The notes beneath the pieces were generated by a model. That model saw nothing but the letters and a program-made list of their open reading frames with translations. It did no database searches and was not told the DNA's origin. The translations under genes and the position numbers were made by a program. A stretch of 44,301 nucleotides of DNA. It comes from Candidatus Nanoarchaeia archaeon (GTDB lineage Archaea; Nanobdellota; Nanobdellia; Woesearchaeales; DSVV01). The stretch spans positions 1 through 44,301 of the forward strand of contig JBMCCQ010000002.1 of the NCBI GenBank assembly GCA_048618745.1, read 5' to 3'. This document shows positions 1-44,301 of the stretch, piece by piece; position 1 is the stretch's first letter; each line of letters starts with the position of its first letter.

Positions 1-524
1 TATTTATTATCCAAATAAACAATCTCTGGCCTGTTTGTTTCTGTATCATAGAGAGCAAGAGTAAATTTGTCAAATATATCAAGCTTTTTGGCACCCATTA
101 TAGCCCCCGGATTCACATGTGTAGTTTTATTTGACATTTCAATATTTGCCATATGAGTGTGCCCGGAAGCTACTAAATCATATTTTCCTGAATCAATTAA
201 AAGCTTTAAAATAATGGGCTGATGACCGTGAGTAATTGCAATTCTCTTGTTATCGTAATCCCCTTCCCAGACACCTTCATCGCCCAACTCAATATTTAAC
301 CCTTCTCTTTTAATCTTCTCAAAATATGGATACCTGGCACCCTCATTATTGCCAAACACTGCCTTTATTGGGCAATTTAGTTTTTTAGTCGCTTCCAGCA
401 TAAATGGAGCCACCCAGTCTCCGCAATGCAGGACTAGTTCTACCTCATTTTTATTTAAGTACTCAAAAGCCCTTAAAGTATTTTTAATGCAGTCGTGTGT
501 ATCAGAAATAATCCCTATCTTCAT
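1..524 (-). CDS. Metallophosphoesterase, MJ0936/YfcE-like (N-terminus at 524; C-terminal end runs off the left edge)
   Basis: Hand translation of the reverse strand from ATG (522-524) gives MKIGIISDTHDCIKN. In the same frame, rc of 150-170 reads ASGHTHM. No in-frame stop down to position 3. It is absent from the ORF track only because the stop lies outside the window. Confidence 0.75.
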   Translation of the reverse strand, partial: MKIGIISDTHDCIKNTLRAFEYLNKNEVELVLHCGDWVAPFMLEATKKLNCPIKAVFGNNEGARYPYFEKIKREGLNIELGDEGVWEGDYDNKRIAITHGHQPIILKLLIDSGKYDLVASGHTHMANIEMSNKTTHVNPGAIMGAKKLDIFDKFTLALYDTETNRPEIVYLDNK

Positions 525-598
525 ATAAGATATAAAAGACTACGGATTTTTAAATATTTTGAAAACTTTTATTACTAAATACATTAACTTATATAATA

Positions 599-1087
599 AT
601 GAGAATTTACATCACAATATTACTGCTTTTAGCATTACTAAATGCCTGGATTATTTTTGCCACATTAGATTCAGGGCTTCTAGCAGACTCCACTTATGTT
701 GCTTTTTCACTCGTGTGCCATCAAAAGCCCGAGAGGTCCTTTCACCTTGCTGGCAGTCAAATGCCTGTATGTCAAAGATGCTTTGCAATTTATATGGGGG
801 CTTTTCTGGGCGGTCTTTTTTACAGCTTCTCCAATAAGATTCCATTATCCTATCTTTTTCTCGCTCTGCTGCCAATGGCAATAGATGGTGTAGGACAGCT
901 ATTTGGGGTTTGGCAAAGTAACTATCTTTCCAGGGTTTTTACAGGAGCCCTGGCAGGAGGGGCGGGGATGTTATTTATAATGCCAGCACTAATGGAGATT
1001 GTTGAGAGCTTAGTAAAATTTATAAAGAGGAAAATACAGAACTTTTTAATATTATTATTGAACTTCAAAAGAGGTAAAAATGAATAA
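599..1087 (+). CDS. DUF2085-family membrane protein
   Basis: CHQKPERSF...CQRC motif between hydrophobic helices, typical of DUF2085. Confidence 0.6.
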   Translation: MRIYITILLLLALLNAWIIFATLDSGLLADSTYVAFSLVCHQKPERSFHLAGSQMPVCQRCFAIYMGAFLGGLFYSFSNKIPLSYLFLALLPMAIDGVGQLFGVWQSNYLSRVFTGALAGGAGMLFIMPALMEIVESLVKFIKRKIQNFLILLLNFKRGKNE

Positions 1088-1511
1088 AATAAAACCAGCA
1101 GTTTTGGCATCGATTCCCGTTATAATATTATCTGTTACTCCTCTAGTTTCTATGGGTTGTTGTTTATGGAGTATTGGAGGTGGAATTCTGGCCTCATTTC
1201 TTTTATATAAGACAATCGGAAAAATAGATATTAAAGAAGGAACGCTTGTTGGCCTTATTACAGGTTTAATCTCAGGGACTGTAGTAGGTTTGATTCACAT
1301 AATATTAAGTATATCTTTTGGAACAGCAAACCAAATTCTCTCAGAGTTTCAGGGAACAGGCCTTTCACTAGAAACAATGGGTGTAATCGCATATGTCTTA
1401 AGCTTAGTGCTAAATATATTTGTCCTTGGTATTTTTTGTATGGTTGGTGGAGTAATTGGCGGCGCTATTTGGCAACAAACCCAGCCGCAAGGCCCAAAGA
1501 AGGTTAATTAA
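1080..1511 (+). CDS. Small polytopic membrane protein, unknown function
   Basis: GAGGT Shine-Dalgarno just upstream of the ATG at 1080. There is an 8-nt overlap with the upstream gene and 3-4 hydrophobic/Gly-rich helices. Confidence 0.5.
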   Translation: MNKIKPAVLASIPVIILSVTPLVSMGCCLWSIGGGILASFLLYKTIGKIDIKEGTLVGLITGLISGTVVGLIHIILSISFGTANQILSEFQGTGLSLETMGVIAYVLSLVLNIFVLGIFCMVGGVIGGAIWQQTQPQGPKKVN

Positions 1512-1537
1512 CCCTTTTGAAAAATTTTCCGCAGAAT

Positions 1538-1551
1538 TTATATTTATAAAA
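1538..1551 (+). promoter_or_regulatory. TATA-like box (tttatatttataaa) about 25 nt upstream of the ATG at 1569; leaderless-type archaeal promoter
   Basis: The sequence and its spacing to the ATG. No SD lies between the box and the start codon. Confidence 0.4.
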
Positions 1552-1568
1552 AAAATTCTACACCTATT

Positions 1569-2171
1569 ATGAGATGGTACCTATTAGATATGGATAATAC
1601 ACTCGTAGATGGGGAGATATATGGCCATATATATGATAATGTGATTTTTAGAACTTGCCAAGAAACTGGCTTGACCTTTAGAGAAATATCAGACATTGCC
1701 AACGCAGCAGGTTTAAAAAGAAACAGGAGAGGTAGGTGGGATACCGCAGATTTGACCTCCCTTTTAAACGTTTCAAATGTATATTATGATGAGCTTGAAA
1801 AAGCTATGACAAAGGATTTTGTAAACAAAAATGCCAGATACGTTATTGACACGCTCAGAAAGAGAGGTAAATACACTGGTGTTGTTTCCAACTCCAGAAT
1901 AAAAACGATTAATAAATTTTTAACCTATTATGAACTGTGGGTTGATTTAATCTATTCTTCAGAGCATGCGGGATGCAAAAAAGATAAAGACCAATACTGG
2001 CTGAAGCTGAGCGAATTTATTAACCCGGCTCAAAGTGTTATGATAGGGGATGATTATTATGAGGATGTGGTTATGCCCTCTAAACATGGCTTTAATACAT
2101 TCCATTATCAAAATAATTTATCGAATATCTTGGAATTAGAAAACAACTTCAGAGGGCTAAGAACAGCTTAA
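1569..2171 (+). CDS. HAD-superfamily hydrolase
   Basis: N-terminal LLDMDNTLVDG (DxDxT motif I), VVSNS (motif II-like), GDDYYEDV (motif IV-like). Confidence 0.7.
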   Translation: MRWYLLDMDNTLVDGEIYGHIYDNVIFRTCQETGLTFREISDIANAAGLKRNRRGRWDTADLTSLLNVSNVYYDELEKAMTKDFVNKNARYVIDTLRKRGKYTGVVSNSRIKTINKFLTYYELWVDLIYSSEHAGCKKDKDQYWLKLSEFINPAQSVMIGDDYYEDVVMPSKHGFNTFHYQNNLSNILELENNFRGLRTA

Positions 2172-2173
2172 AA

Positions 2174-2980
2174 CTATCGCTTTCTGACAAATTTTATCAA
2201 TGTGCTAAGTACAAACGTGAGCCCCAAGATAAGTACAATTGTTGCACCTGAAGCTAAATCATAAAAATAACTTAAAATAAGTCCGATTATGCCAGGAATT
2301 ACAGCAAAAACAACAGAAAAAATCATAATTGCGGGTAGTCTACTAAAATACTGACGGGAAATGACAGTGGGAATTGTTAATAAGGCAATCACCAAAATAA
2401 TACCAACCACCCTTATCATCATTATTATACTCAGAGCAACCATGCACAACAAAAGAATATACAATATATTAACAGGAAGCCCTGCAATCTTGCTGAATTC
2501 TTCATCAAAAGAGATTGCCCGTAACTCCTTGAAAAAAAATATGACAAGGCCTATTATTAAAACGTCAAGCACAAGCATCAAATAAATATCACTGGTTGGA
2601 ACTGTGAGAATTGACCCAAATAAAAAGCTGAATAAATCCGGAGTATATCCCGGAGTAAGACTAATAAAGAGTATTCCTAGGGCCATACCCATACTCCATA
2701 AAATGCCTATAGCAGAATCTTCTGTGATTTTAATTTTGTTTCTTGCAACTCCTATTCCAAGGGCTGATACGATACTAAAGGGGATAGCTGTTAAGATGGG
2801 ATTTATACCTAAAAGTAATCCAAGTCCTACACCTCCAAAAGCAGCATGCGCAATTCCTCCACTAATAAAAACCAGTCTTTTCAAAACAACATAAGTCCCG
2901 ACCACACCACAGCCGATTCCCACAAGAAAGGCAGCTATTATTGCATTCTGCATAAACTGGTATTCCAACATTTCAATCAC
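2174..2980 (-). CDS. znuB: Metal (Zn/Mn) ABC transporter permease, ABC-3/ZnuB family
   Basis: About 8 TM helices with typical ABC-3 composition. 4-nt overlap with the upstream ATPase gene. Sits in a znuA-znuC-znuB order operon. Confidence 0.75.
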
Positions 2981-3732
2981 TTATGCTCACCCAGAACTCT
3001 GTGCGGTACGCCATGGGCAATTAATTCCACAGGGCATTTATAGCTCTTTGATAAATGATCAATTCCTTCCTGCGTCTCTCCATGATAATGTAGTGTCTTA
3101 TTTAAGCAGGCAATTTTATCCACATAGCTTGATATCATCCCAACATTGTGTGTTACAAGTATAATTGCGATTTTTTTATTGAGTTCCTTTAGTAAATTAT
3201 AAAACTTTGGCTGCCAGGCAGAATCTATACTTGAGACCGGCTCGTCCAGCACTAATGCCTTGGGAGAAACTGCCAGCGCTCTAGCAATAAGGATTCTTTG
3301 TCTCTCCCCTCCTGAAAGCTCTGCAATCTGTCTGTTTTTGTGCTTTTGCATTTCCACTTTTTTTAATGAATCAATAGCTGCGCGAAGGTCTGCCTTAGAA
3401 TAGCCCTTACCCATTTTCTTAATTTTAAGCCTGCCCATTAAAACCACATCCAGGACAGTCATAGGAAAATCAAAATCAAAAGAAAAATACTGCGGGACAT
3501 ATCCTAATTGCTCCCTGCCTTCCACTGGGCTTTTACCGAAAACTTCAATTAAGCCATTAGTGGGTGTAATTAGACCGAGTATTAGTTTTAATAAAGTGCT
3601 TTTACCGCCCCCGTTAGGCCCAATTATTCCCAGAAAATCCTGCTCATTCACGTTCATTGAAACATTTGTTAAAACATCCTGTCCTCTATAATAAGAAAAG
3701 GACACATTTTGTACTTTTATTATGGAAGCCAT
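2977..3732 (-). CDS. znuC: Metal ABC transporter ATP-binding protein (ZnuC-like)
   Basis: Walker [10 protein letters not shown], signature LSGGERQR, Walker B LVLDEP. The ORF track starts at 3759, but the ATG at 3732 ([12 protein letters not shown]) gives a canonical N-terminus and removes the overlap with znuA. Confidence 0.85.
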
Positions 3733-3739
3733 TGTATTT

Positions 3740-4549
3740 TCAGGACAGGGCATTAGCAAAGTTTAAGGTGTTATTGATATAATCCTTTTCAAGAGGGCTT
3801 ATAAGCACTATCTCCCCGTTAATCTCATTTGCAATTACTTGCGGTTTTTTTTTTGAAAACTGGGGAGAACTAAAAACAACACTTATATTATACTTCTTTG
3901 CAAGATCTATTGTGTCCTGCAAATCTCTGGCAGAAGGTTCTTTGCCCTCTTTCTCAACAGCAATCTGCGTCAGATTATAGTGCTCAGCAAAATTCTCCCA
4001 AGCACCATGGTAGACTAAAAAATAGGAAGGGTTATCCTCCTTTAGTTTCTGGGTTATTTCTTTATCCAGCTCTTCTAAATCTGCAATATATTTTTCAGTG
4101 TTATTTTTATAAAACTTCTCATACTCAGGCTCAAGGTTAACAAAACCCCTGTAAATATTACTTACAACCTTTTTGGCATTTTTTGGGCTTGTCCATAAAT
4201 GTGGTTCCACATAATTAATACCTTCTGAACTGTCTATAATAGTCATATTATTATTAACACTTTTCAGTTTATCAATCCAATTCTCTTCAAAATCAATACC
4301 ACTTCCGACCTTTATATATGCATCAGCATTTGAAACTTGGGCAATATCTTTTGGCGAAGGCTCATATGAATGAGGATTTGCACCCTCCGGAACCATTACA
4401 TAAACATTTATCCTATCCTCACCGACACTTTCTGCAAATGTATCATAGGGACTCGTGCTAACAATCACCTGTAATTTATCACTATCTTCAGAACTCTGGC
4501 AACCTGCTGCAATTAATAAAACTATCAATAAAATTATTATTCCTCTCAT
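3740..4549 (-). CDS. znuA: Metal-binding lipoprotein, ZnuA/TroA (cluster 9 SBP) family
   Basis: Internal ATG at 4549 gives MRGIIILLIVLLIAAGCQSS (signal peptide plus lipobox-like AAGC). The track ORF extends to 4726 and would overlap the neighbouring gene. TroA-like body (VSTSPY..., HSYEPSP, HGAWENF). Confidence 0.8.
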   Translation of the reverse strand: MRGIIILLIVLLIAAGCQSSEDSDKLQVIVSTSPYDTFAESVGEDRINVYVMVPEGANPHSYEPSPKDIAQVSNADAYIKVGSGIDFEENWIDKLKSVNNNMTIIDSSEGINYVEPHLWTSPKNAKKVVSNIYRGFVNLEPEYEKFYKNNTEKYIADLEELDKEITQKLKEDNPSYFLVYHGAWENFAEHYNLTQIAVEKEGKEPSARDLQDTIDLAKKYNISVVFSSPQFSKKKPQVIANEINGEIVLISPLEKDYINNTLNFANALS

Positions 4550-4605
4550 AGAGTGTACAAAAGACAAATGATTTAAATTTTTAACTGAAAAAAAAATAAA
4601 AATTG

Positions 4606-5379
4606 CTATTCTGTCATTTTCCTGAAAAATCTTGCAAGCTGGAAATAGCTTAATGTCAAAGTCAAAACACCTATTGTAAGATATGCCTGGTAAAACTCTC
4701 CGAAACTTACTATCGGAGCATAACAAGGCATATCACTTACCTGCACATACGGCAGATCATAGTTTCCGCATAATTCTTCATTATCCTGCAATTCCCCGTT
4801 TTTGCCGCAACAGCCATCATAGTGCTGCCCTACAAATAAGCTCATTGCCAAAATAATGGTTGCAATCATTGCAATAACCCATGGCTTCTTTTTAATATTC
4901 ACAATTAAAAAGTAAAGCGGGAATATCGCGAAAAGAACACAAACACCCAGCCCAAAATGACTTATAGATAACAATTTATCAAGCGGATACTCCATAAATG
5001 TAGGCTTGATAATATTCATTGCTATAAGGATTAAAAAAACTAATGAACTAAATGCAACCGAAAATGTCCCATTCAAAAATTTAGGTTTTTTCAGGTTAAG
5101 TTCATCTGTCAGCTTAGAGTATGCAAGAGGCAGGAAAAATGCCATGCCAGCAAGACCCAGTATGCCTGTAATACGCTCCAGCAAAGTTACCCCAATAATC
5201 TTGGTTATTAAAGCTGTTGTCGCCCAGAAAAAAAGCGAAAATCCAAAGCAGCTTAAATACATCCATCCGCGCAGGCCACCTTTACTGTATCTGAAAATCT
5301 GGTAAGCGAAAAACCCCATCAATACTCCGCCAAGGATTGCCAAGGTTCTGAAAATTATTGTAATCATGTTTATTTCCAT
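4606..5379 (-). CDS. 7-TM membrane protein with conserved Cys-rich loop, paralog 1 of 3 (family not recognised)
   Basis: GGTGA SD before the ATG. Seven hydrophobic segments. Loop GQHYDGCCGK...LCGNYDLPYVQVSDMPC lies between TM6 and TM7. Confidence 0.8.
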   Translation of the reverse strand: MEINMITIIFRTLAILGGVLMGFFAYQIFRYSKGGLRGWMYLSCFGFSLFFWATTALITKIIGVTLLERITGILGLAGMAFFLPLAYSKLTDELNLKKPKFLNGTFSVAFSSLVFLILIAMNIIKPTFMEYPLDKLLSISHFGLGVCVLFAIFPLYFLIVNIKKKPWVIAMIATIILAMSLFVGQHYDGCCGKNGELQDNEELCGNYDLPYVQVSDMPCYAPIVSFGEFYQAYLTIGVLTLTLSYFQLARFFRKMTE

Positions 5380-5510
5380 TCAATCACCATTTTTTAATTG
5401 ATAAGTTTAATCATGGCACAATTTTATTATAAATTTTTCCATATTTTGGGATATACATAATCACAATTTACGCACTTGTAAGAAAAAAACTACTAAAAGA
5501 ATAAAAAAAT

Positions 5511-6281
5511 TTAGTTGGTTATTTGCTTAAATCCCCTGGACAACTGGTAAAAACTTCCTGCCAAAAGCAGCACGCCAACAGTCAAGTAAGCCTGATACAT
5601 CTTGCCGAAATTCACTATTGGCTCAAAGCATGGTGCATCAGTTACCTGAACATAAGGTAAATCATAATCACCACACAAGCTATCATTATCCTCTAATTCT
5701 CCTTCTTTTGCGCAGCAACCGTCATAGTGCTGTCCAATCATTAAGCTTGAGAAAATAACAACTGTAGCAATTGTTGCAAGAATCCATGATGATTTTTTTA
5801 TGTTTTTTGAAAGCACATACAAGGGGATTAATGCAAACACCAGGGTTATTGCCAGTGTAAAATGACTTATTGATAACAATTTATCAAGAGGGTACTCCAG
5901 AAAAGTAGGCTTAAACACATTTAAAACCAAAAGCAACAAAAACACTGCTGCAGTTGAGCCTAACGAAATTTTAGCAGTAAACCATGATGGTTTAAGGTTA
6001 AGCTCATCGGTCATCTTAGCATAAGAATATGGGACAAACACAGCCATGCCCAGTAATCCAATGATTCCAGTAATACGCTCGAGAACTGTGACACCAATTA
6101 ATTTTGTAATCAGAGCACTAACCGCCCAAAAACAAAGAAACCCTCCATAAATCGCGATGTATTTCCAGCCCTTCAGCCCTCCTTTACTCAGGGTGTAAAT
6201 CTGAAATGCAAAGATTCCTATTAAAACACCGGCTAAAATTGCCAGTAATCTGAAAACAATTGTTACTGTATTTATTGCCAT
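5511..6281 (-). CDS. 7-TM membrane protein with conserved Cys-rich loop, paralog 2 of 3
   Basis: The ATG at 6281 (MAINTVTIVF) is preceded by GGTGAT and aligns with the N-termini of the other two paralogs. The track start at 6368 adds a non-homologous extension. Confidence 0.8.
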   Translation of the reverse strand: MAINTVTIVFRLLAILAGVLIGIFAFQIYTLSKGGLKGWKYIAIYGGFLCFWAVSALITKLIGVTVLERITGIIGLLGMAVFVPYSYAKMTDELNLKPSWFTAKISLGSTAAVFLLLLVLNVFKPTFLEYPLDKLLSISHFTLAITLVFALIPLYVLSKNIKKSSWILATIATVVIFSSLMIGQHYDGCCAKEGELEDNDSLCGDYDLPYVQVTDAPCFEPIVNFGKMYQAYLTVGVLLLAGSFYQLSRGFKQITN

Positions 6282-6392
6282 TGGATCACCTTTTTTAGTT
6301 AAATAGCAATAAAAAGACATATTGATAAATATAAATCTTTCCATAATAATTGCTTTATTTTCAAACAAAAAGATTTCAAAAATAACAAAAAG

Positions 6393-7163
6393 TTAGCCGT
6401 TTAACTTGCGAAATTCCCTTGCTATCAAGTAAAAGCTTACTGCTGCCATTAAAACTCCTACTCCCAGGTAAGATTGATAAAACTGACCCGTTTGTACCAT
6501 TGAACCATAACATGGAGCATCAGTTACTTGTACATAAGGCAGGCTATAACCCTCGCAGACACTTTCTTCCTGCATATCCCCATAATCTCCGCAACACCCT
6601 GCATAATGCTGGCCTACAAGCATACTGGCAGCTAAAATTATTGTACCCAATGTTAGTAACACCCAAGGCGCCTTCCTAATATTTTTTGTAAGAATTATTA
6701 AAGGTATCAAAGCAAGAACCATACTAAACCCAAGAGTAAAGTGAATTATCGCCAAAATTTTACTAACAGGATTATCCATAAAGGTAGGCTTCAACAAATT
6801 GTATACCAACAGTGCTACAATAACAACTGAAACAACAACAATTGAAAATTTTGTATTAAACCAACCAGGCTTTTTTAAGTTTAGCTCCCCCGAAAGTTTA
6901 GTGTATGCAGCAGGGATGTAATAAGACAACCCTAACAATCCAATAATACCGCAAATATATTCAAGAATTTTTACACCCATTAATTTTGTAAGTAACGCCG
7001 TAACAGCCCAAAAACAAAGAAACCCACCATAAATTGCGATGTACTTCCAGCCCTTCAGGCCGCCTTTACTGAATTTGTAAATCTGGTAGGCAAATACACC
7101 AATTAGTACGCCACCTAAAACTGCCAACAACCTAAATATTAATGTAATTGAATTTGTTTCCAT
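6393..7163 (-). CDS. 7-TM membrane protein with conserved Cys-rich loop, paralog 3 of 3
   Basis: AGGTGA SD. Collinear with paralogs 1 and 2. Loop GQHYAGCCGD...VCEGYSLPYVQVTDAPC. Confidence 0.8.
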   Translation of the reverse strand: METNSITLIFRLLAVLGGVLIGVFAYQIYKFSKGGLKGWKYIAIYGGFLCFWAVTALLTKLMGVKILEYICGIIGLLGLSYYIPAAYTKLSGELNLKKPGWFNTKFSIVVVSVVIVALLVYNLLKPTFMDNPVSKILAIIHFTLGFSMVLALIPLIILTKNIRKAPWVLLTLGTIILAASMLVGQHYAGCCGDYGDMQEESVCEGYSLPYVQVTDAPCYGSMVQTGQFYQSYLGVGVLMAAVSFYLIAREFRKLNG

Positions 7164-7232
7164 ATTTTCACCTTTTTTTAATTATCTGAAGATATGCTCC
7201 TTAAATACTTTTCTATAGATAGTACCTATGTG

Positions 7233-7262
7233 TGCAAAATCAGATTAACTCTTGCAAAATCA
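7233..7262. repeat. Direct repeat tgcaaaatca x2 (7233-7242 and 7253-7262), 20-bp periodicity, upstream of paralog 3
   Basis: Exact 10-mer read twice in the intergenic region 7164-7297. Confidence 0.5.
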
Positions 7263-7297
7263 AATGGCTTTTGTTAAAGAATTCAATATTAAAATAA

Positions 7298-7588
7298 TCA
7301 GCCCTGTTTCATGCACTCGCAAAGCTTATAGCCAGCATTTAAGGCGTCTTCTCTGGACCAGAATATGACCTTGTTTTTTGGCTGAATATTTTTAGCAAAA
7401 GGACAGGTTTCTACATGCACCTTGTTTCCTGATTTTGCCCCGATTAAAGTTTCTGCATTATAGCATCCGGTTCCATTTTTTAATGCATAAAGTTCTTGTC
7501 TAAGTTCAGAAATGACAGCCCTTAATTCAACTACTTCCCGCCTGACAGCACGAAAGGCGTCCTTTGTTTTTTTCTTATCAGCATACAT
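7298..7588 (-). CDS. Small coiled-coil protein with C-terminal Ada-type zinc-binding domain
   Basis: C-terminus VHVETCPFAKNIQPKNKVIFWSREDALNAGYKLCEC resembles the Ada_Zn_binding pattern (H/C...C...AGYxxCxxC). The ATG at 7588 is preceded by GGGTGG. The track uses a GTG at 7660. Confidence 0.55.
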   Translation of the reverse strand: MYADKKKTKDAFRAVRREVVELRAVISELRQELYALKNGTGCYNAETLIGAKSGNKVHVETCPFAKNIQPKNKVIFWSREDALNAGYKLCECMKQG

Positions 7589-7711
7589 GATTAACCACCC
7601 ATTATATTCATTAATTAGTGGTAAATCATAATCCTTTATAAATGTATCGGGTTTCGTCACTTGTTAAGAGATACGATGATTAGGGCACACCATACACTGA
7701 CAACAATAATC

Positions 7712-7721
7712 TTTTTAAATC
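7712..7721 (+). promoter_or_regulatory. TATA-like box (tttttaaatc) about 26 nt upstream of the ATG at 7742
   Basis: Sequence and spacing, with no SD. Supports 7742 as the real DHS start. Confidence 0.35.
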
Positions 7722-7741
7722 TAGGGCTAAAACAATACACT

Positions 7742-8680
7742 ATGAATGTAATAGATTTCAAATGGAAAAAAGGTATGAAAATAACCGAGTTTGTAAATGA
7801 CCTTGCAAACGTTGGATTTCAAAGTATTGAGCTTGCAAATGCCGCCCAAGCGATTGTCAAAATGAAAAAATCAGGTGCAAAAACCTATGTTACATTCACA
7901 TCCAACATGGTAACTTCAGGCCTGAGAGGATTTTTCGCCCAGTTAATCAGGTTAGGGATGTGCGATTGCATTGTTACAACTGTAGGGGCAATTGAAGAAG
8001 ATATAATGAAAGCGATGGGCGAGGAATTCAAGATAGGAGAATTTCAGCCTGATGATGTAGAATTATATGAAAAGGGCGTAAACAGGGTTGGTAACCTTTT
8101 TATAACAAATGAAAGTTATGAAAAATTTGAGGAAAAGGTAAAGCCCATACTTAACAACCTATATAAAAAGGATAACAGATGGTCAGTTTCCGGCATGCTT
8201 CTAGAAATAGGAAAAATGTTTGATGACAACGACTCAATACTTTGCCAGGCAGCAAAAAATAATGTGCCAGTGTTTTGCCCCGCAATTACTGACGGAAGCT
8301 TTGGCTTTCATTTATTTATGTTCCAGCAGGACCATCCTGATTTTGTAATAGATGTTGTAAAAGACTTTAAAAACATACTCTTTTCAACAACCCACGACGA
8401 CCGTAAAGGACTGATAAGTTTGGGGGGAGGTGTGAGCAAGCACCACGCAATCCTCGCATGCCTGCTTAACGGTGGAGTGGATTATGCAGTATACATGACA
8501 ACAGCAAGACACACTTCAGGCTCAATGAGCGGCGCGACAACAAAAGAAGCAAAAAGCTGGGGGAAAATAAAAGATGACTCAGATGCAGTCACAGTTATAG
8601 GCGATGTAACTATTACTTTTCCATTGGCAATGATTAAAGCATTGGAAACACTCCATGAGGAAGGTATTATCACTCAATAA
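7742..8680 (+). CDS. dys: Deoxyhypusine synthase
   Basis: Full-length DHS-like sequence (TSNMVTSGLR, AITDGSFG, GGGVSKHH with the catalytic Lys context). The track start at 7661 is a TTG with a non-homologous extension. Confidence 0.85.
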   Translation: MNVIDFKWKKGMKITEFVNDLANVGFQSIELANAAQAIVKMKKSGAKTYVTFTSNMVTSGLRGFFAQLIRLGMCDCIVTTVGAIEEDIMKAMGEEFKIGEFQPDDVELYEKGVNRVGNLFITNESYEKFEEKVKPILNNLYKKDNRWSVSGMLLEIGKMFDDNDSILCQAAKNNVPVFCPAITDGSFGFHLFMFQQDHPDFVIDVVKDFKNILFSTTHDDRKGLISLGGGVSKHHAILACLLNGGVDYAVYMTTARHTSGSMSGATTKEAKSWGKIKDDSDAVTVIGDVTITFPLAMIKALETLHEEGIITQ

Positions 8681-8691
8681 AATAGGTAAAG

Positions 8692-9729
8692 ATGAAAACA
8701 AAGGCAAAATTTATCCTTAGTAAAAGTAAAGTGCTTGAGCAGTACAATAAGATTTGTGATACTGCTGACGAGGTTTCTTTTTCATTTAAAACAAACAGGG
8801 AAGTGGGTTTTATTTTAAGAGACAACACTAATTGCAGTTTCTCTGTTCACAGCCCAAGAGCAATCCAGCTGCTAAAGTGCCCTGAAAAGCTGTGGTATTT
8901 CGGCCAGGGCTTTGACAATGATGAACTGGAGCTGGTGTTTGAAAAGGGTGTCAAAAGATTTGTTGTTGACAATAATAATGATATGAATATGCTAATTGAG
9001 TATGCAAAACAAAAAAACATACAAATTGATCTTTTGCTTAGAATGAGGCTGAAAGAAAAAACAGTCCATACAGGAAAACATTTTGTATTTGGGTTTTTTA
9101 GTAAAGAAATTAACAAGTTAATACCAAAGCTGCGCTCTGAAAAAATAATTTATAACCTGGGTGTTCATTTTCACCGCAAAACACAAAATATAAGCGAATG
9201 GTCGCTCAAATACGAAATAGAAAACATTCTTGAAAGGAGTGTTCTTCAAATTGTTGATTATGTAAATATTGGAGGAGGCATCCCTACACGTTATAAAAAT
9301 TTTAAAGCAGAGGTTCTGCAAAGCATATTTAAAGAAATTCAGGAATTCAGGGAATTTCTTAAAAAATTCAATACAAAGATGATTATTGAGCCGGGAAGAT
9401 TCATTGCCGCGCCTCCTGTAAAACTTACTGCAAAAATAATGAATATATATGATCATAACATAATAATCGGCTGCTCAGTATATAACGGGGCAATGGATAC
9501 ATTCGTAACAAACATAAGACTTGAAGTGCAAGGCGAGCTTGATGAAAAAGAGGGAGACGCCTACACAATAAAGGGGAAAACCCCTGACAGTATTGACATA
9601 TTCAGGTACAGGGTGTATCTGAAAAACCCTAAAATTGGTGACTATATCACCTTCCTGAATGCAGGTGCCTATACATACAGTACAGATTTTTGCCTTCTTG
9701 AGCCACTTGAAACAGAAATTATAGATTGA
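8692..9729 (+). CDS. PLP-dependent group IV decarboxylase (Orn/Arg/DAP/carboxynorspermidine decarboxylase fold), short form
   Basis: FSFKTN (PLP-Lys), GVHFHRKTQN, GGGIP, EPGRFIAAP, NAGAYTYS motifs. Substrate cannot be assigned from sequence alone. Confidence 0.7.
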   Translation: MKTKAKFILSKSKVLEQYNKICDTADEVSFSFKTNREVGFILRDNTNCSFSVHSPRAIQLLKCPEKLWYFGQGFDNDELELVFEKGVKRFVVDNNNDMNMLIEYAKQKNIQIDLLLRMRLKEKTVHTGKHFVFGFFSKEINKLIPKLRSEKIIYNLGVHFHRKTQNISEWSLKYEIENILERSVLQIVDYVNIGGGIPTRYKNFKAEVLQSIFKEIQEFREFLKKFNTKMIIEPGRFIAAPPVKLTAKIMNIYDHNIIIGCSVYNGAMDTFVTNIRLEVQGELDEKEGDAYTIKGKTPDSIDIFRYRVYLKNPKIGDYITFLNAGAYTYSTDFCLLEPLETEIID

Positions 9730-9736
9730 ATTGTTT

Positions 9737-10291
9737 TTAATTGCTCAATTGCGATTTAACTGCATCTATAACACCATCAACAGTGTCCTTGCCGGTTTCA
9801 TCATCTTTAAAATCCGAAACAACTGCTCCGCCAAAATGGCTGTTATCTCCAACAACCACCATGCCCTGTATAAACATCCATGAATGGATATCTTTTATTG
9901 CAAGCTCCTGCCCTCCGTTTCTTGATTTACCCACAGCTATACATGCACCAGTTTTTCCTTTTAATAAGAACCCGTTTCTTCTCAGTGGAAGTGTTTTATC
10001 AATCATAGCCTTAAGCTGCGCCGTCATGCTGCCAAAATAAACTGGTGTTATCACTACAACTGCATCAGCTTTTATTAATAGAGAATTCACATAATTTGCA
10101 TTGTCATCATTTATACATTCTTCCACATTAGCACAATTACCACAAGCATTACAAAAACTAATATTCGTTTCACTCAAATTAATTGTCTCAACATTGTGGC
10201 CCGCATTTTGGAATTCTTCCATCATGTAATTTAATATGCTCTCTGAATTCATCCCCTTTCTTGGACTGCCTGAAATTAATGTAAGCCTCAT
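9737..10291 (-). CDS. Iron-sulfur flavoprotein (Isf) / NADPH-dependent FMN reductase family
   Basis: N-terminal LISGSPRKGMNS flavodoxin-like loop plus a compact CNACGNCANVEEC cysteine motif (Cx2Cx2Cx5C), as in methanogen Isf. Confidence 0.7.
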   Translation of the reverse strand: MRLTLISGSPRKGMNSESILNYMMEEFQNAGHNVETINLSETNISFCNACGNCANVEECINDDNANYVNSLLIKADAVVVITPVYFGSMTAQLKAMIDKTLPLRRNGFLLKGKTGACIAVGKSRNGGQELAIKDIHSWMFIQGMVVVGDNSHFGGAVVSDFKDDETGKDTVDGVIDAVKSQLSN

Positions 10292-10824
10292 TTTACTCCC
10301 CCTGCTAATTTCCCATAGATACAGACATTCTGATACCTGCCCTTAATCCTTAATTTATCTCGAAGTGTTCCTTCATGCTTAAATCCCGCCTTCATAAGAA
10401 CCCTTGCTGAAGAAGCATTCTCACTATACACTTCTGCATGCAGCCTGTGAAGTTTTAGCTCCCGAAACGCAAATTTTTCGACCAATTTTAAGGCTTCACT
10501 CATAATCCCCTTATTCCAGTAATTCTTTGAAAGCCAGTAGCCAAGAACAGCCATTTTATTCTGGTAGTCAATTTTACTTAAGCTAATCATCCCGATAACC
10601 CTGTCATTCTCAAGACATATACCAAACTGAAACCGCTTTTTTGTTCTCCAGCCCGCAATACTTCTTCTGATATGTCCTTCTGCATACTCAGGTTTATAAG
10701 GCCAGGGAACATTTGTAAGCCACTTTATAATATCCCTGTCATTAATAGCATTATAGATATCGTCCTTATCCCTTAACTTAAGCTTTCTTATTAATACGTT
10801 TTTACCATTAATTCTATTATGCAT
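10288..10824 (-). CDS. GNAT N-acetyltransferase (RimJ/RimL-like)
   Basis: Acetyltransf_3-like layout: WLSKNYWNKGIMSEAL (acetyl-CoA loop), RLHAEVYSENASSARVLMKAGF. Confidence 0.7.
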   Translation of the reverse strand: MHNRINGKNVLIRKLKLRDKDDIYNAINDRDIIKWLTNVPWPYKPEYAEGHIRRSIAGWRTKKRFQFGICLENDRVIGMISLSKIDYQNKMAVLGYWLSKNYWNKGIMSEALKLVEKFAFRELKLHRLHAEVYSENASSARVLMKAGFKHEGTLRDKLRIKGRYQNVCIYGKLAGGVK

Positions 10825-10864
10825 CTTATTAATTATATGACGTTAACTATTAAATTTTTTCGTT

Positions 10865-11836
10865 TTAAAACAATGCACCAACAAAAAATCTGCTGATAAA
10901 AAATATTGTGACTGAGATGACTGCAATTATTGGTGCATATCTCAACCCGTAAGTTTTATTGCCCTCAGATATCACTCCCATTAAAATAGCAGAAAATATG
11001 GATGTTGAAAGCATTAATGCCATAGCAAGAACAAATATAAATTCAGAGGAGACCGCTACCTCTCCTGCCATGAGACCTAGCTCAAACTCTTCAGCAGCGG
11101 CAGCGCCACCACCACCCATACCCTCAATCATGCTTATAAACTGGATTGAAATTGCAAACAACAGAGGACTTCCGATTACCACAGTAAATAGAATAAACAT
11201 TGTGTAAGTCTTTGTGCCTGTAGTAAGATCCTTTTTCAGGCTTTTAGTTTCATTCATATCATTGGCAGTCTCCTCCATAAGCTCAGCCATGTGACTTCCC
11301 GAATAAAGTGAAGTAACAAAAAGGTTCACAACCCTGTCCAGAAGCTTAGAATCAATTGTTTCCTTAATTTCATGCAAAGCATGCTCAAAACTACCTGAGC
11401 CAAGCCCCTTGGTAGTTGCAATTTCTATTTCATCGCGCAGCGGACCAAACTCAGGCCTTGCAGCAGACTTAAGAGCCTGAAAAGGGGTAAGACCAGCTCT
11501 TAGGCTTGAAGAAACAATATGCAAAAAATCCGGCAGCACGCTCTCAACTTTATCCCTTCGGTCTTCAATTTTAAAATTAATAAGCAGCAGGTCAACCATA
11601 ATAATAAGGGGCAGAATAAAAATTCCCAGCGGCACTCCAATGAAAATGTAATCAGGATATAGAAAAACACCAGTAAATACATTGATAGCAAAGAGAGCTA
11701 TAAAAATCAAAATTGAAATGCCAAGTCTTTTTTCAGGATTTACTTTCAACCCTGAAACCTGTAGCTTACTTTTGTAATGCTCCTTTAGTTTACTCGGAAA
11801 AAAGCTACCTAATCCCTTTATCAGCTTAATTGTCAT
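10865..11836 (-). CDS. Type IV pilus platform protein, T2SSF domain (TadC/EpdK/FlaJ-C-like)
   Basis: LPDFLHIVSSSLRAGLTPFQAL T2SSF motif flanked by TM helices. 1-nt gap from the upstream platform gene. Confidence 0.8.
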   Translation of the reverse strand: MTIKLIKGLGSFFPSKLKEHYKSKLQVSGLKVNPEKRLGISILIFIALFAINVFTGVFLYPDYIFIGVPLGIFILPLIIMVDLLLINFKIEDRRDKVESVLPDFLHIVSSSLRAGLTPFQALKSAARPEFGPLRDEIEIATTKGLGSGSFEHALHEIKETIDSKLLDRVVNLFVTSLYSGSHMAELMEETANDMNETKSLKKDLTTGTKTYTMFILFTVVIGSPLLFAISIQFISMIEGMGGGGAAAAEEFELGLMAGEVAVSSEFIFVLAMALMLSTSIFSAILMGVISEGNKTYGLRYAPIIAVISVTIFFISRFFVGALF

Positions 11837-11837
11837 T

Positions 11838-12731
11838 TTAAAAGTTAATTGCCGGCCTCCTTGAATGTATTAAACCTATTATCACATACTGGACCAGTAA
11901 ACAAAGCACTCCAAATACTATAAAAAGTCCTCTTGTAAGGCCAAAACCGGAAAATGTTGTTAAAATCAGCATAAGTGTCAGACCAATAGTAGGAATCGCA
12001 ACCGCAAAAAGCATGTAAATAAGTGACCAAAGGTTTAACTCCTGGGCATAATTTCTTATTTTCTCCTTATGATTCTGCAGCTGCTCAGTTATTACAATCC
12101 TTAACGCTGTCTTAAGGTTGCTTCCGGATTTAAGGACATTAACAATCTGCCATACTGTACGTTTCATATACTCAGAACTTGTACGAAGAGCCATCTCTTC
12201 AAGGGCTGCTTCCAGCGGCCTTCCTGACTGAACCTGTTTTGCAACCTTTTCAAATTCCTTGCTTACTTCACCATAATCAGAATTTGCAATTGAAACCAAT
12301 GCATCATAAAGCTGTGTTCCTGCACTAACCTTTAATAATAGGTCTTTTAAAGCAAATATCAGGTTACTTTCAATTTTTTCAGCATTCTTACCTGCAACAA
12401 CTTTTGGATACCTTATTGTAACAACAGCAATCAATAGAAACAAAAACAATCCTAAGCCTACACTATAATATATGGCCTCAATAATTGGCCGTGCATCAAG
12501 GCCTACTATCAAAGCAAAAAGGAATATTCCTGAAAACAACATCCAGCAAAGTGCATTAAGAGTGACAAGCACAGAATAAGTGTCTTTGTCTGTACCCATA
12601 TCAGCTGTTCTCAAATCATCTTCCAGCGTAGGAAAAAAAGAATTAACCAGCCTGCTTATAATACTTAGTTTCTTTGAGACTTGTTTTGCCCTTATTTCGG
12701 GAAAATAAATAAATGGAACTCTTTGCTTCAT
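11838..12731 (-). CDS. Type IV pilus platform protein, T2SSF domain (TadB/EpdJ/FlaJ-N-like)
   Basis: T2SSF-like cytoplasmic domain (ALKDLLLKVSAGTQLYDAL...SGRPLEAALEEM) plus TM helices. 2-nt gap after the ATPase gene. Confidence 0.8.
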   Translation of the reverse strand: MKQRVPFIYFPEIRAKQVSKKLSIISRLVNSFFPTLEDDLRTADMGTDKDTYSVLVTLNALCWMLFSGIFLFALIVGLDARPIIEAIYYSVGLGLFLFLLIAVVTIRYPKVVAGKNAEKIESNLIFALKDLLLKVSAGTQLYDALVSIANSDYGEVSKEFEKVAKQVQSGRPLEAALEEMALRTSSEYMKRTVWQIVNVLKSGSNLKTALRIVITEQLQNHKEKIRNYAQELNLWSLIYMLFAVAIPTIGLTLMLILTTFSGFGLTRGLFIVFGVLCLLVQYVIIGLIHSRRPAINF

Positions 12732-12733
12732 TT

Positions 12734-14287
12734 TCAGGCCTCGCTTAGCACATCATAAATTGTTTTGTTCTGCCTTATAAATTCAAGAAGTTTTTCTCTG
12801 TCTTTATAGTAACTCTTCATAACCTTTCCAATAGAATCCGTTTTAAAAACCTCATTTTTAACCATCCATTCTAGTATAGTTTTGCGCTTATCAAGGTCTT
12901 CCTGCATTTCTTTAGGGGTCATGCCTGTCCTGAGGTTAAGATCTTCAACAATTCTTACGCAATCATCAACTTTTTCAAACGTATCTGATTTTGGCCGCCA
13001 TCTATATAAATAATTTACTTTGAGCTCATCGTCCATTATCCCTCCTCTTAAAACTTCAGCAACTTCAAGTGTTCTTCTCACATTTCTCTTTCTGTCCCTG
13101 TGTTGAACAAGTACAAGGTGCAGGGCCTCTGCCTCATTTTTAGGAATAGAAATTGGCGGTTCAAGAATTCTTCTTGTTAACTGCTCCACAGTGTCCGCGT
13201 GCATAGTTGTATACACACTATGACCTGTGTGCATTGCTTCAAACATAGTTTCTGCCTGCTCTCTTTTCCGGACTTCTCCTACAATAATCCTGTCAGGTCT
13301 CATCCTCAGGCTTGCTACAATCAGGTCAAGCATGCTTATGCTCCCTTCACCTTCTGTGTTTTCCTTACGACTAACCATTGGTATCCAATTCCAGTTCAAA
13401 TCCCTTGGAAGAACAAATTCACGGGTATCTTCAACAGAGATTATCCTCTGGTTTTTAGGAAGTAGAGCGCATAAAGCATTTAATACAGATGTCTTGCCCG
13501 AAGCAGTTCCGCCGCAGACAAGAATATTTAGCTCATATTCAAGTGCCTGCCAGAGTAAAGCAGCAATATCTTTTGTCATAACACCAAATTTTTCTGAAAC
13601 AAAATGTGTAATAGTCCATGGGCTTCTTGAAAACCTCCTGAAAGTAATTGTATTTCCTGAAGAGCTAATAGGAAAAAGTGTTGCTGCCACCCTGTCTCCT
13701 GAAACTAGATGAGCATCCATAATTGGATTCAGGTTATTAATCTCTCTGCCAACTTTTCTTCCAATCATTGCCGCATAATTATAAATCTGCTCTTCACTGT
13801 CAACATACGTTGTGGTTTTTAGCCATCCATAATGCTTATGATAAACTGAAATAGGCCTGTCAGAGCGGTTAAGACAAATCTCTTCTAAGAGATTATCAGC
13901 CATTATAATATCCATTTTTCCAAAACCATACATTGTCTGTACAATAATTCCTGCAATACACTTTTGCTCGGCAAGCGTAGAATTAGGAAACAACCCTTTT
14001 ACCTTGTCTAATGCGTTTATAAAAAATTTTTCTCGCAGTTTTTGAAGCTTAGTCGGATTGGTAATTTCCTCCTTAGAAACCTTTGTTTCAGAAGACAATT
14101 GGTTCATAATGTCAACAATTAAAAGGTCAGTCTCCTGGGACATATTGGGAAGCTTAACATCATAAATTGCTACATTTTCCCCCCAGACTTCACTAATTGT
14201 AACCTTGGCAGGGACATGGTCAGAAGTAACCTCATATGATTCAAGCACCTTTCCTTCAATTGGATGAATGCTGCTTCCCTTAGCCAT
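12734..14287 (-). CDS. Type II/IV secretion-family assembly ATPase (FlaI/ArlI / EpdL / TadA-like)
   Basis: Walker A CGGTASGKTS, Walker B-like RIIVGEVR, His-box TMHAD. Size and domain order match archaeal T4P ATPases. Confidence 0.9.
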   Translation of the reverse strand: MAKGSSIHPIEGKVLESYEVTSDHVPAKVTISEVWGENVAIYDVKLPNMSQETDLLIVDIMNQLSSETKVSKEEITNPTKLQKLREKFFINALDKVKGLFPNSTLAEQKCIAGIIVQTMYGFGKMDIIMADNLLEEICLNRSDRPISVYHKHYGWLKTTTYVDSEEQIYNYAAMIGRKVGREINNLNPIMDAHLVSGDRVAATLFPISSSGNTITFRRFSRSPWTITHFVSEKFGVMTKDIAALLWQALEYELNILVCGGTASGKTSVLNALCALLPKNQRIISVEDTREFVLPRDLNWNWIPMVSRKENTEGEGSISMLDLIVASLRMRPDRIIVGEVRKREQAETMFEAMHTGHSVYTTMHADTVEQLTRRILEPPISIPKNEAEALHLVLVQHRDRKRNVRRTLEVAEVLRGGIMDDELKVNYLYRWRPKSDTFEKVDDCVRIVEDLNLRTGMTPKEMQEDLDKRKTILEWMVKNEVFKTDSIGKVMKSYYKDREKLLEFIRQNKTIYDVLSEA

Positions 14288-14290
14288 AGC

Positions 14291-15595
14291 CTACATTTTC
14301 CTCCTTTTTGTTTTTCTGGTTGCTTTTTTAGGAGAGCCCCGGGTAGTTTTTTTCGTTGTCCTTTTTTTAGCTGTTTTGTTGGTAGAACTCTTAGCAGCCT
14401 TATTTGACTTGACTTTGGATACTGAAGAACCCCCTCTGGCTGTTTTCTTAGTTGATTTTCTGATTGATTTTTTGGTAGAACTGCTGGCCAAAGTTTTTGA
14501 TTTGCCTGCCTTTTTTGTGGATTTTTGTGTGCTCTTTTTTGTACTTGTTTTGGCTGTCTGCGTTTTAGTGGATGACTTCTTCGTCCTTTTGGGTGCGCCT
14601 TTATTTGCTTTCTTTGTGGATTTATGGACAGGTTTTTTTGTTTTATAGGATGAAGATTTTGTTTTGGCCTTTTCTTTGGTTGTTTTTTTGGTGGAACTTC
14701 CAGCAGCCTTTTTAGTTGAACTTGTTGAAGATTTTTTCGCCGAAAGTTTCTTTTCCAGGCTTTTTATTGACTTGGTGAGCTCAGCAATTTTTTTATTGCC
14801 CTGATTAATCATTTCCTTAAGCTCGTTAATCTTTTTATCCTGTTTATTCTGGACATCTTTTTGCTCCTTGTTTTGTTTTGCATTTTCCTTCACATTTCTC
14901 TGAAGTTTCTCAATTTCCTTGATTATTGCTTTGTCATTGCGGGAAAGCTCTTCAGATGATTTTGAGATATTATCAGCTTTTTTATCAATATTTGAGAGAA
15001 GATTACTTACGAGGCGCTCTATATTATCTACACTGCTTAACCTTTTTTCCAGCCCGTCGGTTTTATCATTAAGCTGAGCAATAGCCTCCTCCACCTGTTT
15101 AAAGGTTTCCCTGTTCTCGTCCTCGGACTGCTTGAGTTGATTTTTCAAATTTTCAAAATGCTCAAAAATAAGTTTTAAAAAGCTAGCACTCTTTGCCTTT
15201 CCAACAAGCTCTTGCTGATTGGTATTCCTCAGATTTTCCGGGTTTTCTTGATTTCCTGTCTTTTTTGGAATATCTTTTGTGCCAATTTCCTGACTCTGGC
15301 TATCTTCCTCAGGTTTTTTTCCATTTTTTTCAGCATTTGGAGTTGTAATTTCCTGGTTTTGCTCCTTTGGTTTTTCCTCAGGTTGCTGCTGATTTTGTTG
15401 TTCACTTTTTCCCATAAATCCAAAAAAGCCCTTTTTTTGCTGCTTTTCAACCTGTTTCTCTTCAACAGTATAATCACTTTCCTTTTTTTCCTCTGCATGC
15501 TCTTCTGATAACCCACCAGCCTGGGCATGTGTTCCACAGTATGGACAAAAAACATCATCAGCACCCAGATCCGCTTTGCAGGATGGACATTTCAT
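14291..15595 (-). CDS. Zinc-ribbon / coiled-coil protein with 150-aa Lys/Ser/Thr-rich basic tail (histone H1-like low complexity)
   Basis: N-terminus CPSCKADLGADDVFCPYCG, then a Q/E/K-rich linker and heptad-like coiled coil. The C-terminal 150 aa (14294-14743) is made of STKK/SPKK-type repeats. Confidence 0.7.
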   Translation of the reverse strand: MKCPSCKADLGADDVFCPYCGTHAQAGGLSEEHAEEKKESDYTVEEKQVEKQQKKGFFGFMGKSEQQNQQQPEEKPKEQNQEITTPNAEKNGKKPEEDSQSQEIGTKDIPKKTGNQENPENLRNTNQQELVGKAKSASFLKLIFEHFENLKNQLKQSEDENRETFKQVEEAIAQLNDKTDGLEKRLSSVDNIERLVSNLLSNIDKKADNISKSSEELSRNDKAIIKEIEKLQRNVKENAKQNKEQKDVQNKQDKKINELKEMINQGNKKIAELTKSIKSLEKKLSAKKSSTSSTKKAAGSSTKKTTKEKAKTKSSSYKTKKPVHKSTKKANKGAPKRTKKSSTKTQTAKTSTKKSTQKSTKKAGKSKTLASSSTKKSIRKSTKKTARGGSSVSKVKSNKAAKSSTNKTAKKRTTKKTTRGSPKKATRKTKRRKM

Positions 15596-15940
15596 CTACT
15601 TCACCTCTTTTCCGCATTTAGTACAGAACTTTGCATTTTCTTTTAATGGATTACCACAATTAGGACAGGCATTTTTCGGTTCATTGCTTTCAGGCATCAC
15701 TTTCTTTATTCTATCAGGCTTTTTTTTATCAGCTAAAAAATATACAGGCGAGCCAATTAAAGGATACTTAGCCTTAATCTTTTTTGCCCTGCTTAAGATT
15801 TCAGCATATTTTTGTACATGCTTTTTATCAAGATTAAGACTCTTGCACACGTAAGGTTCAGAAACCGTTCCTTCTTCTCTTATTAATCCATAAAACTTAT
15901 CAATATCTGTTTGAATAGTATGAAGCTCTTTAGTATCCAT
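15596..15940 (-). CDS. Small protein with a possible winged-helix N-domain and C-terminal zinc ribbon
   Basis: C-terminus CPNCGNPLKENAKFCTKCG. The N-terminal 70 aa has an HTH-like pattern (SEPYVCKSLNLDKKHVQKYAEILSRAKKI...YPLIGSPVYF). The wHTH call is tentative. Confidence 0.5.
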   Translation of the reverse strand: MDTKELHTIQTDIDKFYGLIREEGTVSEPYVCKSLNLDKKHVQKYAEILSRAKKIKAKYPLIGSPVYFLADKKKPDRIKKVMPESNEPKNACPNCGNPLKENAKFCTKCGKEVK

Positions 15941-15955
15941 TAGTTTCCCCCTTTT

Positions 15956-16777
15956 TTAATCAGCCGTCAGACGAATTGTGTTACTGCCGGAAAAATTGTT
16001 TTTTTTATCCCTGATTATTGTATTCCCCCCCGCATTTAAATATATTTTGCTTTTATCTGCATTCTCCATTTCAAGCCTTAGATTAACCTCTGCCTCTATA
16101 TCCCTGTACGCTGTTACATCCATAATACTGTTGGTTACGTTAACGAAGAAAAGAGGCTTAGGTTCACTGCTGTTAAAGATGACAGAAAAAAAATTATCCC
16201 CGCTAATCTCAATGTTTCTGTTTCGCTCCAGCAGTATTTGGCCATCGCTATCCAATACTTTAAGAAATAACTCTGTTTCTCCGGATTCATAGGATTCATT
16301 TGTATTGTTTAAATATGAGGCACCGTCGCTTAATTCCGCTGTAATATAAATGGAGGAAACATTCTTATTTATCCTGCTTCTGTGAAGATAATGATTTTTA
16401 GTAAAATTTAACTTAAAAGGCGACAAAATGTAGTTTGGGCTTAAATTCAGCATAACATCAAGATTATTCGCCTGCGCATAATAATTCTCAATGTAATGTG
16501 TATATTCATTTAATAAAAACGAGGGATCCTCACGCTCCCTTGATAATATGAACTCTTGCTCAAAACTCCTCTTGGAAAAATCAATTATTTCAAATTCCAT
16601 AATATCAATAAAATTTACTGCAATTGTATTTTCAATCTGTTTTAATTTGGTTGAGACCATACTCTCAGAAAGCATGTTTTCATAATCAGCTTGCCGCTGC
16701 ATGATAGCAACTGAAGTCATAACAAGGCCTCCAAGCAAGACAATCATTAAAATACTGTAGAGCAATGATTTTTTCAT
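15956..16777 (-). CDS. N-terminally anchored extracytoplasmic protein, pilus-associated by context
   Basis: MKKSLLYSILMIVLLGGLVMTSVAIM anchor. 4-nt overlap with the upstream pilin-like gene. Asn/Ser-rich beta-type body. Confidence 0.5.
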   Translation of the reverse strand: MKKSLLYSILMIVLLGGLVMTSVAIMQRQADYENMLSESMVSTKLKQIENTIAVNFIDIMEFEIIDFSKRSFEQEFILSREREDPSFLLNEYTHYIENYYAQANNLDVMLNLSPNYILSPFKLNFTKNHYLHRSRINKNVSSIYITAELSDGASYLNNTNESYESGETELFLKVLDSDGQILLERNRNIEISGDNFFSVIFNSSEPKPLFFVNVTNSIMDVTAYRDIEAEVNLRLEMENADKSKIYLNAGGNTIIRDKKNNFSGSNTIRLTAD

Positions 16778-17181
16778 TTATACCACATCTCAATCTCTGC
16801 ATTGTAGATATCCTGCTCATAAATAAAGGGCATTGTAGCAATAGCTTCATCTTCGGGACTTTGAAGCTCACACCCGGGTTTTATAGCATTAAAAGACCAT
16901 TCACGGTCCTTATTTGCGATGGTAACATTAGCGCAAACATTATATGATGTGTATTTTTGCAGAAAAATTGAGACATGCTCAACTCTGCCTGCCATTACAG
17001 CATCTGCGAGCAACCCCTTATGATTCATCAGATTAAGTGTATCATACGCAGTATATTCAAGTTTATTATTATCCATATCAAAATCAATCATAAAAAAAAC
17101 ACTGGTAATTGCGGTTAATACCATAACTGTAGCAATCAATGCATCCAATGAAAACAGTATCCCGCGTTTCAAGTAACACAC
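16774..17181 (-). CDS. Class III signal peptide (prepilin-like) protein, minor pilin candidate
   Basis: MCYLKRG/ILFSLDALIATVMVLTAITSVFF: a short basic leader, Gly, then a hydrophobic helix. Confidence 0.6.
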   Translation of the reverse strand: MCYLKRGILFSLDALIATVMVLTAITSVFFMIDFDMDNNKLEYTAYDTLNLMNHKGLLADAVMAGRVEHVSIFLQKYTSYNVCANVTIANKDREWSFNAIKPGCELQSPEDEAIATMPFIYEQDIYNAEIEMWYK

Positions 17182-17744
17182 CCTTTTAGTATTATCCTAT
17201 ATATATCATTAGCATTCCCTGAAGCCAGCCTTTCATGTTGACTTGTTATTTCACATCCCCCCATATAACCAATTTCCCATGAATCCGTTACATTGTAGCT
17301 TGAATTAAACCTTTTTACATTCAGTTTGAATTCATACCCCGGACCTCTAACTCCAAGCAAAGTCTTAATATCTTCATAACTTTCATTATGGTTTAAGGCA
17401 GCCACCTTATCCTTATCAAAATGGCCGTATCTGCCTGTAGTCAACCCCAGCGAGCTGATTTTTTCTGCATCAATTGAAGAGTAATCACTCCAGTTATACG
17501 GCTCGCCTGGATGAGTCATCAGGCTTTCTAAGGCATAAGCGGTTACAAGTTCAAGGTCATTAGCTTTTTCCTCCTGCTCAAAAGAAAATCGTACATCATC
17601 CCAGAAAACTACTAGGGACAGAAAAATAGTAATAAATATCACACCAGATACAATAAAATCTACTGAGTGAACCTGCCCTTTAGTCAAGAACAATCCTATC
17701 ACCCTCATTAACAATGCTGTTTTGCCCAATTTCCAACTCCCCAC
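17169..17744 (-). CDS. Class III signal peptide (prepilin-like) protein, minor pilin candidate
   Basis: ...LTKG/QVHSVDFIVSGVIFITIFLSLVVFW. The start is ambiguous: GTG at 17744 or ATG at 17708. Confidence 0.55.
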   Translation of the reverse strand: MGSWKLGKTALLMRVIGLFLTKGQVHSVDFIVSGVIFITIFLSLVVFWDDVRFSFEQEEKANDLELVTAYALESLMTHPGEPYNWSDYSSIDAEKISSLGLTTGRYGHFDKDKVAALNHNESYEDIKTLLGVRGPGYEFKLNVKRFNSSYNVTDSWEIGYMGGCEITSQHERLASGNANDIYRIILKGCVT

Positions 17745-18078
17745 TAATCTCAGATGTCAGCACAGGATAAGTATAATGAATATCCTCAAGCGAAATAACA
17801 ACCTCTCTGGAGTCCCCTATAACTTTTAATGAATAATTGCGGCTATGAATATCTTGAGGAAGGTATAGCTCTGCTTTTGAATTGTTTCCTGCCAAATGCA
17901 CATCATTTATGGTAAGTCCAACCCTTTCAGCGATTGTTTTTGCCTCAAGACGAAGAGCAGTATTGTCGAATTGACTGTTTTTATCCTGAATTAATGCAAA
18001 AAAAGAAAGAAATATTATCAAAAGTATTGCAAGTATAAGGGTAAATTCAATTGTCGCCTGAGACTTTTTTAAGGACAT
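17680..18078 (-). CDS. Class III signal peptide (prepilin-like) protein, minor pilin candidate
   Basis: MSLKKS/QATIEFTLILAILLIIFLSFF, with Glu at about +5 of the predicted mature end. Confidence 0.6.
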   Translation of the reverse strand: MSLKKSQATIEFTLILAILLIIFLSFFALIQDKNSQFDNTALRLEAKTIAERVGLTINDVHLAGNNSKAELYLPQDIHSRNYSLKVIGDSREVVISLEDIHYTYPVLTSEISGELEIGQNSIVNEGDRIVLD

Positions 18079-18908
18079 GATGAATTATCACCTATACAGC
18101 TGCCCTGGAAACAATTCCCCCATCTTCCTCCTTTGCAGCTTTCATAACATCCTGAGCCATCAGATCCATCCTCACACCAGGTGCATTCGCTATCCAGAGT
18201 GCATTGGGCGCAAGAACCCCTTTCCGTACACTCTTCAGGAAGACATTCCATTGCAAGGTCACAATCAGGATCCTCACAGTCAACGTATCCGTCGAGGTCA
18301 TTATCAATATTGTCTGAGCAGTCCTCTCCTGGATATGGTGAGCAGTCGCTTGTATCAATCATGCAATTACTACACTCCAGCTCCCCTGATTCATAGCCAA
18401 AATATTCACAATCCTTGCCCCCGAAATTCGTCCCGTCGCATTCTTCACCCGAATTAATTATTCCGTTTCCGCAGTTTTCATAATCATCCCAGATTGCGCT
18501 TATATTTTCAGAAATTAAAACAACACCTAAGCCTGAACCAACCTCCAGCCATAAACCCCCTTCTCTTGTAGGAATTGAACCCGCCACATCATACTTAAAA
18601 GATGTGTGTTTTTTCCCGCCGTCATTAGAGGATATTTCAATTGTTTTATTTTCTAACGTTATGTTTTCAATATTCTCCGGCAAATTCACAAATATTTTCT
18701 TTTTTGAGCCTACACCTTCCCGGTAAACCTCGTTAGCTGTAGAGTGAATTTTTTCAAGAGCTGACTCTGCCTTTTTTTGACGCATAACAGTTTCATAATT
18801 ATCCATTGCCCTGTCTGAATAGCTTATGATTGCAATCACTACAATTAAGGATACAGCAAGCAATAATATTAATTCTAGACTTCCCTGTGCACGCTTCAAA
18901 CACCCCAC
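18069..18908 (-). CDS. Pilin-like protein with C-terminal Cys-rich module (myxo-type CGNG..GEECD repeat, DNDxDG acidic repeat, PSI-like CxxC...CxWC)
   Basis: N-terminus MGCLKRA/QGSLELILLLAVSLIVVIAIIS. The C-terminal ~140 aa contains about 24 Cys: CGNGIINSGEECDGTN..., DCSDNIDNDLDGYVDCEDPDC, CAQCTLDSECTWCEDG. Confidence 0.7.
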   Translation of the reverse strand: MGCLKRAQGSLELILLLAVSLIVVIAIISYSDRAMDNYETVMRQKKAESALEKIHSTANEVYREGVGSKKKIFVNLPENIENITLENKTIEISSNDGGKKHTSFKYDVAGSIPTREGGLWLEVGSGLGVVLISENISAIWDDYENCGNGIINSGEECDGTNFGGKDCEYFGYESGELECSNCMIDTSDCSPYPGEDCSDNIDNDLDGYVDCEDPDCDLAMECLPEECTERGSCAQCTLDSECTWCEDGSDGSGCYESCKGGRWGNCFQGSCIGDNSSCP

Positions 18909-18914
18909 CTCTTT

Positions 18915-19958
18915 TTAATAAACGTTTTCTTCCGGATAAACAGTTATCCCGTCTGAACTGATTTTTAAAGGGTTAATCTTTGTTGAGTGACTCGTCCCCC
19001 TCATCTTAAATACTTCTATACTTCTCTCTCTGACATCCTCTTTTTTAGTATGATACATATAAATTATTCCTTCCGACTGGAATTCTTCCATTGTTGCTGA
19101 GTATACCTCTGGCTTTACAGTGTGCTCTGATATTAAAAGACTGGTACAATCCCATTTCTTAAGTATTTTGAACAAAGACATTAATGCGCGCCTTCTCTGA
19201 TTTTCATTTTCATAAAGCATAGAAAATGCAGTAATGGAATCAATCACGACCCTTTTTGCATTTATCTCATCAATAACTTCCCTTACAGGCCCGCCTCCAA
19301 TATAAAGTACCCTGTCAACCTGCTCAGGCGAATAATATAGTATTGCCAGCTGCTTGTTCTTTAGCTTCTCTTCTATTCCCCAGTTAAAACGCTTCATGTC
19401 TTCTATCAGGCTTTCAACATCCTCCTCAAATGTTATATAAACTCCCGGCTCACCGTATCTTTCAATACCATTTATAAGTGTCTGCATAGCAAAAATGCTT
19501 TTTCCAGAGCCGGGTCCCCCGCAAACAAGCGTAACTGAATCTCTTATAAGCCCACCTTCAATAAGCTCATCAAAGCCTTCAATACCCGTAGGTGTCCTTG
19601 GAAGGGTAACAGGGGTTTCTTTCACACCCCCCTCTTTTAGTGAATCCTTAACAGTTGACTTTAAAAAGGCCATATCAATTTTTTTATTACTAGGCTCGGA
19701 ACCGGTTTTAATATTTTTCATAATCTCTTGTTTTAATCCTGAGAAGGGTGAATTCTTGCGAGACTTAGAAGACGTTTCATTTTTTATTTCGTTTTTAAGG
19801 CCTGAAAAAGGAGAATTGTTTTTGGCTTTTCCTCCAGTATTCATATCTTTTTGTATATTTTCTTTTAGTCCTGCAAAAGGGGATTTCTTGGATTTTTTCG
19901 CAGACTTGGAATTAGCTTTACTTTTAGTACTTTTTTTGCTTTTCTTTGTGTTTGCCAT
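18915..19958 (-). CDS. KaiC/RecA-superfamily ATPase (ArlH/FlaH-like) with basic N-terminal extension carrying 3x SPF[AS]GLK motifs
   Basis: Walker A GGPGSGKS, Walker B-like RVVIDSITAF, single KaiC-like domain. The N-terminal 110 aa is low complexity with three repeats. Confidence 0.8.
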   Translation of the reverse strand: MANTKKSKKSTKSKANSKSAKKSKKSPFAGLKENIQKDMNTGGKAKNNSPFSGLKNEIKNETSSKSRKNSPFSGLKQEIMKNIKTGSEPSNKKIDMAFLKSTVKDSLKEGGVKETPVTLPRTPTGIEGFDELIEGGLIRDSVTLVCGGPGSGKSIFAMQTLINGIERYGEPGVYITFEEDVESLIEDMKRFNWGIEEKLKNKQLAILYYSPEQVDRVLYIGGGPVREVIDEINAKRVVIDSITAFSMLYENENQRRRALMSLFKILKKWDCTSLLISEHTVKPEVYSATMEEFQSEGIIYMYHTKKEDVRERSIEVFKMRGTSHSTKINPLKISSDGITVYPEENVY

Positions 19959-19961
19959 GGT

Positions 19962-19983
19962 AAAAAATATAAAAAAATTAAAA
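19962..19983 (-). terminator. Oligo-T tracts (T6, T7, T4 on the coding strand) directly after the major pilin stop; candidate partial archaeal terminator
   Basis: Plus-strand A runs at 19962-19967, 19971-19977 and 19980-19983, between the pilin stop (19989) and the KaiC-like ATG (19958). Confidence 0.3.
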
Positions 19984-19988
19984 TTGGT

Positions 19989-20462
19989 TTATTCGGAGTT
20001 ATCGGGGTTAGCACACTCTCCTGTAAGCTGCTCTCCATCACCATCCATTGTGTAACTTGAACCACTTTGCTGGTCCTCATAGGTTATTTCCAATGGATAT
20101 GAGAAACTCTCTCCGGCACTACAATCCAAATCATCGTCCTCTAAGGTAATGGTTGTAGACCCACCTGGCCCTAGTGTCCTTTCTTCACTATTATTAACAT
20201 CATTCAAACTTACATTCTCTACAGTTACTGCATTCCTCAGGTTATTCTTAAGACTGAGAGTAGCATTTCCTCCTTCATTCACCGAATACGATGAAATACC
20301 TATATCCTGGGTGGACCAGTAGGCCTGTGCACCCCTCTCACTGGTACTCTCCCCAATTCCGGGGAATCTTCCCATTGCCACTACAACTACCAGGGCAATT
20401 ACTATCACAACAGCCAGAATAATCAAGTATTCTGTGGCTGTCTGACCTCTTTTTCCTTCCAT
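19989..20462 (-). CDS. Major pilin candidate, class III signal peptide (DUF361-like)
   Basis: MEGKRG/QTATEYLIILAVVIVIALVVVVA, a small (157 aa) Ser/Thr/Asn-rich body, and the strongest SD in the operon. Confidence 0.8.
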   Translation of the reverse strand: MEGKRGQTATEYLIILAVVIVIALVVVVAMGRFPGIGESTSERGAQAYWSTQDIGISSYSVNEGGNATLSLKNNLRNAVTVENVSLNDVNNSEERTLGPGGSTTITLEDDDLDCSAGESFSYPLEITYEDQQSGSSYTMDGDGEQLTGECANPDNSE

Positions 20463-20470
20463 ATTTTATC

Positions 20471-20477
20471 CCTCCTT
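20471..20477 (-). promoter_or_regulatory. Shine-Dalgarno AAGGAGG, 8 nt upstream of the major pilin ATG
   Basis: rc of cctcctt at 20471-20477. Confidence 0.55.
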
Positions 20478-20484
20478 TGTTTTT

Positions 20485-21018
20485 TTATTCAACTTTCTCC
20501 AGTTTATCCACAAACATGCTAAGCTTTTCAATGATGTTTGCTTCATCATTGCCGTCAAGACAAATGAGTATGAATTTAGAGCTTTTTGCTCTCAGCTTAT
20601 TTATTAAATCTTTTGTAAACTTTATAATCATCTGCTCAGGGTTATATATTAACAGAGTTGAAAGGCTGTCAAAAAAGACAAACTTCGGCTCAGAGGCCTC
20701 CACGACCTTGTTTATCGCAATTGAGAGGTTTGTAAGAGCTGAGGGGGACTCAATAAAAAGGCAGTTATCAGCTTGTGGGTCCTCCTTGCCTGTCATTTTA
20801 GTTGAAGTGTCGATAAAAAATATATTATCAGTATTAACCTTTTGTTTTTTAAATGATTCAACCAGCGATTGATAAGGCCGGCTTAATGCTACATATGAAG
20901 ATATATTTTTGCCTAAATAATTTTTGGTAAAGGACCTAACAAATTCCTGGTACTTGTCATGCTTTACTACAAAAAGCATTACCTGATTGTTCTCTATGTC
21001 CTCCTTATAATCCATCAT
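20485..21018 (-). CDS. KaiC/RecA-fold-like protein lacking a P-loop (predicted inactive paralog)
   Basis: FVFFDSLSTLLIY parallels RVVIDSITAFSMLY of the neighbouring KaiC-like ATPase, but there is no GxxGxGKS/T. 4-nt overlap with cheC-like. Confidence 0.4.
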   Translation of the reverse strand: MMDYKEDIENNQVMLFVVKHDKYQEFVRSFTKNYLGKNISSYVALSRPYQSLVESFKKQKVNTDNIFFIDTSTKMTGKEDPQADNCLFIESPSALTNLSIAINKVVEASEPKFVFFDSLSTLLIYNPEQMIIKFTKDLINKLRAKSSKFILICLDGNDEANIIEKLSMFVDKLEKVE

Positions 21019-21638
21019 TCCTTCACTTTTTCATTTATTATTTTTAGTAATGTTTTAAATGACTTGTGCGTCAATAGAAGAATGCTTTGCCCTGAAATTT
21101 CATTTTTGCCAATGTTAAACCTTGTATCAATTTCAATAAGTATCGCATGCTCACTGTCCTTTTTCAAATCAAAAAATACATAATCATATATCTGGCTCCC
21201 AAAAGACGGAACGACTGTAGGTACACTATGCCAGGCATCAACACCAAGGAATTTATTGAGAATCCCTAAGACTTTACCTGCAACCATATTTCCTATCTCA
21301 CCTAAAGTGTTTTTAACATCTTCATTTACAATTTTTGTGGAAGTTGTCCTTCTTTTTTTCAGGGCATCATAAAGATTTAGTGCTGAATCCTTTGGAAATG
21401 CTAGCAAAATGTTGCCTTCCAGGTCTCCTTTTTGAATGTTTGAATAAATACCAAGGTGCATTACGGGCTCTTTTTCAGCATCCGTTTCCTTTTTATCCAG
21501 AGATACTATATCCTTATTTAGAACTTTTAAATCAACCGGGCCGCCGGTAAGTTTACCCATCGTCATTGAGATATGCTGGGAGAACATATTTGTAATCTCC
21601 ATAAGTGCATCTCTTTCAACCTTTGTTAATTTGACCAT
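21015..21638 (-). CDS. cheC: CheC-family (CheC/CheX/FliY) CheY-P phosphatase-like protein
   Basis: First site ERDALMEITN fits D/S-x3-E-x2-N. The second, NTLGEIGN, is a degenerate copy. Size about 200 aa. Start overlaps the cheY stop (TAATG). Confidence 0.65.
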   Translation of the reverse strand: MVKLTKVERDALMEITNMFSQHISMTMGKLTGGPVDLKVLNKDIVSLDKKETDAEKEPVMHLGIYSNIQKGDLEGNILLAFPKDSALNLYDALKKRRTTSTKIVNEDVKNTLGEIGNMVAGKVLGILNKFLGVDAWHSVPTVVPSFGSQIYDYVFFDLKKDSEHAILIEIDTRFNIGKNEISGQSILLLTHKSFKTLLKIINEKVKE

Positions 21639-22024
21639 TAAGTCTGCACCCGCTTTAAGTTGTTTTCAATTGCCTTTGCAAGCTCATCATCTGCAAAAGG
21701 CTTACTAATATACCCTGCCGCACCCAGCCTATTGGCCTCATTCCTTAACTTTTTCTGGTCCAGCGCAGAAACTATTATACAGATGGTATTTGAATATTTT
21801 TCCTTAATCTGCTTTAATACCTCAAGGCCATCCAGTCCATACATGTTTATATCCAGGAATACCACGTCGGAGCCTTCCGAGTCAATAACTTTTAATCCCT
21901 CCTCGCCAGAAGATACAGATTTTATGTTCTTATAGCCGAACTTTTTCAGATTATCAGCTATCAACTTACGCATGAAATCAGAATCATCTATTACAAGAAT
22001 CCTCAGCTCTTCCTTTTTTCCCAT
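21638..22024 (-). CDS. cheY: CheY-like single-domain response regulator
   Basis: LVIDDS (acidic pocket), FLDINM (phospho-Asp), VSA (Thr/Ser), SKPF (Lys). 128 aa with no output domain. Confidence 0.85.
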   Translation of the reverse strand: MGKKEELRILVIDDSDFMRKLIADNLKKFGYKNIKSVSSGEEGLKVIDSEGSDVVFLDINMYGLDGLEVLKQIKEKYSNTICIIVSALDQKKLRNEANRLGAAGYISKPFADDELAKAIENNLKRVQT

Positions 22025-22137
22025 TTTGCAAGACAGTCTCTGGATATACTTATACTTACTTTTAAAGTCATTTCCTGTTTTTATCTTTATAAATTTTATG
22101 GAAATTTTAGTTTAAGAGCTAAATAATTAAGAAATTA

Positions 22138-22329
22138 TTAAAGAACAGCATTCTCAAACTCAAGCTCCTTGTTCTCTTCAAGTAGTTCAAGGGGATTATT
22201 ACATTCTGTACAGATAGTGGTTTCCAGCTCCTCACTCCAGACTGTATTTTTTCCATACTCAATTTTACTTTTGCAGTGTTTGCACTTGGGTTCTAAATAT
22301 GCTGGTGAACTAAAGAAATCCATTTTCAT
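22138..22329 (-). CDS. Small zinc-ribbon protein
   Basis: CKHC...CTEC pairs and a GGGGG SD-like element 3-4 nt upstream of the ATG. Confidence 0.45.
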   Translation of the reverse strand: MKMDFFSSPAYLEPKCKHCKSKIEYGKNTVWSEELETTICTECNNPLELLEENKELEFENAVL

Positions 22330-22429
22330 TTTCCCCCGTTTTTATAATATATGTTATGGTAGTGTTAGTATATAAATTTTGCGTTTTCTATCTCCATATA
22401 AACCATCACCATTTAAAATTATGTATGCA

Positions 22430-22756
22430 TTAAGAGCCTGATTTTACACTAAATCCTTTATTCTTCCAGCCCATAATTCCCGTTTTAAGATGGTAAACAT
22501 TTGTAAAGCCCAAATTCTTCATCATTTGGAGAACATAACTGCTTCTGCTTCCCGTCTTGCAATACAACAAATACTTCTTATTCTTGGAAAGCTTACTTAT
22601 TTGACCTTCAAAATTCTCTGAGTAAAAATCAATATTCAAACCATCGCAGATTCTCTCCTGCTTATTTTCTGACTTGGTTCTAACATCAACAACTATAATA
22701 TCGTGGTTGCCATCCAGCAATTCTTTCGCCTTTTCTGCTGTTACATCCACTAGCAT
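22430..22756 (-). CDS. Single-domain rhodanese sulfurtransferase
   Basis: Active-site loop YCKTGSRS and rhodanese length/layout. Confidence 0.8.
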   Translation of the reverse strand: MLVDVTAEKAKELLDGNHDIIVVDVRTKSENKQERICDGLNIDFYSENFEGQISKLSKNKKYLLYCKTGSRSSYVLQMMKNLGFTNVYHLKTGIMGWKNKGFSVKSGS

Positions 22757-23103
22757 TTATACCTAATTCTCCTGAATTTCTTACAGTTTTTGCAATAATA
22801 GGTAATTGTTTTTCCAGTCAGCCTAACCCTGCAATTAACTCCTGGAATAAATGGAGTATCACAGTACCTGCAGAATTTTCTCCTGTTATGCCTTGAGAAC
22901 CTGATATTGGCTTTCATACCAATTTTTCTTGCAAGCCTGATATATTTTCTGGAAAGTTCGTGGTCCTTTGGATACATTCTACCTGAAAGCTTGACAAGAT
23001 TCTCCATTCTTTGTGTTGCAATTCTTTTAATTCTTTTCTTTTCACTCTTAAACCTTCTTGCCATTGTATCCATAAATTTTTCCTTTTTTAAATATTTTAG
23101 CAT
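22750..23103 (-). CDS. rnp4: RNase P protein component 4 (Rpp21/Rpr2)
   Basis: Basic helical N-terminus plus zinc ribbon CRYC...CKNC. An alternative ATG at 23073 follows AAGGA. Confidence 0.75.
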   Translation of the reverse strand: MLKYLKKEKFMDTMARRFKSEKKRIKRIATQRMENLVKLSGRMYPKDHELSRKYIRLARKIGMKANIRFSRHNRRKFCRYCDTPFIPGVNCRVRLTGKTITYYCKNCKKFRRIRYKC

Positions 23104-23160
23104 TCAGGAGTTAAATGAAAGATAAATTTAAAAACAATTTTTGCTTTCGCAAATATTAAA

Positions 23161-24309
23161 TTGAGCCTGAAATCAATAATAGTGGGTATTGACCCGGGTA
23201 CTACCATAGGCTATGCATGTTTATCTTTGGATGGAATGGTCCTGAAAACCTATTCATCGAAGGAACTGGATATTGCATCTGTTATCCACAACATTTCTAA
23301 AATTGGACTGCCAGTAATTGTTGCCTCCGACAAAAAAAACACACCTGACTTCGTAAGGCAGTTTTCAGCAAAAACTTCTGCCAGGCTGCAAAAGCTTACC
23401 AGTGACATACCTGTAGAGCAAAAAAAAAGCCTGACACGAGAGTTTCACCCCGAAAATGATCATGAAAGAGATGCTCTTGCCTCAGCACTGCATGCATTAA
23501 AAAAGCACAAGCCCCTGATTAATAAGATTAAAAGGTATTGTGCCCTGAATAATAAGCAAAAGATTTTTGATAAAATCTCATATTACGTGCTCTCAAAGAG
23601 GGTTTCTATAAGTCTGGCATCAAAGCTGCTTGAAAACACAGAAGACAAAGAGTTTAAACAGATCAAAACAGAAATTGACACAACCCCCATTGACCAATAT
23701 AAGTTGAGCATTTTTGAAAGCTACAATAAAGTGATTGATGATAATGAGCTATTAAAAACAGAAAACAAGGAGCTTAGGGTTGCCTTGTCCACGGAAAAGA
23801 AAAGAAACCGGCGACTCCTTTCAAAAAGCGCAAAAGACACAATTGATTTTAAGGTTAGAAATAAAACAGAGTATATCCATAAGCTTGAAACCGAGCTTCA
23901 GAATTACAAACACCAGCTAGCCTCCCTGGAAAAAGAGCTTGAAGAGCTTAACAAAGAGATTCCAAAAAACCATATTATCGCAAAAAGAATTGCATGGCTG
24001 GGTAAAAAGCCTTTGCGCGAGAAAAGCAAATATTTCAGTATACTTGCCCATGATATTTTGTATGTTGATGACCCATCTTCAATCAGCCCAGGGGTCCTTG
24101 AAAATTTGAAGGGTAATAATATTACAATAATTGCCAAACATCCTCCTGAAGAATTGAAAAAGCACTTCACAGTTTTAAATGAAGATTCAATTAAAATGCA
24201 CAAAACCAGGCATTTTTGTTTTCTGCAAAAAGAAAGTTTTTTTAATACGCTTAACAATAAAGATATTTTAAGAAGGGTGATTCAAGATTACAGGGAGGAA
24301 AGGCAATAA
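23161..24309 (+). CDS. DUF460-family archaeal protein (RNase H-like N-domain plus coiled coil)
   Basis: IVGIDPGTTIGYACLSLDG RuvC/RNaseH-like start, and a central heptad region. TTG start in the track; a GTG at 23182 is also possible. Confidence 0.65.
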   Translation: MSLKSIIVGIDPGTTIGYACLSLDGMVLKTYSSKELDIASVIHNISKIGLPVIVASDKKNTPDFVRQFSAKTSARLQKLTSDIPVEQKKSLTREFHPENDHERDALASALHALKKHKPLINKIKRYCALNNKQKIFDKISYYVLSKRVSISLASKLLENTEDKEFKQIKTEIDTTPIDQYKLSIFESYNKVIDDNELLKTENKELRVALSTEKKRNRRLLSKSAKDTIDFKVRNKTEYIHKLETELQNYKHQLASLEKELEELNKEIPKNHIIAKRIAWLGKKPLREKSKYFSILAHDILYVDDPSSISPGVLENLKGNNITIIAKHPPEELKKHFTVLNEDSIKMHKTRHFCFLQKESFFNTLNNKDILRRVIQDYREERQ

Positions 24310-24376
24310 AAAGCTGGGTGTTGCTTTATGCAGCGGTGGTGCAAGAGGCTTTGCAAATATTGGTGTTTTAGAAGAG

Positions 24377-25291
24377 TTGCAAAAGCATGGCCTTAAACCA
24401 GACTATATAGCAGGAACAAGCATGGGGGCCATAGTCGGAGCAGCGTACTGCTCAGGTATGCCAATTGAAGATATTAAAGAATTTGCAATTTCCTGTAAAT
24501 GGAGAGATACCTTAAAATTCACCCTTCCAAAATATGGCCTAATTGAAGGTGAATCAATCATCAATTATATGCGCAAAGAGATGAAATTTGGAAGTTTCAG
24601 AAGGTACCAAATTCCATTCAGGGCCATTGCAACCAACTTAGACACAGGTAAGGGTGTTGTGCTTGAAAGTGGAGATTCTGCAAAAGCGGTTTATGCAAGC
24701 ATTGCAATTCCCGGGATTTTTAGCCCCCTTAAATACAAAAAAATGACTCTTGTTGACGGAGGGTTGGTATCTCCACTCCCAACCATGGAAACAAGGGACA
24801 TGGGTGCAGACATAGTGGTAGGAATAGATTTAAGTATGCATCAGGAAGATATCTCGAATAAAAACAGCCACCTTTTTGGATTTTCAAAAGACAGTGAATT
24901 TATGAACAATATGAAAGAAAAATTTAAGGAAAGCCAAAAGGAGCTATTAAAATACTATATATTAGACACCCGTAAATCAATACCTTCTTTTGCCAAGAGT
25001 ACTATTGAAAGATTTATTGACAGATTCTATGACCCTGACAAAATTATTCAAAAAATAAACCGGAGAGAGCAGTTTGAAGTTTTTAATATTCTTTCAAAGA
25101 CTGTTTACATAATGACTAATCAACTGATTTTTGAAAAAGTAAATAACAAACATCATGACATTTTAGTTAAGCCTGGACTTAAAGGAGTAGGCATTTTAAA
25201 TGCAGACCATATTGAAGGAATAATTGCGGAAGGAAGAAAAACTACAGCAAAGAAGATCCCTCAGCTTAAGAAACTACTTCAGACAGCATAA
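24377..25291 (+). CDS. Patatin-like phospholipase (N-terminus unresolved; homology continues upstream to about 24308)
   Basis: GTSMG (GxSxG nucleophile) and DGG (catalytic Asp). The oxyanion-hole motif CSGGARG is encoded in frame upstream of the track start (24329-24349). Confidence 0.8.
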   Translation: MQKHGLKPDYIAGTSMGAIVGAAYCSGMPIEDIKEFAISCKWRDTLKFTLPKYGLIEGESIINYMRKEMKFGSFRRYQIPFRAIATNLDTGKGVVLESGDSAKAVYASIAIPGIFSPLKYKKMTLVDGGLVSPLPTMETRDMGADIVVGIDLSMHQEDISNKNSHLFGFSKDSEFMNNMKEKFKESQKELLKYYILDTRKSIPSFAKSTIERFIDRFYDPDKIIQKINRREQFEVFNILSKTVYIMTNQLIFEKVNNKHHDILVKPGLKGVGILNADHIEGIIAEGRKTTAKKIPQLKKLLQTA

Positions 25292-26193
25292 AACTTTCCG
25301 TCAATCTCTACAACATTTATTTTTTCGCCGATTTTCGCAGGATTATTCTGCAAAGTAACGTTTATGTACTCCCTTGGATGTAATATTACAACATCAGGCT
25401 TGGGCTTAACAACAACCGCTTGTATATATTCAGACTTACTAGCCCGTTTTTTAATTTCATCAATTTTTAAGGGTCTTGTCTTTGAACTCATTAATGATTC
25501 AACATTAACCTTGTTTCCTCTTACAGCTAACACCTTAAATAACTCAGAATTCCACTCAACAACATCTCCCGGCTCCACGTTTGCCAGACGTAAAAGAATA
25601 TTTAACCTGTACAATTTCTTGCTGCTTTGCCTGTCAAATCCATAGAGTCTTGGACTTTCTTTTTTTTCTCCGCCGTACTTATTATAAAGCTCATTTGAAA
25701 GATGCTGCATATACTTTTTGTCTGTTATGTAATAATCTTTCCCGCCCTTAACATCCTTTTCACTTGTTATTGCAACAGTATTATTCATTTCTGCATTTTT
25801 TGTTATCTCCTCAGCAACTTCATTAAAACTTGTGTTATCCCTGTTTCTTAACTGCAGCACGCCTTCATAGTACCCTCCTTTCAACCTGGAGCAATAAGGA
25901 CATTCCGCCTGCTTAAATCTTATTTCCATGACAGCTTCTTCTTCAATTGTCTCCTCATTTATCCGGGCAGTAACACATATTGGCACTTTTACATTCTTTG
26001 CAGGGTTATCCACTACAGAAGAATCAACATTGAATTCATCTGGCTCAACAGAAAACTGTACATGTTCTTTTAGTAATTTAGGAAATGCTCTCTTAAAATC
26101 TCTCAGGGGAATATACTTACCCTTATACAAAAAGCTTTTGCAATTTGCGCAATAGACAATTTCAAGTTCCGAATAACCCTCAAGTATAGCCAT
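25279..26193 (-). CDS. nmd3: NMD3-family protein (archaeal 60S export adaptor homolog)
   Basis: CANCKSF... and CPYCSR zinc motifs and the NMD3-like N-domain layout. Confidence 0.7.
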   Translation of the reverse strand: MAILEGYSELEIVYCANCKSFLYKGKYIPLRDFKRAFPKLLKEHVQFSVEPDEFNVDSSVVDNPAKNVKVPICVTARINEETIEEEAVMEIRFKQAECPYCSRLKGGYYEGVLQLRNRDNTSFNEVAEEITKNAEMNNTVAITSEKDVKGGKDYYITDKKYMQHLSNELYNKYGGEKKESPRLYGFDRQSSKKLYRLNILLRLANVEPGDVVEWNSELFKVLAVRGNKVNVESLMSSKTRPLKIDEIKKRASKSEYIQAVVVKPKPDVVILHPREYINVTLQNNPAKIGEKINVVEIDGKFYAV

Positions 26194-26196
26194 ACC

Positions 26197-26898
26197 TTAA
26201 CGAATGTGTTGTTTTTTATAAGTTTTTGCCTGACCTACTTTAAAATAAGCAGTATTTTCATCCTCCTTTTTAATCTGGCAAACACTTAATTCAATTGCCT
26301 TAAAAAACAGAGGACAATCAAGAACAAGACTTTCAAACTCTCCTCCCTCACCTGCAATATTTATGCCATACTTTTTATTAAGCTCAACAAGCCTATCAAT
26401 ATCCTCTTCATCTATAATTCGGCCCACCCAGCTTTTATCCAGGCCGTATGCTGCTACACTGGAAAACACAAAAGTAAACCCTTCCTTTAATAGAGTTCTC
26501 ATCTCCTCTTCCTGATTCATGTGCCACAGGGGTGAATAAACCTTTAAGCCGAGTTCATCAGAAACCTTTTGAATCCTCTGGCTTTGATATTCTGAAAAAA
26601 TTGCTCCCGTAACTACACCCTCAACACCATACGTTTCCCTGGCTTCCTTTAAAGTATTATATAAATCTTTAAGCTCCTCTTCCTTAACCCCCTTGGTATG
26701 ACCTTCAACAAAAGGCAGATTCATGCATTCTGCCTGCACTTTGGCAATATCGGTATTAGGGGTATGAAACATGTATGACGCTGTATTTTCACTTTGTATA
26801 ATAATTGCACACTTCAGATCATATCCTCTCTTTCTCATTAGATATGCTGCAAAAAGACTGTCTTTCCCGCCACTTAAAAGAAAACCAAGTTTTTCCAT
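26197..26898 (-). CDS. dph6: Diphthine-ammonia ligase-like PP-loop ATPase (Dph6 / MJ0570 family)
   Basis: LSGGKDS PP-loop and GEGGEFESLVLDCPLF signature. Confidence 0.8.
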   Translation of the reverse strand: MEKLGFLLSGGKDSLFAAYLMRKRGYDLKCAIIIQSENTASYMFHTPNTDIAKVQAECMNLPFVEGHTKGVKEEELKDLYNTLKEARETYGVEGVVTGAIFSEYQSQRIQKVSDELGLKVYSPLWHMNQEEEMRTLLKEGFTFVFSSVAAYGLDKSWVGRIIDEEDIDRLVELNKKYGINIAGEGGEFESLVLDCPLFFKAIELSVCQIKKEDENTAYFKVGQAKTYKKQHIR

Positions 26899-26998
26899 TA
26901 ATCTATCACCTGCTCAACCAAATTATACTAAAAAAAAGAGTCTACTTTATAAAGTTATCTCTAAGATGACACAGCCTACTAAGACCACCTTAATCCAC

Positions 26999-27769
26999 CT
27001 ATTTTATTGAGGATTTTAGCATGCTAAGTAATTTACTATGAAGTGTCTTGTTTGTTATTAAAAGGTCAGTTTTTTCCGGCCTCCATGGATTCCCTTTAAA
27101 ATCTGTTGCCTTCCCACCAGATTCTTTTGCAATTAATACAGTTGCAGCGACATCCCATGGATCAATATCCAGTGTTATATAGGCATCTGCCCTGCCTGTT
27201 GCAACAAACCCTCCTTCAATTGCTGCACTGCCCAATTTTCTCATATCCTTTACATTAGGGTAAACTACTCCATAAATATCCGCAAGTCTTTGATTAGTTT
27301 TGCTCCCCCCTTCGCAGGTTACAATATAAGCCCTATTAAACTCATCAATCTCGGAAACCCCAATTTGCTTATCATTAAGAAATGCCCCTTTACCTGTTTC
27401 TGCCAAATAAAGCTCTTGCAAAAAAGGTGCATAAATTACACCCAGAATAATATCCTCCTTGTGCTGCAGTGCAATAGAAACTGAAAAGAATGGATTTCCC
27501 GCTGCAAAATTACCCGTGCCGTCAAGAGAATCGACAATCCAAGTGTATTCACTACCATTATCAATTGACCCGCTTTCCTCAGTCAAAAGATTGTGGCCGG
27601 GAAATGCCTTACTTATTTCATTAATAATAATCCTGTCTGATTCCTTATCATACTTTGTCACAATTTCTTTAGACATTGCCCTTTCATTAAAAAGTATTTT
27701 ATCCTTTTTGAAATTTTCAAGAAGATACGCACCAGCCTTTTGGGCTGTTTTTATTGCTGTTTGTTTCAT
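26999..27769 (-). CDS. suhB: Inositol monophosphatase / FBPase family (SuhB-like)
   Basis: LTEESG, WIVDSLDGTGNF and WDVAA motifs. Confidence 0.85.
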   Translation of the reverse strand: MKQTAIKTAQKAGAYLLENFKKDKILFNERAMSKEIVTKYDKESDRIIINEISKAFPGHNLLTEESGSIDNGSEYTWIVDSLDGTGNFAAGNPFFSVSIALQHKEDIILGVIYAPFLQELYLAETGKGAFLNDKQIGVSEIDEFNRAYIVTCEGGSKTNQRLADIYGVVYPNVKDMRKLGSAAIEGGFVATGRADAYITLDIDPWDVAATVLIAKESGGKATDFKGNPWRPEKTDLLITNKTLHSKLLSMLKSSIK

Positions 27770-27910
27770 AAGAATTCAAAAATGAGAATTATTTTTAAAT
27801 TTATCCATATATAAAATTACCTTCGAAAATAAACTTGATTATTTACAAAAAATTCTCAGAATCTTGATATTTTTTGACAAAGTTAATAATTCAGAAAACA
27901 ACTGCTTTAC

Positions 27911-28840
27911 CTAACTCAAAAGCCCCTGTATTATTAAATCTGTAGCCTCATCTTCGCTTAATCCCCTACTCATTAGTGTTTCAAGCTGCTTGTTATCAAC
28001 ACCACCAATTGCCGCCTCATGGGTTACATGGGCCTTTGGATGCTTTACCTCAACTACCGGCACAGCCCTGGCCACAGCCTCATCCTTCATAATTTCCTTA
28101 CAATCAACATGACCTCTTGCATTTTTAGCAGAGGCTGTTAACTCATTATAAACTTGCGCTTTTGCCTTACCAATAACAGCAATCCTTGAAGTAAGCGCAC
28201 CCTTTGAATTTTCACCTTTAAGGTGGGCTACTTCACGTATTTTTATCCTGTCATCCTCTCTGCCGCTTATTTTGGCAGTCATCTCAATTGTGGAATTCCT
28301 AGCGCCATTTGTTTCATAATCCATATCAATTAGACCAACCCTTCCCTTGACAAGCTCAAAGTCCGTAGTAAATCTAGCATTTTTTCCAACATTCACAACG
28401 GCTTTTGGATAGACCTCTACGCCCCCCGTACTCCCATGGATATGCTTTTCAAAGTAGCTATAATGAGCACCTTCCTCAAGATTGATTTTCCCATCCATTA
28501 TATGCTGGACACCGTCCCCACTTGGGAAAACACAATGAGCCAGAACAGATATTTTAGAATTTTTTTTCATATGAAAGTCTATGTCAATTTTTTGTACTCC
28601 TTTTTGGTGCAGCATCCCAAAGCACATATGAACAGGTTTTCCTATTACAACCCCTTCTTCCACTACAACTTTTATTTTTACTCCGTTTTTAATCTGTTCT
28701 GTTTGCACTTTCAGACCATCTACAGTATTGCTGTCAAGCACCTGGTCGTGGTTAATTGCCAAGAATGCTGTCTCTTTATCTTTTCCGGGATTAATATGAG
28801 CCTCCTTAAACAATTCATTAGTTGTCACTCTTATCACCAT
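27911..28840 (-). CDS. sufB: Fe-S cluster assembly protein SufB/SufD family (short archaeal form)
   Basis: SufBD beta-helix-type C-terminal sequence (HEAAIGGVDNKQLETLMSRGLSEDEA). Lies downstream of and overlapping sufC. Confidence 0.8.
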   Translation of the reverse strand: MVIRVTTNELFKEAHINPGKDKETAFLAINHDQVLDSNTVDGLKVQTEQIKNGVKIKVVVEEGVVIGKPVHMCFGMLHQKGVQKIDIDFHMKKNSKISVLAHCVFPSGDGVQHIMDGKINLEEGAHYSYFEKHIHGSTGGVEVYPKAVVNVGKNARFTTDFELVKGRVGLIDMDYETNGARNSTIEMTAKISGREDDRIKIREVAHLKGENSKGALTSRIAVIGKAKAQVYNELTASAKNARGHVDCKEIMKDEAVARAVPVVEVKHPKAHVTHEAAIGGVDNKQLETLMSRGLSEDEATDLIIQGLLS

Positions 28841-29567
28841 TTAATTCATAAGCATCTGCGTGGTCGCATGGAATACATTTCTCCTCAAAATAAGGGAGTA
28901 CCTTGCCTACCTCACCCTGTTCTACAATACGCCCACAGCACATTAAAAACGCGTGCTCTGCATGCCTTAGAACAGCAGAGCTGTGAGTAATCAGTACAAC
29001 AGTTGAGCCAATATTTTTTAACTCTTTAATTGCCTGGAAAATATTTTCTAGAGAAGCAACATCTATTCCTGAATCAGGCTCATCAAGCATCACAAATTTG
29101 GGTTTCATTGCCAAAATGGATGCAAGCTCAAGTTTTTTTCGCTCGCCCCCGCTAAGTGCTCTGTCCAGCGGTCTCTCTTTATAGCTCCCAGGCTTTAAGC
29201 TAACACTTTCCAGAAGCTTATCAATCCCCTTATCATCAAGCTCCCTGTCTGAAGCCTTCAAAAAATCTTCTATTTTTAACCCCTCAAAGCGAGCCGGTTC
29301 CTGCCAGGCCAAAGTAATTCCAAGTTTAGCTCTCTCATCCACACCCATGCTGTTCAGAGATTTTCCTTCCAGGATAATATCCCCTGAATAATTTTTATAT
29401 CCATGCCTTCCCATAATTGTTCCTGCCAGGGTGCTTTTGCCCGCCCCATTACTCCCGACAATTGCATAGATAAAATTATCCTTAAATGATACATTAATGT
29501 TATTCAAAATTTTTTTGCCCCCCAGTTTCAACGTGAGGTTACTTATATCGAGCACATTTCCACACAT
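28818..29567 (-). CDS. sufC: Fe-S cluster assembly ATPase SufC
   Basis: Walker A GSNGAGKST, LSGGERKK, MLDEPDSGID. Confidence 0.9.
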   Translation of the reverse strand: MCGNVLDISNLTLKLGGKKILNNINVSFKDNFIYAIVGSNGAGKSTLAGTIMGRHGYKNYSGDIILEGKSLNSMGVDERAKLGITLAWQEPARFEGLKIEDFLKASDRELDDKGIDKLLESVSLKPGSYKERPLDRALSGGERKKLELASILAMKPKFVMLDEPDSGIDVASLENIFQAIKELKNIGSTVVLITHSSAVLRHAEHAFLMCCGRIVEQGEVGKVLPYFEEKCIPCDHADAYELNGDKSDN

Positions 29568-29656
29568 ATAATTAACGAAAAAAGCGTATCTTTAAAAAAC
29601 TTATTAACCGCAATATAATAACCATCCTGTTTCAGCTACTAAAATAAACAGAAATA

Positions 29657-29668
29657 CTTATAAATATA
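29657..29668 (+). promoter_or_regulatory. TATA-like box (cttataaatata) about 29 nt upstream of the ATG at 29692
   Basis: Sequence and spacing in the divergent sufC/transporter intergenic region. Confidence 0.3.
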
Positions 29669-29691
29669 CAATGTACTGAAATTAAACAGGA

Positions 29692-31848
29692 ATGTTAAAA
29701 GAAAAGAACAGGTTTGGAACCTTTTCAGGTGTTTTTGTACCAAGTGCATTGGCAATTCTAGGAGCTGTAATGTATTATATCACCCCTCAAGTTGTAGCAG
29801 GGGTGGGGCTTACAAAAAGCATAATTATTATAGCACTCGCTCACCTCATTACCCTTACAACAGCAGTTTCAATGGCCGGGATTGCAAGCAACATTGAAGT
29901 AAAGGGGGGTGGCCTGTATTATATTATCTCAAGAAGCCTTGGGTTGGGATTTGGAGGCAGCACCGGAATACTACTATATCTTGCCCAGACGGTATCAATC
30001 GCGTTTTATTCTGTTGCCTTTGCAAGGGCAGTCGCAGGGATTTTATCCAGATTTGATATTATACTGCCCGCGATTATTGTATCAGTTGCCTCGTTTATAA
30101 TATTTGGGTTATTGGCATTCAGGGGAGCAAAACAGGTAATAAGATTCCAGATACTAATATTTGTAATAATAATAATTTCAATTCTTTCAATCCTTTTTGG
30201 CCCTGGAGTAAGCACAGGCTCTATTCAGCAAGTAGAAACTTTGCCTTTCTGGGTGGGTTTTGCAATGTTTTTCCCGGCAGTTACCGGAATCAGTGCAGGC
30301 ATAGGGATGAGCGGGGACCTCAAAAATCCTTCAAAAAGCCTTATAATTGGAACATTTTGTGCAATTGGCTTTACTGTTATAATATATATACTTCTTGCAT
30401 TTAAACTTAGTCTTTCTGCCCCAGCTTCATTACTTTTAAACGATAAATACATAGTAGAAAAAATTGCATTGTTTGCCCCCCTGGTAATATTAGGGGTGCT
30501 TGCTGCAACCTCCTCCTCTGCTTTAAGTCTTTTTATGGCTGCTCCGCGAACTTTAAGGGCTATGGTAAAAGACAGGCTATTTGGAAGAAAATTTTCCTTT
30601 CTTGGAAAATCCATTGGCAATGATACACAGGAGCCAAGGATTGCTATAATATTCACAGCATTAATAGGCTTTATTTTTTTATTCGCGGGCGGCCTTGAAA
30701 AAATTTCAGTTATTTTAACCATTTTTTTCCTGTCTGTTTACGGCTGGGTAAACACGGCTGCGTTTCTTGAAAAAATAAGTAAAAATCCCAGTTACAGGCC
30801 CAGTTTTGACTACCCGGCACTTGTACCTTTTATCGGGATGTTAACCTGTTACTTAGCTATGTTCTTTTTCAATTTTTATATTGGAATCTTTGTAATCTTT
30901 CTTCAGATAGTAATTTACAAATGGACAAAAAAAGATAGTACACAGGTAGAAGGCCTGTGGAAAGGCCTGCAGTTTCAACTTTTAAAAGACAGCCTTAAGT
31001 CAACAGGGAATTCAGAGAACAGTAAAAAAAACTACAGGCCTATAGTTGTCGCAGTTTCAACCAGGAAAAAGACCATGTTACCGATGCTTAAACTTTTAAA
31101 CTGGATATGCTCAAATAAAACAGTCAGCAATTTTTACCTGTTCATAAAAGGAAGGATTAGAGAAAAGGCGCGCAAAAGAGAAGAGGTTCTTCAAGAAATC
31201 AGGCAATACACAGACAAAACCAATGTAAACATTTTTCCAAGAGTTATTATCACAAGAGATTTCCCTGAATCTATTAGGGATATTATTCAAAGCGAAAGCG
31301 CAGGACACTTGCCTTTTAATACAGTTATGTTTGATTTTAACGAGATTTTTAGCCTGCATAACCTGATTTACGAAATACGGCAGCTAAAAAAAAACGTAAT
31401 AGTTTACAGGGAGCAATCTTACATGGGTGATAACAAAACAATTGATGTGTGGTGGAATAAGCCAGATAATGGAAATTTTATGTTACTATTGGCTCACCTT
31501 ATATCAACATCTCCGGAATGGCAGAATAACCAACCGATTATACGTGTCCTAAAAGTAGTGAGAAAAAAAAGAGAATACAAAGCTACCTATAAATTGCTAC
31601 ATGGTATAATTGAGAAAGCCCGCCTACGTAATGTCAAGGTCCAGTTAATATACAGGAAAGATGACACTATGGATTCAATAATCTATGAATTCAGCAAGAA
31701 TACCGACCTCGTACTTCTGGGAATACCACATTATAAATCGCCAAGCCTAAGAAAACACATGGTTCAAAATACCAGAATTTATACAGACCATCTAAAAAAA
31801 TCCCTAATAATACAGGCACATGACAAAATTGACTTGAGTGTGAGTTAA
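29692..31848 (+). CDS. APC-superfamily transporter of the SLC12 cation:chloride cotransporter (CCC) type, with a large cytoplasmic C-terminal domain
   Basis: N-terminus FGTFSGVFVPSALAILGAVMYY resembles the CCC TM1 signature. About 12 TM segments, then about 300 soluble residues. Confidence 0.65.
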   Translation: MLKEKNRFGTFSGVFVPSALAILGAVMYYITPQVVAGVGLTKSIIIIALAHLITLTTAVSMAGIASNIEVKGGGLYYIISRSLGLGFGGSTGILLYLAQTVSIAFYSVAFARAVAGILSRFDIILPAIIVSVASFIIFGLLAFRGAKQVIRFQILIFVIIIISILSILFGPGVSTGSIQQVETLPFWVGFAMFFPAVTGISAGIGMSGDLKNPSKSLIIGTFCAIGFTVIIYILLAFKLSLSAPASLLLNDKYIVEKIALFAPLVILGVLAATSSSALSLFMAAPRTLRAMVKDRLFGRKFSFLGKSIGNDTQEPRIAIIFTALIGFIFLFAGGLEKISVILTIFFLSVYGWVNTAAFLEKISKNPSYRPSFDYPALVPFIGMLTCYLAMFFFNFYIGIFVIFLQIVIYKWTKKDSTQVEGLWKGLQFQLLKDSLKSTGNSENSKKNYRPIVVAVSTRKKTMLPMLKLLNWICSNKTVSNFYLFIKGRIREKARKREEVLQEIRQYTDKTNVNIFPRVIITRDFPESIRDIIQSESAGHLPFNTVMFDFNEIFSLHNLIYEIRQLKKNVIVYREQSYMGDNKTIDVWWNKPDNGNFMLLLAHLISTSPEWQNNQPIIRVLKVVRKKREYKATYKLLHGIIEKARLRNVKVQLIYRKDDTMDSIIYEFSKNTDLVLLGIPHYKSPSLRKHMVQNTRIYTDHLKKSLIIQAHDKIDLSVS

Positions 31849-31862
31849 ATATTTAAAGGGGG

Positions 31863-32639
31863 ATGTCATTTCAAGATAGTATGACTGAATTAAACGAGAT
31901 TGTTGAGTTTCTGAACAATTATCTTGAGATTGACAGCTTCAGGGATTCATCCTTTAATGGCCTCCAGTTTGAAGGCACCTCTAAAGTAAATAAGATACTT
32001 TTTGCAGTTGATAGTGGGTTAATGGCTTTTGAAAAAGCAGTTGAAGAAGAGGCTGACATGATTGTGGTTCATCACGGCATCTTCTGGAATGGAAGTAATC
32101 CAAGCATAAGGGGAATAATGAAAAAAAGATTGAAAATTTTATTTGAAAATAACATAAGCCTTTATGCAGCTCACCTTCCCCTTGATAAGCATAAAGACTC
32201 CGGAAACAATGCCGAGCTTGCAAAACTTATTGGCGCACGGATTACAGACGAGTTTGTGGAAATTGAAGGGACAAAAATTGGATATATTGGAGAGTTAAAT
32301 GACCCAAAAATGGTAAATGAACTGGCTGAACTGCTTGAAAAAAGTCTAAACACTACTGCAAAAGTTTTGGAAAATCGCAGCAAAAAAGTATCAAAAGTGG
32401 GTATATGTAGCGGCGGAGGAGGTCAGAAGGCTTTCAGGGAAGCAGCTGAAAAAAAAGTAGATTTATACATAACTGGTGAGCAAACTGATATTTATAATGA
32501 CGCATATGATTCTGGAATAAATGTGATTTTTGCCGGCCATCATGCAACAGAGACAGTAGGTGTAAAAGCATTAGCGCAGATTTTGGAAAATAAATTCAAC
32601 CTTAAAACCAAATTTGTTGATATTCCGACACAACTTTAA
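31863..32639 (+). CDS. Nif3-family dinuclear metal centre protein (GTP cyclohydrolase 1 type 2 homolog)
   Basis: VVHHGIFW, AAHLPLD and AGHHATE motifs. AGGGGG SD. Confidence 0.8.
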   Translation: MSFQDSMTELNEIVEFLNNYLEIDSFRDSSFNGLQFEGTSKVNKILFAVDSGLMAFEKAVEEEADMIVVHHGIFWNGSNPSIRGIMKKRLKILFENNISLYAAHLPLDKHKDSGNNAELAKLIGARITDEFVEIEGTKIGYIGELNDPKMVNELAELLEKSLNTTAKVLENRSKKVSKVGICSGGGGQKAFREAAEKKVDLYITGEQTDIYNDAYDSGINVIFAGHHATETVGVKALAQILENKFNLKTKFVDIPTQL

Positions 32640-32680
32640 ATCCCAAACTTTTTTAAACTCCCGTTTTTTTAACTCATTTG

Positions 32681-34501
32681 ATGAAACCTAAAATATTCGG
32701 CTTACTACTTGTTTTGCTCCTAATATCTGCCGGAACGCCTTTATTAGTGTCGGGTAGAGAGGCGCATATGACACTTCTTGCAATTACAGGTGAAGATGAA
32801 AAACTAAAGGGGGATACCGCAGACTTGCATCTTGAAATAAAAAGAGGAGATGGGAACGTCTACATGGACACCGTCCCTCTTACACAACTTGACACGCAAA
32901 TATCCATAAGATTTGCAAAAGAAGTTGCTTGTGACTATCTGGATAAGGTAGACTGCTCTCGTTATGACTTCTATTACAGAATAAGGTCAGACTCAGTTAT
33001 TATAGGCGGGCCAAGCGCAGGAGCTTCTCTTACAATGCTTACTATAGCAACACTTAAAAACTGGGACCTCGACGAGGATGCGTCTATTACCGGAACCATT
33101 AATCCTGGAGGTTTTATAGGTCTTGTTGGGGGAATTTCCCAAAAATTGGAAGCAGCATCAGATAGTGGCCTGAATAAAGTGCTTGTGCCTAAAGGGGCCA
33201 TGGAACAGGGGATGTCAAAAAATAACACTGCAGTCTGGAACATAAACAATACGGGTGAACAGGAAGAAAACATCACAGAGCTGGCAAAAGAAAAAGGAAT
33301 CGAAATAGTTGAAGTAACAACTTTGGATGAAGTAGTCTATGAATTCACCGGCAAAAAATTTGAAAGGGAAAGAATTGAAATCAACGCTGATAAGACCTAC
33401 TCAAATATTATGCAGGAGATTAACGATGGACTTTGCGCGCGGACAGAAAAGCTTCTTAACAATACCACTCAAAAAAATAGTTCAGAATATTCTTCCGCTC
33501 TCAATCTGTCACAACGTGCAAAATCAGCACTTGAAAACAATGCATTATATTCTTCAGCAAGTTTTTGTTTTGGAGCGAATCTGCGTCTTGGATATCTTGC
33601 GTTTCTGCGAAAAAATCTCACCTCCGAAGATATTGAGGAAGAGATTAAGTCACTCAGCTCCAACCTGACACAAGTAAATGACAAAGTCAGTGGGGACACT
33701 AAAAGTACTATTAATGATCTTCAAACATACATGATAGTAAAAGAAAGACTGCTTGAAGCATCAAATTATCTGAATACATCGCAGCAAAATCTTAACCAAA
33801 ACCAAACAGAAAATGCCCTTAACAATCTTGCTTATGCTAATGAAAGATTAAAAAGTGCAAAGCTTTGGTACAAGTTTATGAAAAGAAGCGGTAAAGTCTT
33901 TGAAATTAACGAAGAAACCTTAAAGTCCTCCTGCATTCAGAAACTTTCAGAAGCTGAAGAAAGGCTTCAATATGCCTCCCTATATCTTCCGTCAGGTATG
34001 GTTGAGACAAGAGAAATGCTTGACCAGGCCTACCAGGATAAGGCCTCAAGTGAATACGAGCTGTGTCTCTTTAGAGCAAGCAAGGCAAAAGCTGAGGCTG
34101 ATTTATTGCTTGGCTCAATAGGCCTTACAAAAAAAAGTGCTTCAGATTATATAGATATAAAACTTCGATTAATTGAAGAAATTATTAAAAGGCAGCAGGA
34201 AAATGATATATTCCCTATTTTAGGCTACAGCTATTACGAGTACGCTAAATCCCTCAGGGAATCTGACCCATTTTCAGCACTGATGTATGCTGAATATGCA
34301 ATTGAACTAAGCAAACTAGACCTTTATTTTAAAGATATTGAGTCAAAACCCCGCTTAAATTTTTATATAAATTACGAGGTTACAGCATATTTTCTTGTAG
34401 GAGCAATTTTTGGGGCAATCCTTATGTTTTCCTTCTATCCCTTATTTAACAAACCCACGTCCAAAGACAACTCAGTAAAGATAAGAATTAAAAGGGATTA
34501 A
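32681..34501 (+). CDS. Secreted/anchored S16 (Lon C-terminal type) serine protease without an AAA+ module, plus a long helical domain and C-terminal TM anchor
   Basis: ATG at 32681 gives the signal-like MKPKIFGLLLVLLLISAG. GGPSAGASLT (catalytic Ser context) and GISQKLEAA (Lys). C-terminal helix YFLVGAIFGAILMFSFYPLF. Confidence 0.7.
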   Translation: MKPKIFGLLLVLLLISAGTPLLVSGREAHMTLLAITGEDEKLKGDTADLHLEIKRGDGNVYMDTVPLTQLDTQISIRFAKEVACDYLDKVDCSRYDFYYRIRSDSVIIGGPSAGASLTMLTIATLKNWDLDEDASITGTINPGGFIGLVGGISQKLEAASDSGLNKVLVPKGAMEQGMSKNNTAVWNINNTGEQEENITELAKEKGIEIVEVTTLDEVVYEFTGKKFERERIEINADKTYSNIMQEINDGLCARTEKLLNNTTQKNSSEYSSALNLSQRAKSALENNALYSSASFCFGANLRLGYLAFLRKNLTSEDIEEEIKSLSSNLTQVNDKVSGDTKSTINDLQTYMIVKERLLEASNYLNTSQQNLNQNQTENALNNLAYANERLKSAKLWYKFMKRSGKVFEINEETLKSSCIQKLSEAEERLQYASLYLPSGMVETREMLDQAYQDKASSEYELCLFRASKAKAEADLLLGSIGLTKKSASDYIDIKLRLIEEIIKRQQENDIFPILGYSYYEYAKSLRESDPFSALMYAEYAIELSKLDLYFKDIESKPRLNFYINYEVTAYFLVGAIFGAILMFSFYPLFNKPTSKDNSVKIRIKRD

Positions 34502-34509
34502 AAACCCTT

Positions 34510-34537
34510 GCAGATGCACCCCGAAGAGTGCACCTGC
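34510..34537 (+). other. GC-rich imperfect hairpin (10-bp stem with one mismatch, 8-nt loop), 9 nt after the protease stop codon
   Basis: gcagatgcac (34510-34519) pairs with gtgcacctgc (34528-34537), 9 of 10 positions. No U-tract follows immediately. Confidence 0.5.
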
Positions 34538-34654
34538 GCGGGAAAAAGAGGTGATTAGTAAAGTTTGTTAGTTTCTACTTTTGAGTAAACAATACTATTA
34601 TTTAAATTTTTCGATTGTTTAAGTATTGTTGAGTGGTAACAATTAATAATTTAA

Positions 34655-34664
34655 TTTATATATT
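34655..34664 (+). promoter_or_regulatory. TATA-like box (tttatatatt) about 26 nt upstream of the ATG at 34686
   Basis: Sequence and spacing, with no SD. Confidence 0.35.
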
Positions 34665-34685
34665 AGTGATTTTCCGTAATTTAAG

Positions 34686-35222
34686 ATGCGTTTAAGAAAG
34701 AAGCAAGGTGGCCTAAACAAAATAATCTTCTTTATGATAATCATTATATTAGGTGGTTCAATTGCCATACTTGTTTACTCCCTTACTATAGGAAGCACAA
34801 GTCTTGTTAAAAATTTCTCTGAAACTGAATCCGAAGACAGCCCGCTCAAAAACAACATATCAAATGGTATTTTTAATATACAAGAAATTACATATTACGA
34901 CAGAAGCACGGCCCAAAAATACGCGCATATCTCAAATAGGAGCTTTACAAATGAAACGCTGTGCGATAGAGAGAAGGAATATCTCATTTTAAAGCTGCTT
35001 TTAAACAATAAAAATATGCCTAATAATTGCAATATTATAGTAGACAGGCAGGCAACAGCTAATTTAAATGAAAATGACTTGTTTAAAATTGAAGGCAAAA
35101 GCAAAGAAACAGTAATACCCATAAACCTAGGAAACCATACTCCGGCAAGAAAACACAAAATACAGGTATGCTGCGATAATTTTTGCCAGAATGAAGAGAT
35201 ACAAAAGCAATGTCAAAATTAA
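34686..35222 (+). CDS. Signal-anchored extracytoplasmic protein with C-terminal Cys cluster, unknown function
   Basis: N-terminal anchor IIFFMIIIILGGSIAILVY; C-terminus VCCDNFCQNEEIQKQC. Confidence 0.45.
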   Translation: MRLRKKQGGLNKIIFFMIIIILGGSIAILVYSLTIGSTSLVKNFSETESEDSPLKNNISNGIFNIQEITYYDRSTAQKYAHISNRSFTNETLCDREKEYLILKLLLNNKNMPNNCNIIVDRQATANLNENDLFKIEGKSKETVIPINLGNHTPARKHKIQVCCDNFCQNEEIQKQCQN

Positions 35223-35278
35223 AAAAATATTTAAAAGCCCAATAATTGTGATATTTTAGAAGGATAAAGAATACAAAA

Positions 35279-36229
35279 ATGAAAGAAAAAAAAGAGCACA
35301 ACAATAAAACAACATTGGCCATTCTGGCTTTTGTGGGAGTAGGATTAATTGTGGTTTTTGTAGTAGTAATGTTATTTTTGGCAGCCTTATTCAATAGTGA
35401 CTCTGCCGGAAGTTTAAGCACAGGAAATGTTGCAATTATTGAAGTAAACGGAATTATACAAACGCAGACTCCAAATTCAGTATTAGGTGGGGATGTTGCC
35501 TCCAGCAATGAAATCAGAAACTACATAGAAAAGGCAGCAAATGACAGGACCGTAAAAGCCATCCTCATTAAGGTTAATTCACAAGGAGGAAGCCCTGTCG
35601 CAACAGATGAAATTGCCTCGGCAATAAAATCCACAAATAAAACAACTGTGGCAGTCATAAGGGATGTTGGGGCAAGTGGTGGTTACTGGATAGCCTCCGC
35701 ATGTGACCAAATATTTGCAAACAAAATGTCCCTTGTAGGAAGTATAGGAGTAACTTCTGCCCATCTTGGATTTGATGAGTTTATTAAAGAGCATAATGTT
35801 AGTTATAGAAGGCTGGTTTCAGGCGAGTACAAAGACATAGGTTCACCATTTAAAGAGATGACACAAGAGGAAAAGAAAATTTTCCAAAAGAAGCTCGACG
35901 TCCTTCATGAAATATTTATACAGGAAGTTAAAGAAAACAGAGATATGGATGAGGAGCAGATAAAAAAGGTTTCCACAGGATTGTTCTGGACAGGCCTTGA
36001 GGCAAAGGAACTTGAGCTCATTGATGAATTTGGCGGAGAAAAGGATGCAATAACATTTATTGAGAAAGAACAGGGAATATCCGCAAACAAGATTAAGTAT
36101 ACAAAACAACCCTCTTTTACTGACATTTTAATGGGAGCTGTACAAAACCACGCTTTTTCTATGGGAGAAGGTATTGGCTCAAGTATTGCACAGGAAAGCA
36201 AGCCGGAGCCGCATAGTATTTCAGTTTAA
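35279..36229 (+). CDS. sppA: Signal peptide peptidase SppA (S49, 36K type)
   Basis: N-terminal TM, NSQGGSP, GASGGYW (Ser nucleophile), conserved Lys region. Confidence 0.85.
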   Translation: MKEKKEHNNKTTLAILAFVGVGLIVVFVVVMLFLAALFNSDSAGSLSTGNVAIIEVNGIIQTQTPNSVLGGDVASSNEIRNYIEKAANDRTVKAILIKVNSQGGSPVATDEIASAIKSTNKTTVAVIRDVGASGGYWIASACDQIFANKMSLVGSIGVTSAHLGFDEFIKEHNVSYRRLVSGEYKDIGSPFKEMTQEEKKIFQKKLDVLHEIFIQEVKENRDMDEEQIKKVSTGLFWTGLEAKELELIDEFGGEKDAITFIEKEQGISANKIKYTKQPSFTDILMGAVQNHAFSMGEGIGSSIAQESKPEPHSISV

Positions 36230-36230
36230 A

Positions 36231-37079
36231 ATGGGAAATAAGACATTTTGTGAGCAAATTGAAAAAAAAGTTCGCCAGACCATAAAAAAATACACTCTGT
36301 TAAAAAAAAATGAAAGGTGTGCTGTGGCAGTTTCGGGCGGGAAGGACAGTGTCTCCTGCCTTCATATACTAAACAAATTAGGGTATAGAGTTGAGGCTTT
36401 ATTAATCGACCATGGGATAGGTGAATATGCCAAAACAAATGCCGCAAATGTAGAAAATAATTGTAAAATCCTTGACATCCCGTTTCGGAAACTATCATTT
36501 AAAGAAGAATTTGGCAAAAGTCTTAGAAAAATAAGGGAGACTCTCCTAAAAAACGGATATTCCTATTCATACTGTATGATTTGCGGCATTCTTAAAAGGT
36601 ATCTTATGAATAAGGCAGCCAGAGAATTTGAATACGATGTTATTGCAACGGGCCACAACCTGGACGATGAAGCACAGGCCTTTGTTATGAATGTTTTCCG
36701 AAATGATTTCAAATTGGGGGCACGACAAGGGCCGGCACCAGGTATTATTGACAATAATAAATTTGTAAGAAGAATTAAGCCACTCTTTTTTGTCTCAGAA
36801 AGTGATCTCAAAAAGTATGCCAAAACTATAAAGCTGCATGTCAATTATTCTCAATGTCCCTACACAAAATCATCTTACAGGCATGACTTTAAGGAAATGC
36901 TCAACAACTTTGAAAAAAGAAACCCTTCCATAAAATATAATATTCTTCATTTCCAGCAAACCATGAAAGGTTATATTGAGCTTTCCAAAATTCCTGAAAT
37001 TGGCTTATGTGAAAAATGCGGAGAACCTTCCTCTGCTAAGGTGTGTAAAGCCTGCGAGATTGTAGAAAAAATAATATAA
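36231..37079 (+). CDS. tRNA 2-thiolation PP-loop ATPase (TtuA/NcsA/TtcA family)
   Basis: VSGGKDS PP-loop, CMICG plus SQCPY (Fe-S ligand pattern), C-terminal zinc finger CEKCG...CKAC. The ATG at 36231 is 1 nt after the sppA stop; the track start at 36174 overlaps sppA. Confidence 0.8.
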   Translation: MGNKTFCEQIEKKVRQTIKKYTLLKKNERCAVAVSGGKDSVSCLHILNKLGYRVEALLIDHGIGEYAKTNAANVENNCKILDIPFRKLSFKEEFGKSLRKIRETLLKNGYSYSYCMICGILKRYLMNKAAREFEYDVIATGHNLDDEAQAFVMNVFRNDFKLGARQGPAPGIIDNNKFVRRIKPLFFVSESDLKKYAKTIKLHVNYSQCPYTKSSYRHDFKEMLNNFEKRNPSIKYNILHFQQTMKGYIELSKIPEIGLCEKCGEPSSAKVCKACEIVEKII

Positions 37080-37107
37080 ATTTAATCTAATACAAAATAA
37101 AAAAGTA

Positions 37108-37896
37108 TTATGTTAATGCTGCAACACTGTTTTCTTTGGTAATCTTGCTTTGATGCTTCTCATCATTTAAAACATTAAGCACAAGCTTATTATAATCCTC
37201 GGCACCTCTGCTTCCCTTGGCATACCTGAATATGGACATATGCCTTTCGGGCGCTTCCTTCAATCTAGCATTCACACGTATTGGCTCCGAGATTATATCA
37301 TAATAAATGTTGTTCATTATCTCCAGTGTCTTTTTGCAAACCCTGTTTCTTTTGTCAAAAAGTGTAGGTACAATTTTTGTAACTTTTAAAGTATGACCAA
37401 ATCTCTTATTTGTTTTCTCAATCATTTTCAGGGTATTACTGGTGCCGCGCAGACCGAGCACATCAGTAGAAGTCGGCACAACAGCCTCATCTGTTGAAAG
37501 AATTGCTAAGTCGCTTAGCGGACCCATCATTGGAGAGCAATCAACAACTACATAATCATAACCACTAATACCTTTCAGTTTCTTTGCAAATTTATTCAGG
37601 TTTGACTGCGTTTTAGCCATCTCTGTCTCAATCTCCACAAGACTTTCCTTAGCACCAAGCAAATCAAGGTTTTTCCCCAAGTTTGTTACACACTCCTTGA
37701 TTTCAACTTCACTTGTAAGGAAATCATACAAATCATAAGCACTTATGGACTGCAGACTAAATGTTGCATTTCCTTGTGGGTCAAGGTCTACCAGCAAAAC
37801 ACTTTTCCCTTTTCTTGACAGACCGGCTGCAAGATTTACAGCAGTTGTAGTTTTCCCTACGCCGCCCTTTTGATTTATTACACATATTCTTCTCAT
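37108..37896 (-). CDS. parA: ParA/Soj-family deviant Walker ATPase
   Basis: NQKGGVGKTTTAVNLA deviant Walker A and VVVDCSP Walker B region. Confidence 0.85.
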   Translation of the reverse strand: MRRICVINQKGGVGKTTTAVNLAAGLSRKGKSVLLVDLDPQGNATFSLQSISAYDLYDFLTSEVEIKECVTNLGKNLDLLGAKESLVEIETEMAKTQSNLNKFAKKLKGISGYDYVVVDCSPMMGPLSDLAILSTDEAVVPTSTDVLGLRGTSNTLKMIEKTNKRFGHTLKVTKIVPTLFDKRNRVCKKTLEIMNNIYYDIISEPIRVNARLKEAPERHMSIFRYAKGSRGAEDYNKLVLNVLNDEKHQSKITKENSVAALT

Positions 37897-37935
37897 AATT
37901 ATCCTCTCTGTTATGCTTATTGTAGTCCCTCTTTT

Positions 37936-38328
37936 TTATTTCATTTTCTTAGTGATCCCGATTTTTTCCTTGCAATTTTCACAAACAAACACATAAGCGG
38001 GAACACCCTTAAAAGTTCTTCTTTTATACTCTGTTGTGGTTTCTCCTGAATGTCCGCAATGCGGACACGTATATGCTATTTCTACAGTAAGTTTCGGTTC
38101 ATGCTCCTTTTTCTCTTCCTTATAACCACACTGGCCACATACATATTCGGTAGCCCTCCTCTTGATTTTCCCTTTCTCTACAGGTTTACCCATTGTACCC
38201 TCTTTGCATTCAGGACACTCCAACCTGTACGCCCAGGCTTTCAGTTTGCCGTTATTCTCAAGAGTTCTGTTAGTAAAATATACCAACTCATGCATACCTT
38301 CGGGATGTCTTAAAGCCATTTTCTTCAC
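37936..38328 (-). CDS. Double zinc-ribbon protein encoded immediately upstream of parA
   Basis: CPEC...CGQCG and CPHCG...CENC pairs, basic overall. GTG at 38328 or ATG at 38319. Confidence 0.55.
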   Translation of the reverse strand: MKKMALRHPEGMHELVYFTNRTLENNGKLKAWAYRLECPECKEGTMGKPVEKGKIKRRATEYVCGQCGYKEEKKEHEPKLTVEIAYTCPHCGHSGETTTEYKRRTFKGVPAYVFVCENCKEKIGITKKMK

Positions 38329-38380
38329 ATCATAGTTGTTTTATTTTAGAGTAGTAATCAAACCTCAAACAGCAACTTCT

Positions 38381-38403
38381 ATTAAAATCTTTCGGATTTT
38401 AAT
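38381..38403. repeat. Perfect 9-bp inverted repeat attaaaatc-N5-gattttaat in the divergent promoter region
   Basis: Read directly: 38381-38389 is the reverse complement of 38395-38403. Confidence 0.6.
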
Positions 38404-38556
38404 TTGCTCAAAAAACGCAATCTCCCATATCTTTACATAATAATTATTCATTATACAGATACAACAAAACTTTATAAAAGATAATATGGTTATTTTTACA
38501 AATCAATATTTTATATTATTAAAGGTGGGATTGATTGTTTTTAAAAAGGGGTATAA

Positions 38557-40221
38557 ATGGCAGGCGATTATTCAAAAGAGGCTCAAGATAACAAAGAAAT
38601 AAGAGATGATTATAAATTTATCGAGGACGGACTCAATCGGCTAAAAAGAAAAGTTAAATCCTCAGATGCAATAACAGCTGGACAAATAGAAGAGTTGAAA
38701 AAAGCTGATCTTGAAGCCCTTCTGAAATGGCTAAATGACAGAGAAAAGGAGCTTTACCAAAGAGAAAACCTGATTCTTGACAAAGAACAAAAAGCAGAAA
38801 AAAAAGAAAATGAGCTAAACGAGAAGGATGAAAAGATAAAACAAAAAGAAAAGGATAATGAAGAAATGCTTAAACGCCTAAGGGATGAAGAAGAAGCCAT
38901 TGTAAAAAAAGTAGAAGAAATTGAAAAGAGAAAAGAAGAGCTAAATAAAAATATTGAAATTCTGCGCAGGGAAGAAATTGCCAACATGCAGAACCACAAA
39001 CAGCTTCAGGAAGATAAAAAGGAGCTTGCAAAAAAGGAGAATTCTGTTTCAAACGTTGTAGAAAAAATTGAAAAGGAAAATAAAGAGCTGCAGCGTGAGA
39101 AGAAAGCAGCTGAAGAAAAGAAAAAAGAACTTCAGGAATATGAGAAAAAAATTGAACAGCTAAACAAAGAGCTTGAAAATAAGGAAAAATCGGTGTCTGA
39201 AAAAGAGGAGAAACTCATTAACCGCGAAGATTCTATTTCAAAACAGGAAAAACAAGCAAAAGAGCGCTTTGAAAAGATTAAAGAACTCGAGTCACACCTT
39301 AAAAATCTAAAAGAGTCCCTCTCAACTGGCATGACTAAGCTAAAAAATAAAGAAATGGATATGGAGAAACAAAGAAAAGCGAGGGAAGAAGAGCTTAATA
39401 AAAAAGAGCAGGAGTTAAAAAGAAAAGAAGAAAACCTAAACCAGCAAAAAGAGGAGATTGAACAAAAGAGAAAAGAAGTGGAAGAGGAAAAGAAAAAGGA
39501 AATCGAAGACAAGAAAAAAGAACTAGATGAAAAGGAGAAAAAAGCCAGGGATAAAAGACTTGAGCTAAGCAAAAGAGAAAGTGAACTCTCCCAAAAGGAG
39601 CAAAAGCTTCAGGAACTCCGTGAGCAATATAACAAAAAGCTTGAGGAAATAAACCAAAAGGCAAGTAGCCTGCAAGAAAAGGAAAAAAAGATTAATGAAG
39701 CAATGGAGATTGTTAAAAAGGCTTCCAAGTATGCAGACACAATTAAAAGCCTCAAGCAAACTTATGAGCATTTACGTGAAAGTGTAAAAGAGGAATATTC
39801 AAAACTTAATAAACTTAGAGAAGGTAAAGCTCCTGAAGAGGCAAGTGAAGAGAGTAAGCAAAACAGGGAACAAGAAAAGGAAATAAATGACAACCCCCAA
39901 GAAGATACTTCCAAAGAACAAGTTGAAACTCAACCCACAAAAGAAAATACAAAACCAAAAGAACAAACAAATGAAGAAGCAGAAAACAATGAGCCTGTAA
40001 AAAATTCCCCCGAAGAAGATGCAAATATTATTGATAGTTGCAATGAATTAATTGAAGAGGCCTATAATTACCTAAAGCAGGGAAATATCCCTCAAGTTAG
40101 AGGTCTTATTTCAAGGCTTAAATCCTTATACCCCCGTATCTCTGATGATAATCCTGAAAAAAATCAGGTAAAATACGGGGTTCAACAATTGGAGACAGAC
40201 CAGAAGCTGGCTGAGATGTAA
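38557..40221 (+). CDS. Very long K/E-rich coiled-coil protein with a small helical C-terminal domain
   Basis: About 400 aa of uninterrupted charged heptad-like sequence, then an acidic linker. The C-terminus LIEEAYNYLKQGNIPQVRGLISRLKSLY is shared in pattern with the protein at 41016-42359. Confidence 0.7.
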   Translation: MAGDYSKEAQDNKEIRDDYKFIEDGLNRLKRKVKSSDAITAGQIEELKKADLEALLKWLNDREKELYQRENLILDKEQKAEKKENELNEKDEKIKQKEKDNEEMLKRLRDEEEAIVKKVEEIEKRKEELNKNIEILRREEIANMQNHKQLQEDKKELAKKENSVSNVVEKIEKENKELQREKKAAEEKKKELQEYEKKIEQLNKELENKEKSVSEKEEKLINREDSISKQEKQAKERFEKIKELESHLKNLKESLSTGMTKLKNKEMDMEKQRKAREEELNKKEQELKRKEENLNQQKEEIEQKRKEVEEEKKKEIEDKKKELDEKEKKARDKRLELSKRESELSQKEQKLQELREQYNKKLEEINQKASSLQEKEKKINEAMEIVKKASKYADTIKSLKQTYEHLRESVKEEYSKLNKLREGKAPEEASEESKQNREQEKEINDNPQEDTSKEQVETQPTKENTKPKEQTNEEAENNEPVKNSPEEDANIIDSCNELIEEAYNYLKQGNIPQVRGLISRLKSLYPRISDDNPEKNQVKYGVQQLETDQKLAEM

Positions 40222-40222
40222 A

Positions 40223-41023
40223 ATGGGTAAACCCACATTACAGGAGCTTTTGAAAAAGCACAATGATGAAGATGACAATAGACAGGAAAACGGCGTTACT
40301 CCCAGACAATTTGAACAAGAAAATAAGCCATCATCCAAAACAAGAAGACTTCGCAGTCTCTTTATTGAGCTTCCATCTAATAAAAGGTTTACATTGCAGT
40401 CGGGAAATGAGGTCAGTAACTTAATGGAGCTCTACGAGGAAGTTCTAAGTATGCCTGATAATGTTTTTTACAATCATGTAAATGCTTACAAAAATGACTT
40501 TGCTGACTGGGTACAAAACACTCTGCAGGAGCCCTCCATTGCTGCCAGGCTTTCTGAGACCAGTAATAAGGATGAGTTCATTTACACTCTTGCCGAAGAG
40601 ATTAAATATCTTGAAGACGATGCGTATAAAAGAAAAGCCATGGTAAATCCTGAAAAAAGATACAATGTACAAAAAGAATTTCAGCCGCAGCCTTACCAAA
40701 ACACACAACATCTTGAAAAGATTGAGGAAAATTCAAAAGAACTCAGGAATCTTAACCAAATGATTTATAACCTGGCAGCAACCATTGAAAATATTGACAA
40801 CAGGGTGTCCTACCTTACAAGGAAAATGGAGTCTCTGGAAAAGGAGCATAACGAAAGCATCTCCAGGTTATCAGAAACAATGGAGGAGAGACACCAGCAT
40901 CTTCAAAAAGAGCTCAATGAGCTTGAAAAACTCGAAAATGAGGTTGAATGGCGAAGACGCCATGTCTCAATTATGGAAAAAAGCTTATCTGAACAGGAGA
41001 AACAAATAGATAAAAATGAATGA
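40223..41023 (+). CDS. Protein with N-terminal FxL..G..V..L.EL...L..M...F..HVN..KNDFA.W domain plus C-terminal coiled coil
   Basis: RFTLQSGNEVSNLMELYEEVLSMPDNVFYNHVNAYKNDFADWVQNTL. From memory this resembles a DUF5752-like module (unverified). The start is 1 nt after the upstream stop. Confidence 0.6.
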   Translation: MGKPTLQELLKKHNDEDDNRQENGVTPRQFEQENKPSSKTRRLRSLFIELPSNKRFTLQSGNEVSNLMELYEEVLSMPDNVFYNHVNAYKNDFADWVQNTLQEPSIAARLSETSNKDEFIYTLAEEIKYLEDDAYKRKAMVNPEKRYNVQKEFQPQPYQNTQHLEKIEENSKELRNLNQMIYNLAATIENIDNRVSYLTRKMESLEKEHNESISRLSETMEERHQHLQKELNELEKLENEVEWRRRHVSIMEKSLSEQEKQIDKNE

Positions 41024-42359
41024 CAGTCTGATTAAAGGCAAACCCTTGCAGGGCAACGTTTCTTTTTTGAAACTCGGGCAAAATTATAAAAATAATAACC
41101 TGCAAAATGCTGCCCCTCTTAAAGAGCCTGTAAAACAGGATAATGGATTGGTTGAATACATAACCAAAAAAAGAAAAAAACTTATGGAAGAGTTCAACAG
41201 GCTTGAGATGCGCATCAGGGAAATTGAAAAAAGAAAAGAAGAGCTAAGAAGGCGAAAACAAAATCTATCTGGTGAAGAAGACAGGTTGTCAGCTGAGATA
41301 AAAGAATTAAAAAAAGAGGAAAACGAGCTTAATAAGGAACTTAATGAAAGCGCTGAAAAACTAAAAGACGGAAAAGATATACATACTAAAAATAATACAA
41401 AAGGAGGCTCTCAAATGCAGGAAAACAGCCAACAAAACCAGGATGCAAATTCACTTCAGGAGAATTTAAAGAATGAACTTTATAATTCTATAAAAGACGA
41501 GCTTGAAAAACAATATGATAAATTAATCAGGGAAAAGGAAAATAAGCTAAGTAACGAAGAGCTATTGGAATATATAAAATCACACAGGCAATGGCTTGAG
41601 CAAAAATTAAATGAATTGGAGATAAGCTTGAAAAAACAAATAAGCGAAGAAAATAAGAATATTGAAAATACCTTACAAAAGGATTTGGATGAATCAACAA
41701 CTAAACTTGAAAACCAGCTTGAAAAACTGAAAACAAAAAAAACTGACGAAACTGCTTCTCAAAAAATTGAAAAAGACTCCGGGAGTAAAAAACCTAATCA
41801 AATAGAGCAAAGAGAAAGCGAAGAGCCTCAGGAAGAAACTAGCGGGGAAACTATAGAAGATGTCTATAACCGGTATGAGCAAAACTCAAATGAAAATGAG
41901 CAAAAAGAAACCAAGGAGTCACAGGAAAAGCCAGGTGAAGAAACAATGGAAGATGTGTATAATCAGGATGAACAAAATATAAATCAGGAACAAAAGGAAA
42001 CTGAGAATTCACAGGAAGAATCAGGGGAAGAAAATGATGAACAACCTAAGCAGGGAACAGGTAAAGAAGATTCAAAGGAAGATATCCAGGAGCTTCTAAA
42101 AAAAATTGACGACCATCAAAGCAGTCAGGAAATAAAAATTGACCCCTCTAAACTTACAAACGAAGAAAAAAAAGAGCACATCTATAAAATGATTAACGAA
42201 GTAATGTCCTGTCTTGCAGAAGAGGATTACAAAACAGCCAAAAAGCTTCTTGCAGAAATTACTAAGGTGTATAACGCCCTTGAAGGCTATATTGTTGACA
42301 AGCACAGGATTTACGAGGAAGTCTCTGAAATTAAAAAATACATAAATGCAAGGACATAG
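41016..42359 (+). CDS. Coiled-coil protein with acidic tandem repeats and the same C-terminal helical motif as 38557-40221
   Basis: 8-nt overlap with the upstream gene, a heptad-like central region, and C-terminus MINEVMSCLAEEDYKTAKKLLAEITKVY. Confidence 0.7.
   Translation: MNDSLIKGKPLQGNVSFLKLGQNYKNNNLQNAAPLKEPVKQDNGLVEYITKKRKKLMEEFNRLEMRIREIEKRKEELRRRKQNLSGEEDRLSAEIKELKKEENELNKELNESAEKLKDGKDIHTKNNTKGGSQMQENSQQNQDANSLQENLKNELYNSIKDELEKQYDKLIREKENKLSNEELLEYIKSHRQWLEQKLNELEISLKKQISEENKNIENTLQKDLDESTTKLENQLEKLKTKKTDETASQKIEKDSGSKKPNQIEQRESEEPQEETSGETIEDVYNRYEQNSNENEQKETKESQEKPGEETMEDVYNQDEQNINQEQKETENSQEESGEENDEQPKQGTGKEDSKEDIQELLKKIDDHQSSQEIKIDPSKLTNEEKKEHIYKMINEVMSCLAEEDYKTAKKLLAEITKVYNALEGYIVDKHRIYEEVSEIKKYINART
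41815..42040 (+). repeat. In-frame imperfect tandem repeat (about 31-33 codons x 2.3) encoding acidic E/Q-rich units (...EET.EDVYN..EQN.N.EQKET..SQE..GEE)
   Basis: ETIEDVYNRYEQNSNENEQKETKESQEKPGEE is followed by ETMEDVYNQDEQNINQEQKETENSQEESGEE. Confidence 0.6.
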
Positions 42360-42432
42360 ATGTAATCATTTTCGAATGAAAAATAAATTTTATATATGAA
42401 TTTTTAAATAAAAATTAGTATGGTGGGGCTTA

Positions 42433-42777
42433 ATGATAAAAGACTTAATGGGAAAGTTGCATATCCAGGATTCAATTAATGAGCAGCAAGCCCCCCCAAA
42501 AAAGGAGGAATTTAAGATGAATGAAAATCAGGCAGCACCAAAACCCCCCGTACCACCTGCTCCAAAAGCATCTAACCTGGGCCAGGATGTCAGAGTACAA
42601 AGGGAGGAAGCACCAATGCAAACTAGCGAAGGAATAATTATTGATTTAGGTGAGGGATTAAGCCTTAATGTGCCTATTAAAAAAAGGATGGCGCTGCAGG
42701 AATTTCTCAGGGTTGCTGAAAAAGTAAAGGCCCTTGAAATGCTAGCTGAAGAAAACCATTATGGTAGAAATTACTAA
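42433..42777 (+). CDS. Small protein with a Pro-rich N-half, unknown function (last gene of the coiled-coil operon)
   Basis: ORF only: APKPPVPPAPKA linker and a C-terminal amphipathic helix. Confidence 0.4.
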   Translation: MIKDLMGKLHIQDSINEQQAPPKKEEFKMNENQAAPKPPVPPAPKASNLGQDVRVQREEAPMQTSEGIIIDLGEGLSLNVPIKKRMALQEFLRVAEKVKALEMLAEENHYGRNY

Positions 42778-44207
42778 AAAAAATTCTTTAAAAGCCTTAT
42801 GCCGTGGCTGGCATACCCTTTAAATTTTGAAGGCTCTTTTATAGCCTCAAATGCTCTTGTGTATACATATTCGGGCCTTAAATGGTATCGCAGTAACGCC
42901 CTTTTCCTGAACTTTTCTATAAATTCCCTTGAGAGGTATTTCGTTGCAACAGCAGGGGATGAAAAATAATCCATTCCCCAGGCTGGCCTGGAAATAAGTC
43001 CGTTTTCTTTAGCAATATCATAAAGCTCAGTGCCTGTATAAGGTATGGCAAGATGCATTTCAACAAAATCAGTATTAAGCTCAAACATATGCCTTTTTGT
43101 TTCCTGAAGATGCTTTGAGTGCTCCCAGGGAAAACCAATCATATAAAATCCAAAGGTTTTAAGGCCAGCATTTTCGGCAAGCCGAACAGCCTTTTTATTA
43201 TCCTCAACAGTTGTGTATTTTTTTATTTTCTCAAGGGTTTCAGGGCTTCCTGACTCAATTCCAAAGGCAATAAGCCAGCATCCGGCCATTTTCATAATCT
43301 CAAGAGTGGACTTTTCAATTGGCTTAGTGCGTGAGTTTGCAACCCACGATATTTTTTTATGCAAACCCTCTGTAATGATCTTATCGCAAATCTTTTCCAC
43401 CCATTCACGCTCTAAGGTAAAGGTATCCGAGCGAAAGAAAAAATTCTTGATACCATGCTTTTCATAACATTCTTTGATTTCATTTACAATATTTCCTGGA
43501 CTCCTGCGCCTCACCTTTTTGCCTGAGACAAAAGGTGTAAGGCAATATATACATGAAGCAGGACAGCCTCTGGAGGTGACAATGGTGGCCATTGGTTCAT
43601 TTGTATCTGGGCGGGTATACAATTCATTTTTCATTGCGTCCCTGTCAGGAAATTCGAGTTTGTCCAGATCACATTCAAATTCCGTAAATTTTGTCTTGTT
43701 CCATTTTTTGTCTTTATAAAATATACCATTAATATGTTCAAGACTTTCATTGCCAAAATAAGAATCTATTAAGTCCGCAATAATAAATTCTGGCTCGCCT
43801 CCGATAATTATATCAACATTTTCTAATGGGAGTTTCCTAAGTAGCTCCTTTCTAATATCAAAAAACATTGCACCTTTTAAAATGAAGACACATTCCTGCT
43901 TTTTTCCTTTAAGGATGTTAATAGTTTCAATATCATCAAAGATAGTAGCATTTGTAGTGCTAATAAAAACCACATCCGGGTTAAATTCATTAAAATCTGT
44001 CTCGAGGTCCTCCCTGCTAGCCCCTTCTGTTTGGTAATCTCTCAAAAAAACTTTATGCCCGGCCTTCTTTAATTCTGCTGAGCAGTAACCAAGGTCGTTA
44101 CAGGCCCTTACGGCGGTGGATGTTGATGCCTCCACATTCGCCTGGCACCTTTCCTCACCCCGCTGGAATTTCTCTCCGGGAGGATATATTAGCATTACTT
44201 TTTTCAT
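42774..44207 (-). CDS. B12-binding-domain radical SAM enzyme
   Basis: N-terminal cobalamin-binding-like Rossmann region, then CPASCIYC (CxxxCxxC). Confidence 0.8.
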   Translation of the reverse strand: MKKVMLIYPPGEKFQRGEERCQANVEASTSTAVRACNDLGYCSAELKKAGHKVFLRDYQTEGASREDLETDFNEFNPDVVFISTTNATIFDDIETINILKGKKQECVFILKGAMFFDIRKELLRKLPLENVDIIIGGEPEFIIADLIDSYFGNESLEHINGIFYKDKKWNKTKFTEFECDLDKLEFPDRDAMKNELYTRPDTNEPMATIVTSRGCPASCIYCLTPFVSGKKVRRRSPGNIVNEIKECYEKHGIKNFFFRSDTFTLEREWVEKICDKIITEGLHKKISWVANSRTKPIEKSTLEIMKMAGCWLIAFGIESGSPETLEKIKKYTTVEDNKKAVRLAENAGLKTFGFYMIGFPWEHSKHLQETKRHMFELNTDFVEMHLAIPYTGTELYDIAKENGLISRPAWGMDYFSSPAVATKYLSREFIEKFRKRALLRYHLRPEYVYTRAFEAIKEPSKFKGYASHGIRLLKNFF

Positions 44208-44301
44208 GTGTTACACCAGAATAAGGGATACTACTTAAACCCCAATATAAACATAAACAAAATTGAAGTCGTTTTTAAAGTTTTCGCCGTATTTTAGAAA
44301 G

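Follow-up and report, generated by a model that had tools for sequence, protein, structure and literature searches.

Chemotaxis-type genes in a Woesearchaeal type IV pilus operon suggest signal control of an archaeal pilus

The stretch of DNA analysed here (the window, 44,301 nt) derives from a tiny, symbiotic-type archaeon of the Woesearchaeales, a DPANN lineage. Its 15 minus-strand ORFs at 10865-22024 encode, in operon order, a CheY-like receiver, a CheC/X-like protein, a KaiC-fold protein without a P-loop (iKaiC), a major pilin and a single-domain KaiC with intact motifs, followed by five more pilin-like proteins, two Zn-ribbon proteins, a PilB/TadA-type ATPase and two TadC-like proteins (Table 1). 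Intergenic distances range from -65 to +30 nt, the former value hinging on the doubtful GTG start of the 191-aa gene. The stop codon of cheY overlaps the start of the cheC-like gene by 1 nt (TAATG), and the latter is joined to the iKaiC gene by a 4-nt overlap (ATGA). The original prediction of 15 minus-strand genes with gaps of at most 30 nt and overlapping stop and start codons was thus reproduced, all ORFs lying at the expected coordinates, and domain searches agreed with its gene identities (CheY, CheC-like, KaiC, ATPase and a split T2SSF platform), as did the predicted fold for the P-loop-less KaiC-like protein.

The region is probably one operon with two transcription units, the first comprising cheY-cheC-iKaiC-pilin and the second extending from kaiC through tadC. 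The spacer that separates the pilin gene from kaiC possibly acts as an attenuator combined with an internal promoter, and similar T-rich spacers of 70-88 nt occupy this position in relatives. The TATA-like box upstream of cheY is a putative promoter; A/T-rich TATA-like elements also precede cheY in relatives.

Table 1. Features of the pilus operon, in the direction of transcription
Feature	Position	Strand	Evidence
Intergenic region upstream of cheY	22025..22137	-	TATA-like box AAATTTATAAAG, ~60 nt before cheY start
CheY-like stand-alone receiver, 128 aa	21638..22024	-	Response_reg 100 bits
CheC/CheX-family protein, 207 aa	21015..21638	-	CheX 46 bits, CheC 34 bits; both above Pfam cutoffs
iKaiC, P-loop-less KaiC/RecA-fold, DUF7504-like, 177 aa	20485..21018	-	Pfam KaiC 22, DUF7504 23 bits, both below cutoff
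Major pilin candidate, 157 aa	19989..20462	-	Class III signal KRG/QTATEYLIIL; Class_IIIsignal 21 bits (cutoff 23.7)
Pilin/kaiC gap	19959..19988	-	T-run, then TATA-like spacer; sequence ACCAATTTTAATTTTTTTATATTTTTTACC
Single-domain KaiC-family ATPase, predicted active, 347 aa	18915..19958	-	PF06745 216 bits
Cys-rich pilin-like protein, 279 aa	18069..18908	-	Class_IIIsignal 27 bits; acidic double-disulfide repeat
Four small pilin-like/anchored proteins (132, 191, 135, 273 aa)	15956..18078	-	N-termini and synteny
114-aa protein	15596..15940	-	Conserved N-terminal helical domain, C-terminal Zn ribbon; Zn_Ribbon_1 35 bits
434-aa protein	14291..15595	-	N-terminal Zn ribbon, coiled coil, very Lys-rich tail; Zn_ribbon_3 24 bits
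PilB/TadA-type assembly ATPase, 517 aa	12734..14287	-	T2SSE 107 bits
Two separate TadC-like platform proteins (297, 323 aa)	10865..12731	-	T2SSF 67 and 51 bits

For the structural proteins of the pilus, the 157-aa pilin occupies the same position in relatives with 45-58% identity, its homologue in the relative L013 being divergently encoded. The Cys-rich protein aligns over 192-283 residues to parts of Laminin_G_3/DUF2341 proteins of 1296-1504 aa in relatives, and appears to be a short version of this tip-adhesin-like protein. The N-terminal sequences of the four small pilin-like proteins are KKS/QATIEF (132 aa), KG/QVHSVDF (191 aa), KRG/ILFSLD (135 aa) and MKKSLLYSILMIV (273 aa); these proteins are syntenic in relatives at 25-42% identity, including L013 and L004, which lack Che genes; no Pfam family was matched at cutoff, the sole match being a sub-threshold one of the 132-aa protein to DUF7266 (16 bits). 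In its N-terminal domain, the 114-aa protein shares homology with the protein encoded before the ATPase in relatives. By eye, this domain also resembles an N-terminal segment of distant ATPases. BLAST found no homologue of the 434-aa protein in relatives, where comparable Lys-rich tails are located on the protein preceding the ATPase or on the ATPase N-terminus. The ATPase itself matches A. fulgidus GspE2 (2OAP) in the PDB with 232 bits, ahead of FlaI (191) and CpaF (126), and carries a weak PilB3_C domain at its C-terminus, as do its homologues. The two TadC-like proteins are 48-74% identical to those of relatives and score at most 40 bits with the ArlJ and UpsF models. The split platform had been read as an Epd/Tad architecture; this reading is too narrow, as a split TadC is also common in euryarchaeal clade 2 systems.

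The assignment of the operon to a non-archaellum type IV pilus is supported by several comparisons. An ordinary archaellum locus, or an artefact of annotation or assembly, might be suspected from the names 'FlaI' and 'FlaH' that JGI pipelines give to homologues of the ATPase and iKaiC, respectively, and from the fact that, among curated NCBIfam models, ArlI gives the ATPase its highest score. However, the ATPase reaches 259 bits with that model against a cutoff of 550, whereas the true ArlI of the relative L001 scores 718; the KaiC protein reaches 51 bits with the ArlH model (cutoff 215), compared with 242 when the bona fide ArlH of L001 is scored; and the ArlJ model is likewise far below cutoff for the window, while the Arl proteins of the relative pass or nearly pass. 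In a neighbour-joining tree the Woesearchaeal pilus ATPases and ArlI group separately, each with 100% bootstrap. The archaellin domain (PF01917) was not matched by any pilin-like protein of the operon, the platform is split, and the same architecture recurs on independent contigs from NCBI, JGI, ENA and Logan. The model scores, the comparison with L001 and the tree refute this reading, which we consider extremely improbable. The expectations that none of the pilin-like proteins is an archaellin and that the 517-aa ATPase falls outside ArlI were both borne out.

For the KaiC protein, Walker A (GGPGSGKS) and the TFEE glutamate pair (catalytic EE) are intact, predicting an active ATPase, and Walker B reads VVIDS. 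Its Lys/Ser-rich N-terminal tail contains three SPF[AS]GLK repeats, a motif found only in operons of the CheY/CheC type. It had been described as archaellum-style and ArlH-like, but the KaiC (188 bits) and KaiC_arch_3 (166 bits) models outscore ArlH by far, and the ArlH assignment is rejected in favour of a generic single-domain KaiC-family ATPase. Makarova et al. 2016 had already described KaiC-family genes within archaeal pilus loci of the non-archaellum kind; thus, of the proposed 'hybrid machine', a non-archaellum pilus with CheY, CheC-family, KaiC and iKaiC proteins stands, but its KaiC part is neither hybrid nor new. The new part of the operon is the CheY-CheC-iKaiC module.

Within this module, the window CheY retains D12, D13, D57, S/T87, Y106 and K109, as do five orthologues, and the receiver is predicted to be phosphorylatable; its best NCBIfam match, CheY_Halo, reaches only 74 bits where the cutoff is 200. 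The sub-clade of the window has this receiver and the CheC/X-family protein in addition to KaiC and iKaiC. Site 2 of the CheC-like protein has the full motif N-x3-E-x2-N-x22-P and site 1 retains E-x2-N, both being invariant across the clade. In other lineages the catalytic motifs of CheC-like partners of iKaiC are often degenerate, so that phosphatase activity may not be a general feature. Neither the window nor ~10 kb upstream in relatives contains a gene for a kinase, CheA, CheW or MCP, and the source of phosphorylation is therefore assumed. As originally noted for CheA/W, MCP, prepilin peptidase and Arl genes, the other window ORFs of at least 100 aa include no CheA, CheW or MCP, no histidine kinase, no Arl protein and no A24 peptidase, and the window as a whole yielded no prepilin peptidase.

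The iKaiC protein, placed together with KaiC on the cytoplasmic side of the pilus machine, lacks the Walker A motif. Its AlphaFold (AF2) model (pLDDT 95) retrieves PH0284 (TM 0.76), KaiC and FlaH in Foldseek with probability 1.0, and a weak match to DUF835 was found (E=2.6e-4). The profile-profile comparison of iKaiC with the KaiC of the operon is insignificant (probability 1.5%), and their relationship therefore rests on the predicted fold. Identity across relatives is 63-77%, which makes iKaiC about as conserved as the motor ATPase.

The order REC, CheC, iKaiC, pilin, KaiC, adhesin, minor pilins, ATPase and two TadC was found in five distinct relatives (L001, L002/L003, L006/L007, L008/L009 and L015), giving six operons with the window, the ATPase and TadC genes being scored only where the contig of the relative reaches that far. 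Upstream neighbours differ among these relatives, and in all close relatives that were found the Che and pilus genes lie in synteny. Che-less relatives also pair iKaiC with KaiC and pilus genes: L013 has iKaiC, KaiC, adhesin, four minor pilins, ATPase and two TadC, and more distant Woesearchaeota keep iKaiC-KaiC-pilus. Of the metagenomic iKaiC loci, 13 are flanked by 6 kb or more on each side; seven of these contain TadC genes together with a pilus ATPase, and in 10 a KaiC gene is adjacent. Beyond the clade of the window, CheC lies directly upstream of iKaiC in L045, L046, L048, L064 and L080, and the two are fused in frame in the proteins P0352 and P0312. The CheC-linked clade appears small, with 3 of 185,579 GTDB species representatives, as counted by narrow search patterns only. 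The pseudo-KaiC had been treated as a side detail; its ATPase-like conservation, its pairing with KaiC and pilus genes and its pairing or fusion with CheC point to iKaiC as the central coupling element. No description of this iKaiC partner or of its link to CheC was found in the accessible literature.

A different role for KaiC and iKaiC, as a generic archaeal signalling hub for expression or timing in which the CheY/CheC-like proteins are one of several interchangeable inputs and no dedicated motor adaptor exists, is improbable in our judgement. It draws on the size of the iKaiC family (929 representatives at E<=1e-30), a KaiB-V4R-iKaiC fusion, the occurrence of DUF7504 proteins in L014 and L097 as neighbours of PAS sensors, histidine kinases, REC and KaiC genes where no pilus motor is encoded, the KaiC-like motility repressor CirA of H. 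volcanii, and the proposal, as cited in PMC5847659, that KaiC-like ATPases are general signalling hubs. However, the genes sit inside a structural operon rather than by a DNA-binding regulator, iKaiC matches the motor ATPase in conservation, and direct action of KaiC-like proteins on this ATPase class has its precedent in ArlH-ArlI.

The module might also serve an archaellum or general chemotaxis and share only a promoter region with the pilus, perhaps opposing swimming to attachment, with the pilus motor itself not being the target. In L001 a bona fide arlF/G-H-I-J and archaellin cluster is convergent with and immediately adjoins the pilus operon, so that CheY could act on the archaellum instead. 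In L080, CheC-iKaiC ends a complete che operon (cheB, cheA, cheY x2, cheC, REC-cheD, cheR, MCP, cheW, cheC, iKaiC) with no pilus genes in 11.6 kb, and the archaellum is the only established archaeal CheY target (PMC7289035; PMC4858521). This reading is nevertheless unlikely, given the start/stop overlaps and the placement of the major pilin between iKaiC and KaiC in six operons with differing flanks, the many Che-less loci that link iKaiC to KaiC and pilus genes, the lack of arl genes in the window, and the lack of CheF/ArlCDE, the known link from CheY to the archaellum, in any locus examined.

Among known systems, the closest are the archaeal non-archaellum type IV pili (Makarova, Koonin and Albers 2016; clade 2 PilB3/PilB4-type and clade 1 Epd-type), which share class III signal pilins, a VirB11/PilB-family ATPase, two tadC-like genes, several minor pilins, a big DUF2341/Laminin_G adhesin (in relatives of the window), KaiC-family ATPase genes in or beside the operon and a weak PilB3_C on the ATPase. 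Unlike these pili, for which Makarova et al. 2016 found no evidence of chemotaxis regulation outside the archaellum, the window operon has translationally coupled CheY and CheC genes, and its ATPase belongs to a separate Woesearchaeal clade, unplaced relative to EpdL, PilB3 and PilB4. The archaellum motor (ArlH-ArlI-ArlJ with CheY-CheF-ArlCDE) likewise combines a KaiC-fold protein with a PilB-family ATPase and a TadC-family platform, in association with a CheY-type receiver and a CheC-family protein. However, the ATPase, KaiC and platform of the window fail the Arl models, archaellins, ArlF/G, CheF and ArlCDE are absent from the operon, two KaiC-fold proteins (one active, one dead) replace the single ArlH, and a relative keeps a separate true archaellum next to its pilus operon.

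Chemosensory control of type IV pili is known in bacteria from Pil-Chp PilG/PilH, Synechocystis Tax/Pix and Myxococcus Frz. As in these systems, a single-domain CheY-like receiver appears to be wired to a type IV pilus machine; unlike them, the present locus is archaeal, lacks CheA, CheW, MCP and the PilT retraction ATPase, and would use KaiC-fold proteins for coupling, which bacteria do not. REC-iKaiC and REC-DUF835 fusion response regulators of other archaea (PMC5847659), which are related systems together with the concept of KaiC-like signalling hubs (Galperin et al. 2018; Makarova et al. 2017), also join a receiver to an inactivated KaiC-fold domain, but in the window REC, CheC-like and iKaiC are separate, translationally coupled proteins of a pilus operon, and the natural fusion partner of this iKaiC family is CheC rather than REC.

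On balance, it is plausible, and we hold it with moderate confidence, that a CheC-like:iKaiC adaptor transmits the signal of CheY~P to KaiC and the pilus motor and thereby switches the pilus. A kinase encoded elsewhere (CheA or an orphan histidine kinase) would phosphorylate CheY, and the CheC-like protein, working as a unit with iKaiC, would bind CheY~P and eventually dephosphorylate it. iKaiC may then pass this state to the KaiC ATPase, the pilus motor ATPase or both, possibly in a mixed ring or by docking under the motor like ArlH on ArlI. The outcome would be pilus assembly or activity turned on or off, for instance in regulated attachment to a host or surface. The location of CheY, CheC-like and dead KaiC-like genes inside a pilus operon suggests that chemotaxis-type signals may control an archaeal pilus, a form of regulation that was previously undescribed.

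The 15 tightly packed minus-strand genes of the original prediction were all recovered in an ORF listing of the 9.5-24 kb region, with intergenic gaps of at most 30 nt and with both the cheY stop (TAATG, -1 nt) and the cheC-like stop (ATGA, -4 nt) overlapping the next start. Pfam and NCBIfam models agree with the domain identities proposed along the operon: CheY matches Response_reg (100 bits), the CheC-like protein matches CheX (PF13690, 46 bits) and CheC (PF04509, 34 bits), both above cutoff, and the 347-aa protein matches KaiC (PF06745, 216 bits). Two pilin-like proteins match Class_IIIsignal (27 bits, above cutoff, and 21 bits, just below it), the 114-aa and 434-aa proteins are Zn-ribbon proteins, the ATPase matches T2SSE (107 bits), and the two platform proteins (297 aa and 323 aa) match T2SSF (67 and 51 bits). 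Five proteins carry the pattern [KR][GAS]↓x4-5[E/D] followed by a hydrophobic stretch at their N-termini; the major pilin (157 aa), encoded within the operon, begins with KRG↓QTATEYLIIL. A generic archaeal type IV pilus set, comprising class III signal pilins, a T2SSE-family ATPase and a T2SSF/TadC platform, is therefore present in one locus. The ORFs of 100 aa or longer in the 44-kb window (G+C ~37%) include no prepilin peptidase (PibD/EppA, Peptidase_A24), and this enzyme may be encoded elsewhere in the genome. The window genes outside the operon are housekeeping genes; as had been predicted, their ORFs of at least 100 aa include no CheA, CheW, MCP, Arl protein or A24 peptidase, nor a histidine kinase, and no tRNA or Rfam features were found in the window.

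T-runs followed by a TATA-like stretch occur after the pilin gene in the window and in every relative, and cheY is preceded, at ~60 nt, by a TATA-like box, with the same pattern in the relatives. These elements suggest that the operon consists of two transcription units, one covering cheY, cheC, the gene for iKaiC (a 177-aa KaiC/RecA-fold protein without a P-loop) and the pilin gene, and the other running from kaiC through tadC. The 279-aa Cys-rich pilin-like protein matches parts (192-283 aligned residues) of the relatives' adhesin-like pilins, which are 1296-1504 aa long and of the Laminin_G_3/DUF2341/Gly_rich type, so the window genome appears to have a shortened tip adhesin. The Zn-ribbon genes look as though a single accessory protein had been split and elaborated. 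In the relatives, the protein preceding the ATPase shares the N-terminal helical domain of the 114-aa protein and carries an extended Lys-rich tail (194 aa in L001, a close Woesearchaeal relative, and 762 aa in locus L004); for the 434-aa protein, no homologue was detected in the relatives. Four distant Woesearchaeal ATPases (P0015, P0033, P0073, P0091) have, by eye, a similar-looking N-terminal segment. A gene for a MinD/ParA-like ATPase (AAA_31, 150 bits), followed by one for a small Zn-ribbon protein (DUF7560), lies 15 kb from the operon in the window and upstream of the pilus operon in the relative L006; FleN/MinD-type ATPases have been proposed as archaeal pilus regulators (Makarova, Koonin and Albers 2016, PMC4858521).

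Coordinates of features in the window and in other loci
Locus	Coordinates	Strand	Feature
Window	10865-22024	-	Pilus operon, 15 genes
Window	14291-15940	-	Zn-ribbon genes
Window	18069-18908	-	279-aa Cys-rich pilin-like protein
Window	19600-19958	-	KaiC N-terminal tail (residues 1-120)
Window	19959-19988		T-runs and TATA-like stretch after the pilin gene
Window	22025-22137		TATA-like box upstream of cheY
Window	37108-38328	-	MinD/ParA-like ATPase and DUF7560 genes
L001 (GCA_051819785.1, JBNJGV010000004.1)	14238-21551		Archaellum cluster
L014 (1.1-Mb archaeal contig)	10001-17966		DUF7504 cluster
L080 (Ga0315276_10000681; MFH0869546.1, 'MAG: archaeon')	149-10537		Complete chemotaxis operon
L097 (Aenigmatarchaeota MAG)	6707-17279		DUF7504 cluster

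Several lines of evidence separate this machine from the archaellum. The window ATPase scores 259 bits against the ArlI model (NCBIfam NF058587, cutoff 550), both platform proteins score at most 40 bits against ArlJ models, and no pilin-like protein matches archaellin (PF01917) at E<=0.1, which agrees with the earlier statement that none of them looks like an archaellin. ArlF/G together with a single ArlJ of ~550 aa do not occur here, the platform being split into proteins of 297 and 323 aa. The active KaiC had been called 'ArlH-like', a label that does not hold, as it scores 51.5 bits on the ArlH model (NF052589, cutoff 215) versus 188 on KaiC and 166 on KaiC_arch_3, and orthology to ArlH was rejected. 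L001, whose ATPase is 78% identical to the window's, provides a control, with a true archaellum cluster located right after the same pilus operon and scoring 718 (ArlI), 242 (ArlH) and 461 bits (ArlJ). This cluster is convergent with the pilus operon and includes two ArlF/G-like proteins and archaellins; its position is occupied in the window by an acetyltransferase and a flavodoxin-like gene. Neighbour-joining analysis of 249 conserved-core columns unites the Woesearchaeal pilus ATPases in one clade with 100% bootstrap and places S. acidocaldarius FlaI and the L001 ArlI in a separate group, also with 100% bootstrap, from which the window ATPase (34% identical to the L001 ArlI) is excluded. 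An ordinary archaellum is thus rejected by the ArlI, ArlH and ArlJ scores, the ATPase tree and the absence of an archaellin.

The closest solved structure to the ATPase is A. fulgidus GspE2 (232 bits), followed by FlaI (191) and CpaF (126). Its C-terminus gives a weak PilB3_C match, which is also among the precomputed annotations of several homologues and hints at 'clade 2' of Makarova et al., a euryarchaeal group. A 'Nanoarchaeota archaeon' MAG encodes a protein with 100% identity to the ATPase, and homologues number in the thousands; nearly all of those with an organism label are from Woesearchaeota, Nanoarchaeota or Nanobdellota, which marks the source as a DPANN archaeon of the Woesearchaeales type. 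The split platform had been read as Epd architecture; two tadC genes occur in both clades 1 and 2, with DUF2341 adhesins in clade 1 (Makarova et al. 2016, PMC4858521), and the split was therefore discarded as a sign of Epd membership. The Epd locus of Methanococcus (clade 1) encodes two TadC proteins, a DUF2341 adhesin, at least five minor pilins and EppA, and its ~70-aa major pilin is encoded elsewhere (PMC4858521). The window operon has two TadC genes and at least five genes for pilin-like proteins; its major pilin is 157 aa long and encoded in the operon, EppA is absent, and the DUF2341/Laminin_G_3 form of the adhesin is found only in the relatives, being shortened to 279 aa in the window.

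KaiC-family ATPases in archaeal pilus loci, originally presented as new, were reported in 2016 for the archaellum as well as for clade 2 and for subclade 4B (Makarova, Koonin and Albers 2016, PMC4858521). With respect to signalling, the archaellum is the only known target of archaeal chemotaxis-type systems, via CheF and ArlCDE (PMC7289035, PMC4858521), the 2016 census gave no evidence of chemotaxis systems regulating non-archaellum pili (PMC4858521), and a survey from 2022 recorded no chemotaxis system from DPANN. In the literature apart from the Makarova 2017 KaiC-hub paper, we found no account of CheC-iKaiC pairs, nor of a non-archaellum pilus operon in Archaea that contains CheY or CheC genes. 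The pilus and its KaiC are of known kinds and the CheY-CheC-iKaiC wiring is new; of the original interpretation, the Che-wired non-archaellum pilus is retained, and the ArlH-like identity of KaiC and the novelty of a KaiC in a pilus locus are given up.

The association of Che genes with pilus genes, which had been proposed for checking in related MAGs, is conserved in five distinct relatives, for which NCBI, JGI and Logan provided nine overlapping loci (L001/L011; L002/L003/L012; L006/L007/L010; L008/L009; L015). The shared order is REC (receiver domain), CheC, iKaiC, pilin, KaiC, adhesin and four small pilin-like genes, followed, where the contig extends, by an accessory protein, the ATPase and two TadC genes. 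The upstream neighbours vary among the relatives (a Lon-like protease; ribosomal protein L44e; rhodanese and Rpr2), indicating that the Che genes belong to the pilus operon and not to a neighbouring locus. Another locus with a 66% identical ATPase, L004, is uninformative on Che genes as its contig ends upstream. Identities between the window and the relatives are 66-78% for the ATPase, 67-77% for iKaiC, 62-67% for KaiC, 55-60% for the CheC-like protein, 45-58% for the pilin and 41-46% for CheY, and the apparent constraint on iKaiC is about that on the motor ATPase. The distribution of the Che-linked operon is narrow: the CheC-linked type was found in 3 GTDB species representatives (with the CheC-like alignment and two narrow peptide patterns), a scan that shows rarity and is not a census, and the close iKaiC type forms 14 full-length protein clusters (53-99% identity).

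In CheY, residues D13, D14, D58, S, Y and K correspond to D12, D13, D57, T87, Y106 and K109 of E. coli CheY, and five orthologues share with the window protein the complete set of phospho-acceptor and switch residues. The window cheY is not within a che operon, and its product scores 74 bits against the archaeal CheY equivalog model (cutoff 200); CheA, CheW and MCP are absent from the window and from the relatives' flanks. Judged by the CheC/CheX/FliY active-site pattern [D/S]-x3-E-x2-N-x22-P, site 2 of the CheC-like protein is complete (N-x3-E114-x2-N117-x22-P140) and invariant in the clade, and site 1 keeps E14-x2-N17 and is missing the Pro. The CheC-like protein is thus a putative phosphatase of the CheC/CheX/FliY family. 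KaiC has an intact Walker A (GGPGSGKS), catalytic Glu pair (TFEE) and Walker B (VVIDS), and as a single-domain protein it is not a two-domain clock KaiC. Its N-terminal tail is Lys/Ser-rich and has three copies of SPF[AS]GLK-x2-I, a sequence present in one to three copies in all six CheY/CheC-type operons, missing from the KaiC of the Che-less locus L013, and not found among ~3050 ORFs from 80 further iKaiC loci; it could serve in docking or just mark the clade.

For iKaiC, which has no Walker A, sequence-only comparisons with KaiC were uninformative: Pfam matches are below threshold (KaiC 22 bits, DUF7504 [PF24336] 23.3 bits with a cutoff of 27, DUF835 21 bits), the ArlH model NF052589 gives no match and the older FlaH model NF004723 only 16 bits, hhalign of the iKaiC alignment against the operon KaiC alignment returns a 1.5% probability, and an iKaiC profile finds nothing better than E=0.3 among PDB sequences (FlaH, E=0.41). 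The relation was settled by predicted structure. The AlphaFold model (79 homologues; pLDDT 95, pTM 0.90) matches PH0284 (TM 0.76), KaiC, PH0186 and S. acidocaldarius FlaH in Foldseek, all at probability 1.0, and iKaiC is accordingly predicted to be a dead KaiC-fold protein. PF24336 is carried by iKaiC homologues (41.7 bits for the member in L080, a metagenomic locus), and we found no mention of DUF7504 in the literature. At E<=1e-30 the family comprises 929 representatives, a number that rises to 2612 at E<=1e-10 (clusters at 50% identity).

The Che genes are a later addition to an iKaiC-KaiC-pilus core. In L013 the order is iKaiC, KaiC, adhesin, four minor pilins, ATPase and two TadC genes without CheY or CheC, and with a homologous, divergently encoded major pilin; its ATPase is 56% and its iKaiC 37% identical to those of the window. 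A metagenome scan with the iKaiC alignment yielded 80 loci, which were annotated with purpose-built HMMs. KaiC adjoins iKaiC in 24 of the 66 loci having enough flank, and the pilus ATPase with two TadC genes is present in 7 of the 13 iKaiC loci flanked by 6 kb or more on each side. It is conceivable, as the main rival explanation, that the CheY-CheC-iKaiC module acts on the archaellum and shares only its regulation with the pilus, and the archaellum cluster adjoining the pilus operon in L001 fits such a role; the translational coupling within the operon, the pilin gene sitting between iKaiC and KaiC, and the existence of iKaiC-KaiC-pilus loci free of Che genes speak instead for a module serving the pilus. 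Other iKaiC-family members adjoin genes for PAS sensors, histidine kinases, REC and KaiC proteins (L014, L097). The clusters of both these loci begin with DUF7504 and include a PAS protein, solute-binding proteins, a HAMP-HisKA kinase and a receiver; that of L097 goes on with KaiC and a large Laminin_G_3 protein.

The pairing of CheC with iKaiC is also found outside this clade. In five further loci (L045, L046, L048, L064, L080) iKaiC has a CheC-family gene immediately upstream; the iKaiCs of these loci are 31-33% identical to the window's and fall in a different sub-clade of a tree that, like the ATPase tree, is a simple neighbour-joining distance tree and whose deep branches carry no support values. 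In L080 the iKaiC gene overlaps the last cheC of a complete chemotaxis operon with the order CheB, CheA, CheY, CheY, CheC, REC-CheD, CheR, unknown gene, Cache-MCP, CheW, CheC and iKaiC; the 11.6 kb covered of this locus show no CheF. In addition, two cluster representatives, P0352 (385 aa) and P0312 (396 aa), join a full-length CheC-like domain in frame to a full-length iKaiC domain, through differing linkers. Both the neighbourhood and the fusions point to a CheC-like:iKaiC physical unit acting downstream of a receiver. REC-iKaiC and REC-DUF835 fusions are already known from other archaea (PMC5847659). Other domain combinations include a KaiB, V4R and iKaiC fusion (P0270, 456 aa) and several 580-850 aa proteins in which the iKaiC domain is embedded between regions without Pfam match. 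In other lineages the catalytic motifs of the CheC-like partners, kept in the window clade, are often degenerate, and CheY~P binding may outweigh dephosphorylation there.

The operon thus encodes together a pilus machine, a KaiC ATPase with the motifs of an active enzyme, its predicted dead KaiC-fold partner, a putatively phosphorylatable receiver and a CheC-family protein. In the mechanism that we consider most likely, inferred from gene context, sequence and predicted structure, CheY would be phosphorylated by a kinase encoded elsewhere and CheY~P would engage the CheC-like:iKaiC unit. By analogy with the action of ArlH on ArlI, iKaiC could then hand its state to the KaiC ATPase or the pilus ATPase, pilus assembly or activity would be altered, and the CheC-like protein would reset the signal. 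A possible, if still doubtful, generalisation is that the CheC-like:iKaiC (DUF7504) pair is an unrecognised archaeal output adaptor connecting CheY~P to type IV filament motors via KaiC-fold interactions, here for fast phospho-control of a non-archaellum pilus. Its proposed role would be similar to that of CheF/ArlCDE or FliM elsewhere.

If true, this would be the first chemosensory control of a pilus in Archaea, and it could underlie the directed attachment of DPANN episymbionts to host cells or their release from them. The operon, together with the CheC-iKaiC pairs and fusions, provides a concrete, testable candidate for another output route via KaiC-fold proteins, and offers a possible function for a large uncharacterised family of ~930 clusters (50% identity, E<=1e-30). 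For DPANN archaea, it suggests that pilus-based attachment to hosts or surfaces is actively signalled rather than constitutive.

What the first reader, a model, noticed from the sequence alone, without database searches (positions are those of the whole stretch)
18069..18908. Pilin-like protein tipped with a eukaryote/myxobacteria-style Cys-rich module, with a local GC spike
Seen in sequence:
- The N-terminus is a class III signal/pilin helix (KRA/QGSLELILLLAV).
- The last ~140 aa carries about 24 Cys arranged as CGNGxxxxGEECD (the pattern of the Myxococcus cysteine-rich repeat), DCSDNIDNDLDGYVDCEDPDC (an acidic DxDxDG calcium-type repeat) and CAQCTLDSECTWCEDG...C (a PSI plexin-semaphorin-integrin-like pattern).
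- Two 60-nt lines I hand-counted in this region (18121-18240) are 48% and 53% G+C, against 22-35% in lines I counted elsewhere in the operon.
- The ORF track shows three spurious overlapping ORFs here, i.e. a local lack of stop codons.

Inference: a disulfide-rich adhesin domain has been grafted onto a minor or tip pilin. It may have been acquired horizontally, and it could mediate host or surface attachment.
Basis: partly seen in the sequence, partly recalled or inferred. Interest (0 to 1): 0.65.

Follow-up and report, generated by a model that had tools for sequence, protein, structure and literature searches.

The report
Archaeal pilin with cysteine-rich tail
This gene encodes a pilus subunit of a tiny DPANN archaeon that carries three small disulfide-rich modules on its outer end. 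It is the shortest member of a large, inherited family of "carrier pilins" with interchangeable tails, not a foreign graft.

Summary
The ORF is real but starts at TTG 18899 (276 aa), not GTG 18908. It has a class III signal peptide, a confidently predicted pilin fold and a 135-aa tail with 20 cysteines.

The tail has three modules:
- a variant of the TIGR02232/DUF4215 repeat;
- one acidic double-disulfide repeat (NF033662, E 1e-8);
- a C-terminal cap. Three independent sub-threshold searches matched this cap almost only to PSI domains.

The GC spike is real: 46.9%, the highest coding stretch in the window. Amino-acid composition fully explains it (expected 45.7±1.3%, z 0.9), so there is no compositional sign of horizontal transfer.

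The pilin module has 431 homologous clusters, always at the N-terminus, in proteins of 88-1821 aa. About 70% of the best 150 carry C-terminal extensions, including lectin-like, Ig-like, MG2 and β-propeller domains. The closest relatives (433-1296 aa) have the same three modules in the same order.

The gene holds the same operon position, directly after a KaiC-like ATPase and before four further pilin-like genes, in another DPANN lineage. The tail is under purifying selection (dN/dS 0.07).

Verdict: a modular, probably tip-located minor pilin of an archaeal type IV pilus. The pilin reading is supported, horizontal transfer is not, and adhesion is inferred only. It is a new member of a known kind.

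The parts
18888..18899 (-). Probable true start (TTG 18899) and short basic leader MKRA of the class III signal peptide. Predicted prepilin-peptidase cleavage falls before Gln5.
   Evidence: A GAGGTG motif lies 6 nt upstream of the TTG. P0001 and the gene calls in L001-L003 start at MKRAQGS. Q5 and E9 are invariant across the family.
18717..18887 (-). Hydrophobic N-terminal alpha-1 helix of the pilin module (residues 5-61).
   Evidence: PF04021 scores 27.0 bits against a 23.7 cut-off. AlphaFold2 predicts a helix at 2-61 with pLDDT 92-98.
18477..18716 (-). Globular beta-sheet head of the pilin module (residues 62-141). This is the conserved 'carrier' part.
   Evidence: AF2 predicts seven strands between residues 66 and 130 with pLDDT above 90. 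431 homologous clusters match it at their N-terminus.
18342..18473 (-). Module 1 (Cys143-Cys186, 6 Cys): CGNGxxxxGEECD... repeat, a variant of the TIGR02232/DUF4215 cysteine-rich acidic repeat.
   Evidence: TIGR02232 gives E 0.0019 and 18 bits over profile positions 2-20 of 38. It is 50% identical to repeats of P0002 at E 1.3e-24. 23 of 150 family members have it directly after the pilin module. AF2 pLDDT is 80-90.
18243..18320 (-). Module 2 (Cys194-Cys219, 4 Cys): a single acidic double-disulfide repeat with a DNDLDGYVDCEDPDC core.
   Evidence: NF033662 gives E 1.1e-8 and 34.6 bits. The relatives P0006, P0008 and P0009 pass the curated cut-off with 7, 7 and 3 copies.
18072..18230 (-). Module 3 (Cys224-Pro276, 10 Cys): C-terminal PSI-like cap, CxxxxxCxxCxxxxxCxWC...
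   Evidence: Nine invariant columns, eight Cys and one Trp, across 8 cap sequences. It lies within the last 46-56 aa of every complete relative that has it. The PDB profile search returned only PSI domains. Foldseek on the pLDDT ~90 model returned only integrin beta chains. Pfam per-sequence hits were PSI-clan families in all but one case. No single hit is significant.
19989..20462 (-). 157-aa class III signal protein, the candidate major pilin of the same system.
   Evidence: PF04021 gives E 2.9e-4. It is orthologous to the 157-aa class III protein at the end of the Gugararchaeum operon and to the 154-aa protein in L004.
18915..19958 (-). KaiC-family ATPase directly upstream of the target.
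   Evidence: PF06745 gives E 7e-64. It holds the same position in L001, L004 and L020.
15956..18078 (-). Four further pilin-like genes (17680-18078, 17169-17744, 16774-17181, 15956-16777) with basic leaders followed by hydrophobic helices. These are candidate minor pilins.
   Evidence: N-terminal sequences. They are one-to-one collinear homologs of the four genes after the modular pilin in Ca. Gugararchaeum, at E 6e-9, 7e-13, 2e-5 and 3e-4.
10865..14287 (-). Assembly machinery: T2SSE-type ATPase (12734-14287) and a split platform protein (two T2SSF genes, 11838-12731 and 10865-11836).
   Evidence: PF00437 gives E 8e-31; PF00482 gives E 2e-18 and 2e-13. The ATPase scores 259 bits against the 550-bit cut-off of the archaellum FlaI ATPase model NF058587, so it is not an archaellum motor equivalog.

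Best explanation
The gene encodes a modular minor pilin of a type IV pilus in a DPANN archaeon.

Shown or predicted from the sequence: a class III signal peptide; a long hydrophobic alpha-1 helix and a beta-sheet head, which together form a conserved pilin 'carrier' module; and a 135-residue tail of three small disulfide-rich modules (a TIGR02232/DUF4215-type repeat, one acidic double-disulfide repeat and a PSI-like C-terminal cap).

Inferred steps:
- A prepilin peptidase encoded outside the window cuts before Gln5.
- The helix packs into the filament core.
- Together with the four pilin-like proteins encoded next to it, the protein sits in a priming complex at the pilus tip, so the tail points away from the cell.
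- The tail binds a surface or host-cell ligand, with the Asp-rich repeat probably holding calcium.

The tail was not recently imported. It is the shortest version of an architecture inherited within a large family in which one pilin carrier bears many different C-terminal effector tails.
For: Pilin identity:
- PF04021 scores above its cut-off.
- AF2 predicts a helix at 2-61 plus a beta sheet with pLDDT above 90.
- Q5 and E9 are invariant in the family.
- The gene lies in an operon with a T2SSE ATPase, two T2SSF platform genes and five other class III or pilin-like genes.

Family:
- 431 clusters match the pilin module, always at their N-terminus, in proteins of 88-1821 aa.
- 105 of the best 150 carry extensions. 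These include Laminin_G_3, MG2, FG-GAP and other propellers, Ig-like domains, DUF4215 and RTX repeats.

Inheritance:
- P0006, P0008 and P0009 share module 1, the acid repeats and the cap in the same order.
- The protein encoded after KaiC in L004 has the pilin module, module 1 and the cap, plus an extra beta domain and a second cap.
- The operon is collinear, with one-to-one homologs, with that of Ca. Gugararchaeum, where the same slot holds an MG2-tailed member.

Selection: dN/dS against L001 is 0.14 overall and 0.07 in the tail.

Modules:
- NF033662 at E 1e-8.
- TIGR02232 at E 0.0019, with an E 1e-24 match to P0002.
- The PSI-like evidence.
- These modules also occur in non-pilin secreted proteins of an archaeon (P0005) and a bacterium (P0004).

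No transfer signal: observed GC 46.9% against 45.7±1.3% expected.

Known analogy: bacterial modular pilins carry adhesive modules on a pilin carrier and are modelled at the pilus tip (PMC8179133).
Against: - No experiment or expression data exist for this gene or its family.
- Foldseek with the full-length model found no significant solved pilin, and a family profile found no pilin in the PDB by sequence.
- No prepilin peptidase was found in the window.
- Tip location, calcium binding and adhesion are analogies, not tests.
- This protein has no recognisable lectin or Ig effector domain of the kind its longer relatives have, so its tail may be only the scaffold part.
- The PSI assignment rests on hits that are each non-significant.
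Confidence: 0.72

Rival explanations
1. The tail is a structural stalk or cap, not a ligand-binding adhesin. Module 1, the acid repeat and the PSI-like cap form a rigid disulfide-stapled framework. In longer relatives this framework holds the real effector domains (lectin-like and others). This protein is a stripped-down version that only completes or stabilises the tip complex.
For: - In P0006 (1296 aa) and P0008 (813 aa), the same modules flank large inserted units, including Laminin_G_3 domains, and the cap always sits at the extreme C-terminus.
- The window protein keeps only one copy of each framework module.
- Strong purifying selection on the tail (dN/dS 0.07) fits a structural role as well as a binding one.
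Against: - Small disulfide-rich modules such as PSI and disintegrin-like repeats bind ligands themselves in other systems (general knowledge, not tested here).
- 45 of the 150 family members do without any tail, so a tail is not needed for the pilin role itself. Keeping one therefore suggests an added function.
Confidence: 0.2
2. One reading: the cysteine-rich tail was recently acquired by horizontal transfer from bacteria (myxobacteria-like) or eukaryotes and grafted onto a resident pilin.
For: - The tail is the most GC-rich coding stretch in the window.
- Repeats like module 1 also occur in a bacterial genome context (P0004, next to an ECF sigma factor).
- TIGR02232 and PSI were first described in myxobacteria and animals.
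Against: - GC and GC3 match expectation from amino-acid content and local codon usage (z 0.9 and 0.66).
- The relatives closest in the pilin module carry the same tail modules in the same order.
- The L004 protein, whose neighbouring KaiC is only 66% identical to the window's, already has module 1 and the cap.
- The acid repeat and DUF4215 occur in other archaeal secreted proteins (P0005).
Confidence: 0.04
3. It is not a filament subunit. The class III signal peptide only anchors an extracellular protein at the membrane or in a short pseudopilus, as in the Sulfolobus bindosome, where class III signals are carried by sugar-binding proteins.
For: - Archaeal class III signals are known on non-pilin substrate-binding proteins (general knowledge; the bindosome is mentioned in 10.64898/2026.04.22.720090).
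- The ATPase gives a weak match to the bindosome ATPase model BasE (137 bits against a 1000-bit cut-off).
- No filament has been seen for this organism.
Against: - The protein has a full, conserved pilin head domain rather than a binding protein directly after the helix.
- The operon holds a separate small candidate major pilin and four more pilin-like genes in a fixed order in at least two DPANN lineages. That is the layout of a pilus with a minor-pilin set.
Confidence: 0.08

Closest known systems
Bacterial modular type IV pilins (PilB and PilC of Streptococcus sanguinis; CofB of ETEC; Raynaud et al. 2021, PMC8179133)
   Same: - A small N-terminal pilin module acts as the carrier.
- A functional module that also occurs outside pilus biology is fused to its C-terminus.
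- One carrier bears many alternative tails, including concanavalin-A/LamG-type lectin domains, which family members here also have.
   Different: - This is an archaeal class III signal of the Q+1 type (PF04021), not the bacterial N-methylation motif IPR012902 used for that survey, so this family was outside it.
- The tail is three tiny disulfide-rich modules rather than one bulky vWA or lectin domain.
- No structure or binding data exist.
Archaeal TFF 'system 1' / Epd-type pili of Methanococcus maripaludis, Thermococcales and some DPANN (10.64898/2026.04.22.720090; PMC4858521)
   Same: - The platform protein is split into two T2SSF genes.
- There are many pilin genes in one operon.
- Class III signals are of the PF04021 type.
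- Some pilin-like proteins carry adhesin-like or sugar-binding domains.
- KaiC-family ATPases are associated with archaeal T4P loci.
   Different: - I did not place the ATPase in a phylogeny, so membership in system 1 rather than subsystem 4A (which also has two platform genes in some DPANN) is not settled.
- No dedicated peptidase gene lies in the locus.
- CheY and CheC-like genes sit upstream.
NCBIfam NF033662 acidic double-disulfide repeat and TIGR02232 / Pfam DUF4215 cysteine-rich acidic repeat proteins
   Same: - The same cysteine spacing and acidic cores.
- The relatives P0006, P0008 and P0009 pass the NF033662 cut-off.
- P0002 and P0005 pass TIGR02232.
   Different: - The window protein has one copy of each and falls below both whole-protein cut-offs.
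- Module 1 matches only the first half of TIGR02232 (positions 2-20 of 38) and has its own 6-Cys second half.
PSI (plexin-semaphorin-integrin) domain, Pfam PF01437 / PF17205
   Same: - The spacing C-x5-C-x2-C-x5-C-x-W-C, with the Trp invariant.
- PSI domains are the only PDB sequences, the only PDB folds and nearly the only Pfam families that the cap recalls.
   Different: - The cap has ten cysteines rather than eight.
- Every hit is below significance: the best is E 0.0037 for one relative, and the window's own cap scores 8.3 bits against a 27-bit cut-off.
- It sits at the C-terminal end of an archaeal pilin, not in an animal receptor stalk.

Membership tests
Archaeal type IV pilin (class III signal peptide protein) | [quoted passage not shown] | tested here: met
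   PF04021 scores 27.0 bits against a 23.7 cut-off on residues 5-30. Q5 and E9 are invariant in 8- and 34-sequence family alignments.
Archaeal type IV pilin (class III signal peptide protein) | Pilin fold: long alpha-1 helix packed against a beta-sheet head | tested here: inconclusive
   AF2 predicts a helix at 2-61 and seven strands at 66-130 with pLDDT above 90. Foldseek found no significant solved structure, and the family profile found no PDB pilin.
Archaeal type IV pilin (class III signal peptide protein) | Encoded with a T4P assembly ATPase and platform protein | tested here: met
   T2SSE and two T2SSF genes lie in the same minus-strand gene string. The same layout occurs in L001 and L020.
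Archaeal type IV pilin (class III signal peptide protein) | Cleaved by a prepilin peptidase and incorporated into a filament | not testable with these tools
   No Peptidase_A24 family hit among the 50 window ORFs scanned. No proteomic or imaging data are available.
Modular pilin (sensu PMC8179133) | Pilin module followed by a module that also exists outside pilus proteins | tested here: met
   Module 1 and the acid repeats occur in non-pilin proteins P0002-P0005, in bacterial and archaeal contexts.
Modular pilin (sensu PMC8179133) | The extra module performs the pilus function directly (for example adhesion) | not testable with these tools
   This requires binding and deletion experiments.
TIGR02232 / PF13948 (DUF4215) cysteine-rich acidic repeat | Profile score at or above the curated cut-off | tested here: not met
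   TIGR02232 scores 18.0 bits against 20.8, over profile positions 2-20 of 38 only. PF13948 scores 10.1 bits against 27.
TIGR02232 / PF13948 (DUF4215) cysteine-rich acidic repeat | Significant homology to repeats that are members | tested here: met
   P0002 (PF13948 precomputed; TIGR02232 at 48.9 bits in 4 stretches) matches the window protein at E 1.3e-24 and 50% identity.
NF033662 acidic double-disulfide repeat | Profile match and whole-protein cut-off | tested here: inconclusive
   A single copy gives E 1.1e-8 and 34.6 bits, below the 41-bit whole-protein cut-off. The relatives P0006, P0008 and P0009 pass with 142.6, 114.5 and 60.3 bits.
PSI domain (PF01437 / PF17205) | Profile score at or above the gathering threshold | tested here: not met
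   The window cap scores 8.3 bits (E 2.7) against a cut-off of 27. The best relative reaches E 0.0037 for PF01437.
PSI domain (PF01437 / PF17205) | Cysteine and Trp spacing and fold | tested here: inconclusive
   The spacing and Trp are invariant in 8 sequences. The only PDB sequence hits are integrin beta-2 and plexin-A2 PSI domains, at E 3-10. The only Foldseek hits are integrin beta chains, at E 4.9-6.8 over 28-34 columns.
Horizontally acquired segment | Composition or codon usage departs from the host genome beyond what the amino acids require | tested here: not met
   Observed GC is 46.9% against 45.7±1.3% expected. GC3 is 40.7% against 38.1±3.9% expected. 22-26% of control coding stretches are at least as deviant.

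The most novel reading that the evidence does not exclude
DPANN archaea keep one conserved 'carrier' tip pilin whose C-terminal tail is swapped between lineages (cysteine-rich knots, lectins, MG2, Ig-like domains, propellers). That tail would decide which host cell or surface an episymbiont's pilus grabs. The cap would be a true archaeal PSI domain, giving this 'animal' receptor module a prokaryotic relative.
Probability: 0.2. Interest if true: 0.7.

Novelty: new member of a known kind. Interest (0 to 1): 0.35.

Why it matters
DPANN archaea are mostly tiny cells that live attached to other microbes, and how they recognise and hold their hosts is largely unknown. If this family is a pilus-tip carrier with exchangeable tails, it gives concrete candidate host-recognition proteins that can be compared across genomes and tested by binding assays. 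The published survey of modular pilins covered bacteria only, so this would extend the idea to archaea. For this particular gene the practical result is more modest. It should be annotated as a modular minor pilin with a shifted start codon, and its GC spike should not be read as foreign DNA.

Tried and rejected
- Pfam on the tail as a whole and on its parts gave nothing significant.
- The search for homologous proteins with the 34-sequence family alignment was swamped by words from the variable tails. Only 8000 candidates were scored and 3 hits returned.
- The same tool with the cap alignment returned nothing at E<=10.
- Foldseek with the full-length model gave only noise: proteasome, PBP1a and RPA hits at E>=0.02. 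The long helix and the unmodelled cap are the likely cause.
- The family profile against PDB sequences found no pilin. It gave only weak disintegrin-domain hits on the CGNxxxExGEECD motif (E 5.8-6.7). I treat that as a lead only.
- The listing of cluster members gave no names for the module relatives.
- Spurious ORF was considered and rejected, on dN/dS 0.14 and 431 homologous clusters.
- Archaellum was considered and rejected. There is no archaellin family hit, and the ATPase scores 259 bits against the 550-bit cut-off of the archaellum FlaI ATPase model.
- A thrombospondin type 3 calcium repeat was considered for the acidic motif, but Pfam gave no hit at E<=10.
- I could not read model coordinates, so no disulfide map was derived.
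Full report
**1. What is in the sequence**

The minus-strand ORF 18069..18908 exists. Its first listed codon, GTG at 18908, lies inside a GAGGTG Shine-Dalgarno-like motif. A TTG three codons downstream (18899) gives MKRAQGS.... A 96%-identical protein from a Nanoarchaeota metagenome-assembled genome (P0001) starts the same way. I therefore use 18069..18899 and 276-residue numbering.

Pfam's class III signal peptide model matches above its cut-off, at 27.0 against 23.7 bits. The tail, residues 142-276, holds 20 cysteines, not about 24. That is 14.8% of its residues, the highest density in the window. The three overlapping ORFs over the tail are also there.

**2. The GC spike**

The tail codons are 46.9% G+C, against 36.8% for the window and at most 44.0% in any other 405-nt coding stretch.

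I redrew synonymous codons for the same amino acids from the codon usage of 49 other window genes. The expected G+C was 45.7±1.3% (z 0.9), and GC3 gave z 0.66. Between 22% and 26% of control stretches deviate at least as much. The spike is therefore a consequence of Cys, Gly, Asp and Glu codons, and there is no compositional sign of foreign origin.

**3. The gene is real and constrained**

Against the near-identical locus L001, the gene shows 21 synonymous and 12 non-synonymous differences, giving dN/dS 0.14. The pilin part gives 0.24. The tail gives 0.07, from 12 synonymous and 4 non-synonymous changes.

**4. The pilin module**

AlphaFold2 with a 34-sequence family alignment predicts a helix at residues 2-61 and a seven-stranded sheet at 66-130. 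pLDDT is above 90 for these parts, 80-90 for module 1 and about 80 for the acid repeat. The cap was not modelled in that run.

I searched residues 1-142 against 1.84 billion cluster representatives. This gave 431 clusters at E<=1e-3 and 85 at E<=1e-10. For all of the best 150 listed, the match starts within the first 42 residues, in proteins of 88 to 1821 aa. Q5 and E9 are invariant in the family alignments. This is the Q+1/E+5 arrangement of the PF04021-type archaeal prepilins; that interpretation is general knowledge and was not tested here.

No solved structure is significantly similar, either by fold or by profile.

**5. One carrier, many tails**

Of the best 150 clusters:
- 45 are bare pilins of 170 aa or less, and 105 carry C-terminal extensions.
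- 23 have the CGNxxxxGEECD module directly after the pilin module.
- 7 match an acidic-repeat pattern.
- 5 end in the same cap, always within the last 46-56 residues.

A Pfam scan of 82 members found Laminin_G_3, MG2, FG-GAP and other beta-propellers, Ig-like domains, DUF4215 and RTX repeats in the tails.

The relatives closest in the pilin module are P0006 (1296 aa), P0008 (813 aa) and P0009 (433 aa). They have module 1, acid repeats and the cap in the same order as here, with large additional units in between. The window protein is the minimal form of this architecture.

**6. Conserved operon position**

In the window, the minus-strand string reads:
- CheY, a CheC/CheX-like protein and a short KaiC-like protein;
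- a 157-aa class III pilin and a KaiC ATPase;
- the target, then four more pilin-like genes;
- two zinc-ribbon proteins;
- a T2SSE ATPase and two T2SSF platform genes.

L001 is collinear from KaiC onward, where the contig begins.

In L004, where the neighbouring KaiC is 66% identical to the window's, the gene after KaiC encodes a pilin module (46% identical), then module 1 (58% identical) and a cap. A beta-rich domain and a second cap follow, there is no acid repeat, and the gene runs off the contig end.

Ca. Gugararchaeum adminiculabundum is a different DPANN lineage. There, KaiC is followed by a family member with an MG2-type tail (P0042), four pilin-like genes, the ATPase, two platform genes and a 157-aa class III pilin. 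Each is the best or only match of its window counterpart. The carrier and its slot are therefore conserved across lineages, while the tail changes.

**7. The three tail modules**

*Module 1* (Cys143-Cys186, 6 Cys) matches TIGR02232 at E 0.0019, but only over the first half of the model. The repeats of P0002 behave the same way, and they match the window protein at E 1.3e-24. It is a variant of that repeat with its own second half.

*Module 2* (Cys194-Cys219, 4 Cys) matches NF033662 at E 1.1e-8. The 34.6 bits of a single copy fall below the 41-bit whole-protein cut-off, which relatives with 3-7 copies pass easily.

*Module 3* (Cys224-Pro276, 10 Cys) has nine invariant columns, eight cysteines and one tryptophan, across eight sequences. 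Three independent searches all point one way:
- A profile search of all PDB sequences returned three hits at E<=10: two integrin beta-2 fragments that hold the PSI domain, and the plexin-A2 PSI region.
- A second AlphaFold2 run on residues 191-276 gave pLDDT about 90 for the cap. Foldseek with it returned four hits at E<=10, all integrin beta chains.
- Scanning the eight caps one by one against Pfam gave PSI_integrin for 4, PSI for 2 (best E 0.0037) and PSI_Plexin-B for 1, with a single unrelated hit.

None of these is significant alone. Together I put the PSI relationship at about 0.7.

The same kinds of module occur in non-pilin proteins. One is in a bacterial context (P0004, beside an ECF sigma factor) and one in an archaeal context (P0005, beside S27e, S24e, Spt4 and Rpb7).

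**8. Mechanism**

The best-supported reading is a modular minor pilin. The pilin module inserts into the filament, and the disulfide-rich tail projects outward.

Tip placement is inferred from three things:
- the bulk of the tails in the family;
- the fixed set of five neighbouring pilin-like genes, separate from a small candidate major pilin;
- bacterial modular pilins, which carry adhesive modules and are modelled at the tip (PMC8179133).

Adhesion and calcium binding by the Asp-rich repeat are inferences.

The locus resembles archaeal TFF system 1 in its split platform and its many pilins. That system is reported in methanogens, Thermococcales and DPANN (10.64898/2026.04.22.720090). KaiC-family ATPases are known companions of archaeal T4P loci (PMC4858521). 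The ATPase is not an archaellum motor equivalog, at 259 bits against the 550-bit cut-off of the archaellum FlaI ATPase model. No prepilin peptidase is encoded in the window.

**9. Rivals**

- Horizontal graft: refuted by sections 2, 5 and 6.
- A scaffold-only tail without binding function: cannot be excluded, because this protein lacks the lectin-like inserts of its longer relatives.
- A bindosome-like anchored surface protein: unlikely, given the conserved pilin head and the operon layout.

**10. Source and novelty**

Sequencing runs holding this stretch come from hypersaline lake and microbial mat metagenomes. The closest genome is labelled Nanoarchaeota.

Two literature searches found modular pilins described for bacteria, and adhesin-like pilins mentioned for some archaeal systems. 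They found no description of this DPANN family.

I rate it a new member of a known kind. It is worth correct annotation and is a reasonable candidate for host-attachment studies, but it is not a surprising object in itself.

Noticed in passing
window 18915-19958 (-): The KaiC-family ATPase has a Lys/Ser-rich N-terminal extension of about 115 aa. It holds three copies of an SPF[AS]GLKxEI motif ahead of the ATPase domain, which starts near residue 120.
   Followed up: no
window 20485-22024 (-); L004 5836-7382: A CheY receiver, a CheC/CheX-like phosphatase and a short KaiC-like (DUF7504-like) protein sit directly upstream of the pilin genes. The order is the same in L004, but they are absent from the Gugararchaeum locus. 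This looks like chemotaxis-type regulators wired to a pilus, with no archaellum genes in view.
   Followed up: partly
window 4606-5379, 5511-6368, 6393-7163 (-): Three tandem paralogous membrane-protein ORFs share near-identical N-terminal segments (...IIFRxLAILGGVLxGxFAYQI...KGGLxGW) and have no Pfam family.
   Followed up: no
window 10865-19958 against L001: Synonymous divergence between the two near-identical strains varies about sevenfold along one operon. dS is 0.018 in KaiC and 0.135-0.139 in the target and the ATPase. This suggests a mosaic history or recombination.
   Followed up: partly
window 38557-42359 (+): Three consecutive ORFs of 554, 266 and 447 aa have almost no cysteine and no convincing Pfam family. 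They lie in a stretch with very strong AT skew, up to 0.55.
   Followed up: no
window 14291-15940 (-): Two zinc-ribbon proteins lie between the pilin genes and the assembly ATPase. One is 114 aa; the other is 434 aa with a coiled-coil, SMC-like middle. They are conserved in L001 but absent from the Gugararchaeum operon.
   Followed up: partly
L004 (CAYOOQ010000007.1): The contig is labelled 'uncultured Methanosarcinales archaeon', yet it carries the same DPANN-type pilus operon with 57-76% identical proteins. The label may be a binning or naming error.
   Followed up: no
window 18342-18473 (-), module 1: The family profile's only PDB sequence hits are disintegrin domains of snake-venom metalloproteinases, aligned on CGNxxxExGEECD (E 5.8-6.7). 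They are not significant, but hint at a link between DUF4215-type repeats and disintegrins.
   Followed up: no
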